DNA of 58,187 bases, from positions 1-58,187 of the forward strand of contig CAYUGZ010000003.1 in the NCBI GenBank assembly GCA_964444465.1. Direction: 5' to 3'. Both the position numbers and the translations under genes were made by a program. This stretch comes from Candidatus Woesearchaeota archaeon (GTDB lineage: Archaea > Nanobdellota > Nanobdellia > SCGC-AAA011-G17 > JACPNG01). How positions within the stretch are numbered: position 1 is the stretch's first letter; each line of letters opens with the position of its first letter. The notes beneath the pieces were generated by a model, which saw only the letters and a program-made list of their open reading frames with translations, ran no database searches and was not told where the DNA came from. Positions 1 to 58,187 of this stretch are shown here, one piece after another.

Positions 1-13
1 GAGTTTAATAGTA

Positions 14-238
14 ATGATGTATCATGATTTAGAAGGAGAAGTGTATGCAGATGTATGTGGAATAATAACAAAAGAAGGATATAAGCATCCACCTAATAGG
101 AAAGATAAACAAATATCAGAGGTTATTTATTTATCTAAAAAAGGCTTAAGTGAAAAGATGAGAGGGCAAATTAAAAAATATATTCATAGTAAAAGATTAG
201 TGAATAGATTAGAATCTGTTACAGTTGGTGGAAGATGA
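14..238 (+). CDS. hypothetical small protein
   Basis: 74-codon ORF; TGA stop overlaps next start (ATGA 235-238); no recognisable motif. Confidence 0.3.
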   Translation: MMYHDLEGEVYADVCGIITKEGYKHPPNRKDKQISEVIYLSKKGLSEKMRGQIKKYIHSKRLVNRLESVTVGGR

Positions 239-504
239 AATATAATTTAATGCCTATTGATTTTAAAAAAGTAAAAGAAGGAGATTTAGTAAGATTCACA
301 TACGATCCATCATTATCCGAATCTACTACTGTAGTAGGTTTTGTGACCGATCATAGATTTGATGGATTTTTTTTACAAAAAGGGGACTCTAAAAAACAAA
401 CAATGATTGGTGATAGAAACGATTCAATAAGAGACATATACCTTCATAATAAAATGGATAACTTATGTAAACTAGTCTTAGAAAAAGATCAAAGAATATT
501 CTAA
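235..504 (+). CDS. hypothetical small protein
   Basis: 89-codon ORF coupled to the preceding ORF; no motif recognised. Confidence 0.35.
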   Translation: MKYNLMPIDFKKVKEGDLVRFTYDPSLSESTTVVGFVTDHRFDGFFLQKGDSKKQTMIGDRNDSIRDIYLHNKMDNLCKLVLEKDQRIF

Positions 505-560
505 TATTCATTAATTCTCAAATCATAATATTTATATACAAACTTGAACCATAGACAATT

Positions 561-2066
561 ATGTCTATAAAAGAATTAATAGAAACATTACATCCCTTAG
601 AAAGAAAAGTTATTCCTATATTAAAAGAGGATATAGAATTAAAAGAGATTATAGAAAAAACTAAATTAAAAGATGTAGAAGCAATGAGGGCATTACAATG
701 GCTTCAAAATAAAGATGCTTTAAAGATAAAACAAGAGTTAAAAGAAGTAGTAACTTTAGATAAGAATGGTGAAGAATACATAAAAATAGGATTACCAGAA
801 ACAAGATTCTTAAAATCACTAACAAAAGAATTAAACTTTAATGAAATAAAAGATAAAGCAAAGTTATCAAATGAAGAATTCAATATCTCTTTAGGGTTGT
901 TAAAAAGAACTGATTTAATATCCATAAAAAATTCTAATATAACAATATCAGATAAAGGAAAAAAATCTTTAAAAGAAAATAAAGAAGATTTCTTAAAAAA
1001 ACTCCCATTAGAAACTAAAGATTTAGGTAAATTCAAAAATATTTATAATGAATTAAGATCTAGAAAAGAAATAATAAAAACAGATGTTATTAAATTAAGA
1101 TTTGTAAAATTAACAAGTTTAGGACAAAAATTAACTAAAGAAAAAATAAATAATGATCTAATTGATACATTAACAACTAATATCCTTAAAACTGGTTCTT
1201 GGAAAAATAAAAAATTTAGAAGATATGATATCAAAATTAATGTCCCCCAAATTCATCCTGGAAAAAGACATTTTGTTAACCAAGCTATAGAATATGCGAA
1301 AAGGATATGGTTAGATCTAGGTTTTAAAGAAATGCAAGGATCCAAAACACAATTAGGATTTTGGAATTTCGATGCATTATTCACAGCTCAAGATCATCCA
1401 GTAAGAGATATTCAAGACACTTATTATATCAAAAATTTAGATGGAAAACTTCCTAGTAAAGAACTTGTTGAAAAAATAAAAAAAACTCATGAAGATGGTT
1501 GGAAAACTGGAAGTAGAGGATGGCAGTATAAATGGGATCAAGAAGAAGCTAAGAAAGTTATTTTGAGAACACACACTACTTGTTTAAGTGCACAAACAAT
1601 ATCTAAACTAAAAGAGTCAGATCTTCCAGTTAAATTTTTTTCAATAGGCAAAAGTTTTAGAAATGAAACAATGGATTTTAGCCATGGTTTTGAGCTTAAT
1701 CAATCTGAAGGAATAGTCATAGATCCTAATGCAAATTTTAAACATTTGTTAGGATATTTAAGAGAATTTGCAAATAAGATGGGTTATGAAAAGATAAGAT
1801 TTAGACCAGCTTATTTTCCATATACTGAACCAAGCGTAGAAGGAGATGTTTATGATCCTATAAGAAAAAAATGGATAGAAGTAATTGCAGCTGGAATCTT
1901 CCGTCCAGAAGTAGTCAAACCATTATTAGGAAAAAACATCCCAATATTGGCTTGGGGGAATGGTTTAGATAGGATGGCAATGGGAATGTATGGAATTAAA
2001 GATATAAGAGATTTGTATAAAAATGATTTAAAACAAATAAAAGAAATGAAATTGTGGTTAAAATAA
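561..2066 (+). CDS. pheS: phenylalanine--tRNA ligase alpha subunit (archaeal type)
   Basis: Class II aaRS core motifs (FRNETMDFSHGFELNQSEG, YFPYTEPS, GNGLDRMAM); directly followed by pheT. Confidence 0.9.
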   Translation: MSIKELIETLHPLERKVIPILKEDIELKEIIEKTKLKDVEAMRALQWLQNKDALKIKQELKEVVTLDKNGEEYIKIGLPETRFLKSLTKELNFNEIKDKAKLSNEEFNISLGLLKRTDLISIKNSNITISDKGKKSLKENKEDFLKKLPLETKDLGKFKNIYNELRSRKEIIKTDVIKLRFVKLTSLGQKLTKEKINNDLIDTLTTNILKTGSWKNKKFRRYDIKINVPQIHPGKRHFVNQAIEYAKRIWLDLGFKEMQGSKTQLGFWNFDALFTAQDHPVRDIQDTYYIKNLDGKLPSKELVEKIKKTHEDGWKTGSRGWQYKWDQEEAKKVILRTHTTCLSAQTISKLKESDLPVKFFSIGKSFRNETMDFSHGFELNQSEGIVIDPNANFKHLLGYLREFANKMGYEKIRFRPAYFPYTEPSVEGDVYDPIRKKWIEVIAAGIFRPEVVKPLLGKNIPILAWGNGLDRMAMGMYGIKDIRDLYKNDLKQIKEMKLWLK

Positions 2067-2067
2067 A

Positions 2068-3177
2068 ATGCCAACTATAACTATAAACAAAAAAGAATTT
2101 GAAAAATATGTAGGTAAAAAACTTTCACTAGATAAATTAAAAGATAGAATAAGTTATTTGGGAACAGATTTAGATAAAATAGATAATAATGAGATAGTTG
2201 TAGAAATTTTTCCAGATAGACCTGATATGTTATCTACTCAAGGTTTCTCCAGAGCTTTTTCAAGTTTTATTGGTGTAAAAAAAGGATTAAAAAAATATAA
2301 TGTAAAAAAATCAGATTATAAAGTAGTTATAGAAACATCTGTTAATAAATACAGACCTTATACTGCTTGTGCTATTGTCAAAAATTTAAAATTTAATGAA
2401 GAAAAAATAAAAGAAGTTATTGATATACAAGAAAAGTTACATATAACTTATGGAAGGCATAGAAAAAAAGCAGCAATTGGCATTTATCCATTTGAAAAAA
2501 TAAAGACTCCAATAAGATTCATTGCTGAAGATCCTAAAAAAATTAGATTTATTCCATTGGGTGAGAAAGTAGAGATGTCAGGATCGCAAATATTGACCCA
2601 AACTTCTACAGGTAGAGAATACAAACATTTGTTAGATGAAATGAATAAATTTCCACTTTTTATTGATGCTAATAATGAAGTTTTGAGTATGCCTCCAATC
2701 ATAAATTCTGAGAAAGTAGGTAGTATATCAACTAAAACAAACGATGTTTTTGTGGAATGTAGTGGTTTTGATTTTAATATTCTAAAAAAATGTTTGAATA
2801 TTATTGTTACAGCTTTATCTGATATGGGTGGAGACATTTATTCTATGGAATTAGTTTACGGAAATAAAAAAATAATAAGTCCTAATTTAGAACCAGAAAA
2901 AATCAAATTAGATTTAAAGTATGTTAACAAATTATTAGGACTAAACTTAAAAGATATTAGACAATACTTAGAAAAAATGGGTTATGGATATGTAGATGGT
3001 GAAGTTTTAGTCCCACCTTACAGGGCAGATATAATGCATCAAGTTGATTTAATTGAAGATATAGCTATTGCATATGGTTATGAAAATTTCGAAGAAGAAA
3101 TACCAAACGTTGCAACAGTTGGTGAAGAAAATAGTTTTGAAATATTCAAAAATAAAATAGCTAATCTATTAGTTTGA
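2068..3177 (+). CDS. pheT: phenylalanine--tRNA ligase beta subunit, N-terminal 369 codons ending at an in-frame TGA
   Basis: Archaeal PheT-like B3/4-B5 region (FPDRPDMLS, YGRHRKKAAIG); starts 1 nt after the pheS stop; next ORF continues in the same frame. Confidence 0.8.
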   Translation: MPTITINKKEFEKYVGKKLSLDKLKDRISYLGTDLDKIDNNEIVVEIFPDRPDMLSTQGFSRAFSSFIGVKKGLKKYNVKKSDYKVVIETSVNKYRPYTACAIVKNLKFNEEKIKEVIDIQEKLHITYGRHRKKAAIGIYPFEKIKTPIRFIAEDPKKIRFIPLGEKVEMSGSQILTQTSTGREYKHLLDEMNKFPLFIDANNEVLSMPPIINSEKVGSISTKTNDVFVECSGFDFNILKKCLNIIVTALSDMGGDIYSMELVYGNKKIISPNLEPEKIKLDLKYVNKLLGLNLKDIRQYLEKMGYGYVDGEVLVPPYRADIMHQVDLIEDIAIAYGYENFEEEIPNVATVGEENSFEIFKNKIANLLV

Positions 3178-3237
3178 TTTAATCTAATTGAAACAAATAA
3201 TTATCATCTAACAAATAAAAAAGATTTATGTGAAGAT

Positions 3238-3711
3238 ATGTTAAACAAAACAGATTACATTGAATTAGAAAAAGCATCAAGTTCAGACCATAACATTCTA
3301 AGAACATGGATAATCCCTAGTTTGATGCAAGTAATAAGAAACAACAAACATAATGAATATCCTCAAAATATTTTTGAGATAGGAACTGTATTCAAAAAAG
3401 GTAAAACAGAAACTAATATAGAAGAAAATGATAGAGTGGCTGTTGCTTTATGTAATTCTAAAGCTAATTTTACAGAAATAAAACAGATCTTAGATTCTTT
3501 ATTGGACAATCTAGGATTAAAATATAAAATTGAAAATATTGAACATAATAGTTTTATTCCTGGAAGGGTTGGAAGAGTTTCTATTAATAACAAAAATGTA
3601 GCTTATGTAGGAGAGTTAAATCCTTTAGTGTTAAGTAATTTTGATGTTCAAATGCCAATTTCAGTATTTGAATTGAATTTAACAGAATTATATAAAACTT
3701 TAAATAAATAA
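3238..3711 (+). CDS. pheT: phenylalanine--tRNA ligase beta subunit, C-terminal 157 codons
   Basis: Same frame as 2068-3177; the 20 codons between the TGA and this ATG are stop-free; PheT core-like motifs (LRTWIIPSLMQV, NIFEIGTVF). Confidence 0.75.
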   Translation: MLNKTDYIELEKASSSDHNILRTWIIPSLMQVIRNNKHNEYPQNIFEIGTVFKKGKTETNIEENDRVAVALCNSKANFTEIKQILDSLLDNLGLKYKIENIEHNSFIPGRVGRVSINNKNVAYVGELNPLVLSNFDVQMPISVFELNLTELYKTLNK

Positions 3712-3729
3712 ACTATCTTAAAAGTTAAA

Positions 3730-3978
3730 ATGGTTGAAAGATTCCTTCTTTATTCAGATGATCGCTTTGAAGAAGATAGAAAAATAGAAAAAGTGTTAAG
3801 AGATGAAGGAATCTCTTATCTTAGAGTTCCTGTTTTATGTACACCCCCTATTTTAGAATCACCTAGTGGAGGAATTATATCTGGTGAAGGATATACTCTC
3901 AATCCTAAGGAGTTATATATATTTTTTAAAGGCTATAACCTTAGAACTTCTAATCAAACTTGTATAGCCTCTCCTTAA
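3730..3978 (+). CDS. hypothetical protein
   Basis: 82-codon ORF; 3' end overlaps ogt convergently. Confidence 0.3.
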   Translation: MVERFLLYSDDRFEEDRKIEKVLRDEGISYLRVPVLCTPPILESPSGGIISGEGYTLNPKELYIFFKGYNLRTSNQTCIASP

Positions 3979-4285
3979 AATCAACAATCTTATCATTCTT
4001 TACTTTAACACCTTCTTTTTCTAACATTTCTTTTTTCTTTTTTAAACCTCTAGCAAATCCATGTAAATGACCTTGAGAATTAACAACTCTATGACAAGGA
4101 ACAATTGGAGCGTAAGGATTTTTATTCATAGCTCTTCCTACTGCTCTATAAGCTTTTGAATTAATAGATTCAGCTAATAATTTATATGTTGTTATTTTAC
4201 CTTTAGGAACTTTTTTTAATTTTTTATAGATTTTTTCATTAAAATTCATTTTAATTATTAATCCAACCAAAAATTTGATTTTCAA
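3950..4285 (-). CDS. ogt: methylated-DNA--protein-cysteine methyltransferase (catalytic domain only)
   Basis: Active-site motif IVPCHRVV; likely real start is Met13 (MNFNEKIY, 4249), just after the upstream gene stop. Confidence 0.8.
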   Translation of the reverse strand: MKIKFLVGLIIKMNFNEKIYKKLKKVPKGKITTYKLLAESINSKAYRAVGRAMNKNPYAPIVPCHRVVNSQGHLHGFARGLKKKKEMLEKEGVKVKNDKIVDFKERLYKFD

Positions 4286-4949
4286 GATTTGAACTTAGCA
4301 TTTCTGTTCCATGTTCATCTCCTTCTAATTCAATAAATTCAACATTATTTGATAGTTCACTTAATCTTTTAGAAGATTCAAAAGCATATTTATCCTCTTT
4401 AGAAGAAACAATTAATATTGGCTTACTAAATCTAGAGATCTTATCTAATGTGGTTACTCCCCTATAATCTTCTCCTGGAGATAATAATATTATTGTTTGA
4501 ATATCATCACTTTGAGTGACATAATTCAAAGCTAAATTAGCCCCAATAGAAGCCCCAATAATTGAAATTTTGTTTGCTCCTTTTTCTCTTAAAAAATTGT
4601 TAGCTTCTTCAACATCTAAAGCCATATTAATATAATCATTAGAATTAAAAGATTTAAAATCTAAATCACTTTTACCATGCCCTCTTAAATCAATAGCAAT
4701 TATTTTATAGCCTTGTTGGGTTAATTTTATTGCAAAATCATCCCAAGTCTCTTTATTTTTTGATAATTCATGTAGTAATATTACTCCTTTATTAGAATTA
4801 GAATCAAAATAATTATAAGAAATTTTTACTCCATCTCTTGTAGTTAGTTTATCTAAATTATCAACTTCTTCTAAACCTTGTTGAACTTCTTGATTTAGAT
4901 TAGTACATGATGCAATAAAAACAATAGATAATAAGATCCAATATCTCAT
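4251..4949 (-). CDS. alpha/beta-fold hydrolase, probable lipoprotein
   Basis: N-terminal LSIVFIASC lipobox-like signal; nucleophile elbow GASIG; C-terminal GDEHG. Confidence 0.65.
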   Translation of the reverse strand: MRYWILLSIVFIASCTNLNQEVQQGLEEVDNLDKLTTRDGVKISYNYFDSNSNKGVILLHELSKNKETWDDFAIKLTQQGYKIIAIDLRGHGKSDLDFKSFNSNDYINMALDVEEANNFLREKGANKISIIGASIGANLALNYVTQSDDIQTIILLSPGEDYRGVTTLDKISRFSKPILIVSSKEDKYAFESSKRLSELSNNVEFIELEGDEHGTEMLSSNLENQIFGWINN

Positions 4950-5299
4950 TTTCTTTTCTTTAATTTTTTATTTTTATGATTAAAATTTGCTCCTTTATTT
5001 ACTAATTCAACTATTTTTCTGTTTATAAATTCATGGTGTTCTATATTAGAGCTTATAACAGTTAAAGCAAATAAAAATATTCCAACCCCACTCAATACAA
5101 ATATTATAGTAAATATTTTACTAGTATCATTTGTTGGATGTAAATCTCCATAACCTATAGTTGTTAATGTTATAGTAGAAAAATAAAAAGAGTCCATATA
5201 ATTCCATCCTTCTAACTTATGATAAGAAAATGTTCCTATTAATAAAAAAGTAATGATTAATAAAGATAAAATTAATACTAATTTTCTTCTACTCTCCAT
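4946..5299 (-). CDS. two-TM pore-only potassium channel (KcsA-like)
   Basis: K+ selectivity filter TLTTIGYGD between two hydrophobic helices. Confidence 0.8.
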   Translation of the reverse strand: MESRRKLVLILSLLIITFLLIGTFSYHKLEGWNYMDSFYFSTITLTTIGYGDLHPTNDTSKIFTIIFVLSGVGIFLFALTVISSNIEHHEFINRKIVELVNKGANFNHKNKKLKKRK

Positions 5300-5371
5300 T
5301 AAATATTACATACATTTTAGATTAAAAAAGGTGTTGGAAACTCTTATAAACAATTTAAATTAAAAAAATAA

Positions 5372-5575
5372 ATGGCAAACGAGGAACAAATTGGGTTTCA
5401 TAAAGGTTCTCTAGCAACCCTAGCTAAAGAAAGAGAAGAATTAGCTAGAATGATTAATGTAGTAGAACAATTAATGCAAATGCATCTTAAATCATTAAAA
5501 GATTTAGGCATAGACTTAGAGAAAGAAGCTAAAAAATCCAATAATTCTAAAGATATTGAAGAAAGATTAGGTTAA
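5372..5575 (+). CDS. hypothetical small helical protein
   Basis: 67-codon ORF; no motif. Confidence 0.35.
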   Translation: MANEEQIGFHKGSLATLAKEREELARMINVVEQLMQMHLKSLKDLGIDLEKEAKKSNNSKDIEERLG

Positions 5576-5668
5576 TCTTAACTCTAAAATGAAGAATGGG
5601 CAATGAAAAGATTTATATATAAAAAAGTAGTTATTTTATAATTACAATTATTAAAAGGAGGCAAAAAT

Positions 5669-6112
5669 ATGGAGGATAATAAAACTTTAATTTTAGCAGT
5701 TTTAGCAGTTCTAGCTGTAGGTGGATTAGCATTTGCATTTAATGGAGCTACTGGAGCAGTTGCTAGAAGTGGAGTAAATGAAAGGATGGCAACAATTTGT
5801 GTTTCTTCTGATGTAGACCTAGCTTGTGAAGATGATGCAAAAGTTGGTGTTGGTAAATATATTTATGTAACTGTAGACACAGGAAATGAAGGGACTAGTA
5901 ATATTGTTGGATTTTATGATAAAAATAGCCCTACCTATAAAAGAAGAGCAACCACTAAATTAGATGAAGGATGTGGTGGAACATCATGTAGACCTAACAG
6001 AATAACATATAAAAAGTATAATATCCCAGTTAGTTGGAGTGGAAAATTCTGTGCTAGAGCATTTGATAGGGCTACAGGAAAACAAGTAGAAGATTGCTTC
6101 TTAGTAGGCTAA
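5669..6112 (+). CDS. hypothetical Cys-rich protein with N-terminal membrane anchor or signal
   Basis: AAGGAGG Shine-Dalgarno 8 nt upstream; hydrophobic N-terminus LILAVLAVLAVGGLAFAF; visibly higher G+C than the flanks. Confidence 0.45.
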   Translation: MEDNKTLILAVLAVLAVGGLAFAFNGATGAVARSGVNERMATICVSSDVDLACEDDAKVGVGKYIYVTVDTGNEGTSNIVGFYDKNSPTYKRRATTKLDEGCGGTSCRPNRITYKKYNIPVSWSGKFCARAFDRATGKQVEDCFLVG

Positions 6113-6216
6113 TTCTTTTTTTATTTTTTAATTTATTTAATATACTTTAATTAGTATTATATTGATCTAAAAGATAGGTTTTTAAGTTTTTGTAGATAAT
6201 ATTTTATTAAATACAA

Positions 6217-6369
6217 ATGGAAACTTTCAAAAACCTAGATGAATTAGAAGATAGAATAGATTGGTTCTCTGAAAGATTACATGAAGCATTTAATGACCCA
6301 AAATATGATCAAGAATTAGAAAGATTTTTTAAAATAGACGTAAAACAACAGTTTTTGGGGGAGGATTAG
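6217..6369 (+). CDS. 50-codon ORF, probably the displaced N-terminus of the following RSH HD-domain gene
   Basis: ATG 6217 to TAG 6367-6369; overlaps the open upstream part of the HD ORF frame (-1 relation) across a TTTTTGGGGG run. Confidence 0.35.
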   Translation: METFKNLDELEDRIDWFSERLHEAFNDPKYDQELERFFKIDVKQQFLGED

Positions 6370-6476
6370 AGCAAGAAATTAAATTCTCTATTATTAATAA
6401 TTTAGATAAAGTTGATCTTATAAAAATTGGTTTAGGGAAAAAGAAAATAAAGAAATTTCTTAAATTTGGATATGCC

Positions 6477-7739
6477 ATGGCAAGATTTAGCCATGAAGGA
6501 CAACTAAGAAAATCAGGAAATCCATTTATAGAACACCCAGAAGAAGTAGGAGAAGATACTGCCAAATATGAAGTAAGTTTTACAACTGTTGCTGGAGCCT
6601 TAGTACATGATGGACCAGAACGTAAAACGAAAGAAGAAAGTGAAAGAAGAGGTAGAAAACTTACAGATATAGAAGAAGCAGCAATTTTTTACTCTTATGG
6701 TTTAGAGTTTTATAATTTCATTAGATTAGATAATGAGTTTTCTTTTGAAAATAAACAAAAACTTTATCGTGTTACTCATATGTTAATGCATGTTCTTGAT
6801 GGTGTAACAGATAGGGATAAAACAAATGATATTGATTATATGAAAGATGGAGTATTTTACAGACTCTACTCTTCATTAAATGAAAATAGTCTTTTGAATA
6901 TTGATCCAAATGAAATAGTAGAATCATTAGACAAATTTCATGATGTAGAGAATAATAATCAATTAGTAGAAAATTATAGGAAAGATGTACATTTAATTGA
7001 ATTAAATGAAGATGATAGAGAGAAAGTATCTAGAATAATTAGAAATATAAAGATTCCAGATAGGATACATAACACAGAAACTATGAGGCTTCTTTCTATG
7101 GAATTTGGGTTAGGTGAAATCTTCAAAGATTTCGTATATATTCATGAGATTGGTTTGGCACAGCAAAGAACTGAAAATGAAATATTTTTTGAAAGAACAA
7201 TGAATCAAGGTGCTGAACTAAGAGCTAGAAGTTCAGAAGAGATTGATTATAATATTTCTTCATTAATACCAATAATTGGAAAAGATTGGATAGAATTTAT
7301 TCATCATTGTTTTAATAGATATGGAGAAATGAAGATATTTACTAGTCCTAATACAAAAGAAAATATAAATTTCGTATTTGAAGAATTTAAGAAAGCTAAA
7401 GAATTAAATAGAAGAGTAGGGGTGCCCATAGAATTACCTGAAGATTATTATAGATATGGAAACACTTTTGATGGATTTCTAATAAGACAACTAGAAGCTC
7501 TTATTAATGGAAATGGAAATCCTTATGAAAATTTTGAAGGTAATAACTTAGAACTTAAAAGATTTATGTATTCAGACTTTTTTTTAATTGGACATAATAT
7601 CCAGTTATTAGGAGTAGAGCAGAAAGTAATGGGCAAACAACAAAATATAAATGAATTTGGATTAGACTCTCTTCATCGTTATCCTACATTAAAAAGAATA
7701 TATTCTAATCAAAAACAACCTGAAAAACCCTTTTTTTAA
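6477..7739 (+). CDS. RelA/SpoT-homologue HD (alarmone hydrolase-like) domain protein with an unknown ~200-aa C-terminal region
   Basis: Ordered RSH HD motifs HEGQLRKSGNPFIEHP, AGALVHDGPE, VLDGVTD, IKIPDRIHNTETM. Confidence 0.7.
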   Translation: MARFSHEGQLRKSGNPFIEHPEEVGEDTAKYEVSFTTVAGALVHDGPERKTKEESERRGRKLTDIEEAAIFYSYGLEFYNFIRLDNEFSFENKQKLYRVTHMLMHVLDGVTDRDKTNDIDYMKDGVFYRLYSSLNENSLLNIDPNEIVESLDKFHDVENNNQLVENYRKDVHLIELNEDDREKVSRIIRNIKIPDRIHNTETMRLLSMEFGLGEIFKDFVYIHEIGLAQQRTENEIFFERTMNQGAELRARSSEEIDYNISSLIPIIGKDWIEFIHHCFNRYGEMKIFTSPNTKENINFVFEEFKKAKELNRRVGVPIELPEDYYRYGNTFDGFLIRQLEALINGNGNPYENFEGNNLELKRFMYSDFFLIGHNIQLLGVEQKVMGKQQNINEFGLDSLHRYPTLKRIYSNQKQPEKPFF

Positions 7740-8900
7740 ATGGCAAAAAAGAAAGAACCAAATTTGATGGGTAATTATTTTGATAAAAGTAGTGCAACTT
7801 TTCAAATTATTGAACAGATGAGACGGGAAATGTTAACAGGAAAAAGAGTAAAAATTTTAGAAAACATGATAGAAAAAGCTAAAGTTGAGGTGCATTCAAA
7901 AAGAAGAGAGATCGATGAATCGACTTATGGCTTCGCATATGATCTAAATAATAAAATATTTGGAGGATTTACTGAGAGAAGAGTTACAATGCTCATTAGT
8001 GGAGTTTTCAGTGGTGATAAAGAAGGGTTAAAACATTCTGGTAAAGACCTTCCTTGTATCATCCCTATTGATTTAGGAACGAATCCTCATCCACTCTTTA
8101 AAGGTCCAGAGAAGTACCCTACAATTGATACAAAAGTTACTCATGAATCTACCCTCAAATTTCTTGAAGAAAATAGAAAATTTTTAAGACAAGAAGGGAT
8201 AGGTTCATTTGCTATAGACTCTTCTAAATTCTTTTATTTTGACGAAAGGGAAATTTCAAGAAGATTTAATAAAAAAAGAGGGGAGATTGATATGAGAAAT
8301 CTTATTCCTGTAATAAATGAACTTCCACCTTACTTATTTATAGATGGAATGTTTGTAAGAACAGAAAAACTAATTCCTTCAGCTAGATCTTATGAAGAAA
8401 AAGCTGTAGGATTTGTAAGTTATAGACTTAAACAATCTGAAACACAAAAATTAGTTCATAAATTAACATTTCCAGAGGGAAGGATAGATGAAAAAGAAAG
8501 ATTAAGTGATTGGGTGGCCCATAGGATTGTGTTTGAGACAGAAGAGGAATTAGAAAGAGCAGAAGAATTCTTTAAAGAAAATCCAACAATTGGTGATTCT
8601 ACAATAACGTATAGGTATACAAAAGATTACTATATGAAACCTAAAATTAATTTGTTTAGAAGTAAAAATGTTGTTGTTGAAGCAAGAACTAAAGGGTATA
8701 AACCTTGTGTTAAAGAAGTTCAATTAATGCATTTCCCTCAATTTCGTTATAACTATCTAGATCCAAATAGTCCTGCAAGACATAAACAACAAAAAAATCT
8801 GAGAAAACATATAAGTAGGAAAAAAAGAGAATCATCAATAATTCATGAAGGAATTCTTCAAAGAATATTTGAAAAAGATAGAATTTTTATTCAAATTTAA
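7740..8900 (+). CDS. RelA/SpoT-like nucleotidyltransferase (small-alarmone-synthetase-like) domain protein with an unknown ~210-aa N-terminal region
   Basis: Ordered synthetase-fold motifs YRLKQSETQK, SDWVAHRIVF, TKDYYMKPK, KEVQLMH...ARHKQQK; ATG directly follows the TAA of the HD ORF, in the same frame. Confidence 0.6.
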   Translation: MAKKKEPNLMGNYFDKSSATFQIIEQMRREMLTGKRVKILENMIEKAKVEVHSKRREIDESTYGFAYDLNNKIFGGFTERRVTMLISGVFSGDKEGLKHSGKDLPCIIPIDLGTNPHPLFKGPEKYPTIDTKVTHESTLKFLEENRKFLRQEGIGSFAIDSSKFFYFDEREISRRFNKKRGEIDMRNLIPVINELPPYLFIDGMFVRTEKLIPSARSYEEKAVGFVSYRLKQSETQKLVHKLTFPEGRIDEKERLSDWVAHRIVFETEEELERAEEFFKENPTIGDSTITYRYTKDYYMKPKINLFRSKNVVVEARTKGYKPCVKEVQLMHFPQFRYNYLDPNSPARHKQQKNLRKHISRKKRESSIIHEGILQRIFEKDRIFIQI

Positions 8901-9114
8901 TGGTACGCCTGGACTGAACATTCGACATGTTGTGGAGCGCCGAGGGTTATTAATATCAATTCATCTTTCAGACTTTGCATCTTTAATAAACCACTGTATA
9001 TTAAATCAAATGTACTAATCTCCAACACTTTTAAGGATGATAGCCTTCATCGCCAAAATCTATAGGTGGAAATAAGTCTATAACATCTCTACGAATTTCT
9101 TCTCCATCTTCTCT

Positions 9115-9474
9115 TCATAATCCAAGATTTTCTAAAGAGCTACCTTTGTAAACTGGTTGCTCTAAATCTTTTCTAGCACTTATAAGAAGTTGGATACCCA
9201 ACTTTATACCCAACTTTTTATATATTCCTTCAGAAAGATGACCCTCTTCTTCAGGAACATAATCATCTTTCGCACCATCTTCCCATTGACCTTCACTCAA
9301 CATTAAAAAATCTCCAGAATCAGCTCCAGGAGTTTTTCTATAACACCTAATTTCTAAGCCACTATCCTTCTCTTTATTAGACACTCTAATTACAACTTGC
9401 TCTATTTGGTGCGATCCATCAGAATGTTTAGTAATGAACAAATCTCCAGGTTTAACATCTTGATATTCTGCCAT
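9115..9474 (-). CDS. hypothetical acidic protein (TGA stop followed by 27 more open, coding-like codons)
   Basis: 119-codon ORF behind leader cassette copy A; GGAG Shine-Dalgarno. Confidence 0.5.
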   Translation of the reverse strand: MAEYQDVKPGDLFITKHSDGSHQIEQVVIRVSNKEKDSGLEIRCYRKTPGADSGDFLMLSEGQWEDGAKDDYVPEEEGHLSEGIYKKLGIKLGIQLLISARKDLEQPVYKGSSLENLGL

Positions 9475-9549
9475 TTTATTTCTCCATTATCAACCCTTTT
9501 TAGAACTCTTTTTATTATAAATATTTACAATTTTTATTTATAAAACTTT
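9475..9549 (-). promoter_or_regulatory. shared promoter + 5' leader cassette, copy A
   Basis: TTTATAAA TATA box then TAATAAAAAGAGTTCTAAAAAGGGTTGAT...GGAGAAATAAAATG; near-identical copies at 38025-38100, 52127-52203 and 55779-55852. Confidence 0.55.
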
Positions 9550-9632
9550 CGCCGGGACTGGGATTCGAACCCAGACGCCCCGAAGGGCCAGGAGTTCCAG
9601 TCCTGTGCAATACCAGATTATGCGATCCCGGC
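9550..9632 (-). tRNA. tRNA-Ser (anticodon GGA)
   Basis: Cloverleaf read by hand: acceptor GCCGGGA/TCCCGGC, anticodon stem CAGGA/TCCTG with loop CTGGAAC, long variable arm GCCC-TTCG-GGGC, T arm CTGGG-TTCGAAT-CCCAG, discriminator G; no encoded CCA. Confidence 0.9.
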
Positions 9633-9676
9633 TTAAGAATAAATTCTTAATTTTACTTATAAAAGTTTTTATAGAA

Positions 9677-9985
9677 TTAATCTAGCATATTAATGCTTAT
9701 CTCAACATCTTCTGGAATTGGAACCCTCATAACTAATCTTAGAGCTCTTTCATCAACATCTAAATCTATTAATCTTTTGTGAATTCTCATCTCAAAATTA
9801 TCAAAACTAGCTTTTCCATCACCACAAGGACTTTTTCTTGTAGTTATCTTTAATTTTTTAGTTGGAAATGGGATTGGACCTCTCATTTTAACTTTAGTTT
9901 TTTGAGTTATATCTGTTATAGATTCACAGATTTCATTTAACTTACTTGTATTTGTACTTGATAATGATATTCTTGCTTTTGGCAT
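9677..9985 (-). CDS. rps10: 30S ribosomal protein S10 (uS10)
   Basis: MRGPIPFPTKK...FEMRIHKRLIDL; downstream of the aEF-1alpha gene as in the archaeal str cluster. Confidence 0.9.
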   Translation of the reverse strand: MPKARISLSSTNTSKLNEICESITDITQKTKVKMRGPIPFPTKKLKITTRKSPCGDGKASFDNFEMRIHKRLIDLDVDERALRLVMRVPIPEDVEISINMLD

Positions 9986-10035
9986 TTAATAATTTAGAAA
10001 AAACTATTTATAAAATTAACTATTATTATTTATTT

Positions 10036-10248
10036 ATGAGTTTAAGTGTAAAAGAATTAGAAGAGATTATAGAAGGATTAAATGATTGTTCAGAACTTGA
10101 ATTTAATAACGTTTATTCTAGAGTAGAAGGTAGCATAAAATCTTATCCTTTTAAAAATGAAAGAGAAGAATTATTAGATAAACTTGAAGGAGTTAAAGAT
10201 AAATATTGGAAGGAACGAGAAGTAAAACATACTTTTGGAAGACTTTAA
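10036..10248 (+). CDS. hypothetical small protein
   Basis: ORF track starts at 9946 inside rps10 antisense; ATG 10036 (MSLSVKELEE) is the plausible start. Confidence 0.35.
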   Translation: MSLSVKELEEIIEGLNDCSELEFNNVYSRVEGSIKSYPFKNEREELLDKLEGVKDKYWKEREVKHTFGRL

Positions 10249-10253
10249 TAATT

Positions 10254-10475
10254 CTATAATAAAACTTCTACACTACCTTGAACAAAATAAAATGATCTTT
10301 TTCCTTCTTTAGCTGGAACAATTGAAATATCTTCTCCTAAACTAGGAAGTCCAGTTTGATCTTCAGTATATAAAGTTCCTAAAAGAAATGGATTAAAATT
10401 CCCTTCAGCAATAACATAATGTGTTATATCATCCCCATAATGATCTAATCCACCATACACTATTTTAGTTTTCAT
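10254..10475 (-). CDS. hypothetical small protein
   Basis: 73-codon ORF with GGTGAT Shine-Dalgarno, between the aEF-1alpha gene and rps10. Confidence 0.35.
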   Translation of the reverse strand: MKTKIVYGGLDHYGDDITHYVIAEGNFNPFLLGTLYTEDQTGLPSLGEDISIVPAKEGKRSFYFVQGSVEVLL

Positions 10476-10518
10476 TTTATTATATTATCACCAAATTTTA
10501 AAAGAAAAAATAAAAAAA

Positions 10519-11799
10519 TTATTTTTTAACTAAATCAATACACATTCCAGCCGCAACAGTAGTTCCTGCATCCCTTATAGCAAATCTTGCCATTTGTGGA
10601 ATATCACTTTGCTTTTCTAAAACTAAAGGTTTCATAGGCTTTAATTTTACAATAGCTGCATCTCCTGTTTTAATAAAATCAGGATTTTCTTCTTTAACAG
10701 CTCCAGAAGCTGGATCTATTTTCTTTTGTATTTCCATAAATTGACAAGCTACTTGTGCTGTATGTATGTGAAATACTGGAGTGTAACCAACAGTTAATAC
10801 AGTAGGATGGTTCAATACAACTATTTGTGCTGTAAATTCTTTTACTATAGTAGGAATGTTATCTGGATGTCCTAAAACATCTCCTCTTGCTATATCTTTT
10901 TTTCCTATTCCTCTAACATTAAACCCAATATTATCTCCAGGTTCAGCTTGCTGTATTTGTTCGTGGTGCATCTCTATAGTTTTACATTCTCCTTCTACAC
11001 CTGTTCCTTCTCTAGCAGGAACTACAATAACTTTATCCCCAATTTTCATTGTTCCAGTTTCTACTCTTCCAACTGGGACAACCCCAATTCCTGTTACATT
11101 ATAAACATCTTGAATTGGTAATCTTAATGGAAGTTCAGTAGGTTTTTCGGGTTCTTTGAAAACATCTAATTGCTCCTTTAATGTTGGTCCTTTATACCAA
11201 GATAATTTATCAGATTTCTTTACAACATTATCTCCTTGTAACGCACTTATTGGAATAACTGGGACATCTTCACTTTTATATCCAGCTGTTTTTAATAAAG
11301 CTAGTACTTCATCTTTAACTTTATTGAATTTAGACTCGTCATAATCAATAGTGTCCATCTTATTTACAATAACACCTAATTGCTTTACACCAAAAGTTGT
11401 ACATAACCAAGCATGTTCTTTAGATTGAGCCATTACTCCTTCACCTGCTGCAATTACTAAAAAACCAACATCAGCTTGAGAAGCACCTGTAATCATATTT
11501 TTAACAAAGTCTTTGTGACCTGGAGCATCTATAATTGTATATTCATATTTATCTGTGTTAAATTTTTTATGAGATAAATCTATTGTAACCCCTCTTTCTC
11601 TTTCTTCTTTTAAATTATCCATAACAAAAGCAAATTCAAATCCTGCTTTACCAACTTTTTGAGCTTCATCTTTCAATTTTCTTAGATCTTGTTCACCAAT
11701 AACTCCTCCATCAAACATAAGTCTACCTACAGTAGTTGATTTTCCATGGTCAACATGACCTACAAATATTAAATTAATATGTGGTTTTTCTTTAGCCAT
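10519..11799 (-). CDS. tuf: translation elongation factor 1-alpha (aEF-1A)
   Basis: [19 protein letters not shown]-domain motifs; full-length EF-1alpha-like sequence. Confidence 0.95.
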
Positions 11800-11923
11800 T
11801 TTTTATTTAATCTTCCTCCAATAATATGTTTTTAAAAAACTTAATCATTAGCTTTAAACTATTTATAAAAGTTTTGTTTTTATCACTATGTTCTTAATCT
11901 CTATAAAAAATTAAGAAATATAT

Positions 11924-12283
11924 CTATAATCGTTCAAAATCAGGTTGTTCAAAATCATCTTCATTAATGTCGTTTTCCTTAGTAACTTCTCCTTCTAATC
12001 CCTCACCTCTAACTTTAGGTTCTTCCATACTTAATATCTCATTTCTTCTTTCTTCACCCATAGCATTATAAAAACCTGCAGCTATTTCATCATCATCATA
12101 TCCTAATCTCTTAAGTGTCCTCATTGGATCTTGATATTTAGCATCCCCTAATTCTCTTAATTTATAGATTATTTTATATCCTCCAGCTATAGCAACAGAA
12201 GCGATATTTTTCTTTCTATTAAAAACTTTTTTAGTTGCCTCTAAATTTCCATATATTGCTGAATCAATACTTTCGTCTGCCAT
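11924..12283 (-). CDS. hypothetical acidic protein
   Basis: 119-codon ORF inserted between the aEF-2 and aEF-1alpha genes. Confidence 0.45.
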   Translation of the reverse strand: MADESIDSAIYGNLEATKKVFNRKKNIASVAIAGGYKIIYKLRELGDAKYQDPMRTLKRLGYDDDEIAAGFYNAMGEERRNEILSMEEPKVRGEGLEGEVTKENDINEDDFEQPDFERL

Positions 12284-12528
12284 TTTTTATCCTTTTTAAT
12301 GATACTTTTACTATATAGTAAATGATTTTTTAGTATATAAAACTTTCTGTCCATCATTCTCTAGAAAGTAGTGACACTCATTATTCTTAAATTTGGCTTA
12401 ATAAGAGCTATAACTACATTTTAAGGCTAGTAAAATAATTAGAATATCGCAAAAATTAATCTATTTTTGCTAATTTTGAGTATAAAAAATGACCCTAACT
12501 ATTTATAAAACTTCGTATTTTTTATCTA

Positions 12529-14697
12529 TTATTCTGTTTTCAATCCTTTTCTATCTCTAATTTGCTTAATTAACTTGTTTTGGATCATTTCAGGCACTTT
12601 TTCGAATACTTGATCCACTATATAAAAAGTTCCTCTTCCACCTGTTCCAGACCTTAAATCATTGCTTAATCCAAACATTTCAGCTACTGGAAGCTTAGCT
12701 TTAACTGTCATGTGCTCTCCTTCTTGTGTCATATCTAGTAATTGACCCCTTTTATTCTGAATTAATTTAGAAATTTCACCTAAAAATTCAGCAGGAGACT
12801 CAATTTGGAGTATTTGTAAAGGTTCAAACATAGTAGCCTTAGCATCCCCTAAAGCTAGTCTTACAGACTCTCTTACTGCTGGTAAAACTTGAGCTGGACC
12901 CCTATGAATAGCATCCTCATGTAGCTTCATATCCATCAAATAGACCTTCATTTTAACACATGGTTCTTTAGCTAATATTCCACCATCTATAACTTGTTGA
13001 AATCCATCCATAACCATCTCTATAACCTCTCCAATATGGACAATTCCTCTAGAACCATCAATTAAAAAATTTCCTTTGTAGATTTGTTTGACTTTTTGAG
13101 CATCTTTAGCTGCCCATCCTAATTCAGCTAATTTGTTATAAATAGCAGGATCTTTCTTCTTAACCCTTATCTCAGGAAGCTCTCCAGCTTTGATTAATTC
13201 ATAAACTTCATCTTCCATTGGTTCAACATAAAAATAGAATTTATTGTGCTTATTTGGAGATTTACCTTCAAACTCTCCAGATTTATTTTGTATTGTTTCT
13301 CTATAAACAACAATTGGTGGACTAGCAATCACATCTAATCCTTTTTCTCTTTTAATTCTATCTTCTATAATCTCTAAATGTAATTCACCCATCCCACTCA
13401 TTAAATTTTCACCAGTTTCTTCATTTATTTGTATTACAATACTAGGATCTTCTTTACTTACTTGTTTTAGAACCTCAACTAACTTAGGAAGATCAGCTGC
13501 AGATTTAGCATCTATAGATTTAGTTATAACAGGTTCGAATATATTTTTCATAGCTTCAAATGGTTCAACGGGATTAGTAGAAACTGTCTCTCCAGTATAA
13601 ACATTTTTCAATCCAGTTATACCAATAATATTTCCAGCAGGTACATTATCAACTGTTATTCTTTGAGCTCCTTTATAGATAGAAATTTGTTGTAATCTAA
13701 CCCTTCTTTTAGCCAAATTCATATAAATATCCATCCCTTGTTTTAAAGTTCCAGAAAATAATCTTCCTGTAGCAACTTCTCCTGCATGTTTATCAATAAT
13801 AATTTTAGTAACAACAAAAGCTAAAGGTCCATCAGGATCTGATTCAGTTAAAGCTTTTCCTTCTATACTTTCTAGATCACCATGCCATATTTTTGGAATT
13901 CTATATTTTTGTGCATCTACTGGATTTGGCAAATGATTAATAACCATATCTAAAACAACCTTATGTAAAGGAGCTTTTTGTCCTAAATTTTTATATTCTT
14001 CAGAATCAGAATCATAAGCTTGAATAATATCCTTAAAACTAATGTTGTTCTTAGCCATATATGTAAAAGATAAAGCCCAATTATGAAATGCAGAACCAAA
14101 AGCAACAGATCCATCTTGAACATTTACAGACCATTTTCCTTTAATATCTTCAGGAGAAATACTATGTATAAAATTATTAACATTTGTTATAATGTTAATA
14201 AAACGCTCTTGCATTTTTTCAGGTGTTAATTTAACTTCTTTGATTAATCTATCAACTTTATTTATGAATAATGTTGGTTTGACTCTTTCTCTTAATGCTT
14301 GTCTTAAAACAGTTTCAGTTTGAGGCATTATTCCTTCAACAGCATCTATTAATACAATAGCTCCATCTACTGCCCTCATAGCCCTTGTTACATCTCCACC
14401 AAAATCAACATGTCCTGGAGTATCAATTAAATTAATTAAAAATTCACTATCTTCAACTTCATGCACCATAGAAACATTTGCTGCATCTATTGTTATACCT
14501 CTTTCTTGTTCATCCTCTTTAAAATCTAATGCTAATTGTTTTCCAGCTAAATCTTCTGAGATCATTCCAGCTCCAGCCAATAAATTATCAGAAAATGTAG
14601 TTTTTCCATGATCAATATGGGCACAAATAGCGATATTTCTTATTCTATCTGGTGCCTTCATTATTCTCATGACTTTTTCAGTCATTGATTCTGCCAT
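12529..14697 (-). CDS. fusA: translation elongation factor 2 (aEF-2)
   Basis: AHIDHGKTT, DTPGH, NKVD; diphthamide-site context HEDAIHRGPAQ. Confidence 0.95.
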   Translation of the reverse strand: MAESMTEKVMRIMKAPDRIRNIAICAHIDHGKTTFSDNLLAGAGMISEDLAGKQLALDFKEDEQERGITIDAANVSMVHEVEDSEFLINLIDTPGHVDFGGDVTRAMRAVDGAIVLIDAVEGIMPQTETVLRQALRERVKPTLFINKVDRLIKEVKLTPEKMQERFINIITNVNNFIHSISPEDIKGKWSVNVQDGSVAFGSAFHNWALSFTYMAKNNISFKDIIQAYDSDSEEYKNLGQKAPLHKVVLDMVINHLPNPVDAQKYRIPKIWHGDLESIEGKALTESDPDGPLAFVVTKIIIDKHAGEVATGRLFSGTLKQGMDIYMNLAKRRVRLQQISIYKGAQRITVDNVPAGNIIGITGLKNVYTGETVSTNPVEPFEAMKNIFEPVITKSIDAKSAADLPKLVEVLKQVSKEDPSIVIQINEETGENLMSGMGELHLEIIEDRIKREKGLDVIASPPIVVYRETIQNKSGEFEGKSPNKHNKFYFYVEPMEDEVYELIKAGELPEIRVKKKDPAIYNKLAELGWAAKDAQKVKQIYKGNFLIDGSRGIVHIGEVIEMVMDGFQQVIDGGILAKEPCVKMKVYLMDMKLHEDAIHRGPAQVLPAVRESVRLALGDAKATMFEPLQILQIESPAEFLGEISKLIQNKRGQLLDMTQEGEHMTVKAKLPVAEMFGLSNDLRSGTGGRGTFYIVDQVFEKVPEMIQNKLIKQIRDRKGLKTE

Positions 14698-14936
14698 TAT
14701 AAAAGAAGAAGTTTGAAAAAGGTTTTATAAAGATTTTGTTAATCACATAGAATAGGCTTCTCTCTAGTGAACATCTAGATTCATCTTAAGATTATATTTT
14801 AATAAACACTAAACTTTATAAATAATGAAATAATTTTATATATCTGTTCAAGATTATAGATTTGTTACTACTCTTCAATGTTATCATTGGAAAGGTTTAT
14901 ATATTATTAAATTATTAATTAGATTGGGGGTCAAAT

Positions 14937-15080
14937 ATGACAGACGTAATTTGTAAGAAGTGTGGAACAATATATGAAGGGAATGAAATTCCAGAAGCAA
15001 TACAATGTATTTGTGAAAGCACTGAATTTGAGACAAGAGAAATAGGAATAACGGATACTAAAGCAGAAGCTGAAGTATAA
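14937..15080 (+). CDS. 47-aa zinc-ribbon-like protein
   Basis: MTDVICKKCGTIYEGNEIPEAIQCICESTEF...; CxxC plus CxC; GGGGGT Shine-Dalgarno-like; not in the ORF track (below length cut-off). Confidence 0.35.
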   Translation: MTDVICKKCGTIYEGNEIPEAIQCICESTEFETREIGITDTKAEAEV

Positions 15081-15837
15081 AGTATCCTATAAAGCAGCCT
15101 AAAGTAATAATTGGCATAGCTGGATAAAATTTTTTCTTTTTAGAATAGAATAATAAGAAAGATAGTGATATAGTAACTGATATTGTAATGATTAAGCTAT
15201 ACAACCCAAAATCTTTCATTACAACAGATGTAAATAACAAAGGAAATCCTACATCTCCACCCCCTAAAACAGCTACTTCTTTTTTATAAGGAATAAAGAA
15301 TCCAGCAAACACATTAGCTTTAGATTGTGATTTAGCTAGAGTGATCATATGTTTTGTTTTATACACTGCAATATAATCATATATTGAAATTAAAATTAAT
15401 AATATTGAAATAGAGACTATATCAAAAAACTTAAAGAATATTGCTGCTAATGCTCCATATATAAACAACTCAGTAAAGTTATGGACATAAACATTTGGTT
15501 TAAATACTTTAATTATTGCTAACACTAAAGCTAAGATAAATGCAATAGTTTCTGGAATAAATGAACTAAAAGAAAGTGATAAAGCAAATATTACAGCTAT
15601 AAAAAACCAAATTTTCCATAAAACATATAATTTAAATTTTAATAAGATATAAATAAAAAATGTCATTATTAATATTGCAATAAAAGTTGGTAGAAATGCT
15701 GTTCTTTGTTCTATTTCTGGTCTTTCTATACCATAAGGTAATTTTTCAGATGTTTTATCTACAACTAACAATCCTATAATTTGGGCTATAAAGAACAAAG
15801 CTATTAATAATAAAGTTACTTTTAATTTATGTTTCAT
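15058..15837 (-). CDS. presenilin/signal-peptide-peptidase-like intramembrane aspartyl protease
   Basis: Polytopic membrane protein with YD (SIYDYIAVY), GxGD (LGGGDVGFP) and a PAL-like (YPAMPI) motif in the canonical order. Confidence 0.6.
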   Translation of the reverse strand: MKHKLKVTLLLIALFFIAQIIGLLVVDKTSEKLPYGIERPEIEQRTAFLPTFIAILIMTFFIYILLKFKLYVLWKIWFFIAVIFALSLSFSSFIPETIAFILALVLAIIKVFKPNVYVHNFTELFIYGALAAIFFKFFDIVSISILLILISIYDYIAVYKTKHMITLAKSQSKANVFAGFFIPYKKEVAVLGGGDVGFPLLFTSVVMKDFGLYSLIITISVTISLSFLLFYSKKKKFYPAMPIITLGCFIGYFILQLLL

Positions 15838-15870
15838 CTATACTAAATGTTAATTTTATTTTTTATATAT

Positions 15871-16056
15871 TTATTTACTTTTAAGAACTTCAACATAATG
15901 GCATGTGCCACAATATAATCTTTCTTTATTTTCTGCTAGAAATGTTCCAGGACCACATTTAGGACAAGTTTTAGATCTAGTTAATTTATCTCCTTCAACT
16001 TTGTATTTAGTCCATACTTTACTTGGAACTTTATTCTTTCTTTTCTTCTTTGGCAT
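15871..16056 (-). CDS. rps27ae: 30S ribosomal protein S27ae
   Basis: Zinc ribbon CPKCG...CGTCHY with basic N-terminus; follows rps24e. Confidence 0.85.
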   Translation of the reverse strand: MPKKKRKNKVPSKVWTKYKVEGDKLTRSKTCPKCGPGTFLAENKERLYCGTCHYVEVLKSK

Positions 16057-16480
16057 CTTTCTTTACTTCTTCCTTTTTCTCTTCTTTCACTTCTTTTGAT
16101 TTTTCTTTATGTTGTTCTTTAGGAGCCTCTTTCTTTTCTTCTTTTGGTGATTCTTTAACCTCTTGTTTAGGTTGTTGTTGAGGGGTTGCTTGTTCTCCTT
16201 CTTTTTTATCCCCTTTTTTCTTTTTCTTTTTAAATTCTTCAATATTCTTTAAATTTTCTAAAGAATCATATAAATGAATAATAACTTTAGCTTTTGATTC
16301 GCCATATTTTGTGTAGATATGTCTTACAGAAATCAATTCTTGTTTTGCTTTCAAAACTGAAGCAACATTTTCAACAATATCTTTCTCAGAAGGAGTTGGT
16401 CCTTCAAAAAATAAATCGAAATTAACTCTTTTTCTTGATAATAAAGGCATTTCAGTTTGCTTAAGTAATTTTAATTCCAT
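16031..16480 (-). CDS. rps24e: 30S ribosomal protein S24e with Lys/Glu-rich C-terminal extension
   Basis: S24e core (NPLLSRKRV-like, VRHIYTKYG) plus a ~55-aa K/E/P-rich tail that overlaps rps27ae by 26 nt. Confidence 0.85.
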   Translation of the reverse strand: MELKLLKQTEMPLLSRKRVNFDLFFEGPTPSEKDIVENVASVLKAKQELISVRHIYTKYGESKAKVIIHLYDSLENLKNIEEFKKKKKKGDKKEGEQATPQQQPKQEVKESPKEEKKEAPKEQHKEKSKEVKEEKKEEVKKDAKEEKKE

Positions 16481-16481
16481 T

Positions 16482-16685
16482 TTAGTTTACTTTAATAGCA
16501 TATTCTCCTTTAACTTTAGCCTCTATTTTTTTAGCTATTTCTGATTTATTAGCATCTAAAATATTAATCCTACCTTGCCAACTAGTTGCATATTGACTTT
16601 GTTTTACAGAAGGACATTCTGAATCATTAACAGGACAAACCTTCCCTTCAACAAACATTCTACATTTTTTACATACCCTTTTCAT
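16482..16685 (-). CDS. spt4: transcription elongation factor Spt4 (RpoE'')
   Basis: 4-Cys zinc ribbon (CKKC...C...C) then SWQGRINILD; conserved position after rpo7. Confidence 0.75.
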   Translation of the reverse strand: MKRVCKKCRMFVEGKVCPVNDSECPSVKQSQYATSWQGRINILDANKSEIAKKIEAKVKGEYAIKVN

Positions 16686-17245
16686 TTTTTCTTTGATTCT
16701 TTCCCTTGTTTTTTTAGCTCTTCATCTATCCATTTTAAATTTCCAAGCATATGTTGTCTCATTGTCAATCCAATTTTTGGGTTTGCTGGATCTTTATATG
16801 ATAAAGCAATAACTCTTGCTCTACATTTATCTCCAACTTTTAATGATTTTTTAGTTTCTCTCCCAGTTAAAACATTTGATTTTGAAAATGTAACATAATC
16901 ATCCATTGCTTGACTTACATGAACCATTCCATCGACAGCTCCAATATTAATAAAAGCTCCAAAATCTGTTATCTCTAAAACTCTTCCTAAAACAACTTCT
17001 TGTAATTCTGGTTTGTAGGTAAATAATTTAAATGAAGTTTCATAATATGCAGCTCCATCTCCAGGAATAATAATTCCATCTCCAACATTAACTACAGAAG
17101 AAACAGCTACAACAAAACCAAAATCTTTTGAAATAAATCCTTCAAATTGTTTATTTAATTGTTGAATAATTGCTTCATCAGTATCAGAATTGAATAACTC
17201 TGGTGATACTCTAATGTGACTTTTGACTTCTACTTCATAAAACAT
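16682..17245 (-). CDS. rpo7: DNA-directed RNA polymerase subunit E' (Rpo7)
   Basis: N-terminal Rpo7 fold plus S1 domain (GRVLEITDFGAFINIG...GDKCRARV). Confidence 0.85.
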   Translation of the reverse strand: MFYEVEVKSHIRVSPELFNSDTDEAIIQQLNKQFEGFISKDFGFVVAVSSVVNVGDGIIIPGDGAAYYETSFKLFTYKPELQEVVLGRVLEITDFGAFINIGAVDGMVHVSQAMDDYVTFSKSNVLTGRETKKSLKVGDKCRARVIALSYKDPANPKIGLTMRQHMLGNLKWIDEELKKQGKESKKK

Positions 17246-17250
17246 TTTAT

Positions 17251-17604
17251 TTATTTATCTATAATCAAATATTTTTTTTGTCTTATTGTGATAATTGGAA
17301 TTTTTTCCCTTTTTAACTTTTTCTTAAGCTCCTTATCTTGTGTAGCTACTATAATGTTGTCATCTTTAAGCTCTAAGATAAGATCATCAACAATTTTATC
17401 TTTTTTTGTTTCAATAATATTAAATCTTTTTATTAATTCTAAAGCTAATTTCTCTAATTTTTTATTTTTTAGTTCATCTAAAGTTTTATCTATAACAAAA
17501 ATTTTATAATTAAAGTCTGAGATCCTTTCAATTTCTGAGATTAAATCAACTTTAAACTTCAATGAAGTTAATAAAAAATCTGTATCTAAGATTATTTTAT
17601 ACAT
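17251..17604 (-). CDS. PIN-domain protein (Fcf1/Utp24-like)
   Basis: ILDTDFLL and VATQDKELKKKL motifs; conserved archaeal position upstream of rpo7. Confidence 0.65.
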   Translation of the reverse strand: MYKIILDTDFLLTSLKFKVDLISEIERISDFNYKIFVIDKTLDELKNKKLEKLALELIKRFNIIETKKDKIVDDLILELKDDNIIVATQDKELKKKLKREKIPIITIRQKKYLIIDK

Positions 17605-17832
17605 CTATTTTAGATTTCAATTTTCAATTTATAAAGCTTACTATTTTTTTAATAAGATTTTTAGTATATTAAATTTTCTTTATAAACGTATGTTTTTATC
17701 AAATTTAATTTAAGGATAGAAGCCCTAATTCCTTAATATTTTGGGGTTTTAGCCATAGAAAAGCTTTTAAATCAAACATGATTTTTATTAATGTTCTTAG
17801 CAAAAATTAACTAAGAAAACAAACTAATTTAG

Positions 17833-19722
<1,890 letters not shown>

Positions 19723-19723
19723 G

Positions 19724-22111
19724 ATGGCAGAAAACATTCAAACAAAATTAATTGAAAATGAAATGAAAGAAGCATATGTAGATTATGCTATGTCTGTTAT
19801 AATTGGTAGAGCACTTCCTGATGTAAGAGATGGATTAAAACCAGTTCATAGAAGAATTTTATATTCTATGTTAAGAGATAATCTAAAACATGACAAACCA
19901 TTTAGAAAAAGTGCTACTACAGTTGGATCGGTTATAGGAAAGTTTCATCCTCATGGAGACCAAGCAGTATATGATTCTTTAGTTAGAATGGCTCAAGATT
20001 TTTCTTTAAGATACCCTTTAATAAGTGGACATGGAAATTTTGGAAGCACTGAATTTGAAGCAGCCGCATATAGATATACTGAAGCAAGATTATCAAGAAT
20101 AGCTGAAGAATTATTAGAAGATATCGATAAAGACACAATAGACTTTGTTCCTAATTTTGATAACAATACTAAAGAACCTACTGTTTTGCCTGGAAAATTA
20201 CCAAATCTATTGATTAATGGGTCCAGTGGAATTGCAGTAGGAATGACTACAAATATGCCTCCACATAACATAACAGAAGTTATAGATGCAACAATTGCTT
20301 TAGTAGATAATCAACATATGACAATAGATGAATTAATGAACCATATTAAAGGTCCAGATTTTCCTACTGGGGGAATTATTTTAGGGAAAAATGGAATTCT
20401 AGAAGCATATAAAACAGGAAGAGGAAAAATGATTATTAGAGGAAAAACAGAAATAAAAGATTCTAAAATTATCATAACTGAAATTCCTTATCAATTGAAC
20501 AAATCATACTTAATAGAAGATATAGCATATTTAGTTAAAGAAAAAAGAGTTGAAGGAATAAGTGATGTAAGGGATGAAAGTGATAAATCTGGGATGTCTA
20601 TAGTTGTAGAGACTAAGAAAGGATCCAATCCCGAATTAATATTAAATCAATTGTATAAATATACAAATTTACAAACAAGTTTTGGGATCATTAATATTGC
20701 TTTAATAGATAATCAACCTAAATTAATGAATTTAAAAGAAATAATAATACATTACATAGACCATAGAAAAAATGTTGTTACAAGAAGAACTAAATATGAA
20801 CTAGAAAAAGCAGAACAAAGATTACATTTATTAGAAGGATTAAAAATAGCATTAAATGACATTGATAAAGTTATAAATTTAATAAAACAAAGTAATGATC
20901 CTTCAACAGCAAAAAAATCTTTAATTTCTAATTTTGATCTAACAGAAATTCAATCTAATGCCATTTTAGAGATGAGACTACAAAGATTAACAAATTTAGA
21001 ACAGACTAAAATAAAAGATGAAATATTAACTCTTACAAATTTAATCAAAGAATTAAAAGGAATATTATCTTCAGGTGAAAGAGTTTCCTCAATAATAAAA
21101 GATGAATTAACAGATTTAAAAAATAAATATTCAGATGAAAGAAAAACACAAATAAATGATATAGAACAAATAATAGAAAATGAAGATTTGATAAAAGAAG
21201 AAGATATTGTTATAACAGTTACCCATTCAGGATACATAAAACAAACTCCTTTAGAATTGTATAAACAACAAAGAAGAGGAGGAAAAGGGATAAGAGCTAC
21301 AGCAACAAAAGAAGATGATGAAATACAAAATTTGTTTATAACAAGAAATCATAATTATTTATTATTCTTTACAAATAAAGGAAGGATACATTGGTTAAAA
21401 GCATTTATGGTTCCTCAATCAAATAGATATTCTAAAGGAAAAGCGATTGTTAATCTATTAAATTTAAAAGATGAAAAGATTAGTGCAATTTTACCTATAG
21501 AAAAATTTGATGATCAACATTATTTATTATTTGTTACAAAAAATGGATTGATTAAAAAAACTAGTTTAAAACAGTATAGCAAACCTAGAAAAGCTGGAAT
21601 TAATGCTATTAATTTAAAAGGAAATGATGAATTAATTCAAGTAAGATTAACTCCAGGGGTTTTAGAGTTTATAGTAGCTACAAAAAAAGGATTAGCTATG
21701 CGTTTTAATGAAAAAGATATTAGGTCTTCAGGGAGAAATTCATCTGGAGTTAGAGGTATCAGATTAATTGATGATGAAGTTATAGGGATTGAAGTTGGGT
21801 TGCCAAATGCTTCTTTATTAACTGTTACTGAAAATGGTTTTGGAAAAAGAACAAGTATAGATAACTATAGACTAATAAAAAGAGGAGGAAAAGGGGTTAG
21901 AAATATAATTTGTGATGAAAGAAATGGTAATGTTATAGGAATTAAAACAATAAAAGATGAAGATGAAGTTATGTTAATAAGTAAACAAGGAATCGTTATA
22001 AGGATTCCCGCTAAAGACATCTCTAAAGTAGGTAGAAACACTAAAGGTGTAAGATTAATGAGAATGAATGATGATAAAGTTATAAGTATAGCTAGAGTTG
22101 TTATTAATTAA
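19724..22111 (+). CDS. gyrA: DNA gyrase subunit A
   Basis: DGLKPVHRRILY, active-site AAAYRYTEARL, C-terminal beta-pinwheel repeats including GGKG-containing motifs. Confidence 0.95.
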   Translation: MAENIQTKLIENEMKEAYVDYAMSVIIGRALPDVRDGLKPVHRRILYSMLRDNLKHDKPFRKSATTVGSVIGKFHPHGDQAVYDSLVRMAQDFSLRYPLISGHGNFGSTEFEAAAYRYTEARLSRIAEELLEDIDKDTIDFVPNFDNNTKEPTVLPGKLPNLLINGSSGIAVGMTTNMPPHNITEVIDATIALVDNQHMTIDELMNHIKGPDFPTGGIILGKNGILEAYKTGRGKMIIRGKTEIKDSKIIITEIPYQLNKSYLIEDIAYLVKEKRVEGISDVRDESDKSGMSIVVETKKGSNPELILNQLYKYTNLQTSFGIINIALIDNQPKLMNLKEIIIHYIDHRKNVVTRRTKYELEKAEQRLHLLEGLKIALNDIDKVINLIKQSNDPSTAKKSLISNFDLTEIQSNAILEMRLQRLTNLEQTKIKDEILTLTNLIKELKGILSSGERVSSIIKDELTDLKNKYSDERKTQINDIEQIIENEDLIKEEDIVITVTHSGYIKQTPLELYKQQRRGGKGIRATATKEDDEIQNLFITRNHNYLLFFTNKGRIHWLKAFMVPQSNRYSKGKAIVNLLNLKDEKISAILPIEKFDDQHYLLFVTKNGLIKKTSLKQYSKPRKAGINAINLKGNDELIQVRLTPGVLEFIVATKKGLAMRFNEKDIRSSGRNSSGVRGIRLIDDEVIGIEVGLPNASLLTVTENGFGKRTSIDNYRLIKRGGKGVRNIICDERNGNVIGIKTIKDEDEVMLISKQGIVIRIPAKDISKVGRNTKGVRLMRMNDDKVISIARVVIN

Positions 22112-22114
22112 TAT

Positions 22115-23356
22115 TTATTTTATTATAGTTCCATAACCAATTAATCTAAATCTTGATCCCAATAATCTAGAGATAGTTATTCTATCTTTTTTATCTGCAC
22201 ACACTGGAACTTTTAATTTAATACTAATCTTATTTTTGCTAATATTGTTAACAACACCTACAGTTGCTGCTGAATTAACATTTAACATTAGAGTTTCTCC
22301 TTTTTTTATTGGGTCAACTATTAATTCATCTTTAGCCCCTACTACCCTATCTAATAAGTTTGGTTCTAAATCAAATTCATACCATATATCTGGAAGTTTT
22401 CCTTCTAACCCTACAACAGATCCAATTAATGAATCAGCTTTAACTATACTTGGATCTAATTTAGTTGACACTCCAATAGAACCTCCAGGTTTGATCTCTT
22501 TTACACTAGAATTTCCTGTTATCAATGATTTTATAGATGTAAACAAAGGTTGCCATGTTGTTTTTCCTTCCCTTTCTGTTCTTAGCCCAGGTCTAATCTC
22601 GATTTTATCATTAATTTTCAATTTTCCTTGTTTTAATGCGCCTCCTAAAACTCCTCCATCTAAATCATTTATTTCAGTTCCGGGTTTGTTTACATCAAAA
22701 CTTCTAGCAACAAACATTAATGGACTTTTTTTGTCATCTCTTTTTGGAGTAGGAAAATTTTCTTGTATAACTGTTATTAAAACATCAATATTTACATTTT
22801 GTTGGGCAGAAATTGGAATTATAGGTGCTTTTTCTGCAATAGTTCCTTTTACAAATGATTTAATTTGTTTGTAATTTTCTTCTGCTTCTTCTTCAGATAC
22901 TAAATCTATTTTATTTTGAACTATGATAATATTTTTTATTCCTATTATATTTAAAGCCATTAAATGTTCTTTTGTTTGTGGTTGAGGACAAGGTTCATTA
23001 GCTGCTATTAATAATAAAGCAGCATCCATTATAGCAGCTCCTGATAACATAGTAGCCATTAAAGTTTCGTGACCTGGAGCATCAATAAAAGAAATTTTTC
23101 TTACTAATTCAGCTTTAGTACTTTTAGGGATGTTTTGTTTTGTTTTATAAGGAAAATCTTTAGAATCTGTTTTATATATCTCAGTATCAGCATAACCTAA
23201 TCTTATGGTTATGCCTCTCTTTAACTCTTCACTATGGGTATCTGTAAATCTTCCAGTTAACCTACTAACTAAAGTAGTCTTTCCATGATCAACATGTCCT
23301 ATTAATCCTATGTTTAACTCAGGTTGTAAGGATTCTTCTTTCTTCTTTCTAGGCAT
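22115..23356 (-). CDS. eif2g: translation initiation factor 2 subunit gamma (aIF2-gamma)
   Basis: GHVDHGKTTL, DAPGHE, NKIDL; the zinc-knuckle segment lacks all Cys. Confidence 0.9.
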   Translation of the reverse strand: MPRKKKEESLQPELNIGLIGHVDHGKTTLVSRLTGRFTDTHSEELKRGITIRLGYADTEIYKTDSKDFPYKTKQNIPKSTKAELVRKISFIDAPGHETLMATMLSGAAIMDAALLLIAANEPCPQPQTKEHLMALNIIGIKNIIIVQNKIDLVSEEEAEENYKQIKSFVKGTIAEKAPIIPISAQQNVNIDVLITVIQENFPTPKRDDKKSPLMFVARSFDVNKPGTEINDLDGGVLGGALKQGKLKINDKIEIRPGLRTEREGKTTWQPLFTSIKSLITGNSSVKEIKPGGSIGVSTKLDPSIVKADSLIGSVVGLEGKLPDIWYEFDLEPNLLDRVVGAKDELIVDPIKKGETLMLNVNSAATVGVVNNISKNKISIKLKVPVCADKKDRITISRLLGSRFRLIGYGTIIK

Positions 23357-23410
23357 AATACTTTATAATAAGTTTAATTTTTAAGCTTTTTGTATTATTT
23401 AAAATTAGAA

Positions 23411-23725
23411 TTATTTCTTTTCAAATCTATCTTTATCTCTTCCATAACATTTATCCATTACTTTTTTGAAAGATTCATCTAAACTAATCTTTTTAGAATT
23501 GGCCAAACAACATAATGTAAAGATAATATCTGCCACCTCCATTCCTAATTCTTTAGTTTCTTCTTCTGATTTTTTCTTTTTAGGGCCATGGATATGATTT
23601 ATTTCTCTAGCTAATTCTCCAATTTCTTCAATTAACCTAGCTAGAATTTCATGTGGTTGCCAATAAGGAATTTTATATTGACTAGTCCAATCATCAACTT
23701 GTTTTTGTACATCATTTAATGTCAT
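23411..23725 (-). CDS. MazG-like nucleotide pyrophosphohydrolase
   Basis: EEIGELAREI...ELGMEVADIIFTLCCLAN four-helix MazG pattern. Confidence 0.7.
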   Translation of the reverse strand: MTLNDVQKQVDDWTSQYKIPYWQPHEILARLIEEIGELAREINHIHGPKKKKSEEETKELGMEVADIIFTLCCLANSKKISLDESFKKVMDKCYGRDKDRFEKK

Positions 23726-23763
23726 GTTAAATTCAATTCTTCTTTTATTATAAATTTTATTGT

Positions 23764-24081
23764 CTAAGAGTATTCAGGATCTAATCCTACCATAATTCTA
23801 CTATGTTCTTCTATAAATTCTACATCACTTAACCTAAAATATTCTTTTTTTCTATTTCCATTTGGGTTTCTTAAAGGATTCTCTTTAGAATCTTCTCTAT
23901 ATTGCCAACAAGCCATCTCTCTATCACATAATATATCTAAACGCCAATTTATACTTCCATGAATTAATTCTTTATCTTCTTCCTTAATCTTGCCTAATAA
24001 TTCTTCTCCAATCTCTTCTACAATTTTACCTTTTTTAGGGTGTAATAGCTTATAGATATCTATACATTTTATTTCAGTCAT
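23764..24081 (-). CDS. hypothetical protein
   Basis: 105-codon ORF; no motif. Confidence 0.4.
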   Translation of the reverse strand: MTEIKCIDIYKLLHPKKGKIVEEIGEELLGKIKEEDKELIHGSINWRLDILCDREMACWQYREDSKENPLRNPNGNRKKEYFRLSDVEFIEEHSRIMVGLDPEYS

Positions 24082-24127
24082 ATATTTAGTTAGTAAAGAA
24101 ATTAATAAAATTATTTATTTAAAATTT

Positions 24128-24448
24128 TTAAAATAATTTTTTAAGTAAAGGGACTTTTTGTCTACCATTAAGAATTAATTGACTTCCTTTTCTAACAACA
24201 TCAATATGAACTAAATTGTTTATAACTAAATCATTTCCAGCCAATAAATAGTTAACTCTAAAGTTATCTAAGTTAACTTTGTCAACTTTTTTATATTCTA
24301 ATATTTGTTTTGGTGCTTTAGTCTTTAAATGAGGATCATTAAGATCATATAAAGCAATGAAACAAGGTCTAAGCATGTCATCTCTATCTTTAGCTTTTTT
24401 ATCTCTCTTCATTCTCCCTATGATTATACTTTTAACTTTGTGTTTCAT
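24128..24448 (-). CDS. hypothetical basic protein
   Basis: 106-codon ORF overlapping the rps6e stop by 17 nt. Confidence 0.4.
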   Translation of the reverse strand: MKHKVKSIIIGRMKRDKKAKDRDDMLRPCFIALYDLNDPHLKTKAPKQILEYKKVDKVNLDNFRVNYLLAGNDLVINNLVHIDVVRKGSQLILNGRQKVPLLKKLF

Positions 24449-24839
24449 TTTTCTCTTCCTTCTCTTCCTTAAGTTTAAACACTTCTTCTAATTTTTTTTG
24501 GCCTTGTTTTGTAATTTTTAAATTTATTTGTTTTATAGATGAATTAATAATAGATCCTCTTATTGTTTTTCTTTTTCTCATACCCTTCCTCTTAGAATTA
24601 ATTCCTACACCTTTAGCTAATAATGCTTTTTTTGTAGCACTGCTCTCAAAGTCTTTTCTCATTGGAATCCCTGTTTTATTTGAACCACCAGTTATCTCTA
24701 ATTCATATCCATCTAATCCAAGAGGATTTCCTTGTAGTTTTTCTCCTATTTTCTTATTATCAAATATATCTAGGTTAATAGCTTTAGAATAACTTTTTCC
24801 TGTTTTAGGATCATTAATAACTAATTTAAATTCTGACAT
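24432..24839 (-). CDS. rps6e: 30S ribosomal protein S6e
   Basis: KLVINDPKTGKSY...GYELEITGGSNKTGIPMR. Confidence 0.85.
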   Translation of the reverse strand: MSEFKLVINDPKTGKSYSKAINLDIFDNKKIGEKLQGNPLGLDGYELEITGGSNKTGIPMRKDFESSATKKALLAKGVGINSKRKGMRKRKTIRGSIINSSIKQINLKITKQGQKKLEEVFKLKEEKEEKNETQS

Positions 24840-24840
24840 T

Positions 24841-26556
24841 TTATATTCCCCAAAGTTGGTTATCTTTTCTCTTGATTTGTGCTATTTCTTTCATTAAATC
24901 GATTTCAGCCCTATTTAAATATTTTGTTAATTTTTTTAACTCAACAAAGTCTTTTTCGGGTATGTCTGAATATAATATATCCTCTTCCATTATTTGTCTA
25001 CCTACAATAACTTTAGGCAAAGATATAGCTACTTGTTTTCCAGAACTTACTTCATTAACATTCTCTTTTTCATGCTGAATACTCTTAACTATAGCTACTT
25101 GTTTACCCTCTTTCATTAATGGAGTGTTAGTTTTTAGTATTCCTATTAATACATCTGCCCCAATAATAGCAGGATTGCTTTGTCTAAACACATAACCTTG
25201 CATTAATTTTAATTTACAAGGTCTAACTAAATTTTCTAATTCTTTAGCTTCTAATGATTTTCTTGCTTTTTCTATCCATGATTCAAAATCATCTATTATC
25301 TTATAGATAACATCACTATGTATAATTTTTACATCAGACTTTAAATCATGTTTAACATTAAATGCCAATATAACTTTGTTTAATGGATCTTTTTCAGCTG
25401 TAGCATCAGATACATCTTTTTTTGATATATTCCCTATAGATGCTCTTTTTATCTTAACATCTCTAGATCTTAATAAAGAAACTAATGCCTCTAATGATCC
25501 TAATGAATCTGCTTTTAATACAATTCCTTCTTTATCCGTCTCAATTAAAACTTCTTGGATTTCTTTTTGGATTTCTTTTTTTATAGTTGAATAATTTTTA
25601 TCAGTTACAACTCTTATAGGCATTCCTGCAATTGAATCTCCTAAATTTGGTGCAAAGATTTTAACAGCAGAAGCAGCACTTACCTCTTTAATTTGTTTTA
25701 ATTTATTTTTTTCTGTAATAAATAAAGATCTTATTTTAGTTTCTATAGGCTTATCTACATCCCCAATGATTATTTGATCATTTATTTTTAACAATCCATC
25801 ATAGATTACTACATCTATTGTAGTTCCTAATCCTTTCTCATCTTTTACCTCTAAAATAGTTCCTTTAGCACTTCCTTTTACTTCAGATTTTAAGGAATCT
25901 TCTAAATATTTTTGTGCCAATCCAGTTATGACCATTAACAATTCTGGCAATCCTTCAGTTGTCTTAGCGGAACAAGGAATCATTGCTATTTGTTTAGTAT
26001 AATCTTCAATTCTATCAAATCTTTCTGTTTTTATATCTAGATTATACAACTCTCCTAATATCTCATATAGTCTATTGTCTAATTTTTCTTTTGTTGTATC
26101 TGATTGAGAATTAATATTTTGAATTAAAAATGTTTTTTTAGATTGCCATCCAGGAATCTTATCAACTTTATTTAAAGCAATAACAAAAGGAGTCTTATAC
26201 TGTTTTAAAATTTCAATAGCCTCTAATGTTTGGGGCTTCAACCCTTCATTAATATCTATAACTAATATTGCTATATCTGCTAAATTTCCCCCTCTTTTTC
26301 TTAAGTTTGTAAAAGCTTCATGTCCTGGAGTATCAATCATCAACAATCCAGGAATGTTTAATTTTAAGTTTAGTTGATCTAATAATGTTCCACATATCTT
26401 TCTTATGTTCTCAAAGGGAACGTCAACAGCAGAAATTTTTTGGGTTATCAAACCAGCTTCATGTTTAGTTATAGAGATCTCTCTAATCCTTTCTATTATA
26501 CTTGATTTACCATGATCTACATGGCCAACTAATACAATTATAGGCTGCCTTATCAT
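24841..26556 (-). CDS. infB: translation initiation factor aIF5B (IF-2 homologue)
   Basis: [30 protein letters not shown] plus C-terminal beta-barrel domains. Confidence 0.9.
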   Translation of the reverse strand: MIRQPIIVLVGHVDHGKSSIIERIREISITKHEAGLITQKISAVDVPFENIRKICGTLLDQLNLKLNIPGLLMIDTPGHEAFTNLRKRGGNLADIAILVIDINEGLKPQTLEAIEILKQYKTPFVIALNKVDKIPGWQSKKTFLIQNINSQSDTTKEKLDNRLYEILGELYNLDIKTERFDRIEDYTKQIAMIPCSAKTTEGLPELLMVITGLAQKYLEDSLKSEVKGSAKGTILEVKDEKGLGTTIDVVIYDGLLKINDQIIIGDVDKPIETKIRSLFITEKNKLKQIKEVSAASAVKIFAPNLGDSIAGMPIRVVTDKNYSTIKKEIQKEIQEVLIETDKEGIVLKADSLGSLEALVSLLRSRDVKIKRASIGNISKKDVSDATAEKDPLNKVILAFNVKHDLKSDVKIIHSDVIYKIIDDFESWIEKARKSLEAKELENLVRPCKLKLMQGYVFRQSNPAIIGADVLIGILKTNTPLMKEGKQVAIVKSIQHEKENVNEVSSGKQVAISLPKVIVGRQIMEEDILYSDIPEKDFVELKKLTKYLNRAEIDLMKEIAQIKRKDNQLWGI

Positions 26557-26620
26557 TTTTTATAGATCTCATTTTAACTTTAAAAATCATTCGTTTAGAT
26601 AGTTATTTAAATATATTTAA

Positions 26621-26956
26621 ATGTGTCTTGAAATGACATGGAGATATAAATTATTTGGAATACCAGGAGATGTTGATGAATTCTTAGATAAAATTAAAGA
26701 AATAAAAGAACCAGTAACTATGAAATTAGATCTCTCTCCTTATCCACTTGAAAAAGGATTTAGTGAATGTGAAGAAGTAATAGGAACCATCCATTTATCT
26801 TGTAGGAAGATTACTTATTCACCTAATATAATTAGTTCAACTAACCATTCCTTGGGGGAATATCTATTGATACAAGCTGCTAATGAATTAGAAGATGAAT
26901 TGGTAGGAAAAGGTGTTGAATTAGAAGTTTTCAAAGATATATTTACTCTCTCTTAA
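26621..26956 (+). CDS. hypothetical protein
   Basis: 111-codon ORF; no motif. Confidence 0.35.
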   Translation: MCLEMTWRYKLFGIPGDVDEFLDKIKEIKEPVTMKLDLSPYPLEKGFSECEEVIGTIHLSCRKITYSPNIISSTNHSLGEYLLIQAANELEDELVGKGVELEVFKDIFTLS

Positions 26957-27019
26957 ATAAAATTAATTTTTATAACCCTTCAAAGTTAAATTTAAATAAG
27001 AGAATTATCTCTTTAAATC

Positions 27020-28393
27020 ATGAAAATAAAAAAATTTGATGTAATTGTTATTGGTGCTGGTTCTGGATTAACAATATCTTCAAGGGCAGAGTCCAAAGGA
27101 TTGAAGGTAGCAATTGTTGAAAAAAGTTCTTTTGGTGGAACTTGTTTGAATAGAGGATGTATTCCTTCTAAAATGTTAATCCATAGTGCAGATGTAATTG
27201 AAACTATTAACAAAGCACATGAATTTGGTGTTAATGCAAAAATTGTAAAAATAGATTGGAATAAAATACAAAAAAGAGTATGGAATGAAATTGATCCAGA
27301 TGCTAAATCTATAGAAGAAGGAAATAAAGAATCTAAAAATATAACTGTGTATAAAGAAGAGGGTAAGTTTATTGATGATAAAACACTAAAAGTTGGAAAT
27401 GAACAAATTACAGCTAAAAAGATTTTTATTTGTGCAGGTACAAGGCCTACAATCCCTAAAATTAAAGGTATAGAAAAAATTCCTTACGTGACATCTGACG
27501 AAGTTTTGGGATTAAAAAAACAACCAAAAAGTATGATTATTATAGGTGGAGGATATATTGGGATGGAATTAGGACATTTCTATTCTTCCATTGGTACAAA
27601 GGTTGTATCTGTTAATAGAGGGGATAAATTATTAAGAAGAGAAGATGAAGAAATTTCGTCTGCATTTACAAAAATAGTTTCTAAAAAATACAATGTTATG
27701 TTCAACACTAATATAATTGGAGTTTCTAAAAAAGATGATAAAGTAGAAATGGAAGTTGAACAAAATGGAAAAAAGAAAAAATTAATAGCTGAAGTATTAT
27801 TATTAGCTACTGGAAGAGTTCCAAACACAGATATTCTAGATGTTAAAAAAACAAATGTTAAAATAAATGAAAAAGGCTACGTTAAAGTTAATGGTTACAT
27901 GGAAACAAATGTTAAGGATATATGGGCAATTGGAGATATAGCAGGAGTTTATTTATTCAAACATTCAGCAAATTTAGAGGCAGCTTATGTTGCATTTAAT
28001 GCTTTTAATCCAAATAAAAAAGTTAAAGTAAATTATCTAGCTATGCCTCATGCTATTTTTACTTCACCGCAAATAGCTGGAGTTGGTTATAAAGAACAAG
28101 AACTTAAAGAAAAAAACATCCCTTATGTAAAGGGAAGATATGATTATATTAACACAGGAATGGGAAAAGCAATAGAAGATAAAGATGGATTTGTGAAAGT
28201 ATTAGTAGATCCAAAAACTAAAACTATTTTAGGGTGCCATATATTAGGAACTGAAGCCTCTACATTAATACATGAGGTTATTGTATCAATGAAATCAAAA
28301 TTGGGAATAAAGGGAATAAATGACGCTATCCATATTCATCCTGCTCTTCCAGAAGTAGTACAAAGAGCTTTTGCTAATATAAACTGGAATTAA
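27020..28393 (+). CDS. class I pyridine nucleotide-disulfide oxidoreductase (dihydrolipoamide dehydrogenase/glutathione reductase-like)
   Basis: FAD motif VIVIGAGSG, redox-active GGTCLNRGCIPSK, NAD motif IIGGGYIG, C-terminal HIHPALPE. Confidence 0.8.
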   Translation: MKIKKFDVIVIGAGSGLTISSRAESKGLKVAIVEKSSFGGTCLNRGCIPSKMLIHSADVIETINKAHEFGVNAKIVKIDWNKIQKRVWNEIDPDAKSIEEGNKESKNITVYKEEGKFIDDKTLKVGNEQITAKKIFICAGTRPTIPKIKGIEKIPYVTSDEVLGLKKQPKSMIIIGGGYIGMELGHFYSSIGTKVVSVNRGDKLLRREDEEISSAFTKIVSKKYNVMFNTNIIGVSKKDDKVEMEVEQNGKKKKLIAEVLLLATGRVPNTDILDVKKTNVKINEKGYVKVNGYMETNVKDIWAIGDIAGVYLFKHSANLEAAYVAFNAFNPNKKVKVNYLAMPHAIFTSPQIAGVGYKEQELKEKNIPYVKGRYDYINTGMGKAIEDKDGFVKVLVDPKTKTILGCHILGTEASTLIHEVIVSMKSKLGIKGINDAIHIHPALPEVVQRAFANINWN

Positions 28394-28683
28394 ATCTTAT
28401 TTGATTTTACTAAATTTAAATTATTAAATACAGGTTCTTCTTCACAAACAGGGTATAAAAAATCAACAAACTTTCTTACATGTACAGAATTTTCATGAGA
28501 TTTTTTTGCCATATCATCTTTAAATGTTATAAAATGTACAAAAGAAATATCTTCTTCTTGAAAAGCATTATAACTTAAAACTCCTGGTTCATTTTTTACT
28601 TCAGTAACAAATTCCTCAATAGCTTTTTTAACTTCTTCTAGATTATCTTTCTTTACTTTATACTTTACTCTAATACTTATCAT
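28390..28683 (-). CDS. ABM (antibiotic biosynthesis monooxygenase-like) domain protein
   Basis: 97-aa ferredoxin-like pattern (ISIRVKYKVK..., FKDDMAKKSHENSVHV). Confidence 0.5.
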   Translation of the reverse strand: MISIRVKYKVKKDNLEEVKKAIEEFVTEVKNEPGVLSYNAFQEEDISFVHFITFKDDMAKKSHENSVHVRKFVDFLYPVCEEEPVFNNLNLVKSNKI

Positions 28684-28740
28684 AAATTTAAGAATGAGAT
28701 AAAATATAAAAACCTTTCTTTAGAATAAAAAAGAAAAAAT

Positions 28741-28757
28741 GGGAGCATAGTGCTCCC
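28741..28757 (-). terminator. hairpin plus T-run downstream of the small basic-protein gene
   Basis: GGGAGCA-tag-TGCTCCC perfect 7-bp stem; on the minus strand it is followed by ATTTTTTCTTTTTTATTC. Confidence 0.4.
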
Positions 28758-28779
28758 AAAAGAGTCAGCAAGAAGAGAA

Positions 28780-28893
28780 TTATCTTCTTTTCTTAACTTT
28801 TCTCTTTGCAACTTTTCTTTTAGTTACTCTTTTAGCAACTGTTCTTTTTGCTGCTTTCTTAGCAACTTTTCTTTTTGCTTTTCTTTGAGCCAT
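28780..28893 (-). CDS. 37-aa extremely basic KRKVAK-repeat protein
   Basis: MAQRKAKRKVAKKAAKRTVAKRVTKRKVAKRKVKKRR; GGAGGAAAA Shine-Dalgarno before the ATG; terminator-like hairpin after the stop; below the ORF-track cut-off. Confidence 0.45.
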   Translation of the reverse strand: MAQRKAKRKVAKKAAKRTVAKRVTKRKVAKRKVKKRR

Positions 28894-29340
28894 TTTTCCT
28901 CCGTATGGGATATAGCTATCTCTAGGGAATATAGTTTCGTACAAACCCTAGAATTAACTAAATATAATTTCAACCAGGAAATAAACATAAGTTTATTTGA
29001 GTTGAAATCACAAGCAATGTTTTGCAACATCACTTTATAAACACCCTAAAAATTTAAGGTGTTTAATTGTTAATTCGTTTGTTTTATTGGTATTTAAATG
29101 TTTTGTTTTTTAACTTTGCCGATATAAATAAAAAAAATCAATTTTGTCGTCGATAAATAAAATTTAAAATAAATTTATTTTTTAAATTATTTTATTACAA
29201 ATAAAAAATATTGAAAATAATTCATAAATTAAAAAATTAAAAAATTTTAATCGAACAAGATTCTACACAAATTTAGAATAGGAAAAATTTAAAAAGGGTA
29301 TTTTAACATACATAATATAACCAATGATACGAGGTAAAAA

Positions 29341-29679
29341 ATGGATGTTTCAAAAGAATTGCAAGATAAAGTTTTAGAAATTATTGAGATAGCTAAAACT
29401 ACAGGTAAAGTAAGAAAGGGAACTAATGAGACTACTAAAGCTGTTGAAAGAGGTATAGCTAAAATAGTCATAGTAGCTAAAGATGTTAATCCTAAAGAAG
29501 TTATAATGCATATTGAACCTTTATGTAAAGAAAAAGAAGTTCCTTGCATTAACGTAGATAAAAGAGAAGATTTAGGAACAGCTGCTGGATTGGCAAGACC
29601 ATCATCTTCTGTAGCTGTAGTTAATGAAGGAGAAGCTAAAGATCAATTAAAACAAGTTCTTAGTGAATTAAAGAAATAA
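29341..29679 (+). CDS. rpl7ae: 50S ribosomal protein L7Ae
   Basis: VRKGTNETTKAVERGIAKIVIVAKDV motif. Confidence 0.9.
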   Translation: MDVSKELQDKVLEIIEIAKTTGKVRKGTNETTKAVERGIAKIVIVAKDVNPKEVIMHIEPLCKEKEVPCINVDKREDLGTAAGLARPSSSVAVVNEGEAKDQLKQVLSELKK

Positions 29680-29680
29680 A

Positions 29681-29965
29681 ATGCCAGCTAAGTTAACAAG
29701 AAAACAAAAAGGAAAAGAAGATACTAAACAAGAAACAGGCAAGACTACATTTACTTCTGCTGTTCCAGCAGTAGTAGAAGAAATAATCACAAGAACTGGA
29801 GCTAGGGGAGAAGCTACCCAAGTTAGATGTAAAATTTTAGAAGGAAGAGATCAAAATAAAATTCTTAGAAGAAATGTTAAAGGTCCTGTTAAATTAAAAG
29901 ATGTCTTAATGTTAAGAGAAACTGAAATAGAAGCTAGAAGATTAGCTCAGACTAGGAGAGGATAA
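29681..29965 (+). CDS. rps28e: 30S ribosomal protein S28e
   Basis: ATQVRCKILEGRDQNKILRRNVKGPV...LMLRETEIEARRL. Confidence 0.9.
   Translation: MPAKLTRKQKGKEDTKQETGKTTFTSAVPAVVEEIITRTGARGEATQVRCKILEGRDQNKILRRNVKGPVKLKDVLMLRETEIEARRLAQTRRG
29879..29959. repeat. 81-bp direct repeat, copy 1 (native 3' end of rps28e)
   Basis: Matches 31837-31917 with 2 mismatches. Confidence 0.9.
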
Positions 29966-30141
29966 TGCCTAATTGTACATTCTGTGGAGAAGAGATGGAA
30001 AGAGGAACTGGATTACTCTTTGTATTTAAATCTGGAAAAACAGCTAATTTTTGTTCTAAGAAATGTGAAAAAAATCAATTAAAATTAAAAAGAAAACCAA
30101 GAGAACAGAGGTGGACAAAACATTATGTTAAGGGAAAATAG
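29965..30141 (+). CDS. rpl24e: 50S ribosomal protein L24e
   Basis: MPNCTFCGEEMERGTGLLFVFKSGKTANFCSKKCEKN; ATG overlaps the rps28e TAA (TAATG); below the ORF-track cut-off. Confidence 0.85.
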   Translation: MPNCTFCGEEMERGTGLLFVFKSGKTANFCSKKCEKNQLKLKRKPREQRWTKHYVKGK

Positions 30142-30144
30142 TCC

Positions 30145-30471
30145 ATGTCAAAATTATCATTCTTAAATCTATTTAGGAAATTAAAAAAGCTTAATAGACT
30201 GCATGAATTAAAAACTGAACTTGGGGTAATAGAATTCGTTCATTCATTAAAACCAGGGATTTATTGTTATTCTGTTATAAATAATCCAAATAGATTTCCC
30301 CCTGAAGATATGGGCAAATGTGAATATCCAAAAATAGAATGTCCTTATATGGAAGAAGATAGAAGATGTGGATATGAAAAACAACCTACAGATGTAACAG
30401 CTTGGTATGAAAAAGCATCAAAACCAAGATATGAAGAAAAGAATGGTCTTGAAAAAGAGCTCAATGAATAA
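30145..30471 (+). CDS. hypothetical protein
   Basis: 108-codon ORF between rpl24e and ndk. Confidence 0.4.
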   Translation: MSKLSFLNLFRKLKKLNRLHELKTELGVIEFVHSLKPGIYCYSVINNPNRFPPEDMGKCEYPKIECPYMEEDRRCGYEKQPTDVTAWYEKASKPRYEEKNGLEKELNE

Positions 30472-30511
30472 ATTTAGTAAACTTTTTAAACCAAAATAAA
30501 AATATAATAAA

Positions 30512-31006
30512 ATGATGGAAAAAACATTAGTTTTAATCAAGCCAGACGGAATTAAAAGATCTTTAACAGGAGAAATTATTTCTAGATTTGAAAAAATTGG
30601 ATTGAAAATTATTGGGATGAAGATGCAGTATATTGACAAAGAATTTGCTCAAAAACATTACACTGAAGATATCACAAAAAGAAGAGGGGAAAAAGTTAGA
30701 AATAATTTATTAGATTATATTGTTTCTGGACCTGTAGTAGCAATTTGTTTAGAAGGAGTAAATGCTATTGAGATTGTAAGAAAAGTTGTTGGAGATACAG
30801 AACCTAAATCAGCTATTCCTGGAACTATAAGAGGAGATTATTCTCATGTAAGCTATGGATATGCAGATGATAAAAATCTTCCAGTTAAAAATTTAATACA
30901 TGCTTCATCTAACAAAGAAGATGCTAAAAATGAATTAAAGTTGTGGTTTGGAAAAAAAGAAATTCATGATTATAAAGTTGATCATGAAGATCATACTCAA
31001 AATTAA
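30512..31006 (+). CDS. ndk: nucleoside diphosphate kinase
   Basis: EKTLVLIKPDG, GTIRGDY, NLIHASS. Confidence 0.9.
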   Translation: MMEKTLVLIKPDGIKRSLTGEIISRFEKIGLKIIGMKMQYIDKEFAQKHYTEDITKRRGEKVRNNLLDYIVSGPVVAICLEGVNAIEIVRKVVGDTEPKSAIPGTIRGDYSHVSYGYADDKNLPVKNLIHASSNKEDAKNELKLWFGKKEIHDYKVDHEDHTQN

Positions 31007-31114
31007 ATAAAACCATAATCAGGAAAATAAGTATATTGAGTTTGTAAATAAAATGTCTAAAAATGTCAAAAAAGTAATTGACAGAAAAAAACTAGGTTTT
31101 ATGGGGGTATTAAA

Positions 31115-31830
31115 ATGAAAAATGCATTATTAATAACAGCACATCCAGACGATCATTTTTTTTGCGTAGGAATGCTTGCTAATCTCAAAAAGAAAGGATT
31201 CAATATTAGGGAAATTGTTCTATCTAAGGCAGAATTATCTGGATATATAGAAAAAGGTAAATATGTGACTAATCCAGATCAGAAGAAAAAAGATACTCTC
31301 AGTATCTTGAAGCAACAAAGAAAATAGGAATTGATAGTTTTGAATTATGGGACGAACCGAATTTAGAAATAACTTATTGTCAAAAATTAGTTCTAAGAAT
31401 TATTAAAGAAATACGCACACTAAAACCTTCCATAATTCTTACTCATTCAAATATAGATTATATGAGAGATCACGAAAAAACTGCAGAAATTGTTTTAGAA
31501 GCGATAAGGCTTTCAAGTTATTCTTTCAAACAAGATTTAGGACAGCCATTTACCGTTCCAATTTTCTTGAATTTCGAAGGAATGACGGATAATGACCCAT
31601 CTATTCTGTTAGATATAACCGATTCAATCAATATTAAAAATGATGTTTTGAAAATATATGCTTCTCAAATAATTGATAATTCCTGGGAATGTTCTAGGGT
31701 CTTGAACAGAAATCTATATCTTGGATCATATTTCCAAAAAGGAAATAAAACATATGCAGAGAATTATATTCTTAATAAGAAATGGCCTCTTAAGATAAGT
31801 AATAAACTATTGAAAACAATCTTAGAGTAA
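31115..31830 (+). pseudogene. PIG-L/LmbE-family deacetylase, reading frame broken (-1) near an A6 run
   Basis: N-terminal ORF has LLITAHPDDH. The continuation (SEEKRYSQYLEATKKIGIDSFELWDEPNLE...THSNIDYMRDHEKT) is in the -1 frame. The frames overlap around A6 at 31286-31291. Confidence 0.6.
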
Positions 31831-31836
31831 AATGAA

Positions 31837-31917
31837 AAAGGTCCTGTTAAATTAAAAAATGTCTTAATGTTAAGAGAAACTGAAATAGAAGCTAGAAGAT
31901 TAGCTCAGACAAGGAGA
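31837..31917. repeat. 81-bp direct repeat, copy 2 (orphan rps28e 3' fragment)
   Basis: 79/81 identical to 29879-29959; encodes KGPVKLKNVLMLRETEIEARRLAQTRR with no upstream ORF. Confidence 0.9.
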
Positions 31918-32209
31918 TCCAAATAATCCAAGTTTAATTGTAGATAAACAAAAATATAGAGTATATGGTCTAGGAAAAGATAAAGTTAGATTTTATCCTC
32001 ATGATAAAGATGAATTTAGAGATGCAAGTGGATTAACAATTACTCTAAAATTACATGATCAAGATAAATTAAATATTAAATGTATAGTTGAAGAAACTAA
32101 ACAAGAAAATGAAAGAAAGGTAGTCTCTCTTTTATTATCACAAAGAATACTTGATGAACAATTTACAAGGGAATGTGCACGTATTGGAATATTGGAGGAG
32201 ATGATCTAA
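31904..32209 (+). pseudogene. start-less 101-codon ORF remnant
   Basis: Coding-like frame (…YRVYGLGKDKVRFYPHDKDEFRDASGLTITLKLHDQDK…) open from 31904 with no ATG/GTG/TTG until its last few codons; its 5' end lies inside the rps28e fragment. Confidence 0.3.
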
Positions 32210-32210
32210 T

Positions 32211-32483
32211 ATGTCTGATTTAACAAAACATCTGGGTCCCAGAGACATAACTAAAGAAGTTAGGATAGATGTAAAATTTACTGAAGAAAGAGGAGCTTAT
32301 TTAGAATTGATTCATAAAAGAAGAGGTGAAGAACAAGAAGTAGGTTGCCTAACTCTTAATGGTCATAGAGAGGGATTTGAGAGTTATAGAAATGGGAAAG
32401 GACAAATATATAATGTAAAATTTCTTGGTAGAGGGTATTTCAAAGTCTCAATACAAGATACAATTAGTGCACAAACTACATAA
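32211..32483 (+). CDS. hypothetical protein
   Basis: 90-codon ORF with GGAGGAG Shine-Dalgarno. Confidence 0.45.
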   Translation: MSDLTKHLGPRDITKEVRIDVKFTEERGAYLELIHKRRGEEQEVGCLTLNGHREGFESYRNGKGQIYNVKFLGRGYFKVSIQDTISAQTT

Positions 32484-32494
32484 TAACAAAAGTA

Positions 32495-32935
32495 TTATAA
32501 GTGATATTCTTTGTTTAATCTTTCTTTTGTTAGATTTATATTCTTAGCAGACTCTCTTAAATTTTCTATAGTAATGTTTACTTCATCTTTTAGTTGATCT
32601 AACAATGTATCAAAATTATCTGCTCTTAACAAATAACCTTCTTTTCTTGATACAACTAATCCTGAATCCATTAATTTATTCATATGATGTATTACTGTAG
32701 CCCTACTTAAATTAGATTTATCAGCAATATTATCACTTGATAATAAATGATCATGGTTTGATGCTTTTATCAACTCTAAAAATATTCTAAAACAAGATTT
32801 TTCTTTATCTCTATCATTAAACAATCCTAAACTATCAGAAAAAAATTTGAATTCTTCATTAACATCCATATTTTTTGGCTTTCTATATCTTGTTACTTTA
32901 ATACTAAATTCTTTTATCATATTATTAATAATCAT
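32495..32935 (-). CDS. winged-helix transcriptional regulator, divergent from grpE-dnaK
   Basis: HTH segment LSRATVIHHMNKLMDSGLVVSRKEG. Confidence 0.6.
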   Translation of the reverse strand: MIINNMIKEFSIKVTRYRKPKNMDVNEEFKFFSDSLGLFNDRDKEKSCFRIFLELIKASNHDHLLSSDNIADKSNLSRATVIHHMNKLMDSGLVVSRKEGYLLRADNFDTLLDQLKDEVNITIENLRESAKNINLTKERLNKEYHL

Positions 32936-33049
32936 AAGTTATTTAAATAAATTTTGGTTATTCTTATACAAAAATATACAAATCTTTATAAATGAGTAGT
33001 TTTTAACCTAAACTTGTTGATTTAAAGTCAACTAAAAAGAAAAGGCTAG

Positions 33050-33072
33050 GCTCTTTAGACACCTCAAAGAGC
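33050..33072. promoter_or_regulatory. inverted repeat GCTCTTT-N9-AAAGAGC in the grpE leader
   Basis: Perfect 7-bp arms with a 9-nt spacer, downstream of TTTATAAA (32985-32992); a second IR GTTGA-N7-TCAAC lies at 33016-33032. Confidence 0.3.
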
Positions 33073-33118
33073 TTACAAGAATGAGTAATAGGTTCGCCTC
33101 TTTTTCCTATTATTCCTT

Positions 33119-33586
33119 GTGATAAACCTTAAGAAAATGGCCAAAAAAACAAAGAAAGATACAGAAACAAAAGAATTAATTGAAAAGCTACAAAGATTGC
33201 AAGCTGAGTTTGATAATTATAAAAAATATTCAGATAAAGAAAAGCAAGAATTTGTTAGATATGCTAATCATGAATTACTATTAAAATTATTAAATATTGC
33301 AGATAGTTTTGAGCTAGCTCTTAAAAATAAAGAAGAAAATAAAGATTTTATTAAAGGAATTGAGTTAATCTATGCTCAACTTTATTCATTATTAGAGAAA
33401 GAAGGATTAACAAAAATAAAAACTAAAGGAGAAAAATTAAATCCAGAATTTCATGAAGTTATGTTAACAGAAAATAGTAATGAAGATAATATTATTCTAG
33501 AAGAAATACAAAGTGGGTATATGATTAATGATAAAGTATTAAGATATGCAAAAGTAAAAGTAAGCAAGAATGGGGAGAGAAAATGA
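33119..33586 (+). CDS. grpE: nucleotide exchange factor GrpE
   Basis: LQAEFDNYKKY, ADSFELAL, LNPEFHEVM; likely start is ATG 33137 (MAKKTKK). Confidence 0.85.
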   Translation: MINLKKMAKKTKKDTETKELIEKLQRLQAEFDNYKKYSDKEKQEFVRYANHELLLKLLNIADSFELALKNKEENKDFIKGIELIYAQLYSLLEKEGLTKIKTKGEKLNPEFHEVMLTENSNEDNIILEEIQSGYMINDKVLRYAKVKVSKNGERK

Positions 33587-33861
33587 GTAGTGAAGTTTAT
33601 GAATTAGATAGAAACAATCCTGAAATTGGACGTAATCTATATGCAAACGGGATTAATTTTTACGAACAAGCACAAGAAACTGAGGACCCTGAAAAAAAGA
33701 TTGCTCTTTATGAAGATGCAAAAAGGAAATTTGAAGCAATAGTAGGTCATTGGAGAATTGCATTTAATCTAGATGAAATGGATAAAGTAGAAAAGATGCT
33801 CCTCACAATTGAACCTGAAATCAGATCAATTAGACAAGAGTTAGGAGGAAAATTAAAATGA
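33583..33861 (+). CDS. hypothetical helical protein inserted between grpE and dnaK
   Basis: 92-codon ORF with ATGA overlaps at both ends. Confidence 0.5.
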
Positions 33862-35717
33862 GTAAAATTTTAGGGATAGATTTAGGAACATCAAATTCAG
33901 CAGCCGCTATAATTCAAGCTGGAAGACCAACAATAGTACCAAGTGCAGAAGGTGCATCATTATATGGGAAAGCATTTCCAAGTGTTGTAGCATTCAATAA
34001 TGGATCTGTATTAGTAGGAGAACCAGCTAAAAGACAAGCAGTTTCAAACCCAAAAAATACAATAATAGCCGCAAAAAGAAAAATGGGTTCAGGTTTTAAA
34101 TATGAAATAGAAAATAAAGAATATACCCCACAACAAATTTCTGCTTTTATACTTCAAAAAATAAAGAAAGATGCAGAAGAATTTTTAGGGGAAAAAATAG
34201 AAAAAGCTGTTGTTACAGTTCCTGCTTATTTTGATGATGATCAAAGACAAGCAACAAAAGATGCAGGAAAAATAGCTGGATTAGATGTTGTAAGAATAAT
34301 TAATGAACCAACAGCTGCTGCTTTAGCTTATGGATTAGATAAAAAAGAAAAAGAACAAAAAATTTTAGTTTTCGATTTTGGTGGTGGAACTCTAGATGTT
34401 ACAATAATGGAATTTGGTGATGGAGTTTTTGAGGTTAAGTCTACTTCTGGAGACACACAATTAGGTGGAACAGATATGGATGAAACAATAATGAAGCATA
34501 TTATTGATAGTTTCCAAAAAGAAACAGGAATAGATGTTAATGATGATCCAACAGCTCTTCAAAGAGTAAGAGAAGCAGCAGAAAAAGCTAAAATTGAGTT
34601 GTCTACTACATTAGAAACGGATATTAATCTACCATTTATTTCTGCCACAGATAAAGGTCCTAAACATCTTAATATGAAATTAACAAGAGCAGAACTAGAA
34701 AAATTAGTAGATGCAACTGTTAATAAATGTAAAAAGCCTCTAGAACAATCATTAAAAGATTCTAAATTAACTAGCAAAGATATTGACAAAATAATTTTAG
34801 TTGGTGGTCCTACAAGAATGCCAATTGTAAGAAAGTTTGTAGAAGATTTTGTTGGAAAAGAAGCAGAAAGAGGGGTAGACCCAATGGAATGTGTTGCAAA
34901 TGGTGCAGCAGTACAAGGTGGAGTTTTAGCAGGAGATGTTAAGGATGTATTATTGTTAGATGTTACACCATTAACATTAGGTATAGAAACATTAGGTGGA
35001 ATAAAAACTCAATTAATTGAAAGAAACACTACAATTCCAACTAAAAAATCTCAAATTTTTTCAACAGCAACAGATAATCAACCAGCTGTAACCATTAATG
35101 TGTTGCAAGGAGAAAGAGAAATGGCTTCTGACAATAAAAGTTTAGGAAGATTTGAGTTAACTGGATTGCCTCCAGCACCTAGAGGTGTACCTCAGATTGA
35201 AGTTGCATTTGATATAGATGCTAATGGAATCATTAATGTTAATGCAAAAGATACAGGAACTGGAAAAGAACAAGCAATTAAAATAACAGCTTCTCAAAAA
35301 TTAAATGAAGAAGAAGTTGAAAAAATGAAAAAAGATGCTGAAAAATATGCTGAAGAAGATAAAAAAAGAAAAGAAGAAATAGAGATAAGAAATAACGCAG
35401 ATACTGTTATCTATACAACTGAAAAATTAATAAAAGAACAAGGTGAAAAAATAGATAAAGAAACTAAAGATAAGATTGAAAAAGAAATCAATGAATTAAA
35501 AGAAACAATAAAAGAAAATAATACTGAAAAGATTAAAAAGAAATTAGAAGAAGTTAATAAAGTAGCTCAAGAAATTGGTACAAAAATGTATCAAGAAGCT
35601 ATGAAAGAACAACAAGAAAAAGCTAAAACAGAAAATAAAAAAGAATCTAAAGGTAAAGAAGATGTAGTTGATGCTGAAGTTGTTGATGAAAAAGAAGAAG
35701 AGAAAGAAAAAAAATAA
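33858..35717 (+). CDS. dnaK: chaperone DnaK (Hsp70)
   Basis: [26 protein letters not shown]; K/E-rich C-terminus. Confidence 0.95.
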
Positions 35718-35756
35718 TCTTAATCGATAGGAATAGATAGTATAGTAACGAAGAAA

Positions 35757-36446
35757 ATGAATTTGGAAAGAAGAACATCATATGGTACAAATAAAAAACA
35801 AGTTTTTATTGTAAGGACTATAAATGAAGTAGGTAATTCTCTTTTAAACACTCCAACAGAATTAAGGATAGTTGAAGGATATAAAGGAGGGAAAACTCAA
35901 CCAGAACTTACAAAAGAATTTCTTCCAGAAGTGATTAAAAAATATGGTATTAGTGTAGCTAGACCAGTTACATTTTATATCATTAAACATTCAGATAAAT
36001 TAACAGATAAACAAAGAAAGGAATTAAGATCAGATCATTGTAGGAATGGTGGGAAAAAAGCCCATAGACTAGGAGTAGGGGCGCATGGAATGAATGCAAA
36101 TGAAAGGAGGGATGTAGGAAAGGAAGTTTATACATTAGGATTAGGAATACATGGATTGACAGAGAAAGAAAAATGTAGAAATGCTAGAGAAGGTGCTAGA
36201 CATTCTGCAAAATCTAGAGGGCAACATCAATGGAATGAATTACCTTGTAGAGAAGATTTTGTTGAAGGAAAAGACAATGCAGAGATTCCTGAAATAATTT
36301 ATGCATACCAACAAAGACTAGAGGATATTCCTTTATCTAAAGTAATAAGTAATATAAATGGAATATGGGGCCATAATAGAAAAAGTAGATCATTAATAAA
36401 CGCATTATATAGATTTAGAGAATCATTTAATGGTCAACAAAGATAA
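35757..36446 (+). CDS. hypothetical basic protein with an internal tandem motif
   Basis: Repeats GVGAHGMNANERRDVGKE and GLGIHGLTEKEKCRNAREG; no J-domain HPD motif. Confidence 0.45.
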   Translation: MNLERRTSYGTNKKQVFIVRTINEVGNSLLNTPTELRIVEGYKGGKTQPELTKEFLPEVIKKYGISVARPVTFYIIKHSDKLTDKQRKELRSDHCRNGGKKAHRLGVGAHGMNANERRDVGKEVYTLGLGIHGLTEKEKCRNAREGARHSAKSRGQHQWNELPCREDFVEGKDNAEIPEIIYAYQQRLEDIPLSKVISNINGIWGHNRKSRSLINALYRFRESFNGQQR

Positions 36447-36471
36447 ATAAAAAATTATAATCAAAAACAAG

Positions 36472-37044
36472 ATGAAATCAAAAAATTTAGTTTCAAGATT
36501 GTTTCCAGTTGCATTATCATTAAGCTTAGCATTTGCTCCAGCTGTAATTGCTCAACCTAAAAAATTAGAAGCTCCATCAAGAGTTACAAAGTTAACCCAT
36601 TCTAATTTGCAATCATATCATTTTCAAAAACATGAATTGAATAAAGAGATTTGCTTATATGATAATCATACAAAAAAATTGATCACTAAAGTTACTGCAG
36701 ATAAACCAATGGCATATTCTGCTAATTTTAATATTAGAGATGTTGATGGTCTTGGGGTAACTTTTTATGGTTTTGTTGGTAAAGGAAGTACAAGAAGACA
36801 GAAAACATATAAAAAATTTACTAAAAATGACTCTCTTACATTCACATTTTTAGTGGACAGTTTAGCTAAATCTAGCCCATTAATCCTTTTAGTTCTTGAT
36901 AAAAATAATGATTCCAAAAGATTCAAAATCCCCCTTAATCAATTATTTAAAGATACCTCCAGGCTAAAACCCATCTATGCCCAACCCCCCATATTCTTAG
37001 GTGCAAATCTAAAATGTAAAAGAAGATATGATGACCCAATATGA
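36472..37044 (+). CDS. hypothetical secreted protein
   Basis: Signal peptide-like LFPVALSLSLAFAPAVIAQP. Confidence 0.45.
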   Translation: MKSKNLVSRLFPVALSLSLAFAPAVIAQPKKLEAPSRVTKLTHSNLQSYHFQKHELNKEICLYDNHTKKLITKVTADKPMAYSANFNIRDVDGLGVTFYGFVGKGSTRRQKTYKKFTKNDSLTFTFLVDSLAKSSPLILLVLDKNNDSKRFKIPLNQLFKDTSRLKPIYAQPPIFLGANLKCKRRYDDPI

Positions 37045-37083
37045 TATAATAACTGTTTTATATCCAAATAATTTCTAAATTAA

Positions 37084-37722
37084 GTGAAAAAAGGTGTATT
37101 AAAATTATTAATAGTAATATCATTAATTTTTATAATAGGTTGTACACAAAGTATAGAAAATATAATTGTTTGTAATGCACCCTACACAAAATCTACTTTT
37201 GGTTGTTGTTTAGATAAAAATGATAATTCTATTTGTGATAAAAAAGAAGATCAAGAAGAATTAAAAAAATCTTTAGAAGAAGTTGTTGTTAATATTATTC
37301 AAAAACCTAGGAAAGATTTTATTGAAAGACAAAAAAACTTAGAAAAATTAAGATCTGCACATGAACTTTGTGATGAAAATTTAGATTATGAAATTATAGA
37401 AGCTTGTAAAGTTAATGGTAATAAATTTAGATTACTTATTGAAAATAAAGGAAGATTAAATATAACAAAGTTTAGAGGAGAATTTATTATGATAGACAAT
37501 TTTGTTATAAATAGATTATTATATTTTGATTCAGGAGCAGGGGAAGGAATAAGATATAGAGATAGAGAATCAGATACAATATTTTTAAGTGAAGAACCAA
37601 TAGCAATAAGAACCACCCCAATTATAATGGCAAATGAAACAACAATAACTTGTACAAAAAAATCTCAAAAGATAGGAAATATTTATTCACCACTTGAAAT
37701 CAAATTTTGTAAAAAAAATTAA
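37084..37722 (+). CDS. hypothetical lipoprotein
   Basis: GTG start; LLIVISLIFIIGC lipobox-like. Confidence 0.45.
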   Translation: MKKGVLKLLIVISLIFIIGCTQSIENIIVCNAPYTKSTFGCCLDKNDNSICDKKEDQEELKKSLEEVVVNIIQKPRKDFIERQKNLEKLRSAHELCDENLDYEIIEACKVNGNKFRLLIENKGRLNITKFRGEFIMIDNFVINRLLYFDSGAGEGIRYRDRESDTIFLSEEPIAIRTTPIIMANETTITCTKKSQKIGNIYSPLEIKFCKKN

Positions 37723-38024
37723 TAAAAAGATTTCCATCCCTTCTCATCTCTACTAGCAAAATAAATAGTAAGTCCTAAACTAATAACAGATGCAGTAGCT
37801 CCAGCTAAACCTAAACTAAAATCACTATTAGAAAAGTTTTGAGATAATCTATATGCCTCTTGATAAACTTTCTCTGTTAAATCTGGTGATTTTGATAGAT
37901 GTTCTTACATTATTACCTGTCTCATTGCAATATCACTTAAAAGTCTATATCCTGAACTAGCTCCAGTTAATGCAGAAATACTTCCAAAAGTACATATTTT
38001 AGCTAATCTCTTAATCTTTACCAT
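37719..38024 (-). pseudogene. 101-codon small ORF with in-frame TAA at codon 40
   Basis: ATG at 38024 behind cassette copy B; MVKIKRLAKICTFGSISALTGASSGYRLLSDIAMRQVIM-TAA(37907-37905)-EHLSKSPDLTEKVYQEAYRLSQNFSNSDFSLGLAGATASVISLGLTIYFASRDEKGWKSFY. Confidence 0.35.
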
Positions 38025-38100
38025 TTTAATTATCTAATCAACCCTATTTAGAACTCTTTTTTATTAGAATAAACAATAATTTTAGTTTATAAGCTTTACT
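38025..38100 (-). promoter_or_regulatory. shared promoter + 5' leader cassette, copy B
   Basis: AGTAAAGCTTATAAACTAAAATT...TAATAAAAAAGAGTTCTAAATAGGGTTGAT...ATG. Confidence 0.5.
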
Positions 38101-38182
38101 TTTTTATAAGTCCTCCTTCAAATATTGTTCCAGTTAGATAAGATAAAAATTTAAATAATTAGTTTTTAGGATTAGATTTATT

Positions 38183-38470
38183 TCATTTATTCTTTCTTAT
38201 TATCCCTACAACAAATCTAGAAGCATGTATATTAAATACAGAGATAGCAAAAATAATTTGTATCCAAATTAGATAATCATATTTTTGGATAGTCCCATGA
38301 TAAATAAATCCAATAATAATAAGAATAATTGTTCCAATAAATGCTAAAACATCTATAGTTTGAGAATAAGGGTGATAGATAACTAATTTACTATAATTAA
38401 AATAATAGTTAATAGTACTAATTATGAATATAAAAATAAAGATCGCTATGAATAAAAAAATGTTAATCAT
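38183..38470 (-). CDS. hypothetical membrane protein
   Basis: 95 aa with three hydrophobic segments. Confidence 0.45.
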   Translation of the reverse strand: MINIFLFIAIFIFIFIISTINYYFNYSKLVIYHPYSQTIDVLAFIGTIILIIIGFIYHGTIQKYDYLIWIQIIFAISVFNIHASRFVVGIIRKNK

Positions 38471-38522
38471 AATTTTAAAGTCTCTTAAGATTATTTAAAT
38501 TTTCTCTTATAACTAAAATTCT

Positions 38523-38650
38523 TCCCCACGGCCGGATTCGAACCAGCAACCTTCCGGGACCGGCTGACTTATTTTCATCCAAAGCCGAATGCTTAGTCAA
38601 TAAGTGAATTCATCTACAGCCGAACGCTCTACCAGTTGAGCTACGTGGGG
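38523..38650 (-). tRNA. tRNA-Tyr (anticodon GTA) with a 55-nt intron in the anticodon loop
   Basis: Acceptor CCCCACG/CGTGGGG (C1-G72, archaeal Tyr identity pair), D arm GCTC-AACTGGTA-GAGC, anticodon stem TTCGG/CCGGA, loop CTGTAG|intron|C, T arm GCTGG-TTCGAAT-CCGGC, discriminator A; intron about 38559-38613. Confidence 0.85.
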
Positions 38651-38697
38651 TTATATAGCTAAGATAAATTTCATATTAAAAATCTTTTGTTTTAGAA

Positions 38698-40110
38698 TTA
38701 TCTTTCTTTTGTACTAAAATAAGTTAATTTATTAGAATAAACTTCAACTATCTTTCCTTTTCTTTTATATCTTACTTTAGCTCTAGGCAAAACTAATTTC
38801 CCTACAATATGTAATTGAGATTCAATCTCATATGAAATAACTCTCTCTTCTCCATCTAATAATTCTTTAAGAGTCCATAACATTCTAATTCCTCTTGAAC
38901 CTCTTTGCATTTTAGCTGGTTTTAATGTTCCAAACTCATGTTTAGGTTTTACAAGATTTGGAGCTACATCTATAATCTCTACATCTTTTAGGTTTGTTAA
39001 TCTATTCTTTATATGCAATAAAACTTTTATTTCTGATATTCCACCTTTATCATCTTTAACCTTAAATACTGCTTTTTTTACTGAAACTTTCTTCCCATAC
39101 AAATAAAAAATGACAGCTGAAAATACTAATAAAGCTATGATGAAAACAAAAATTGATCTATAATCTGTCTCAGCAGTTATATTAAATGAATCTCCAGGTT
39201 GTAACTCAAAATTCCATTCTAAATTTCCATTTTCAATCTTATCAGGATCAATATTATAAGTTGTGAACATTCTTTTAAAACTACTTAATTCAACAATAAA
39301 TGTCTCTTTTACTTTTAAATTTCCATTATTTGACTTAACTAAATTGATTGTAGAAGTTAAAAATGCTGAATCTTTTTCGGATTTTTCATTAATATTTGGA
39401 TTTCTTATAATTTTAAAATCTTTAACGAAAGATCCTCTTAATTTATTTTCTTGTGTAGCTGTAATGATTAAAGTATAATCTCCAGGACTTGTAGTTGGAG
39501 GGATCTCAAATTCTATTGTTTTTGTTGCTTCTTGATAAGGAAATAATTTTAATTTTAATTCTTCTTTAAATAATTCACTTTCTATTAATATGATTACATC
39601 TTCTAAGATCACATTTATCTTATTTTCTAATTCTATATTAATAGATGATTTTCTTCCAGGTACAATCTCTTCTAAGATATTTGAAGTTATCTCAACTAAT
39701 TTTTCTGGTGGAATAACACTAACAATCAAATCATGGTCTGTTTTAAGGTTAGAATTTGATAAAGATCTTATTCTTACAAATGTTTTATATGTTTTATCTG
39801 GTTTGATGTCTTCTCTTAATCTTACTCTTACTAAAGTTTTTTCTACAGAATTTGCTTTAATTTGTAAAGTTCCTTTCTCTATATCAATATTTTCAAATAT
39901 ATCTGAAAAAGGTGCAACTGAAAACTCATCTGGGGTTACAAAAAAAGTATCTGCTACGTTTTGATTATTTCTAACACTTAACTCAAATATCCCTATACCT
40001 CCAGGATAAACTTGGTCTGTTAAAGATTTATCTGTAACGTATAATCTTTGGGAGTGTACATTAGGTATTAACAAAAGAATTACTATCAATAAGATCACTA
40101 TCTTTCTCAT
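38698..40110 (-). CDS. hypothetical cell-surface protein (signal peptide, beta-rich ectodomain, TM helix near the C-terminal third)
   Basis: N-terminal ILLIVILLLIPNVHS; internal hydrophobic helix FVFIIALLVFSAVIFYLY. Confidence 0.5.
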   Translation of the reverse strand: MRKIVILLIVILLLIPNVHSQRLYVTDKSLTDQVYPGGIGIFELSVRNNQNVADTFFVTPDEFSVAPFSDIFENIDIEKGTLQIKANSVEKTLVRVRLREDIKPDKTYKTFVRIRSLSNSNLKTDHDLIVSVIPPEKLVEITSNILEEIVPGRKSSINIELENKINVILEDVIILIESELFKEELKLKLFPYQEATKTIEFEIPPTTSPGDYTLIITATQENKLRGSFVKDFKIIRNPNINEKSEKDSAFLTSTINLVKSNNGNLKVKETFIVELSSFKRMFTTYNIDPDKIENGNLEWNFELQPGDSFNITAETDYRSIFVFIIALLVFSAVIFYLYGKKVSVKKAVFKVKDDKGGISEIKVLLHIKNRLTNLKDVEIIDVAPNLVKPKHEFGTLKPAKMQRGSRGIRMLWTLKELLDGEERVISYEIESQLHIVGKLVLPRAKVRYKRKGKIVEVYSNKLTYFSTKER

Positions 40111-40277
40111 GTTACTTATAAAGCAAGCAGATGATATTTAAGCGTTTTGATGATTTCATATATTTATTGAAAAATAGGTGTTAATTTACGTAATATGCTA
40201 AAGATAAAATGAAAATGTTTATATAAAAAATTTGGGATAAGAGTATATTCAATTAAGATTAATAAGGAGGATACAAA

Positions 40278-40532
40278 ATGGCTAAGATGGATAGGGCAGC
40301 AAAAGTAGGTCTCACAGTTTTTGCTCTAGTTGGACTCGCTTCTATTGCATTATATTGTGGATATGTTAGACCTAATAGACCTCCAAAACCAACTTTCCAA
40401 CCAAGACCTAGATTAAGATCCCATTATCAACCACAAGGATTGGGAGAAAGAGTAAGTTCGTATAGTGGATTTGGAGATTTAGAAAGAAAATTTGGTGCTG
40501 ATTTAAGATATGAACCTTCTACTAAGGTTTAA
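40278..40532 (+). CDS. hypothetical small membrane protein, Pro/Arg-rich
   Basis: AAGGAGG Shine-Dalgarno; TM helix VGLTVFALVGLASIALYCG; higher G+C than neighbours. Confidence 0.45.
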   Translation: MAKMDRAAKVGLTVFALVGLASIALYCGYVRPNRPPKPTFQPRPRLRSHYQPQGLGERVSSYSGFGDLERKFGADLRYEPSTKV

Positions 40533-41080
40533 ATTCTAATTATTTTTGCAATTTTACTTGTTAAATCTATTATGATAGATGGATTGTTCTCTAAGATCCC
40601 ATCATCTATTCCAATATCTACTATTTTTTGGATTGATCTAGGAACTTTCTTTATTTTTGTTATAGAATCTTTTCCAGTTTTATTTACTGAAGTAGTGATG
40701 AATGGAACCCTTGCTTGTTGAATTAATTTTGTAAAAGGATGATTTGGAATTCTCACTCCTAGAGTATTAAATCCTAAATTAACTTCATAAGGAACAACTA
40801 TTTTTTTTTGTTTTAGTATAAATGTAAATGGTCCTGGAAGTCTTTGAATATAATGTTTTTTAACATCAAAATTTCTATAGATCCAATTTTTATCATGAGC
40901 TATAATTGAAAAAGGTTTGTCACTTTTTTTAGATTCACGAATTTGTTTAACAGAATTTTCATCTAAAGCATTACAACCTAATCCATAGATTGTATCAGTG
41001 GGATAAACAAATATAGATCCTTTTCTTATATGATTTATGATTTCTCTTTCTCTTATTTTTGAAAATTCAATTATTTTCAT
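40529..41080 (-). CDS. tsaC: L-threonylcarbamoyladenylate synthase, YrdC-domain only (Sua5/YrdC family)
   Basis: VYPTDTIYGLGCNA, SKKSDKPFSI, LGVRIPNHP. Confidence 0.8.
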   Translation of the reverse strand: MKIIEFSKIREREIINHIRKGSIFVYPTDTIYGLGCNALDENSVKQIRESKKSDKPFSIIAHDKNWIYRNFDVKKHYIQRLPGPFTFILKQKKIVVPYEVNLGFNTLGVRIPNHPFTKLIQQARVPFITTSVNKTGKDSITKIKKVPRSIQKIVDIGIDDGILENNPSIIIDLTSKIAKIIRI

Positions 41081-43131
41081 ATTATAGAAGTAATGTGGTT
41101 TTCTTTTTTAAAACTTATTACATTATCAACAAAAGTTTCTATTTTAGGTTCATGGCTAACAATGATAATTTGTTTTAAGTTCAATTCTTTTAACACAATC
41201 CTTATTCTATCTAACTGTTCATCTGAAAATCCATCTGTTGGTTCATCTAAAATTATTAAATCATTAGTTTTTATACTAATAATCAAATTATTGATAACTT
41301 GGTTTAAAGATAATCTATAAGCTAATGCAGCTGCTGTTTTTTCTCCACCGCTTAAATAAGCATAATCTATATCATGATTATTTTGTTCTATTAAAGGACT
41401 TAAATCTTCATCTAATCTAATCTTAATATCTTCATTATTAACTAATGTATAAAACCATTTTTGGAATAATGAATTAAAATCATTATAAACTTTTAACATA
41501 ATATTATTTTCTATTAAATCTAAAGAAGGAATAAAATATTTTTCTAACCATTCTTGAATCCTTGTTAATTGTTCCATATCTTTTCTTTTAAGCTCTTTTC
41601 TTTTTATTTCATCAGTTAAATTTTCTATATTAAATTCTATATTCTTTTTTTCAATTTCTAAAGTATTTTTATTAATATCTAAATTCTTTGATTCTTGTTG
41701 TAACTCTTCAATTTTTTCATTTGTTTCTTTAGTTTTTTCTTCTATATCTCCAAATTCTTTTAATTCTTTATACAAAACTCCATTTCTAACATTCATTTCT
41801 GTAATCTCATTATTAAATCTTTTTTGTAATGATTTTAAAGATTCTACATCTGTTAACTTACTAGAAATAGAATCTAATTTAACTTTATTAATCTCATATT
41901 CTTTTTCTAGATTATTTAATTTCTCTAAATCTTTTTTATTCTTATCTAAATTAGAATTTAATTCTTGTTCTTGTTTTTCTGAATTTATTATCTCTTGTTT
42001 TAGATGAGAAATCAAACCTTGTTCTTTGTTAAGAACATTATCTTTGTAATCTTTAGAAACATCTTGTTTACAAATTGGACAAATATTTAAATCTTGAATT
42101 TCATCTATTATTTTAGATGAATTGATTGTTGTTATTCTTGATTCATTTAATTTATTTCTAATTGAACTTAATTCTAATTCTAATTCTTTAATATTATCTT
42201 TTATTTTGTTTATATCTCTCTCTATTTGTTCTAAATTGATATTAATATTAACATTTTTATTGATATCCTCAATTTCTTGTTCTAAACTCTTAATTTTTCC
42301 ATCATCTTCTTTTATTCTTTCTAAATTATTGTCTAATTTTTGTTCATTTAATTCTAATTGAGTTCTAATCTCACTTAATTTCTTGAAATCAGATTCAATT
42401 TTAGATAATTCTTGTTTTTTAGATTTAATATCTTTATTTAATGAATTTAGTTGAGGAGTTAATTTTATTATTCCTTCACTTAATTTTGTAGTTTTATCTT
42501 TTAAAGATTCTAACTCTTGTTGTTTTGAATTTAAATCTAATAAATAACCTTGTAACTCTTTATTTTTTTCTTTTATTGAACTTATAAAAATTTTAGTGTT
42601 ATCTTTAATTGTTTTATACTTATCAATTCCAAATACTTTCCTCAAAGTTTCTAATCTTAAGTCATTAGAAGATAGTAAAATTTGTTTCATTTCATCTTGA
42701 GGGGTATAAACTGTATATCTATAAATTAAATCTTTGTTTCTAGTTAACATATCTTTAGGATAATTTAACAAATCAAGAATTTTTTGTTTTAATTCAACTG
42801 GAGAAAGTTCTTTTTTTTCATTATTTATTAATATATATCCTGAATCTTGTGTAACAGTAGTTCCTCTTTTTAATGTTCTTTTAATAACTATTTTATCATT
42901 ATTTATTTCAAAATAGAATTCTACAGATCCTTTATCAGATCCATTTCTTAGCAAAGAAGCTCCACTTAGATTCCCTCTTCTCAATCCAAACAAAGCAAAA
43001 TCAATTGCTAATAATATAGAAGTTTTACCAGATCCAATATTTCCAGTTAACAATGTAGCTCCTTCTACAAAATCTATTTCTTGTTTAACATAACTTCTAA
43101 TATTTTCTAAAATAATTTTTTTAAGTAACAT
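41077..43131 (-). CDS. rad50: DNA double-strand-break repair ATPase Rad50 (short coiled coil)
   Basis: Walker A GNIGSGKTS, zinc hook CPICKQ mid-protein, signature LSGGEK, Walker B LIILDEPT. Confidence 0.85.
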   Translation of the reverse strand: MLLKKIILENIRSYVKQEIDFVEGATLLTGNIGSGKTSILLAIDFALFGLRRGNLSGASLLRNGSDKGSVEFYFEINNDKIVIKRTLKRGTTVTQDSGYILINNEKKELSPVELKQKILDLLNYPKDMLTRNKDLIYRYTVYTPQDEMKQILLSSNDLRLETLRKVFGIDKYKTIKDNTKIFISSIKEKNKELQGYLLDLNSKQQELESLKDKTTKLSEGIIKLTPQLNSLNKDIKSKKQELSKIESDFKKLSEIRTQLELNEQKLDNNLERIKEDDGKIKSLEQEIEDINKNVNININLEQIERDINKIKDNIKELELELSSIRNKLNESRITTINSSKIIDEIQDLNICPICKQDVSKDYKDNVLNKEQGLISHLKQEIINSEKQEQELNSNLDKNKKDLEKLNNLEKEYEINKVKLDSISSKLTDVESLKSLQKRFNNEITEMNVRNGVLYKELKEFGDIEEKTKETNEKIEELQQESKNLDINKNTLEIEKKNIEFNIENLTDEIKRKELKRKDMEQLTRIQEWLEKYFIPSLDLIENNIMLKVYNDFNSLFQKWFYTLVNNEDIKIRLDEDLSPLIEQNNHDIDYAYLSGGEKTAAALAYRLSLNQVINNLIISIKTNDLIILDEPTDGFSDEQLDRIRIVLKELNLKQIIIVSHEPKIETFVDNVISFKKENHITSII

Positions 43132-44311
43132 CTTTCCAAATATTATCTAATCCTAAAATTTTTATGGTATCCTCAACAATTCTGGATTCAAAATCTGTCT
43201 TAGTTTCTCCATCTTCTCTTTCTCTTGATAATAAGTTCATTAATTCATTACTAAATTTAATGTCATTTAAATTAGAATTCTGTAAATTTTCTATTAATAC
43301 TCTAGTTTCAATCTCCTCTACAGTTCCTTCTACTTTAGGGGCTTCAAATTCCTTACTTTCTAATTTATTTGTATTTCTTAATATTGAATAAGCATTAGTT
43401 TTTTGCATTATTTCTTTAAAATTAATATCTGTTGGTTTACCTGAACTTAAAGTCCCTTCAATCCTTATCGTTATAATCTTATCTTCAACATCTTTTAAAT
43501 TATCAATCAATTCTTTTTCAATTTGTGAAGGAACTTTGTTGTTAGCATCAATCAATAAAGAGTTAACTTCTTTTATTTCAATAGGAATATGTTTAGTTAT
43601 ATTATTTGTTACATCCACAATAAAAAACCCTCCTTTTTTTAATTCTTCTAATTCTTTAAAATTATTAGGAAATAATGGTCCTGGATAAGCTACAATCCCA
43701 TAACCTTCATGTTGCTGTGCATAAACAAAATGTGGATGCCCTCCAGCGTAATAATTAAAATTTTTAGGAAGTAAAAACATAGAATAAGCTTCTACATTCT
43801 CTAAATCTTTTGGTTTTAATTCTTCTAGTAAAGCATGAAACATAAAAATTTTATACCCAGACTCTTTTTCTAATGATTCTTTATTCAACATTAGATAATC
43901 TTGTTTTTCTAACCCTCTTCTCCTTCCATACAACCCAGTTATCTTTACATTTGTTTTATCTATAGTAAATTCAAGATTATTATCTTTTAATTTCATTACA
44001 TTTTCTAATAATCCAGCTTTTTCTAGAACATCTAACATTGTTTTTCCAGAAACAGAATAATCATGGCTTCCAGGGATCACATAAACTGAGATATTTTGAT
44101 CATGAGCCTTTCTTAATGTATCTGCTACTTCTTTTATTAATTCAATATCGGGTAGAGATGTATTGAATAAGTCTCCAGCTATTAATATAAATCCTACATT
44201 CTCTTTTATAGATTGAAAAATTGATTCTTTAAAATGTAAAATGCTTAATTGCTTTAATTCTGGCTCTCTCCAACCTCCAACATGACAATCAGCTATATGT
44301 GAGAATTTCAT
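43121..44311 (-). CDS. mre11: DNA double-strand-break repair nuclease Mre11
   Basis: Phosphoesterase motifs HIADCHVG, AGDLFN, PGSHD, GGHPH. Confidence 0.85.
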   Translation of the reverse strand: MKFSHIADCHVGGWREPELKQLSILHFKESIFQSIKENVGFILIAGDLFNTSLPDIELIKEVADTLRKAHDQNISVYVIPGSHDYSVSGKTMLDVLEKAGLLENVMKLKDNNLEFTIDKTNVKITGLYGRRRGLEKQDYLMLNKESLEKESGYKIFMFHALLEELKPKDLENVEAYSMFLLPKNFNYYAGGHPHFVYAQQHEGYGIVAYPGPLFPNNFKELEELKKGGFFIVDVTNNITKHIPIEIKEVNSLLIDANNKVPSQIEKELIDNLKDVEDKIITIRIEGTLSSGKPTDINFKEIMQKTNAYSILRNTNKLESKEFEAPKVEGTVEEIETRVLIENLQNSNLNDIKFSNELMNLLSREREDGETKTDFESRIVEDTIKILGLDNIWKDVT

Positions 44312-44428
44312 AGTTTTAAACTAAGCTAAGAATTTATAAAAATTGATATGATTTAATATGGTAGTTTAATGAAAAGTTAAGGTCTATCCATAATCATTAA
44401 AAACCTTAAAGGTTTAAGATAATTATAA

Positions 44429-44791
44429 ATGATTATGAGATTTTGGATAATTATTTCAATTGCAATAATATTGATAGTTTTAGGAATATTATTTGTAATG
44501 TTAACTTCTAGAAAAAAAGAATACAAACCAGATTATTATAGCTTCTTTGTTATGGGGATTATTTGGGTTCCTTTTGGAATAATCTTTGATAATAAGATAT
44601 TTCTAATAATGGGTATTGCTTTCATAATTACTGGGTTGATTAATAAAAAGAAATGGGAAAAGAATAGAAAAAATTGGAAAAATTTAGATAAAACAGAAAA
44701 AAGAATTATGATTATTATAATTTCTATCTTATTAATATCTTTAATTTTAGGTGTAGTAGTTTTATTGTTAAAAAAGAACGGAATAATCTAA
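44429..44791 (+). CDS. hypothetical membrane protein
   Basis: Four hydrophobic segments. Confidence 0.45.
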   Translation: MIMRFWIIISIAIILIVLGILFVMLTSRKKEYKPDYYSFFVMGIIWVPFGIIFDNKIFLIMGIAFIITGLINKKKWEKNRKNWKNLDKTEKRIMIIIISILLISLILGVVVLLLKKNGII

Positions 44792-44926
44792 TAAAAAAGA
44801 AGATCATTCTCTGTTTTCTATATGTCACTACTAATGGATAGGTAAAATAGTAAAGTTTATAAATAGCTAAATTAGAATTAATATATCAATAAAATGATTA
44901 TATTTTAAGATTTATGGAGGAATAAA

Positions 44927-45199
44927 ATGGAAGAATATTGTTGTATTGAAGGATGTGAAAAAGGTAAAGAATACCAGATTAAATGGGAAAAAGGAGGAGA
45001 AACAATACAAGAAAGAGGTGCATGTAATCAACTAGCTCATGTTGCTCAAGCTGGTTTTGATGAAGAACGTGGAAAACCTAGTTCTATAACACAAATGGTA
45101 ACTAATGAAGAAGACTCTCATTTATTAAAAATAGTTACAGGGACTTTACCCTATCAAGAATTAGTAAAAACAGGAGAGTTTAAAGTAAGAAAAGAGTAA
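44927..45199 (+). CDS. hypothetical protein
   Basis: GGAGGAATAAAATG start context; BRE/TATA-like AGTAAAGTTTATAAA at 44849-44863. Confidence 0.45.
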   Translation: MEEYCCIEGCEKGKEYQIKWEKGGETIQERGACNQLAHVAQAGFDEERGKPSSITQMVTNEEDSHLLKIVTGTLPYQELVKTGEFKVRKE

Positions 45200-45214
45200 T
45201 TCTATATTATTAAA

Positions 45215-45409
45215 ATGTCAAAATTTGTAGAACTAATTGAAGAATTGAGAATAGGTGGAATAGAAGAACATTTTAGATATTTAAAAGAAGAAAAAGAGGA
45301 TATTGGAGGATGGGATGGCTTATTTTTAAGCATTCTAGCTTTACCAAATGAACAACTTAAACAAAGTTATTTTGAAAGATTTAATGAAGAACGAGGGGAT
45401 ATCTATTAA
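45215..45409 (+). CDS. hypothetical small protein
   Basis: 64-codon ORF. Confidence 0.4.
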   Translation: MSKFVELIEELRIGGIEEHFRYLKEEKEDIGGWDGLFLSILALPNEQLKQSYFERFNEERGDIY

Positions 45410-45413
45410 AAAA

Positions 45414-45968
45414 ATGAAAAATAAAATTATAATCTTATTGTTATTAAGCTTAGTATTTGTTAGTAGTTGCAGTCTAGGTTTAGAAGGAATAACAGGAAAT
45501 GTTGTATTAGAGAATACTTTAAGTGAAGAAGAAGAAAAAGCAAGATTAGAATTAATTGAAGAACTAGATAGATTACTTGAAGAGATAAAATCTCCACTTA
45601 TAGACATAGAAACTAAAGAAAATAAACATATATTCAATTTTTTACTACCTAGAAGATCTGGAACTTATGCCCCTTATTATGAAGTGTATGATCAACCAAT
45701 AATGATAGAATATGATATAGAAAGTGATTGGATTGTTTCAATTTATTTCCTAAAATCTGAAGAAGATTGGAGAAAAAGTACTAAATTAGATGGTGTTGAA
45801 GAAAACTTTGAATTTTTTTGTAAAGGTAGAGGGAAAAAATTAAAAGGAAGTTGTGAAATTGATTCAGGAGGTTTTGGAATCATTAATTCAGGGAGTAATA
45901 TAATTAATGTTAGTATGAGTCTAACCATAACACCAATTGATGAAAATATTAAACAATTTACTAATTAA
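45414..45968 (+). CDS. hypothetical lipoprotein
   Basis: Track ORF starts at 45348; ATG 45414 gives MKNKIIILLLLSLVFVSSC, a lipobox-like signal. Confidence 0.45.
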   Translation: MKNKIIILLLLSLVFVSSCSLGLEGITGNVVLENTLSEEEEKARLELIEELDRLLEEIKSPLIDIETKENKHIFNFLLPRRSGTYAPYYEVYDQPIMIEYDIESDWIVSIYFLKSEEDWRKSTKLDGVEENFEFFCKGRGKKLKGSCEIDSGGFGIINSGSNIINVSMSLTITPIDENIKQFTN

Positions 45969-45969
45969 A

Positions 45970-46149
45970 ATGAAAGAATATTACACAGATAGTTATGTTA
46001 AAGAAGAAGGATCACTTGAGATTATAAGAACTGCTCGTATTATGGGCTTACCTTATGGAGAAGTACAAGGAGGAAAAATTCCAACGGTGATACTTTTAAA
46101 CTATGGAAATGGGATTCCTCCAGTAGGAGTAGAGATATTAGTGAACTAA
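45970..46149 (+). CDS. hypothetical small protein (coding-like sequence continues in the -1 frame to 46280)
   Basis: ATG 45970 (MKEYYTDSYV) is the likely start. Confidence 0.35.
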   Translation: MKEYYTDSYVKEEGSLEIIRTARIMGLPYGEVQGGKIPTVILLNYGNGIPPVGVEILVN

Positions 46150-46401
46150 GAGCTGAACTCCATGCTCCTTCTCATAAAGATTTAGAAGAAAGATTAAAGG
46201 GAATTGAAGTTGAGGTTATTATAGATAAAGAAAATGAAAAAATTATTAGAAGTATATGCCTCCCAATAACTGAAGAATAAAAAATACCAAAAGCTTATAA
46301 ACCGAAAATACAATAGAATAATATTAGAGTACAATGAGAGGGCACTTGTAAACAACATTTCGCTTTTTCTTTAAGGTGCTTAATAAATAAGAGATAGAAA
46401 A

Positions 46402-47733
46402 ATGAAATTTGAAGATTTTAAATTAGATAAAGATTTGTTAAAAAACATTAACGATCTAAAATTTGTAGAACCAACACAAATACAAGAAAAATCCATTCCA
46501 CCTATACTTGAAGGAAGAGATGTAGTAGGAGAATCAGCAACAGGATCTGGTAAAACATTAGCTTTTGGTTGTGGAGTTCTAAAAAAGGTCTCTCCAAAAA
46601 AAGGATTACAAGGATTAATCTTAACTCCAACAAGAGAATTAGCTGAACAAGTAAAAGAATCTATAAAAAATTTAGCAAGACATACCCATTTGAATGTTAT
46701 TTCTGTATATGGTGGAGTAGATATAAAAAAACAAATTTATAATCTTCCAAAAGCAGAGATTGTTATTGCAACTCCTGGAAGACTATTAGATCATTTACAA
46801 AGAAAAACTGTTGATTTATCTAAAGTTAACATATTGGTCTTAGATGAATGTGACAGAATGTTTGATATGGGTTTTAAAGAAGACATAGAACAAATTATTA
46901 GAAAATGTCCAAAAGAAAGACAAAGTTTATTTTTCTCAGCAACAGTCTCTTCTCAAATAAAAAATTTAGCTAATAACTATTCAAACAACCCAATTAAAGT
47001 ATCAGCTAAAATAATGGTAGATCCTGAAAAACTTAAACAAGTTTATTATAACACCCCTAAAAATATGAAGTTATCTTTACTTGTTCAATTATTAGAGATG
47101 GAAAAATCAGGATTAATAATGGTGTTTTGTAATACTAGAAGAAATGTTGATTTTGTGGTTAAAAATCTTAAAGTAAATAATATTAAAGCAATAGCAATCC
47201 ATGGTGGAATGGCTCAAAACAAGAGAACTAACACTATTGAGATGTTTAATGGAAATAAGTTTGGAGTATTAGTTTGTACTGATGTAGCAGCAAGAGGATT
47301 ACATATTGATAATGTTTCTCATATATATAACTATGACATCCCAAGAGATCCAAAAGATTATGTCCATAGAATCGGAAGAACAGCTAGAGCTGGTGAAGAA
47401 GGTAAAGTAGTTAATTTATTAGCAGAAGATCATTTTGGTAATTTTTCTTTGATAAAAAGAAATTATCCTAATTTTGATATTAAAAAAATGGGAAATATTC
47501 ATGTTAAAAAAATAAAATCATTAAGAACAGATAATTTTCAAAAATTTGGTTCTAGAGGAAGAGGTAATTTTAGGAAACCAAATAATTTTAGAAGGGGTAA
47601 TGATGATAGGAGTGATTCTAGAAGATCAAACAACTTTAGAAGAGATGATGATAGAAGACCAAATAATTCTGGAAGAAATGATTATAGAAGACCTCAAAGA
47701 AGAACAACATCTCAAAGTCATAGATCAAGATAA
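46402..47733 (+). CDS. DEAD-box ATP-dependent RNA helicase with Arg/Asn/Asp-rich C-terminal tail
   Basis: Q motif (F..PTQIQ), SATGSGKT, PTRELA, DECD, SAT, HRIGRTAR. Confidence 0.9.
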   Translation: MKFEDFKLDKDLLKNINDLKFVEPTQIQEKSIPPILEGRDVVGESATGSGKTLAFGCGVLKKVSPKKGLQGLILTPTRELAEQVKESIKNLARHTHLNVISVYGGVDIKKQIYNLPKAEIVIATPGRLLDHLQRKTVDLSKVNILVLDECDRMFDMGFKEDIEQIIRKCPKERQSLFFSATVSSQIKNLANNYSNNPIKVSAKIMVDPEKLKQVYYNTPKNMKLSLLVQLLEMEKSGLIMVFCNTRRNVDFVVKNLKVNNIKAIAIHGGMAQNKRTNTIEMFNGNKFGVLVCTDVAARGLHIDNVSHIYNYDIPRDPKDYVHRIGRTARAGEEGKVVNLLAEDHFGNFSLIKRNYPNFDIKKMGNIHVKKIKSLRTDNFQKFGSRGRGNFRKPNNFRRGNDDRSDSRRSNNFRRDDDRRPNNSGRNDYRRPQRRTTSQSHRSR

Positions 47734-47770
47734 TAAATAATCTTATTAATTCTTAAACTATTTTTAGATA

Positions 47771-48109
47771 ATGGCACATAGTAGTGGATTACATCATTAT
47801 CATTTAAGAAAAAGAATACATCAAAAACATGAAAAATACCCTCATCCTAATAAATCTAAAGCATTAATAGACAAATTTGTTTATATTGCTGCTATTGGTG
47901 GTCCTCTAATAATCCTTCCTCAAATTTATAAAGTTTTGATTGAAAAAACAGTTGAAGGAGTCTCTTCATTAACATGGGGAGGAGCTTCATTAGTAGCATT
48001 ATTATGGTTAAGTTATGGAATAGCACATAAAGACAAACCAATAATTATTGCAAATGTATTATATTTTGTTTTTCAGATAGCTATCTTTTTAGGTGTTATA
48101 TTAAACTAG
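47771..48109 (+). CDS. SemiSWEET/PQ-loop-like 3-TM protein with His-rich N-terminal extension
   Basis: LPQIYKV PQ motif, WLSYG, three TM helices. Confidence 0.55.
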   Translation: MAHSSGLHHYHLRKRIHQKHEKYPHPNKSKALIDKFVYIAAIGGPLIILPQIYKVLIEKTVEGVSSLTWGGASLVALLWLSYGIAHKDKPIIIANVLYFVFQIAIFLGVILN

Positions 48110-48145
48110 ATAAATATTTATAAGATTACATTAATTTTAAATGAT

Positions 48146-48373
48146 ATGGAAATTCAACAAAATCAACCAAACCCAATAAATAATGAGGCAACTGAAGTTA
48201 ATTCTACTACAGTTGATCAGACTAAATCTACAAACATAAGTTCAACTCAGGATAATCAATCTAAAACAGAAGTAGTAAATGACCCAAAAAAAGAAAATTG
48301 GCTTGTTTATGGACTAATAGTTTTAGGGGTGATTATAATTGCATTTGTTCTATATTGGTTTTTCATAAGATAA
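48146..48373 (+). CDS. hypothetical C-terminally anchored small protein
   Basis: Polar N-terminus, one C-terminal TM helix. Confidence 0.4.
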   Translation: MEIQQNQPNPINNEATEVNSTTVDQTKSTNISSTQDNQSKTEVVNDPKKENWLVYGLIVLGVIIIAFVLYWFFIR

Positions 48374-48580
48374 ATGGTAGAAAAAGAAATTGTATTAGAA
48401 CCTGGGGAAAAATATAGTATTTGTACTTGTGGTAAGAGTAAAGTTCTTCCTTTTTGTGATAATACACATAGAGAGTTAAATGAAAAAACTAATTGTAATT
48501 ATAAATCATTGAAAATAACACCTAAAGAAAAAGTCACTATAACTTTATCTTCAAGTAATTGGGAAGAAAATAAAGATTAA
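48374..48580 (+). CDS. CDGSH-type iron-sulfur domain protein
   Basis: CTCGKSKVLPFCDNTH matches C-x-C-x2-S-x3-P-x-C-D-x-x-H. Confidence 0.7.
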   Translation: MVEKEIVLEPGEKYSICTCGKSKVLPFCDNTHRELNEKTNCNYKSLKITPKEKVTITLSSSNWEENKD

Positions 48581-48804
48581 ATAATTATTGCGTATACAAA
48601 TAAGATTAATGAAATAATAAAAAAGAGAACACCCAAATAAGTATAAGATTTCTTATCCCTCTCTAAATCATATTTAATATAAGAGGTAAGATGTAACTTT
48701 TTAGCTAAATAAAATGAAAATTTCCAAACTTTTTCTGGAATTAGTAAACAAGATAAACTAGCTACAAGAAAGATACATGACCTAATTAAGTTAGGACCAT
48801 CCAT
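48577..48804 (-). CDS. hypothetical membrane protein
   Basis: Two hydrophobic segments. Confidence 0.35.
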   Translation of the reverse strand: MDGPNLIRSCIFLVASLSCLLIPEKVWKFSFYLAKKLHLTSYIKYDLERDKKSYTYLGVLFFIISLILFVYAIII

Positions 48805-48894
48805 AAATAATATATGATTAAATAATTTAAATATATTACTATAATTATTTTTAAGATGGAAAGTCTATTAAATATATAGAAGTCGCTATAAAAA

Positions 48895-50085
48895 ATGAAA
48901 TTAATGAATTTTTTGAAAAAATTAATAAAAAATAATGATTTAAAAGATTCAAAAAAAGAAATAGAAAAGATTCCTTTTGAAGAAATAGAGAATTGGGTAA
49001 AAAAGAAAGAAAAAGAAATTGAAGATAAAGGGGAAGAAAGTTTAATTTTAATTAAGGATAAAATTTCTAAAATTATTAATGATTTAAAAGAGAGAATAAA
49101 TATTTTAGAAAACATTAATGTTGAATCAAAAAATGAAGAAGAGAGAATAAAATCAATTGTAAAAGAAAGTTTGAATAATTACATTATTTATATTAAAGAT
49201 CTTGTAAAAAACGTAGATAATTTAGAAGAAGAAAAAGATCTTGAAAGATTTATTGTTAAAATAAACAATATTTTTTCAGAATTTAATAAAAGATCACATC
49301 AAAGTTATCAAAAAACTACTTTATTAATAGGAAAGGAGATGGGTGATACAAAAAATATAATTTATGATTTTCTCAAAGATTTAGAAAAAATATTCAATGA
49401 AAATAAAGAGATTATTGATTCTTCTAAGCTACTCTTTTCCATCAAATCAAATTTAGAAAAAATTAATGAAACTGATCAGATTATTAAAGATCTAAATAAT
49501 AAAATAAAGTCTTTAGATGAAAAAATAATAAATAATAAAGAGATAAATGAAAAAATTTTAAGCGATATTGAAAAAATGAAATCAAGTGAAAGTTATATTG
49601 AAAATTTAAAGAAAAAAGAAGAGATTAAACCAAAATTAGAAGATCTAGAGAAAGAAATTTTTAGATTAAAAGAGATGATTGACTTTAAAAATTTGGGTAA
49701 TATTTTTCATGTAGATGAAGAAAAGATGAATATAATAAAAGACTACAAAAAAAACTTTCAATTAGCCTTTCAAAAAGATTCTGGAAAAAATATTTTAAAT
49801 TTACTGGATGAATCTAAATTGAATAGTAAATCAATATTAAATAAAATAGATTTAATTAATAAAATTGAAAATGAAATAATTGAAAATGAAAAAATGATTA
49901 AAGAAGATGAAACTGAAAATTTAATGTCTAAAACAAAAGAGATTAGAATAGAAATTGATAAGTTAGATAATGAAAAAACAAATGAAATGAAAAAATATGA
50001 AAAGCTTAAAAGAGGAAGAGAAGAATTAATATCTCCAATAAAACAAGAATTAAGTAAATTGAATGTAGTAATATCTGTAAGTTAA
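48895..50085 (+). CDS. hypothetical long coiled-coil protein
   Basis: 396 aa; K/E/I/N-rich heptad-like sequence throughout. Confidence 0.5.
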   Translation: MKLMNFLKKLIKNNDLKDSKKEIEKIPFEEIENWVKKKEKEIEDKGEESLILIKDKISKIINDLKERINILENINVESKNEEERIKSIVKESLNNYIIYIKDLVKNVDNLEEEKDLERFIVKINNIFSEFNKRSHQSYQKTTLLIGKEMGDTKNIIYDFLKDLEKIFNENKEIIDSSKLLFSIKSNLEKINETDQIIKDLNNKIKSLDEKIINNKEINEKILSDIEKMKSSESYIENLKKKEEIKPKLEDLEKEIFRLKEMIDFKNLGNIFHVDEEKMNIIKDYKKNFQLAFQKDSGKNILNLLDESKLNSKSILNKIDLINKIENEIIENEKMIKEDETENLMSKTKEIRIEIDKLDNEKTNEMKKYEKLKRGREELISPIKQELSKLNVVISVS

Positions 50086-50086
50086 A

Positions 50087-50305
50087 TTATGTTACAGATT
50101 CAGAAGCATATCTTACAATTCTATTAAAATATATTCTACCTTTATCAGTTAATTCATAAAAAGACTCTGTTTCACCAGAGGGCAAGGGAGGTAAGTCTTC
50201 TCTTAATTGATCTTGATGTGGTTCAACTTTCTTAGCAAGTCCCAAATCAACTAAATCTAATGCAGCAGCTAAAAGATTTCTCTCTTGTGTATTAACAAAT
50301 TTCAT
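50087..50305 (-). CDS. winged-helix (PadR/MarR-like) DNA-binding protein, apparently N-terminally truncated by an in-frame TAA
   Basis: LLAAALDLVDLGLAKKVE...FYELTDKGRIYF; the frame stays open upstream to ATG 50383 except for TAA at 50326-50324. Confidence 0.5.
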   Translation of the reverse strand: MKFVNTQERNLLAAALDLVDLGLAKKVEPHQDQLREDLPPLPSGETESFYELTDKGRIYFNRIVRYASESVT

Positions 50306-50450
50306 ATAACGTACAGGTCTTCTTTAGTTTGCTAATATGGATAATACTTCTAATGATTCTCCAGTTATCTCTTTTACAGACATATTTAATATAATTAGAA
50401 TTAAATTTAAATAAACTACTATTATTCAAAATAGATAATATTTTAGAAAG

Positions 50451-51188
50451 ATGAAAAAATTTACTACACTATTAATATTTTTATTGTTAATCTCCTCAGT
50501 TTATGCTATAGACTATCCAAAATTAAAAGAATTTGTAACAGATAATGCAGATTTAATATCTATGGAAGATGAACAGAAAATAATTGAAATAGCCAAAAAA
50601 ATAGAACAAGAAACAAGTGTAGAGATAGCAATAGTAACTATTAATTCATTAGAAGGGTTGGATAAAGAAACTTATGCTTTAGAATTGTTTGAACAAGCTG
50701 GAATTGGTAAAAAAGATAAAGATAATGGATTGTTAATTTTAATAGCAATAGAAGAAAGAGAATATAGGGTAGAAGTTGGTTATGGCTTGGAGGGATTGAT
50801 TCCAGACAGCTCTAAAGTAACAATAGGAACAAGAGTTTTAGAACCAAATTTCAAACAAGATGAATTTGGGAAAGGAATTTATGAATCATTAATAGTTATA
50901 CAAGATATACTAGAAGGTGAAGGAGAAATATTATCTAGATATAAATCAACTTATACAACAAAGAGAAGAGGTGTAAGTCCAGTAACTTATGCTTATTTGA
51001 TATTTTTTGTTATTTCTATGATTAGTGGATTATTTGGTAAAAAAGGAAGAAGACGTGGATTTTTATTCTTTCCTTTAATCATTCCAGGAGGAGGTTGGAA
51101 TGGAGGAACAGGAGGATTTGGATCAAGTGGATTTGGGGGTTTCGGAGGAGGAATCTCTGGAGGGGGAGGTTTCGGAGGAAACTTTTAA
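50451..51188 (+). CDS. TPM-domain (TLP18.3/Psb32-like) protein with TM helix and Gly-rich tail
   Basis: VTDNADLIS...EIAIVTINSLEG...DNGLLILIAIEEREYRVEVGYGLEG. Confidence 0.75.
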   Translation: MKKFTTLLIFLLLISSVYAIDYPKLKEFVTDNADLISMEDEQKIIEIAKKIEQETSVEIAIVTINSLEGLDKETYALELFEQAGIGKKDKDNGLLILIAIEEREYRVEVGYGLEGLIPDSSKVTIGTRVLEPNFKQDEFGKGIYESLIVIQDILEGEGEILSRYKSTYTTKRRGVSPVTYAYLIFFVISMISGLFGKKGRRRGFLFFPLIIPGGGWNGGTGGFGSSGFGGFGGGISGGGGFGGNF

Positions 51189-51218
51189 AAATTTTAATAT
51201 ATACATAAAGGAGTAAAA

Positions 51219-51857
51219 ATGGAAGATACAATAAAAAATTTAAAAGAAATATTAAAAGAAAATCTAATTACTGTAGCTGAATATGGTAAGAAAGATAAAA
51301 CTCATTTAATAATTCTAGAAAGTTTAGATACTAATGTTCTAAATGAAATTAAACAAGAAATAAAAAACTATCATAAAAAAACAAAGAAATATCCCTTATT
51401 ATTAACAAAAGAAGAGTTAACTGATGGTTTGGATGTTTTTCCATTAGAATTTCTAAATATTAAATTAAATCATAAAATTTTATATGGTGGAGGAATCTTA
51501 AAAAATTTAGAATTTGAGAAGAAATTTGTAAGAAGAGAACTAGAATTTGAGTTTAGATCAAAATTAATAAATTTAAGACAAGGTTATTTAGAAGTTGAAA
51601 ATAAAAAACAATTTAAGATTATTCTGGAAAAAGCCATTCCAACATTAATTCCAATATTAAACGGATTGTTATTCTTAAAAGATATTGATATTCCTAATGA
51701 TCTAGATGAAATATTTAATTTAGTATCAAAAGAATATAAAACAGATTTGAGTATACTAAAAAACCTAGAAACTTTAACTAATGCTGAAGAGTCAATTAAA
51801 GATTTAATAACTCTACTTACAGAATTAGGTGAAACATTAGATGAGATGAAAGTATAA
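51219..51857 (+). CDS. hypothetical protein
   Basis: 212-codon ORF with AAGGAG Shine-Dalgarno. Confidence 0.45.
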   Translation: MEDTIKNLKEILKENLITVAEYGKKDKTHLIILESLDTNVLNEIKQEIKNYHKKTKKYPLLLTKEELTDGLDVFPLEFLNIKLNHKILYGGGILKNLEFEKKFVRRELEFEFRSKLINLRQGYLEVENKKQFKIILEKAIPTLIPILNGLLFLKDIDIPNDLDEIFNLVSKEYKTDLSILKNLETLTNAEESIKDLITLLTELGETLDEMKV

Positions 51858-51862
51858 TTTTC

Positions 51863-52126
51863 TCATATACTCTTATAATATTGTACAGAATAGAATAATG
51901 AATTTTTTCCTTTATAAGTAAGCAATTTGACTAAATAAAATTCCACATCTTCTGGTCTATTCTCTTCTATAATCGATAATAGTCTAGAGCTATCTTCTTC
52001 TAAACCTTGCATTTCTATGACTTTGCCAAACATCTCTAATTTATTAAGGAGAATAGGAGGCTTATTTAATTTTTTTAATTTTATTTTTTTAGTCTCTGTT
52101 GGTTTTGAAATTGTAGTTATATCCAT
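51863..52126 (-). CDS. hypothetical small protein
   Basis: Track ORF begins at TTG 52144; ATG 52126 (MDITTISKP) sits at the conserved position behind cassette copy C. Confidence 0.45.
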   Translation of the reverse strand: MDITTISKPTETKKIKLKKLNKPPILLNKLEMFGKVIEMQGLEEDSSRLLSIIEENRPEDVEFYLVKLLTYKGKNSLFYSVQYYKSI

Positions 52127-52203
52127 TTTATTCCTCAATATCAATCCTTTTTAGAACTCTTTTTTATTAATTTTAATTGTAATTTCAGTTTATAAATCTT
52201 ACT
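52127..52203 (-). promoter_or_regulatory. shared promoter + 5' leader cassette, copy C
   Basis: AGTAAGATTTATAAACTGAAATT...TAATAAAAAAGAGTTCTAAAAAGGATTGAT...GAGGAATAAAATG. Confidence 0.55.
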
Positions 52204-52255
52204 CTAACTAGAAACATATAGTTATATTTAAAAACTAACAAATAAAGAAAATAAG

Positions 52256-52849
52256 ATGAGAAGAATGAAGAAAAACACTAAGATTATAATTGGTGTAGTA
52301 GCAGTTGTATTAATTTTAATTTTTTGGTATGTTGGGATTTATAATAGTTTGATAACATTAGATGAAACAGTTAATGAAAAATGGGCTCAAGTAGAGAACC
52401 AATATCAAAGAAGAGCAGATTTGATTCCTAATTTAATAAACACAGTTACAGGAGCAAGAGACTTTGAAGCAAATACTCAAGCAGATATAGCAAAATTAAG
52501 AACACAAGCTACTCAAATTAAACAAGATGTAGCTAAAGGTTTGAATCCTTCTCAATTAAACCAAATGGATACTAGAATGGGTTCTGTTTTAAGTGGATTA
52601 AATATAGTTGTAGAAGCATATCCTGATTTGAAAGCAACTGAAAACTTCTTAGCTTTGCAATCTCAATTAGAAGGAACAGAAAATAGAATCTCAACAGAAA
52701 GAATGAGATATAATGAAGCTGTAAAATTGTTTAATATTAAAATAAAAAGAATTCCAAGTAAATGGGTAGCTTCTCAGCTAGGATATACAGATAAAGAATT
52801 CTATGAGATTGAAGAAGGTGTAGAAGAAGTCCCATTAGTTGAGTTTTAA
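52256..52849 (+). CDS. lemA: LemA family membrane protein
   Basis: N-terminal TM helix, then NEKWAQVENQYQRRADLIPNL and LQSQLEGTENRISTERMRYNEAV. Confidence 0.85.
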   Translation: MRRMKKNTKIIIGVVAVVLILIFWYVGIYNSLITLDETVNEKWAQVENQYQRRADLIPNLINTVTGARDFEANTQADIAKLRTQATQIKQDVAKGLNPSQLNQMDTRMGSVLSGLNIVVEAYPDLKATENFLALQSQLEGTENRISTERMRYNEAVKLFNIKIKRIPSKWVASQLGYTDKEFYEIEEGVEEVPLVEF

Positions 52850-52879
52850 TTATTTTTCTATAGTAAGATTATTAAATTT

Positions 52880-54124
52880 TTGTTTTTAGATATTCTTATG
52901 CAAGAAAAAGTAACAAAGGCAGTAATAACAGCAAGTTATAATGATGATGGTAAAGAAGGCCCTATTAGAGATAAAGTAATGGGACAAGTGGAAAAAGAAA
53001 GAGAAAAAGGCTATAAATTTCTTAATCATCTTATTTTAAGAGACACTAAACATCATAGAGTTACTAAATTTAATTTTTTATTAGATAAAACTCCAATAAT
53101 CTCTCATGTTTTATACAATACTTCTAGAACATCTTTAGAAGAAATAACAGTTGTAGGAGATGAAATAACAAGAGCTAATGTAGAAGCTTTCTCAGATTAT
53201 TTTGATGATTCAAGATTTAAATATGTTAATGAAGGCCCTCCAAAAGAATGGAAACTTTCAGAAACATTAAGAAAAGGGGATTCAGGAGGACAGATAGTAT
53301 TAACTTTAATGGGAGATTTGCCTTTAGCATGGAACTTAAAACATATTCTACATGACCCAGACATTCCTAATTATGATGCAATTTTTGATCTTAATACTAA
53401 AAGAAAAGTTGGAAAACATTTTCCAAGATACTACCATTTTAAGATAAGGCATAAAGGGGTTAATTGGTTAGCAAAAGAACCTAATCTTTATTTAATGGAT
53501 ATAGGAAAAATAAAACATGTATCTAATTTGATGTATAGTGGTAGAAAAACACATATGGGTGGAGGAAGGAGTGAACTATTTCAAAAATTGTTTATGGAAA
53601 ATAATAAGTGGAAGATTACATTAGAAGGATTGGGTAAAATATATGCAGCTCAAACAGCTTTTAACTGGATAGCAGGAAGAAAATTACTTTTAAAACCTGA
53701 AAAACTTCAAAAAGTAATAGAGGATTTAGAAGGTATAAAAACAAAATTTAAAGCAGACAATGATCAACCCGGAACACTAGAAGATATTGATTCTTTAGAA
53801 GACTGGGCTTATCTTTATGATATGTTATCAAGAGCAAAAGATAGATATTATCCTCATTTTTCAAAGTTAAGAAAATTTTCAGAAGATATTATGCCTGAAC
53901 TTAAAAGAAATCATGAATTTTATTATGGTTTTGAAGATTATATAAATTTATTATTCAAGGATTATAATCTTCCAGAACCTTTTGTTAGTAAAGGGGTGTT
54001 TGAAAATCCATTTACATCAAATAAAGTAGACCCTTCCACTAGAAGTAGAGTAAAAAGAATGATGTGGTTTAATATTTTAACCCATAGAAGATATAATAGA
54101 AAACATTCATCAAATATTTTATGA
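52880..54124 (+). CDS. hypothetical protein, possibly MobA-like/GT-A-fold nucleotidyltransferase
   Basis: Weak pattern only: AVITAS..., LTLMGDLPL, EDIDSLEDW; TTG start in the track, ATG at 52898 possible. Confidence 0.4.
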   Translation: MFLDILMQEKVTKAVITASYNDDGKEGPIRDKVMGQVEKEREKGYKFLNHLILRDTKHHRVTKFNFLLDKTPIISHVLYNTSRTSLEEITVVGDEITRANVEAFSDYFDDSRFKYVNEGPPKEWKLSETLRKGDSGGQIVLTLMGDLPLAWNLKHILHDPDIPNYDAIFDLNTKRKVGKHFPRYYHFKIRHKGVNWLAKEPNLYLMDIGKIKHVSNLMYSGRKTHMGGGRSELFQKLFMENNKWKITLEGLGKIYAAQTAFNWIAGRKLLLKPEKLQKVIEDLEGIKTKFKADNDQPGTLEDIDSLEDWAYLYDMLSRAKDRYYPHFSKLRKFSEDIMPELKRNHEFYYGFEDYINLLFKDYNLPEPFVSKGVFENPFTSNKVDPSTRSRVKRMMWFNILTHRRYNRKHSSNIL

Positions 54125-54176
54125 GGTAAATATTTATAGTAAGAATATTAATTGATATTTTAAGGAAAATTAGGAA

Positions 54177-54470
54177 ATTAATTATCATCAAAGATGTGAA
54201 GTTAAAGAATGTAATGAACCAGCCAAATATGATATTGTATGGTATGGTTATAGAGAAAATGAAGAAGGTATAGAATATGAAATACATGAAATAGAAGTTT
54301 CATTAGATGTATGTGGGGATAAAGAACATATGGTTAAAGTGAGTCTAATGAATAAGAGTTGGGGGAATCCTGATGATATTCTTGATGGAAGTGAAGAACA
54401 AAAATCCTTATTAGAAGAGACTATACTAAAATTAACAGAATTAAGCAATGGAGAAGAAAATGGTATATGA
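54177..54470 (+). CDS. hypothetical protein without a canonical start codon
   Basis: Frame open 54174-54470 and coding-like (YHQRCEVKECNEPAKYDIVWYGYRENEEGIEYEIHEIEVSLDVCGDKEH...); no early ATG/GTG/TTG; ATT 54177 follows an AAGGAAAA purine tract. Confidence 0.25.
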   Translation: MNYHQRCEVKECNEPAKYDIVWYGYRENEEGIEYEIHEIEVSLDVCGDKEHMVKVSLMNKSWGNPDDILDGSEEQKSLLEETILKLTELSNGEENGI

Positions 54471-54735
54471 TGGAAAATCAGTGTCTGAAATAAAACCTAA
54501 AAAAACAGATATTTTAATAGGAATTTACAGACACTTTAAAGGCGGTAGATATGAAGTCTTTGATACAGCAAGACATACTGAAACAGATGAAGAATTTGTT
54601 GTTTATAGAAACCTTGATGATTATACTTGTTGGGTTAGACCTAAAGAAAATTTTCTTGAACATGTTGTAGTAGGAAATGAAAAAGTTCCTCGCTTTGAAT
54701 ATATTGAACAAGGAGAAGAAAATAATGTTTTCTGA
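54448..54735 (+). CDS. DUF1653-like protein
   Basis: GIYRHFKGGRYEV...HTETDEEFVVYRNL...WVRPKENF pattern. Confidence 0.6.
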   Translation: MEKKMVYDGKSVSEIKPKKTDILIGIYRHFKGGRYEVFDTARHTETDEEFVVYRNLDDYTCWVRPKENFLEHVVVGNEKVPRFEYIEQGEENNVF

Positions 54736-54800
54736 GTATTTAAATATAACTAGAAAAGTCAATCAAATCTTCTAATTCAATTAACAATTCTTCCTTAAAA

Positions 54801-55442
54801 TTAACCATTACTAAACTCACATTGATTCTTTTTATGTAAAACACAAGCTTTACATTTATATGAAGAGATATTATGTTCGGGATTAACCTCTTTTTTAAAT
54901 AATAACAACATTCTATTGATTATACTAAAAACTTCATTAAGATTTTCTTCATTAAATTCTTCCTTCCACACCTCTAAATTAGAATCTCTATCTCTTAAAA
55001 TTGCTAAAACTTTTTTATTAGAATGTTCAGGATAATTTTTCTTTACAAATTCTTTTATTAAGATACAATAAGCCCATATCTGTCTTTTGTAGCCTAGATA
55101 GGGTTTTGCTCTTGGTTTATCATCAATAACATATAAATTATTTTCATCAACACCTAATTCATCTATCTTTCCTTTTAAAATAAAATCATCAAATTCTTCT
55201 TTTAGATATATTTCTTTAGTTATTGTATAAACTTGAGATTTTAGAAAATCTTCAGGTGTAGTTGGAACAGCAACTTCTTTAAATTTATCTTCTTTTTCTT
55301 GATGAATCTCTTTTCCAACAATCATTGATTGTGTTATTGGAACTTTTTCTTTTAGTACATTTTCTAGATACCATTTCCACTCACAATATTCATGAGATCC
55401 AAGCCAGGAAGCATTAATTGGTATTTTTTCAGACATTTCCAT
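54801..55442 (-). CDS. Cas4-like PD-(D/E)XK nuclease with Cys cluster
   Basis: N-terminal Cys (SHEYCEWKWY), GKIDEL...YVIDDKP...YKRQIWAYC nuclease core, C-terminal CKACVLHKKNQC. Confidence 0.6.
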   Translation of the reverse strand: MEMSEKIPINASWLGSHEYCEWKWYLENVLKEKVPITQSMIVGKEIHQEKEDKFKEVAVPTTPEDFLKSQVYTITKEIYLKEEFDDFILKGKIDELGVDENNLYVIDDKPRAKPYLGYKRQIWAYCILIKEFVKKNYPEHSNKKVLAILRDRDSNLEVWKEEFNEENLNEVFSIINRMLLLFKKEVNPEHNISSYKCKACVLHKKNQCEFSNG

Positions 55443-55466
55443 TATTATCTAATGTTTTTTAATTAT

Positions 55467-55778
55467 TTAATCTAAATTTAATTCAGAAACCATTTCTTCT
55501 AATCTCTCTCTTGAATAAGAGCCATGAACTGGTTTTCTTTGATAAGCTTTGTCTCCATGACGCTCAGAATTAACAAGAAGACCTTTCCTATTATATCTAA
55601 ATTTCCCTAACAACCTAAATATTTCCAGTTGTCTTTTTATTAATTCATCTTTTATTGCAATTTTTGGACCTTTTTTAACATAAATTTTAGTTCCATTTAG
55701 CTCAATTGGCCCAAGTCTATAAACCCCTGTATTTGATTCAGAAGTATAATTATAATTGTTATTATTATCTGTTCCCAT
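55467..55778 (-). CDS. hypothetical small basic protein
   Basis: 103-codon ORF behind cassette copy D; its stop is 24 nt before the nuclease start. Confidence 0.45.
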   Translation of the reverse strand: MGTDNNNNYNYTSESNTGVYRLGPIELNGTKIYVKKGPKIAIKDELIKRQLEIFRLLGKFRYNRKGLLVNSERHGDKAYQRKPVHGSYSRERLEEMVSELNLD

Positions 55779-55852
55779 TTTATTCCTATCAACTCTCTTT
55801 AGAACTCTTTTTTATTAATATTACTTAGAATTTCAGTTTATAAACCTTACTT
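55779..55852 (-). promoter_or_regulatory. shared promoter + 5' leader cassette, copy D
   Basis: AGTAAGGTTTATAAACTGAAATT...TAATAAAAAAGAGTTCTAAAGAGAGTTGATAGGAATAAAATG. Confidence 0.55.
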
Positions 55853-55879
55853 TATCTTATCTCTTAAAACCATTCTCAG

Positions 55880-57718
55880 TTATTTTGAAAAATTAAAAAT
55901 TCTTAAATCTGGACTTAACAGATTAATATGGTCCTCTTCAGATCTTAACCCTCTATAAATCCTTTGCATAAATTCTCTTTTAGCTTTATCTCCAAATAAA
56001 GTCCAAAAATGTCTTGAATTACTTTTTTTAAGAACTCTCCAAAATAAAGAACTTATGTTAGGATTAGGATATTTAGTAAATATTATACTATTACAAATAT
56101 CTCCAGGAAAATCTACCCCTCGATTACATTTAGTTGAGTACAAAACATCAATATCTTTATTCTTAAACTGTTGAACTAATTCTCCTTTCTTAAATTTATC
56201 TTGTTCATCTTGTAATTCTTTTCTTGTTTTTAGATTAGGAATATTATATTTGTAACATTCTTCTTCAGTTGGCAAGTCTAAAAAAGCATTAACATGAATT
56301 AATATCGGCTTTTCAGCTATTTCAACAGATTTAGACAATGCTTTCATATATTCCTCTCTTGAACCTTCTTGTTTTAAATATCTATAATCAAATATCTTTT
56401 CCAATCCCGTTCTAACATTAGTTATTCCACCCCTATGAGTCACCTCAGCTTCAACAGTTTTAAACTCTTTAACCCCAAATATCTCTTTTAAAACAGAATC
56501 AGAATGAACAGTCCCACTCATCATCACAAATACTTTATTTTTATCTAAAAATTCTTTTAATTTTTTATCTAGATTAACAGTTATTAAATTAGCAATTAAA
56601 TTATTATAATCATCTTTGTAAAATGTTAGATAAGTTTCATCAAAAAAATCTTCAAACATCTTTCCAGTTTGATAAACATTAAGAATATAATTTGAGGTTT
56701 CATCTTCTGTTAAATCAATTAATTTAGGATTGTCTATAATCCATTTTAACAAATCTAAGATTTTTGTATTTTTAACTAATAATATCTCTTTAGTTTTTAT
56801 AGAATTTAAAATATTATTATCTCTTGATATTTCAGCTACTAAATCATTAATTTCTATTGTTAATTCTTTCAAATCTAAGTTATCAGTTTGAATATTAGTT
56901 AAGTTTCTTGATAACCTATCTAAATTTATTTTTTTTTCATTAGACAAATTATCTAAAAATTCATCGCACTCATCTATAATCTCAACCTCAGTTGAAGGTT
57001 TTCTATCCATAACATTTTCTAGCTCATATTTTTTACTATTAAAAATAATTACGTCAGAATTAATATAACTTATAAACTGCCCATAATAACCACAACCTTC
57101 TTTTCTTTTGTAATAAGTAAAAGTTTTATCATTCAAACCTTTGTAAGTTAATTCTTCAGAGCCTTCTATATCATATTTTCCTCCAAACCAATCCTTACAA
57201 ATAATTGGAGACCAATAAGGACAGGCAGGAGCTATTGATTTTCTTCTTACATCCTCTACATCTTCAAAATCTTTTAGTTTAACTGAAGGATTTTGGTTAA
57301 TATAACCTCTAATCAAATCCATATTTTCTTTCTTAATCTCAATATCACAAGGTAAAAATTTATTGTCTGCATTACAATCCCCTTCAAATATACAATTATG
57401 ATTACCTCTTCCATCAATAATGGAAATATTCAGTTTTTCTTTGTTATTTTTTAGGATATGAAGTTTATCAGTATAATCTTCTTCATATTGTTTTTGTAAA
57501 GGTTTAACAGGGACAACAATAGATGTTTTACCTAATTCTTTGGCTAAATTTAATGCAATTGCACTTTTTCCAGTCCCACAAATCCCCTTAATAAAAATTA
57601 TCTTATTTCCTTGTTTAATTGCTTCAATAGTTTCTCGTACAACATCTAATTGAGATTTGTTATTAGAAAATACAAAAGGCTCTAGAAATTTTTCTTTGTT
57701 ATACAAACTCCACATCAT
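55880..57718 (-). CDS. XPD/Rad3/DinG-like superfamily 2 helicase with Cys-rich insert
   Basis: Walker A GICGTGKS, motif II IIDECDEF, Cys-rich insert between motifs I and II (NHNC, GDC, LPC, PACPYW), C-terminal NRGVDFPGD and QRIYRGLRSEED. Confidence 0.7.
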   Translation of the reverse strand: MMWSLYNKEKFLEPFVFSNNKSQLDVVRETIEAIKQGNKIIFIKGICGTGKSAIALNLAKELGKTSIVVPVKPLQKQYEEDYTDKLHILKNNKEKLNISIIDGRGNHNCIFEGDCNADNKFLPCDIEIKKENMDLIRGYINQNPSVKLKDFEDVEDVRRKSIAPACPYWSPIICKDWFGGKYDIEGSEELTYKGLNDKTFTYYKRKEGCGYYGQFISYINSDVIIFNSKKYELENVMDRKPSTEVEIIDECDEFLDNLSNEKKINLDRLSRNLTNIQTDNLDLKELTIEINDLVAEISRDNNILNSIKTKEILLVKNTKILDLLKWIIDNPKLIDLTEDETSNYILNVYQTGKMFEDFFDETYLTFYKDDYNNLIANLITVNLDKKLKEFLDKNKVFVMMSGTVHSDSVLKEIFGVKEFKTVEAEVTHRGGITNVRTGLEKIFDYRYLKQEGSREEYMKALSKSVEIAEKPILIHVNAFLDLPTEEECYKYNIPNLKTRKELQDEQDKFKKGELVQQFKNKDIDVLYSTKCNRGVDFPGDICNSIIFTKYPNPNISSLFWRVLKKSNSRHFWTLFGDKAKREFMQRIYRGLRSEEDHINLLSPDLRIFNFSK

Positions 57719-57780
57719 TTTAGATTTCTAAGAAATCAACCCTTATTAAATATTCTCTAAATAATAGATTTGTTTAAATT

Positions 57781-58187
57781 TTATCTTATGAATTTTATAG
57801 AACTTTTTTCCATACTACAATCATTATAATCTAAAAGTTCATCTTGTGTTATAGAAATTGAACCAATCTTTCTTTCATTTGGTTTGTAATTTTCTAGATA
57901 TTTAGTCTCTGTAAATTTAATTCTAGAACCTATTTTAAAATTAGATTCCATAAAAACTTCAACTTTTTTATCTCCTATGTTCTCAATTGATTGTTCACAT
58001 AAATAATCGCATATTCCCCCTTCACAACTTTTAGTAAATTCTGATTTAGAGTTTAGGATTATGTAATCTTCAAGATACTCTTCTTCTTCATTTGATTCAA
58101 GATTAGAACTATCATTAATTTCTTCTACATCCGTTAAATTAAATTTAGAACTATCATTAATCTCTTCTTCATTAGTTAGATTAGATT
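57781..58187 (-). CDS. hypothetical protein, 5'-truncated by the window edge
   Basis: Open minus-strand frame to TAA at 57783-57781; acidic repeat EEINDSS twice, then Cys-containing C-terminal part. Confidence 0.4.
   Translation of the reverse strand, partial: SNLTNEEEINDSSKFNLTDVEEINDSSNLESNEEEEYLEDYIILNSKSEFTKSCEGGICDYLCEQSIENIGDKKVEVFMESNFKIGSRIKFTETKYLENYKPNERKIGSISITQDELLDYNDCSMEKSSIKFIR

What the first reader, a model, noticed from the sequence alone, without database searches (positions are those of the whole stretch)
6217..8900. Adjacent, same-frame pair of highly divergent RelA/SpoT-homologue genes (HD hydrolase-like + synthetase-like) in an archaeal context
ORF 6477-7739 carries the diagnostic RSH HD-domain motifs in canonical order. 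HEGQLRKSGNPFIEHP matches H-x-GQ-x-R-x-SG-x-P-[YF]-I-x-HP. AGALVHDGPE holds the HD dyad, but the usual HDxxED reads HDGPER, so the second acidic residue is lost. VLDGVTD and IKIPDRIHNTETM (K-[IL]-x-DR-[IL]HN) follow. ORF 7740-8900 carries, in its last ~170 aa, the motif order of the RelA_SpoT synthetase fold: YRLKQSETQK (basic R-x-K...S/T...K), SDWVAHRIVF (D-x-x-G/A-x-R-[IV]), TKDYYMKPK (KDYI-x-x-PK) and KEVQLMH...ARHKQQK (E-[IV]-Q-[IL]-x-[TH] ... H-x-x-x-K). The G-Y-x-S-x-H loop is replaced by LFRSKN. Each protein also has ~200 aa that I cannot assign. The two ORFs share a reading frame and are separated only by TAA (7737-7739) directly followed by ATG. RSH enzymes are essentially bacterial and plastid, and archaea largely lack them. 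A hydrolase gene next to a synthetase gene is the layout of toxSAS toxin-antitoxin modules. Both flanks are clearly archaeal (K+ channel/ogt, tRNA-Ser/rps10/aEF-1alpha), and the segment looks slightly G+C-richer than its surroundings. This could be a new archaeal alarmone or tRNA-modifying toxin/antitoxin-type module.
Basis: partly seen in the sequence, partly recalled or inferred. Interest (0 to 1): 0.75.

Follow-up and report, generated by a model that had tools for sequence, protein, structure and literature searches.

The report
Archaeal split RelA/SpoT-like enzyme pair
A tiny marine archaeon carries two adjacent genes that are very divergent relatives of the bacterial enzymes that make and break the stress signal (p)ppGpp; the pair is conserved in related archaea, a domain generally thought to lack this system.

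Summary
ORF2 (7740-8900, 386 aa) belongs to an unannotated family of about 91 clusters. The family profile hits the small alarmone synthetases RelP and RelQ (E 2.6e-15 to 3e-10). A high-confidence AlphaFold model (pLDDT 93.7) retrieves only RelA/SpoT synthetase structures as significant matches. The ATP/Mg catalytic residues (R229, K231, D257, E326, Q328) are invariant or nearly so.

ORF1 is an RSH-type HD hydrolase homologue (TIGR00691 E 1e-10; Rel HD domains in PDB E 2e-7). In this window it is broken by a 1-nt deletion after 6338. The real gene is 6217-7739 (507 aa in a 99.8% identical contig).

An HD partner with the same motif order sits upstream of ORF2 homologues in at least four very divergent lineages. 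In one lineage a PHP phosphoesterase takes its place.

The pair lies in conserved chromosomal synteny. Its base composition is native, and ORF2 has no phage or plasmid matches. I therefore favour a vertically inherited synthetase/hydrolase signalling module of DPANN (Nanoarchaeia) archaea over a mobile toxSAS toxin-antitoxin.

The product is unknown: an alarmone or a 3'-pyrophosphorylated RNA end. ORF2's conserved 212-aa N-terminal domain has no detectable relative. This is a new variant of a known kind.

The parts
6217..7739 (+). Complete RSH-type HD hydrolase-like gene (507 aa when intact). In this window it is split by a frameshift into ORF 6217-6369 and ORF 6477-7739.
   Evidence: P0005 (507 aa, 100% identical over the 420-aa part) and P0006 (514 aa, 81%) span both ORFs. 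With P0005, the alignment to Rel HD domains starts at residue 80-83, upstream of M88 = 6477. TIGR00691 spoT_relA E 1.1e-10, SpoT NF008303 E 1.6e-9.
6332..6359 (+). Cluster of 4 substitutions plus a 1-nt deletion (between 6338 and 6339) that breaks the HD gene's frame. Either an assembly error or a strain-specific lesion.
   Evidence: blastn against L024: 99.77% identity over 2190 nt, with all differences in this stretch. The three-way alignment with L004 shows the deletion and two substitutions are window-specific.
6492..6539 (+). HD motif A, H-x-G-Q-x-R-x-S-G-x-P-F-I-x-H-P. It holds the substrate-binding Arg and the first metal-ligand His.
   Evidence: Aligned to Rel 'HRGQLRRSGEPYITHP'. Coordinates.
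6606..6623 (+). HD dyad plus a degenerate ED diad (HDGPER; canonical HDxxED).
   Evidence: P0006 has HDGTEH. Partners in other lineages keep HDIIED, HDVEED, HDVVED or HDVLEE.
6792..6812 (+). VLDGVTD, resembling the RSH 'DGVTK' motif. It lies about 40 aa further from the HD dyad than in Rel.
   Evidence: Position. Equivalence to DGVTK rests on my knowledge of Rel sequences; it was not aligned significantly.
7047..7085 (+). K-I-x-D-R-I-H-N motif, with the last metal-ligand Asp and the Asn of RSH HD domains.
   Evidence: Collinear alignment to Rel 'VKLADRLHNLRTL'. This stretch is not significant on its own. The same K-[IL]-x-D-[RKN]-[IL] motif is found in partner groups G2, G3 and G4.
7737..7742 (+). 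TAAATG junction. The stop of the HD gene abuts the start of the synthetase gene, suggesting co-transcription and probably translational coupling.
   Evidence: The same abutting arrangement occurs in L024. A 9-nt spacer is seen in L004.
7740..8375 (+). ORF2 N-terminal alpha/beta domain (residues 1-212). It is family-specific with no detectable homologue. D130 is invariant; D59, G88 and S162 are nearly invariant.
   Evidence: Conservation in A3. Confidently folded. No Pfam, PHROG or PDB sequence hit. hhalign against the C-terminal half found nothing.
8376..8774 (+). ORF2 RelA/SpoT-type synthetase (nucleotidyltransferase-fold pyrophosphokinase) domain, residues 213-345.
   Evidence: Pfam RelA_SpoT E 7.4e-5 for the window protein; 33 of 64 family members match, best 2e-11. 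A3 profile against PDB: RelP 2.6e-15, RelQ 2e-10, RelSeq 7e-5. Foldseek: all 27 PDB matches with E <= 0.001, and every hit down to rank 43, are RSH synthetase-containing structures.
8415..8450 (+). ATP-phosphate binding motif S-Y-R-L-K-x-S-x-x-x-K (R229, K231, K237).
   Evidence: R229 and K231 are present in 64 of 64 sequences; K/R237 in 60 of 64. Aligned to the R-x-K of RelP.
8505..8534 (+). Catalytic Mg2+-binding Asp motif D-W-V-A-H-R (D257, R262).
   Evidence: D257 in 64 of 64, R262 in 58 of 64. Aligned to 'HDIAGVRII' of RelP.
8619..8669 (+). KDYY-x-x-PK motif plus a degenerate G-loop (N-L-F-R-S-K-N instead of N-G-Y-R-S-L-H).
   Evidence: The aromatic residue at 306 is F or Y in 61 of 64 sequences. 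G305 occurs in 39 of 64 (L in the window). Position 310 is N, K or H.
8712..8732 (+). E-V-Q motif (E326, Q328), equivalent to EIQIRT of RSH synthetases.
   Evidence: E326 in 57 of 64, Q328 in 58 of 64. Aligned to 'AEIQIRT'.
8775..8900 (+). Basic C-terminal helical tail of ORF2 (ARHKQQKNLRKHISRKKRE...) and the stop codon.
   Evidence: Helices 348-354 and 360-376 in the model. The C-terminal half of the family has a median pI of 9.3.

Best explanation
The two genes form a co-transcribed, chromosomally inherited RelA/SpoT-homologue module specific to DPANN (Nanoarchaeia-type) archaea.

ORF2 is probably an active ATP-dependent pyrophosphokinase.
- R229, K231 and K237 would hold the ATP phosphates.
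- D257 and E326 would hold Mg2+.
- F306 would stack on the acceptor base.
- The enzyme would transfer pyrophosphate to the 3'-OH of a purine nucleotide (a (p)ppGpp- or (pp)pApp-like alarmone) or of an RNA 3' end.

ORF1 is a Mn2+-type HD phosphohydrolase of the RSH lineage that would remove that group again. Together they would act as writer and eraser of one signal.

Each enzyme carries extra, lineage-specific domains: ORF2's 212-aa N-terminal domain, and ORF1's insertions and roughly 180-aa C-terminal region. These presumably provide regulation or targeting.

Shown here: homology, fold, conservation of catalytic residues, gene pairing and synteny. Inferred: enzymatic activity, identity of the product, and opposing action on the same molecule.
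For: SYNTH homology:
- Pfam RelA_SpoT matches 33 of 64 family members, best E 2e-11.
- The family profile hits RelP and RelQ at 2.6e-15 to 3e-10, and RelSeq at 7e-5.
- The exhaustive HMMER search reaches canonical tandem-SAS proteins at 2e-11.
- The AlphaFold model has pLDDT 93.7 and pTM 0.92. All 27 PDB matches with E <= 0.001, and every hit down to rank 43, are RSH synthetase-containing structures. The best viral hits are RelA/SpoT proteins.
- Catalytic residues are invariant or nearly invariant.
- dN/dS is 0.23 for ORF2 and 0.48 for ORF1.

HD homology:
- TIGR00691 E 1.1e-10 and SpoT model E 1.6e-9.
- Rel, RelA and SpoT HD domains are the only significant PDB hits.

Pairing:
- A same-strand upstream gene is present at nearly every ORF2-family locus examined; L027 (PUA gene intervening on the opposite strand) is the exception, and L018/L020/L026 lack upstream sequence.
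- Full-length partners in four mutually unalignable groups all carry motifs B and C in RSH order, and motif A was matched in G1-G3 but not in G4/L027.
- In L012 the partner is a PHP phosphoesterase instead (PHP_C 25.3 bits, above the gathering score). This argues that the conserved role of the partner is hydrolysis.

Vertical inheritance:
- The window lineage keeps the same neighbourhood in many TARA contigs.
- Other lineages share DRG GTPase, AsnS-like, small coiled-coil protein, DUF371, HD, SYNTH, PUA protein, aIF5B.
- The small coiled-coil protein two genes upstream is 64-66% identical between lineages.
- Base composition is native.
- ORF2 has no phage or plasmid match.
Against: - No biochemical data exist.
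- The G-loop is degenerate in the window protein (L-F-R-S-K-N), so a guanine-nucleotide acceptor is not assured.
- The window-lineage HD has lost the Asp of the ED diad (HDGPER, HDGTEH), evolves under relaxed constraint (dN/dS 0.48), and is frameshifted in this very window. The hydrolase may be weakened or decaying here.
- The partner groups cannot be aligned significantly with one another. Group G3 has no statistical HD hit, only motifs.
- The basic synthetase half (pI about 9.3) with acidic partners, and partner swapping between close relatives, are also typical of toxin-antitoxin pairs.
Confidence: 0.55

Rival explanations
1. A toxSAS-like toxin-antitoxin or defence module. ORF2 would be a growth-arresting pyrophosphokinase, for example of tRNA CCA ends as in FaRel2 or CapRel, or a (pp)pApp producer as in FaRel. 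The upstream HD hydrolase would be a type IV antitoxin that reverses the modification.
For: - The gene pair is abutting, with the hydrolase first.
- SAH hydrolases are known type IV antitoxins that also de-pyrophosphorylate tRNA (bioRxiv 10.1101/575399; 10.1101/2021.04.30.441581).
- The partner evolves extremely fast. It is replaced by a PHP enzyme in a lineage whose ORF2 is 48% identical to the window's.
- The SYNTH half is basic and the partner acidic.
- CapRel is among the significant structural matches.
- The locus lies next to a tRNA-Ser and near an integration hot spot in sister strains.
Against: - Chromosomal synteny is conserved across lineages with 25-50% ORF2 identity.
- Base composition is native.
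- The window ORF2 and ORF1 match no PADLOC model (one distant ORF2 homologue, P0047, matched PDC-S33 at E 8.8e-6), and ORF2 has no phage or plasmid hit.
- By sequence, RelP and RelQ score far better than CapRel (2.6e-15 against 0.014).
- Both proteins are much larger than toxSAS/SAH pairs and carry conserved extra domains.
- A frameshifted 'antitoxin' next to an intact 'toxin' in this window would be lethal if the frameshift is real.
Confidence: 0.2
2. A translation-linked RNA-modifying pair that is not a toxin. ORF2 would reversibly pyrophosphorylate (or otherwise phosphorylate) a tRNA, rRNA or other RNA 3' end as a housekeeping control of translation. ORF1 would be the eraser.
For: - The SYNTH half and C-terminal tail are consistently basic (pI 9.3 in 89% of members).
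- The guanine-type G-loop is degenerate.
- The neighbours are repeatedly translation genes: aIF5B, a DRG/TGS GTPase, a PUA-domain protein and Trm1 in other lineages; tRNA-Ser, rpS10, aEF-1alpha and aEF-2 here.
- RSH enzymes are established RNA-modifying enzymes.
Against: - Gene neighbourhood in tiny DPANN genomes, which are dense in translation genes, is weak evidence.
- No RNA-binding domain was detected.
- Basic pI is common in AT-rich genomes.
- Sequence similarity is highest to the alarmone synthetases RelP and RelQ.
Confidence: 0.15
3. Degenerate relics. Both proteins would keep the RSH folds but be catalytically inactive pseudo-enzymes with a structural or regulatory role, or in this window a decaying locus.
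For: - The window-lineage HD lacks the second acidic residue of the ED diad and is frameshifted here.
- The window G-loop lacks Gly and His.
- Pfam scores are below gathering thresholds for both window proteins.
Against: - The ATP/Mg catalytic residues are invariant across 64 sequences that share only 20-50% identity.
- dN/dS is below 1 for both genes.
- Other lineages keep HDxxED.
- The frameshift is absent from a 99.8% identical contig and from the sister lineage.
Confidence: 0.07

Closest known systems
Small alarmone synthetases RelP/RelQ (SAS; PDB 6fgk, 6ewz, 5ded)
   Same: They are the best sequence and structure matches for ORF2's C-terminal half. The beta-strand/helix order is the same, as are R-x-K, D-x-x-[GA]-x-R, DY-x-x-PK and E-x-Q.
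   Different: ORF2 has an extra conserved 212-aa N-terminal domain of unknown fold family and a basic C-terminal tail. The G-loop G-Y-x-S-x-H is degenerate. ORF2 is archaeal and always paired with a hydrolase gene. Oligomerisation and allosteric features of RelQ were not examined.
toxSAS toxin-antitoxin modules with an SAH antitoxin (FaRel-ATfaRel; also FaRel2, PhRel2, CapRel)
   Same: An RSH synthetase gene lies next to an RSH hydrolase gene, abutting it. The hydrolase could reverse the synthetase's product. CapRel is a significant structural match.
   Different: Here the chromosomal synteny is conserved, ORF2 and ORF1 hit no PADLOC model and ORF2 has no mobile-element hit, and the proteins are much larger with extra domains. 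Sequence similarity to CapRel is much weaker than to RelP/RelQ.
Long bifunctional RSH (Rel/SpoT) N-terminal region
   Same: The order is HD then SYNTH. ORF1's HD motifs are most similar to long-RSH HD domains; Rel, RelA and SpoT are the only significant PDB and NCBIfam hits.
   Different: The two domains are on separate polypeptides, separated by about 390 residues of unrelated sequence. There are no TGS or ACT/RRM regulatory domains. No fused homologue was found among 91 family representatives; all are 448 aa or shorter.
Small alarmone hydrolases (Mesh1 / SAH)
   Same: These are stand-alone HD hydrolases of the RSH superfamily with the same metal-ligand motifs.
   Different: ORF1 is about 2.5 times larger, with roughly 90 aa of insertions inside the HD domain and a C-terminal extension. 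Only one stand-alone HD-domain protein reached E <= 10 in the PDB search (4yf1, Lmo0812, 187 aa, E 0.34); I did not establish whether it is an SAH, and no chain named Mesh1 appeared. The ED diad is degenerate in the window lineage.

Membership tests
RSH synthetase domain (Pfam RelA_SpoT, PF04607) | Significant profile match to the RelA_SpoT domain | tested here: met
   The window protein alone scores E 7.4e-5, 23.4 bits, below the gathering score of 27. At family level the match is clear: 33 of 64 members, best E 2e-11, and the A3 profile hits RelP at 2.6e-15 and RelQ at 2e-10.
RSH synthetase domain (Pfam RelA_SpoT, PF04607) | Nucleotidyltransferase-type RSH synthetase fold | tested here: met
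   AlphaFold model with pLDDT 93.7. In Foldseek against PDB, all 27 matches with E <= 0.001, and every hit down to rank 43, are RSH synthetase-containing structures: RelP 1.3e-6, RelQ, CapRel, Rel, SpoT, RelA.
RSH synthetase domain (Pfam RelA_SpoT, PF04607) | Catalytic and ATP-binding residues (R-x-K, Mg-binding Asp, E-x-Q) | tested here: met
   R229, K231 and D257 are present in 64 of 64 sequences; R262 in 58, E326 in 57, Q328 in 58. They align to the RelP equivalents.
RSH synthetase domain (Pfam RelA_SpoT, PF04607) | Acceptor-binding G-loop G-Y-x-S-x-H | tested here: not met
   The window has L-F-R-S-K-N. In the family, Gly occurs in 39 of 64, an aromatic (F or Y) in 61 of 64, and His in 9 of 64. 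The stacking aromatic is kept; the rest is degenerate.
RSH synthetase domain (Pfam RelA_SpoT, PF04607) | ATP-dependent pyrophosphate transfer to a 3'-OH | not testable with these tools
   Needs enzyme assays.
RSH hydrolase domain (Pfam HD_4, PF13328) | Profile match at Pfam's curated threshold | tested here: not met
   HD_4 scores 14-15 bits, E 0.02-0.04, against a gathering score of 27.2. Only profile positions 3-60 are matched.
RSH hydrolase domain (Pfam HD_4, PF13328) | Significant, RSH-specific similarity of the HD core | tested here: met
   TIGR00691 spoT_relA E 1.1e-10 and SpoT NF008303 E 1.6e-9. T. thermophilus Rel E 2.4e-7, and only long-RSH HD domains are significant in PDB. The match is local (residues 80-145 of 507). 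The K-x-x-DR-x-HN motif is collinear but not significant on its own.
RSH hydrolase domain (Pfam HD_4, PF13328) | Metal ligands H...HD...D | tested here: met
   H of 'EHP', the HD dyad, and D of 'PDRIHN' are all present in order.
RSH hydrolase domain (Pfam HD_4, PF13328) | ED diad (HDxxED) | tested here: not met
   The window has HDGPER and the sister lineage HDGTEH. Partners in other lineages keep ED or EE.
RSH hydrolase domain (Pfam HD_4, PF13328) | All-helical HD fold | not tested
toxSAS toxin-antitoxin systems | Bicistronic, abutting or overlapping synthetase gene with a neutralising partner gene | tested here: met
   TAA|ATG junction. A same-strand upstream partner is present at all loci with upstream sequence except L027.
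toxSAS toxin-antitoxin systems | Membership of a toxSAS subfamily (FaRel, FaRel2, PhRel, PhRel2, CapRel) | tested here: inconclusive
   No subfamily HMMs were available. The family profile scores CapRel at only E 0.014 against RelP at 2.6e-15. The window ORF2 has no PADLOC hit; distant homologue P0047 matched PDC-S33 at E 8.8e-6.
toxSAS toxin-antitoxin systems | Patchy, mobile-element-associated distribution | tested here: not met
   Synteny is conserved, composition is native, and ORF2 has no phage or plasmid matches.
toxSAS toxin-antitoxin systems | Toxicity of the synthetase and neutralisation by the partner | not testable with these tools
   Needs expression assays.
Long RSH (Rel/RelA/SpoT) | HD and SYNTH on one polypeptide, followed by TGS and ACT/RRM regulatory domains | tested here: not met
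   There are two genes with a genuine TAA stop. Neither protein has a TGS or ACT hit. No fused homologue was found.

The most novel reading that the evidence does not exclude
A vertically inherited, archaea-specific RelA/SpoT system. The pyrophosphokinase has a previously unseen N-terminal sensor domain and is paired with a fast-evolving HD (or PHP) eraser. It would give genome-reduced DPANN archaea a stringent-response-like control, making either an alarmone or a reversible 3'-pyrophosphate mark on tRNA or rRNA. This would be the first dedicated alarmone-type signalling module native to Archaea rather than a sporadic bacterial import.
Probability: 0.3. Interest if true: 0.8.

Novelty: new variant of a known kind. 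Interest (0 to 1): 0.62.

Why it matters
(p)ppGpp signalling is a hallmark of bacteria and plastids. Model archaea make no detectable (p)ppGpp, and RSH genes in archaea have been treated as rare, sporadic transfers (PMC3153485; PMC10249747).

This work defines an unannotated family. Its members are all 'hypothetical protein' with no precomputed Pfam domain. It comprises about 91 clusters at 50% identity, has RSH catalytic residues intact, carries a new N-terminal domain, and has an obligatory hydrolase partner. It sits in conserved chromosomal context in DPANN archaea.

If the family is active, several things follow. It gives a concrete, clonable pair for testing whether some archaea have their own alarmone or RNA-pyrophosphorylation signalling. 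It widens the known architectural range of RSH enzymes. The replacement of the HD partner by a PHP enzyme would be a natural experiment on writer/eraser coupling.

Tried and rejected
- **Read-through or fusion of the two ORFs, or an alternative genetic code.** Rejected. TAA is the standard stop here (22 of 26 long ORFs). Homologous pairs have 9-238 nt spacers and differ in frame. No fused homologue was found.
- **Compositional island or recent transfer.** Rejected.
- **Internal duplication in ORF2 (N-domain as a degenerate second SYNTH domain).** hhalign E 0.34.
- **Homology between ORF1's C-terminal region and ORF2's N-domain, or between partner groups.** Nothing significant.
- **First AlphaFold run with 5 sequences.** Useless, pLDDT 50.
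- **The search for related loci with the 64-sequence alignment.** Failed for lack of a conserved stretch. With A1 it gave only 2 genome loci and 8 metagenome loci.
- **Third homologous-protein search with A3.** Returned only 5 proteins because candidate collection was capped.
- **The listing of cluster members.** Gave no names.
- **G3 partner profile and the PHP partner against PDB.** No hits.
- **Rfam on 5000-10600.** Only tRNA-Ser.
- **PADLOC.** No defence-system match for ORF1, ORF2 or the partners tested; one distant ORF2 homologue (P0047) matched PDC-S33 at E 8.8e-6.
- **PHROGs.** No match for ORF2; ORF1 (P0005) matched only generic phosphohydrolase families (phrog_990, E 1.5e-7).
- **Weak Foldseek matches to protein tyrosine phosphatases** (E 0.04-0.07, prob 0.3-0.75). 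They might involve the N-domain but are too weak to use, and no C(X)5R motif is present.

Full report
**What is there**

The + strand carries ORF 6477-7739 (420 aa) and ORF 7740-8900 (386 aa). They are separated only by TAA (7737-7739) followed directly by ATG.

The first ORF is mis-delimited. The 50-aa ORF 6217-6369 and the 420-aa ORF are two pieces of one gene. A metagenomic contig (L024) is 99.77% identical to the window over 2190 nt and encodes an uninterrupted 507-aa protein (P0005). All five differences, four substitutions and a 1-nt deletion after window position 6338, lie within 6332-6359. The sister lineage (L004, protein P0006, 514 aa, 81% identical) agrees with L024 at the deletion and at two of the substitutions. 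The frameshift is therefore specific to this window, either an assembly error or a strain lesion.

With the full-length protein, the alignment to Rel HD domains begins at residue 80-83, upstream of the Met at 6477. This confirms that the true start is 6217.

**The downstream gene is an RSH-type synthetase homologue**

On its own the window protein gives only a sub-threshold Pfam RelA_SpoT hit (E 7.4e-5, 23.4 bits, gathering score 27) and nothing in PDB by phmmer. The word-indexed search found four homologues. An exhaustive HMMER search with their profile found 91 representative clusters. Most are full-length proteins of 350-440 aa, the rest fragments, and at the tail are canonical tandem small-alarmone-synthetase proteins (E 2e-11 to 2e-4).

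A 64-sequence alignment (A3) gave the following:
- Pfam RelA_SpoT in 33 of 64 members, best E 2e-11.
- PDB hits to RelP (2.6e-15), RelQ (2e-10), RelSeq (7e-5) and CapRel (0.014), with R-x-K, D-x-x-G-x-R, DY-x-x-PK and E-x-Q aligned in register.

AlphaFold2 with this alignment gave pLDDT 93.7 and pTM 0.92. In Foldseek against PDB, all 27 matches with E <= 0.001, and every hit down to rank 43, are RSH synthetase-containing structures: RelP 1.3e-6, RelQ, CapRel 6e-4, Rel, SpoT, RelA. The best viral-library hits are phage RelA/SpoT proteins.

Within the family:
- R229, K231 and D257 are invariant (64 of 64).
- R262, E326 and Q328 are present in 57-58 of 64.
- The acceptor-stacking aromatic (F306 here) is F or Y in 61 of 64.
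- The rest of the G-loop is degenerate. Gly occurs in 39 of 64 (Leu in the window), and the His position is N, K or H.

Residues 1-212 form a conserved, confidently modelled alpha/beta domain with no detectable relative in Pfam, PHROGs or PDB sequences, and no similarity to the C-terminal half. The C-terminal half is consistently basic, with a median pI of 9.3.

**The upstream gene is an RSH-type HD homologue**

Pfam HD_4 is sub-threshold (14-15 bits). However, NCBIfam TIGR00691 (spoT_relA) matches residues 86-132 at E 1.1e-10, and the SpoT equivalog matches at 1.6e-9. In PDB the only significant hits are HD domains of long RSHs: T. thermophilus Rel 2.4e-7, then RelA, Mtb Rel, B. subtilis Rel, RelSeq and SpoT.

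The K-I-P-D-R-I-H-N motif aligns collinearly with Rel's K-L-A-D-R-L-H-N, though that stretch is not significant alone. The metal ligands (H of EHP, the HD dyad, D of DRIHN) are present. The ED diad reads E-R here and E-H in the sister lineage.

About 90 extra residues are inserted inside the HD domain. Roughly 180 C-terminal residues are unassigned.

**The pair is conserved, and the partner is always a phosphohydrolase**

At nearly every locus encoding an ORF2 homologue, a gene lies upstream on the same strand, 0-238 nt away; L027 (PUA gene intervening) is the exception, and three short fragments (L018, L020, L026) lack upstream sequence.

The full-length partners fall into groups that cannot be aligned significantly with each other. 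Yet each carries RSH HD motifs in canonical order: motif A ([H/Y]-x-G-x-x-R...G-x-P/Y...H; matched in G1-G3, not in G4), HDxxE[D/E], and K-[IL]-x-D-[RKN]-[IL].

| Group | Loci | HD-diad motif | Note |
|---|---|---|---|
| G1 | window lineage | HDGPER / HDGTEH | ED diad degenerate |
| G2 | L001 | HDIIED | TIGR00691 E 3.6e-7 |
| G3 | L011, L017, L019, L002 | HDVEED / HDVVED (L002 is a C-terminal fragment, assigned by similarity) | KLLDRIAL motif (L017, L019) |
| G4 | L027 | HDVLEE | a PUA gene lies between the partner and ORF2 |

In L012 the ORF2 homologue is 48% identical to the window's. There the partner is a 286-aa PHP phosphoesterase (PHP_C 25.3 bits, above the gathering score; D-L-H-x-H motif). 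Non-orthologous replacement by another metal-dependent phosphoesterase argues that the conserved role of the partner is hydrolysis.

**Context**

The nearest relatives are marine contigs named Candidatus Nanoarchaeia. They share the window's gene order: pheST, ogt, hydrolase, K+ channel, 70-aa protein, 147-aa protein, HD, SYNTH, rpS10, aEF-1alpha, aEF-2; the window also has a tRNA-Ser between SYNTH and rpS10.

More distant lineages share a different but mutually conserved order: DRG-type GTPase, AsnS-like protein, small coiled-coil protein, DUF371, HD, SYNTH, PUA protein, aIF5B. The small coiled-coil protein two genes upstream is 64-66% identical between these lineages and the window.

Other context findings:
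- Base composition and GC3 of the two genes are typical of the window.
- dN/dS against the sister lineage is 0.48 (HD) and 0.23 (SYNTH), compared with 0.065 for aEF-1alpha.
- ORF2 has no tblastn match in the phage or plasmid collections; ORF1 was not searched there.
- ORF1, ORF2 and the partners tested matched no PADLOC model; one distant ORF2 homologue (P0047) matched PDC-S33 at E 8.8e-6.

**Interpretation**

The evidence best fits a vertically inherited, co-transcribed writer/eraser pair of the RSH superfamily in DPANN archaea. One enzyme is a catalytically competent pyrophosphokinase with a novel N-terminal domain. The other is an HD (occasionally PHP) phosphohydrolase.

The acceptor is not established. 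Sequence similarity is highest to the alarmone synthetases RelP and RelQ. On the other hand, the G-loop is degenerate, the catalytic half is basic, and the neighbours are translation genes. These leave a tRNA or other RNA 3' end open as substrate, as for FaRel2 and CapRel (10.1101/2021.04.30.441581).

The toxSAS toxin-antitoxin reading is disfavoured mainly by the conserved synteny and the lack of any mobile-element signal. It does retain some support from the fast-evolving and swappable partner, and from the acidic/basic charge pattern of the two proteins.

**Relation to the literature**

RSHs were reported as rare and sporadic in archaea (PMC3153485), and (p)ppGpp is undetectable in model archaea (PMC10249747). 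A comparative-genomics survey did note eggNOG 'RelA/SpoT' annotations in 19-69% of genomes of several DPANN phyla and ascribed them to bacterial transfer (PMC8407392). I found no description of this particular family. Its members are unnamed or 'hypothetical protein' and carry no precomputed Pfam domain. I rate it a new variant of a known kind.

Noticed in passing
window 5372-5575 (+): A 67-aa coiled-coil protein is 64-66% identical to 80-82-aa proteins located two genes upstream of the HD partner in distant lineages (L011 3632-3874, L001 3365-3613). It is far better conserved than the HD/SYNTH pair itself, and may be a conserved member of the same gene block. It has no family hit beyond weak RsbU_N-like noise.
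   Followed up: partly
window 8901-9549, including ORF 9115-9474 (-): About 640 nt containing a 119-aa ORF of slightly higher G+C lie between ORF2 and tRNA-Ser (9550-9632). The sister lineage lacks this stretch: in L004 only 132 nt separate ORF2 from rpS10. It may be a small insertion at the tRNA gene. It has no Pfam, PHROG or Rfam match.
   Followed up: partly
L005, L006, L009 at roughly 11800-20000: In some sister-strain contigs, an element with a tyrosine integrase (PF00589), an HNH protein and many unknown ORFs is inserted between rpS10 and aEF-1alpha. It is absent from L004, L007, L008 and the window. It is probably an integrated virus or plasmid of a marine nanoarchaeon.
   Followed up: no
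L012 127-987: A PHP-family phosphoesterase (PHP_C above the gathering score, D-L-H-x-H motif) replaces the HD protein directly upstream of an ORF2 homologue that is 48% identical to the window's.
   Followed up: partly
window 5669-6112 (+): A 147-aa Cys-rich protein with an N-terminal hydrophobic segment sits immediately upstream of the HD gene. It is conserved (82% identity) in the sister lineage and occupies the position held by DUF371 in other lineages. It has no family match.
   Followed up: no
L011 (CAYXMT010000012.1): This contig's record title says 'uncultured Methanosarcinales archaeon'. Yet it has 36% G+C and the same DRG, DUF371, HD, SYNTH, PUA, aIF5B synteny as the DPANN-like contigs. 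The bin label may be wrong.
   Followed up: no

What the first reader, a model, noticed from the sequence alone, without database searches (positions are those of the whole stretch)
9475..9549. Near-identical ~75-bp promoter + leader cassette in four copies, in front of four unrelated small ORFs
In gene orientation, ending at the ATG, the four copies read as follows. A (9549-9472): GAAAGTTTTATAAATAAAAATTGTAAATATTTATAATAAAAAGAGTTCTAAAAAGGGTTGATAATGGAGAAATAAAATG. B (38100-38022): AGTAAAGCTTATAAACTAAAATTATTGTTTATTCTAATAAAAAAGAGTTCTAAATAGGGTTGATTAGATAATTAAAATG. C (52203-52124): AGTAAGATTTATAAACTGAAATTACAATTAAAATTAATAAAAAAGAGTTCTAAAAAGGATTGATATTGAGGAATAAAATG. D (55852-55776): AGTAAGGTTTATAAACTGAAATTCTAAGTAATATTAATAAAAAAGAGTTCTAAAGAGAGTTGATAGGAATAAAATG. 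The distal AGTAAG-N-TTTATAAA block looks like the generic BRE/TATA of this genome, since it also occurs at 17628-17642 and 44849-44863. The block TAATAAAAA(A)GAGTTCTAAA-N-AG-N-(G/A)TTGAT is invariant and occurs only at these four sites. It should fall at or just after the transcription start, that is, in a ~45-nt 5' UTR. All four copies are on the minus strand. The four encoded proteins (119, 101 interrupted, 87 and 103 aa) show no similarity to one another. A degenerate fifth version (…TTTAGAGAATATTTAATAAGGGTTGAT…ATG) precedes the helicase gene at 57719-57765. This suggests a dedicated regulon, with a shared operator or RNA element, or a duplicating promoter module.
Basis: seen in the sequence. 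Interest (0 to 1): 0.6.

Follow-up and report, generated by a model that had tools for sequence, protein, structure and literature searches.

The report
Portable promoter-leader module heading orphan genes
A tiny marine Woesearchaeota-type archaeon puts the same ~80-base promoter plus leader, whose one specific part is a 23-base tandem-repeat block at the predicted transcription start, in front of small orphan genes that are gained, lost or swapped between close relatives.

Summary
Four ~80-nt copies lie on the minus strand (52-57 bits each; the next best site scores 11.9). Two weaker copies lie on other contigs of the same 655-kb genome.

The cassette has three parts. The BRE/TATA box and the SD plus AAUAAAAUG start are generic in this genome. 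Between them is a sharply bounded 23-25-nt block, AAAAAGAGTTCT-AAAAAGrGTTGA, which is the only cassette-specific part.

About half of the promoter-proximal genes here are leaderless, with the ATG 21 nt after the TATA box. By that calibration the block falls at about +4 to +26 of a 37-41-nt unstructured leader.

The block occurs at 2-6 promoters per genome in four related genomes and one metagenome contig. It was not found in more distant Woesearchaeota or in viral contigs.

The genes behind it are almost all genome-specific orphans. Against the closest relative, all six modules of this genome are absent, replaced or cargo-swapped. Three indels have direct repeats at their junctions, one of them a decayed copy of a tRNA-Ser 3' end.

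Best reading: a portable expression module of the flexible gene pool, whose block is a shared site at the transcription start, most likely an operator. No expression data could be obtained. The proposed fifth copy is not supported.

The parts
9472..9549 (-). Cassette A. TATA box at 9537-9544, predicted TSS near 9515, conserved block at 9489-9513, SD-like GGAG, ATG at 9474-9472. It starts directly after the last base of tRNA-Ser.
9115..9474 (-). ORF A, 119 aa and acidic. It is an orphan: the only match among 5.8 billion proteins is itself. No Pfam or PHROG match.
9550..9632 (-). tRNA-Ser(GGA). Module A abuts its 3' end.
8917..9549 (-). Module A, a 633-bp segment (cassette, ORF A and about 200 nt) that is absent from the closest relative G004. 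In G004 the tRNA end joins directly to TACCATTAAATTTG.
8906..8946 (-). Decayed direct-repeat copy of the 3' ~40 nt of tRNA-Ser, at the far end of module A. Its last 11 nt, CAGTCCAGGCG, compare with CAGTCCCGGCG in the tRNA. This looks like the scar of an integration.
38022..38100 (-). Cassette B. BRE/TATA at 38086-38100, predicted TSS near 38064, block at 38037-38061, ATG at 38024.
37720..38024 (-). ORF B, 101 codons with an in-frame TAA after codon 39. The product looks like a small membrane protein. It is either a pseudogene or is read through.
38523..38650 (-). tRNA-Tyr(GTA) with a 55-nt intron. The variable 0.8-kb segment 37712-38510, which holds a 95-aa ORF, cassette B and ORF B, follows its 3' end. 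G004 has about 6 kb of other genes at this place.
52124..52203 (-). Cassette C. BRE/TATA at 52189-52203, predicted TSS near 52167, block at 52140-52164, SD GAGG, ATG at 52126.
51863..52126 (-). ORF C, 87 aa, an orphan.
51851..52212 (-). Module C, about 362 bp, made of the cassette and ORF C only. It is absent from G004, where the two flanks are contiguous. Imperfect ~12-nt direct repeats lie at 51846-51857 and 52210-52221.
55776..55852 (-). Cassette D. BRE/TATA at 55837-55851, predicted TSS near 55815, block at 55788-55812, SD AGGA, ATG at 55778.
55467..55778 (-). ORF D, 103 aa and basic. A PD-(D/E)XK nuclease gene (54801-55442) follows after 24 nt. One 35%-identical homologue exists in G005, and it has no cassette.
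55469..55879 (-). Module D, 411 bp between the helicase and nuclease genes. In G004 this slot holds 893 bp of unrelated sequence with two other ORFs.

Best explanation
Each copy is the 5' control region of a self-contained, portable small-gene module.

Anatomy:
- A standard archaeal BRE/TATA promoter.
- A predicted transcription start 21-22 nt after the TATA box.
- An unstructured, A-rich leader of about 37-41 nt.
- A generic SD and AAUAAAAUG start.

The only cassette-specific part is a sharply bounded block of 23-25 nt. It is made of two tandem 12-nt units, AAAAAGAGTTCT and AAAAAGrGTTGA, and lies at about +4 to +26.

Shown here:
- The block sits at a fixed distance from the TATA box.
- It is conserved across at least two genera, while the spacer beside it and the genes behind it are not.
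- It heads genome-specific orphan genes in hypervariable slots, including the 3' ends of tRNA genes.

Inferred:
- The block is a shared cis-regulatory site overlapping the transcription start.
- It is most likely the operator of one dedicated DNA-binding repressor of the tandem-repeat-binding type. Such a repressor would block RNA polymerase recruitment or promoter escape.
- This would put the flexible small-gene modules and the X-trmB-like operon under common control.
- The leader exists because, in a mostly leaderless genome, an operator at the start site needs non-coding room.
- Modules spread by insertion or duplication and are lost or exchanged quickly.
For: The repeat is real and rare:
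- 52-57 bits for the four copies against 11.9 for the next site.
- Six copies in the genome.
- It is the only multi-member family of similar upstream regions in front of non-homologous genes, among about 700 genes.

Generic versus specific parts:
- BRE/TATA is generic.
- AATAAAATG starts 33 of 702 genes.
- The promoter at 44849-44929 has the same BRE/TATA and SD/start but no block.

Position of the block:
- Of 266 genes with a TATA-like box, 128 have 19-24 nt between the box and the ATG, with a mode of 21 nt. These genes are leaderless.
- In 18 cassettes the distance from TATA to TTCTAA is 32.1 +/- 1.4 nt. The distance from the block to the start codon is 22.6 +/- 3.2 nt.
- The information profile shows 23 consecutive conserved positions, about 32 bits in all, against about 0.25 bit per position in the spacer.

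No conserved RNA structure is predicted and no Rfam family matches.

Conservation:
- Copies occur in G003 (5), G004 (2), G005 (4) and on JGI contig L057 (2).
- At the orthologous trpS-X-trmB locus the block is kept in two genera, although protein X is only 26-37% identical between genomes.

Portability, by comparison with G004 (flanks 87-94% identical):
- Module A is a 633-bp indel at the tRNA-Ser end, with a decayed repeat of the tRNA 3' end.
- Module C is a 362-bp indel.
- Module D is replaced by other genes.
- The B region, next to tRNA-Tyr, is replaced.
- The C1 module of 379 nt is absent, with a 9-nt repeat ATGACAGAA at its junctions.
- At C12 the cassette is kept but identity drops to 28-45% across X only.

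Cargo:
- ORFs A, C and D match only themselves among 5.8 billion proteins.
- No cassette-driven protein of G003, G004 or G005 other than X has a homologue in G000.

Precedent: SSV1 F55 binds tandem repeats that overlap the TSS or BRE of several promoters (PMC5569661).
Against: - There is no transcript, TSS or binding data.
- No candidate regulator was found. The one transcription factor always linked to a cassette, the TrmB-like protein, more probably binds a separate TACT-N7-AGTG motif upstream of its own BRE. That motif is conserved far beyond the clade that has the block.
- The second half of the block pairs weakly with the 16S 3' end, about -6 kcal/mol. In copies B and D it lies at SD distance from the AUG, so part of its conservation could act at the RNA level.
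- The repeat period of 12 bp is not an exact helical turn.
- The direction of each change (insertion or deletion) is inferred only from junction repeats.
- No cassette was found on viral contigs or on an evident plasmid or provirus.
Confidence: 0.5

Rival explanations
1. The block acts in the mRNA and not in the DNA. It forms the first ~25 nt of an unstructured A-rich leader. It would serve as a ribosome standby site or upstream SD-like site, or as the binding site of an RNA-binding protein that sets translation or stability of these leadered mRNAs in a mostly leaderless organism.
For: - The block is always on the sense strand inside the predicted 5' UTR.
- The second half, GrGUUGAU, pairs with the 16S tail GGAUCACCUCCU at about -6 kcal/mol. 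In copies B, D, G005_C8 and G003_C1a it lies 8-10 nt from the AUG, where an SD would be.
- The trmB leaders of distant relatives carry AAAAAG(G)GGGT, an SD-like run from which the block could derive.
- The leader is unstructured, as expected for a ribosome loading site.
Against: - Spacing to the TATA box is tighter (SD 1.4 nt) than spacing to the start codon (SD 3.2 nt, range 12-27).
- The best conserved part, GTTCTAAA, has no complementarity to the anti-SD.
- If SD function alone mattered, GGTGAT would be expected, not the fixed GTTGAT.
- No copy lies between genes of an operon without a promoter.
Confidence: 0.25
2. The block has no function of its own. The similarity only reflects recent common descent of a family of small modules, or gene conversion among their promoters. 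What the first reader saw would then be repeated DNA, not a regulatory signal.
For: - Copies C and D are 91% identical over 54 nt and lie 3.6 kb apart.
- The modules are clearly gained and lost between close relatives.
Against: - Conservation is sharply bounded. The block holds about 32 bits over 23 nt, while the 20-nt spacer between TATA and block is nearly random within the same copies.
- The block is kept between genera at the orthologous trpS-X-trmB locus, where the coding sequence behind it has diverged to 26-37% protein identity or to random-level DNA identity.
Confidence: 0.1
3. The tandem repeats are recombination sites, for example arm-type binding sites of an integrase, belonging to elements that integrate at tRNA 3' ends. 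Their position near promoters would then be incidental.
For: - Cassettes directly follow tRNA-Ser genes in G000 (A), G004 (C15) and G003 (C1a).
- A 6.5-kb island in G003 is flanked by a 55-nt direct repeat made of the tRNA 3' end, 19 nt and the BRE/TATA.
- Module A ends in a decayed copy of the tRNA 3' end.
Against: - Most copies are not next to a tRNA (C, D, C1, C12 and relatives).
- Every copy keeps a fixed register with a TATA box and a start codon.
- No integrase lies near any copy. The genome has one Xer-like recombinase, on another contig.
- The direct repeats of the G003 island end at the TATA box and do not include the block.
Confidence: 0.05
4. It is simply the generic promoter and leader of this genome.
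For: The BRE/TATA and the SD/start context are generic.
Against: - The block precedes 6 of about 700 genes.
- Most promoter-proximal genes are leaderless.
- Leadered EF-1alpha and leaderless S10 lack the block.
Confidence: 0.02

Closest known systems
Putative mobile promoters (PMPs): 'promoter propagation / promoter reuse in prokaryotes' (Matus-Garcia, Nijveen & van Passel 2012; PMC3575422)
   Same: Highly similar upstream regions stand in front of non-homologous genes within one genome, and are shared between related genera. Copies C and D are 91% identical over 54 nt.
   Different: - PMPs are a descriptive class found mainly in bacteria, in the region -150 to -50.
- This case is in an archaeon, and the similarity spans TATA to ATG.
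- The conserved core is a 23-nt block at the predicted TSS.
- The whole promoter-leader-ORF unit is the indel, not the promoter alone.
- Only the C/D pair meets the PMP length and identity cut-off.
Operators of TSS-overlapping archaeal repressors, especially the SSV1 F55 tandem-repeat sites at the T5, T6, Tind and Tlys promoters (PMC5569661)
   Same: A tandem direct repeat of about 11-12 nt overlaps the start site of several separate promoters. Many of these promoters belong to a mobile or flexible gene set.
   Different: - No binding protein is known here.
- The sequence is unrelated (AAAAAGAGTTCT against ATAGATAGAGT).
- The sites are dispersed in a cellular chromosome among housekeeping genes, not clustered on a virus.
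- Overlap with the TSS is predicted, not mapped.
Phage 'morons': independent promoter-ORF units inserted between conserved genes. This comparison rests on my own knowledge of the lambdoid phage literature and was not checked in the paper library.
   Same: Self-contained small transcription units are present or absent between otherwise collinear close relatives. The cargo is unrelated and of unknown function.
   Different: - The host is an archaeal chromosome.
- All units share one promoter-leader, whereas morons do not share a common control region.
- No terminator was defined.
Integron gene cassettes, including the integrons reported in archaeal MAGs. This comparison rests on my own knowledge and was not checked here.
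   Same: Small, mostly orphan single-gene units carry a conserved non-coding element and turn over quickly.
   Different: - The conserved element here is 5' of the ORF and is a promoter-leader, not a 3' attC hairpin. No inverted repeat or structure is present.
- The units are dispersed, not in an array.
- No IntI-type integrase lies beside them.

Membership tests
Archaeal BRE/TATA promoter | Purine-rich BRE followed by an 8-bp TATA box matching the consensus of the genome | tested here: met
   AGTAAR-N-YTTATAAA occurs in B, C and D, with a variant in A. The same motif heads leaderless genes. There are 5 matches in the window against 0.04 expected.
Archaeal BRE/TATA promoter | Transcription starts about 22-25 nt downstream of the TATA box | not testable with these tools
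The TSS is inferred from the 21-nt TATA-to-ATG mode of leaderless genes.
Putative mobile promoter (PMP) | At least 80% identity over at least 50 nt between upstream regions of one genome | tested here: met
   C against D is 90.7% over 54 nt. Other pairs share only 21-27-nt blocks. The region is -80 to -1, not the -150 to -50 used in the definition (PMC3575422).
Putative mobile promoter (PMP) | Downstream coding sequences are not paralogous | tested here: met
   All-against-all BLASTP gives no hit among A, B, C, D, C1 and C12.
Operator of a TSS-overlapping repressor (F55-like) | Repeated recognition units at a fixed position relative to the core promoter, at several promoters | tested here: met
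   Two 12-nt tandem units are present. The TATA-to-block distance is 32.1 +/- 1.4 nt in 18 copies.
Operator of a TSS-overlapping repressor (F55-like) | A cognate DNA-binding protein that binds the site and represses transcription | not testable with these tools
   No candidate was identified. ORFs C and D gave no DNA-binding fold. The TrmB-like factor probably uses another motif.
Structured cis-regulatory RNA (riboswitch, K-turn leader or other Rfam family) | Conserved secondary structure with covariation, or a match to a curated family | tested here: not met
   RNAalifold predicts 0 pairs on 8 copies. No Rfam hit at E<=1 over 51800-56000.
Integron gene cassette | attC imperfect inverted repeat 3' of the ORF, cassettes in an array next to intI | tested here: not met
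   The conserved element is 5' of the ORF and unstructured. The copies are dispersed over 3 contigs. The genome has only one Xer-like recombinase, elsewhere.
MITE or IS-type transposable element | Terminal inverted repeats and/or a transposase | tested here: not met
   No terminal inverted repeat of 8 nt or more beyond AT-rich chance at the ends of modules A, C, D and C1. The modules encode a single orphan ORF each.
tRNA-targeting integrative element | Direct repeat of the tRNA 3' end flanking the insert | tested here: met
   For module A only: a 41-nt decayed copy at 8906-8946 against the tRNA 3' part at 9550-9587. The G003 island has a 55-nt direct repeat.
tRNA-targeting integrative element | Element-encoded integrase | tested here: not met
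   None is present in module A (633 bp) or in the 6.5-kb G003 island.

The most novel reading that the evidence does not exclude
These may be a so far undescribed kind of miniature mobile gene cassette in DPANN archaea. Each unit is a self-contained promoter-leader-ORF. Units insert at tRNA 3' ends or between genes, leaving 9-12-nt duplications. Their conserved 5' module would serve both as a common expression and regulation signal and as a homology handle for exchanging the orphan cargo. The trpS-X-trmB locus is an example: identity falls from about 90% to random level exactly across X. This would be a promoter-carrying counterpart of integron cassettes or phage morons, feeding the flexible genome of an ultra-small symbiont.
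Probability: 0.2. Interest if true: 0.8.

Novelty: new variant of a known kind. Interest (0 to 1): 0.5.

Why it matters
- Gene regulation and genome flux in DPANN archaea are almost unknown, because these organisms are not cultivated.
- A cis-element that marks the rapidly exchanged orphan genes of a 0.65-Mb genome gives a concrete handle on two questions: how such reduced symbionts acquire and control new genes, and which genes belong to their flexible, possibly host-interaction or conflict-related, repertoire.
- It is also a clean example of promoter and leader reuse in Archaea.
- It raises a possible link between leadered transcripts and regulation in a mostly leaderless transcriptome.
- The 23-nt block is a ready probe for pull-down of its binding factor and for mining metagenomes for further modules.

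Tried and rejected
- RNA structure: RNAalifold predicts no pairs. Rfam finds nothing on the cassettes.
- Generic leader: rejected by the genome-wide nhmmer, cmsearch and upstream-region BLAST scans.
- Fifth copy before the helicase gene: not found even at E<=10.
- Wider distribution:
  - At order level (240 genomes) the pattern hits equal the reversed control, 7 against 6.
  - 47 more distant trmB loci have no cassette.
  - The JGI metagenome scan gave only the same organism and one relative.
  - IMG/VR gave no cassette.
- Function of the cargo:
  - No Pfam or PHROG match.
  - No homologues in 5.8 billion proteins.
  - AlphaFold models of D (pLDDT 67) and C (pLDDT 61) have no PDB fold match.
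- Selection from population data: contigs from at least 8 samples are nearly clonal and have no SNP in module C, so this was uninformative.
- TrmB-like factor as the block binder: made less likely by a separate, widely conserved TACT-N7-AGTG / TTACTAC motif upstream of its BRE.
- X as the regulator: unlikely, since it diverges to 11-29% identity while the block stays fixed.
- MITE or IS: no terminal inverted repeats.
- Integron: not met.
- The 6-kb segment of G004 next to tRNA-Tyr carries housekeeping-type genes, including class I LysRS and dCTP deaminases. It is therefore a rearrangement and not clearly a mobile element.

Full report
**Context.** The window is the whole contig C3 of a 655-kb, 27% G+C, 82%-complete archaeal genome. 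Titles of related records place it among the Woesearchaeota / Nanoarchaeia (DPANN). Identical proteins occur in Tara, JGI and Logan marine assemblies. The contig is ordinary chromosome. It carries PheRS, EF-1alpha, EF-2, S10, gyrase, IF2, eIF2-gamma, GrpE/DnaK, Rad50/Mre11, Sua5 and a DEAD helicase.

**1.
- The four sequences read as quoted, all on the minus strand, and end at ATGs 9474, 38024, 52126 and 55778.
- A sequence-only model built from eight copies scores them at 52-57 bits. With filters off, the next best site in the window scores 11.9 bits.
- The 24-nt core with up to 2 mismatches occurs 4 times in the genome and 0 times for the reversed control.
- nhmmer and cmsearch find two more divergent copies on other contigs, C12:1528-1604(-) and C1:329-407(+).
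- The proposed fifth copy upstream of the helicase gene is not recovered at any threshold.
- The four ORFs are unrelated to one another.
- ORF B has an in-frame TAA that recurs in an independent JGI contig.

**2. What is generic and what is specific.**
- The BRE/TATA motif AGTAAR-N-YTTATAAA is the general promoter of the genome.
- The 3' end is generic too. AATAAAATG starts 33 of 702 crudely called genes, and SD-like G-runs sit at -8 to -11.
- The promoter at 44849-44929 has the same BRE/TATA and GGAGGAATAAAATGG but different sequence in between.
- Anchoring 18 copies on TTCTAA shows a sharply bounded run of 23 conserved positions, AAAAAGAG-TTCTAAAAAG-GTTG. It holds about 32 bits. The roughly 20-nt spacer towards the TATA box holds about 0.25 bit per position.
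- The block is two tandem 12-nt units, AAAAAGAGTTCT and AAAAAGrGTTGA.

**3. Position.**
- This genome is largely leaderless. Of 266 genes with a TATA-like box within 100 nt, 128 have 19-24 nt between the box and the ATG, with a sharp mode at 21.
- The cassette genes have 56-65 nt there (50 in one copy, G004_C4). The block should lie at about +4 to +26. A conserved T-A step lies at the predicted start.
- The block is tied more tightly to the TATA box (32.1 +/- 1.4 nt) than to the start codon (22.6 +/- 3.2 nt, range 12-27).
- No consensus RNA structure is predicted, and no Rfam family matches.
- The second half of the block pairs weakly, about -6 kcal/mol, with the canonical 16S tail GGAUCACCUCCU. 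In copies B and D it lies at SD distance from the AUG.
- Leadered EF-1alpha and leaderless S10 lack the block.
- In an all-against-all comparison of about 700 upstream regions, this is the only multi-member family in front of non-homologous genes.

**4. Distribution.**
- The model finds 5 copies in G003, 2 in G004 and 4 in G005. G003 and G004 are in the same genus, and G005 is in another genus of the same family.
- Two copies lie on JGI contig Ga0209542_10002880.
- At order level (240 genomes) exact-pattern hits are at control level, 7 against 6.
- 47 more distant Woesearchaeota loci carrying the trmB-like gene have no cassette.
- IMG/VR has none.

**5. One orthologous copy shows purifying selection.**
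- In G000, G003, G004 and G005 a cassette sits between trpS and an operon. The operon consists of a small protein X (127-148 aa) and a highly conserved TrmB-family regulator (267 aa, 82-95% identical).
- X is only 26-37% identical between genomes, yet the block is kept.
- More distant relatives have trpS-trmB without X. Some of their trmB leaders carry AAAAAG(G)GGGT or GAGAGGTTCT, possible precursors of the block.
- A different motif, TACT-N7-AGTG / TTACTAC, lies upstream of the BRE. It is conserved far more widely and is the more likely TrmB autoregulatory site.

**6. The modules are portable.** G004 has flanks 87-94% identical in DNA. Against it, all six G000 copies differ exactly at the module.
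- **A.** A 633-bp segment (cassette, ORF A and about 200 nt) is missing in G004. There the tRNA-Ser end joins directly to TACCATTAAATTTG. In G000 that flank is preceded by a decayed 41-nt copy of the tRNA 3' end at 8906-8946.
- **C.** About 362 bp, consisting of the cassette and ORF C only, is missing in G004. Imperfect 12-nt repeats lie at the junctions.
- **D.** 411 bp between the helicase and nuclease genes is replaced in G004 by 893 bp with two other ORFs.
- **B.** The 0.8 kb after an intron-containing tRNA-Tyr (38523-38650) is replaced in G004 by about 6 kb of other genes. That segment ends in a 22-nt repeat of the tRNA end.
- **C1.** 379 nt (block leader and ORF) is absent in G004. There the next ORF is leaderless behind a promoter at the same place. 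A 9-nt repeat, ATGACAGAA, brackets the extra DNA.
- **C12.** The cassette is retained, but DNA identity drops from 85-98% to 28-45% exactly across X, and returns to 95% in trmB.
- **Reciprocal case.** G004 and G003 have cassettes after tRNA-Ser(CGA), where G000 has none.
- **G003 island.** A 6.5-kb island at that tRNA is flanked by a 55-nt repeat made of the tRNA end, 19 nt and the BRE/TATA. It has cassettes at both ends and one inside.

**7. Cargo.**
- ORFs A, C and D match only themselves among 5.8 billion proteins.
- D has one 35%-identical homologue in G005, without a cassette.
- No cassette-driven protein of the relatives, other than X, has a homologue in G000.
- There are no Pfam or PHROG hits and no fold matches.
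- The ORFs are longer than chance allows in this composition. The probability of no stop in 87-119 codons is 4e-4 to 2e-5.
- The modules have no terminal inverted repeats and no integrase nearby. The genome has one Xer-like recombinase, on contig C4.

**8. Interpretation.**
- *Shown:* a clade-restricted, promoter-anchored 23-nt element under constraint, heading self-contained small-gene units of the flexible genome.
- *Inferred:* it is a shared regulatory site at the transcription start.
  - I favour a DNA operator for a tandem-repeat-binding repressor (confidence 0.5).
  - The reasons are the tight register with the TATA box, the sharp two-unit footprint-like profile and the lack of RNA structure.
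  - SSV1 F55 is the closest mechanistic precedent (PMC5569661).
  - An RNA-level role, as a standby or secondary SD site or as a protein-binding leader, remains a serious rival (0.25).
  - Functionless shared ancestry (0.1) fits poorly with the bounded conservation across genera.
- As a phenomenon it falls under 'putative mobile promoters' (PMC3575422) and resembles phage morons. The differences are that it is archaeal, the conserved core lies at the TSS, and the promoter travels with, or serves as a boundary for, orphan cargo.

**Limits.**
- Gene calls for the genome-wide statistics are crude.
- The polarity of the indels rests on junction repeats only.
- All relatives are incomplete MAGs.

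This scan had not noted the cassette on other DNA.

Noticed in passing
window 38523-38650 (-): tRNA-Tyr(GTA) with a 55-nt intron. Default ARAGORN misses it. ARAGORN with introns allowed and Rfam RF00005 (54 bits) both find it. Its 3' end borders a variable region that differs between G000 and G004.
   Followed up: partly
window 37720-38024 (-); G000:C16:6764-6875 and C10:22001-22098: The in-frame TAA in ORF B is identical in an independent JGI contig (Ga0066859_10015577), so it is not an assembly error. The anticodon assignments depend on guessed intron positions and are unverified.
   Followed up: partly
G000:C12 about 1610-1640 (-), and loci L059-L106 upstream of the trmB-like genes: A TACT-N7-AGTG / (G)TTACTAC motif just upstream of the BRE of the TrmB-family regulator gene is conserved across many Woesearchaeota. 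It is a likely autoregulatory operator and resembles the TACT...AGTA-type sites described for TrmB proteins (from my own knowledge).
   Followed up: partly
G000:C12:1-3200 against G004:C4 (L034): A hypervariable small gene X is wedged between a conserved promoter-leader and a very conserved HTH regulator gene, with overlapping stop and start codons. Identity is about 90% in the flanks and 28-45% in X. The layout recalls operons in which a variable small gene precedes a conserved repressor gene, for example acr-aca in phages.
   Followed up: partly
window 44849-44929 (+): A promoter with the same BRE/TATA, the same ~63-nt spacing and the same GGAGGAATAAAATGG start as the cassettes, but without the block. 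It precedes a 90-aa Cys-rich ORF (44927-45199).
   Followed up: no
G000:C11:23561-23660, C6:43276-43375, C4:41062-41161: Three genes (two leaderless, the C4 gene with a short SD leader) share AGTTACAAATAGAAAGATTTATAAA, a GTTAC-type motif fused to the BRE/TATA. This may be another small regulon.
   Followed up: no
G000:C5:43320-49651: An exact tandem duplication of about 3.4 kb covers three genes, with 100% identical upstream regions. It is either a real recent duplication or an assembly artefact at the contig end.
   Followed up: no
G003:C1:9686-16212 (L051 2686-9212): A 6.5-kb island sits after an intron-containing tRNA-Ser(CGA) and is flanked by a 55-nt direct repeat. It encodes an AAA_5 (MoxR/McrB-like) ATPase, a dNK-like kinase and four proteins without Pfam matches. 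No integrase is present.
   Followed up: partly
G004:C14:6505-12526 (L122): A 6-kb segment lies between tRNA-Tyr and a 22-nt repeat of its 3' end. It carries class I LysRS, an AlaX-like protein, an LD-carboxypeptidase, a methyltransferase and two dCTP deaminase-like genes. Housekeeping-type genes thus sit in an att-like bracket.
   Followed up: partly
whole genome G000: About half of the promoter-proximal genes are leaderless, with exactly 21 nt (mode) between the TATA box and the ATG. This is a useful calibration for gene-start prediction in this clade.
   Followed up: yes
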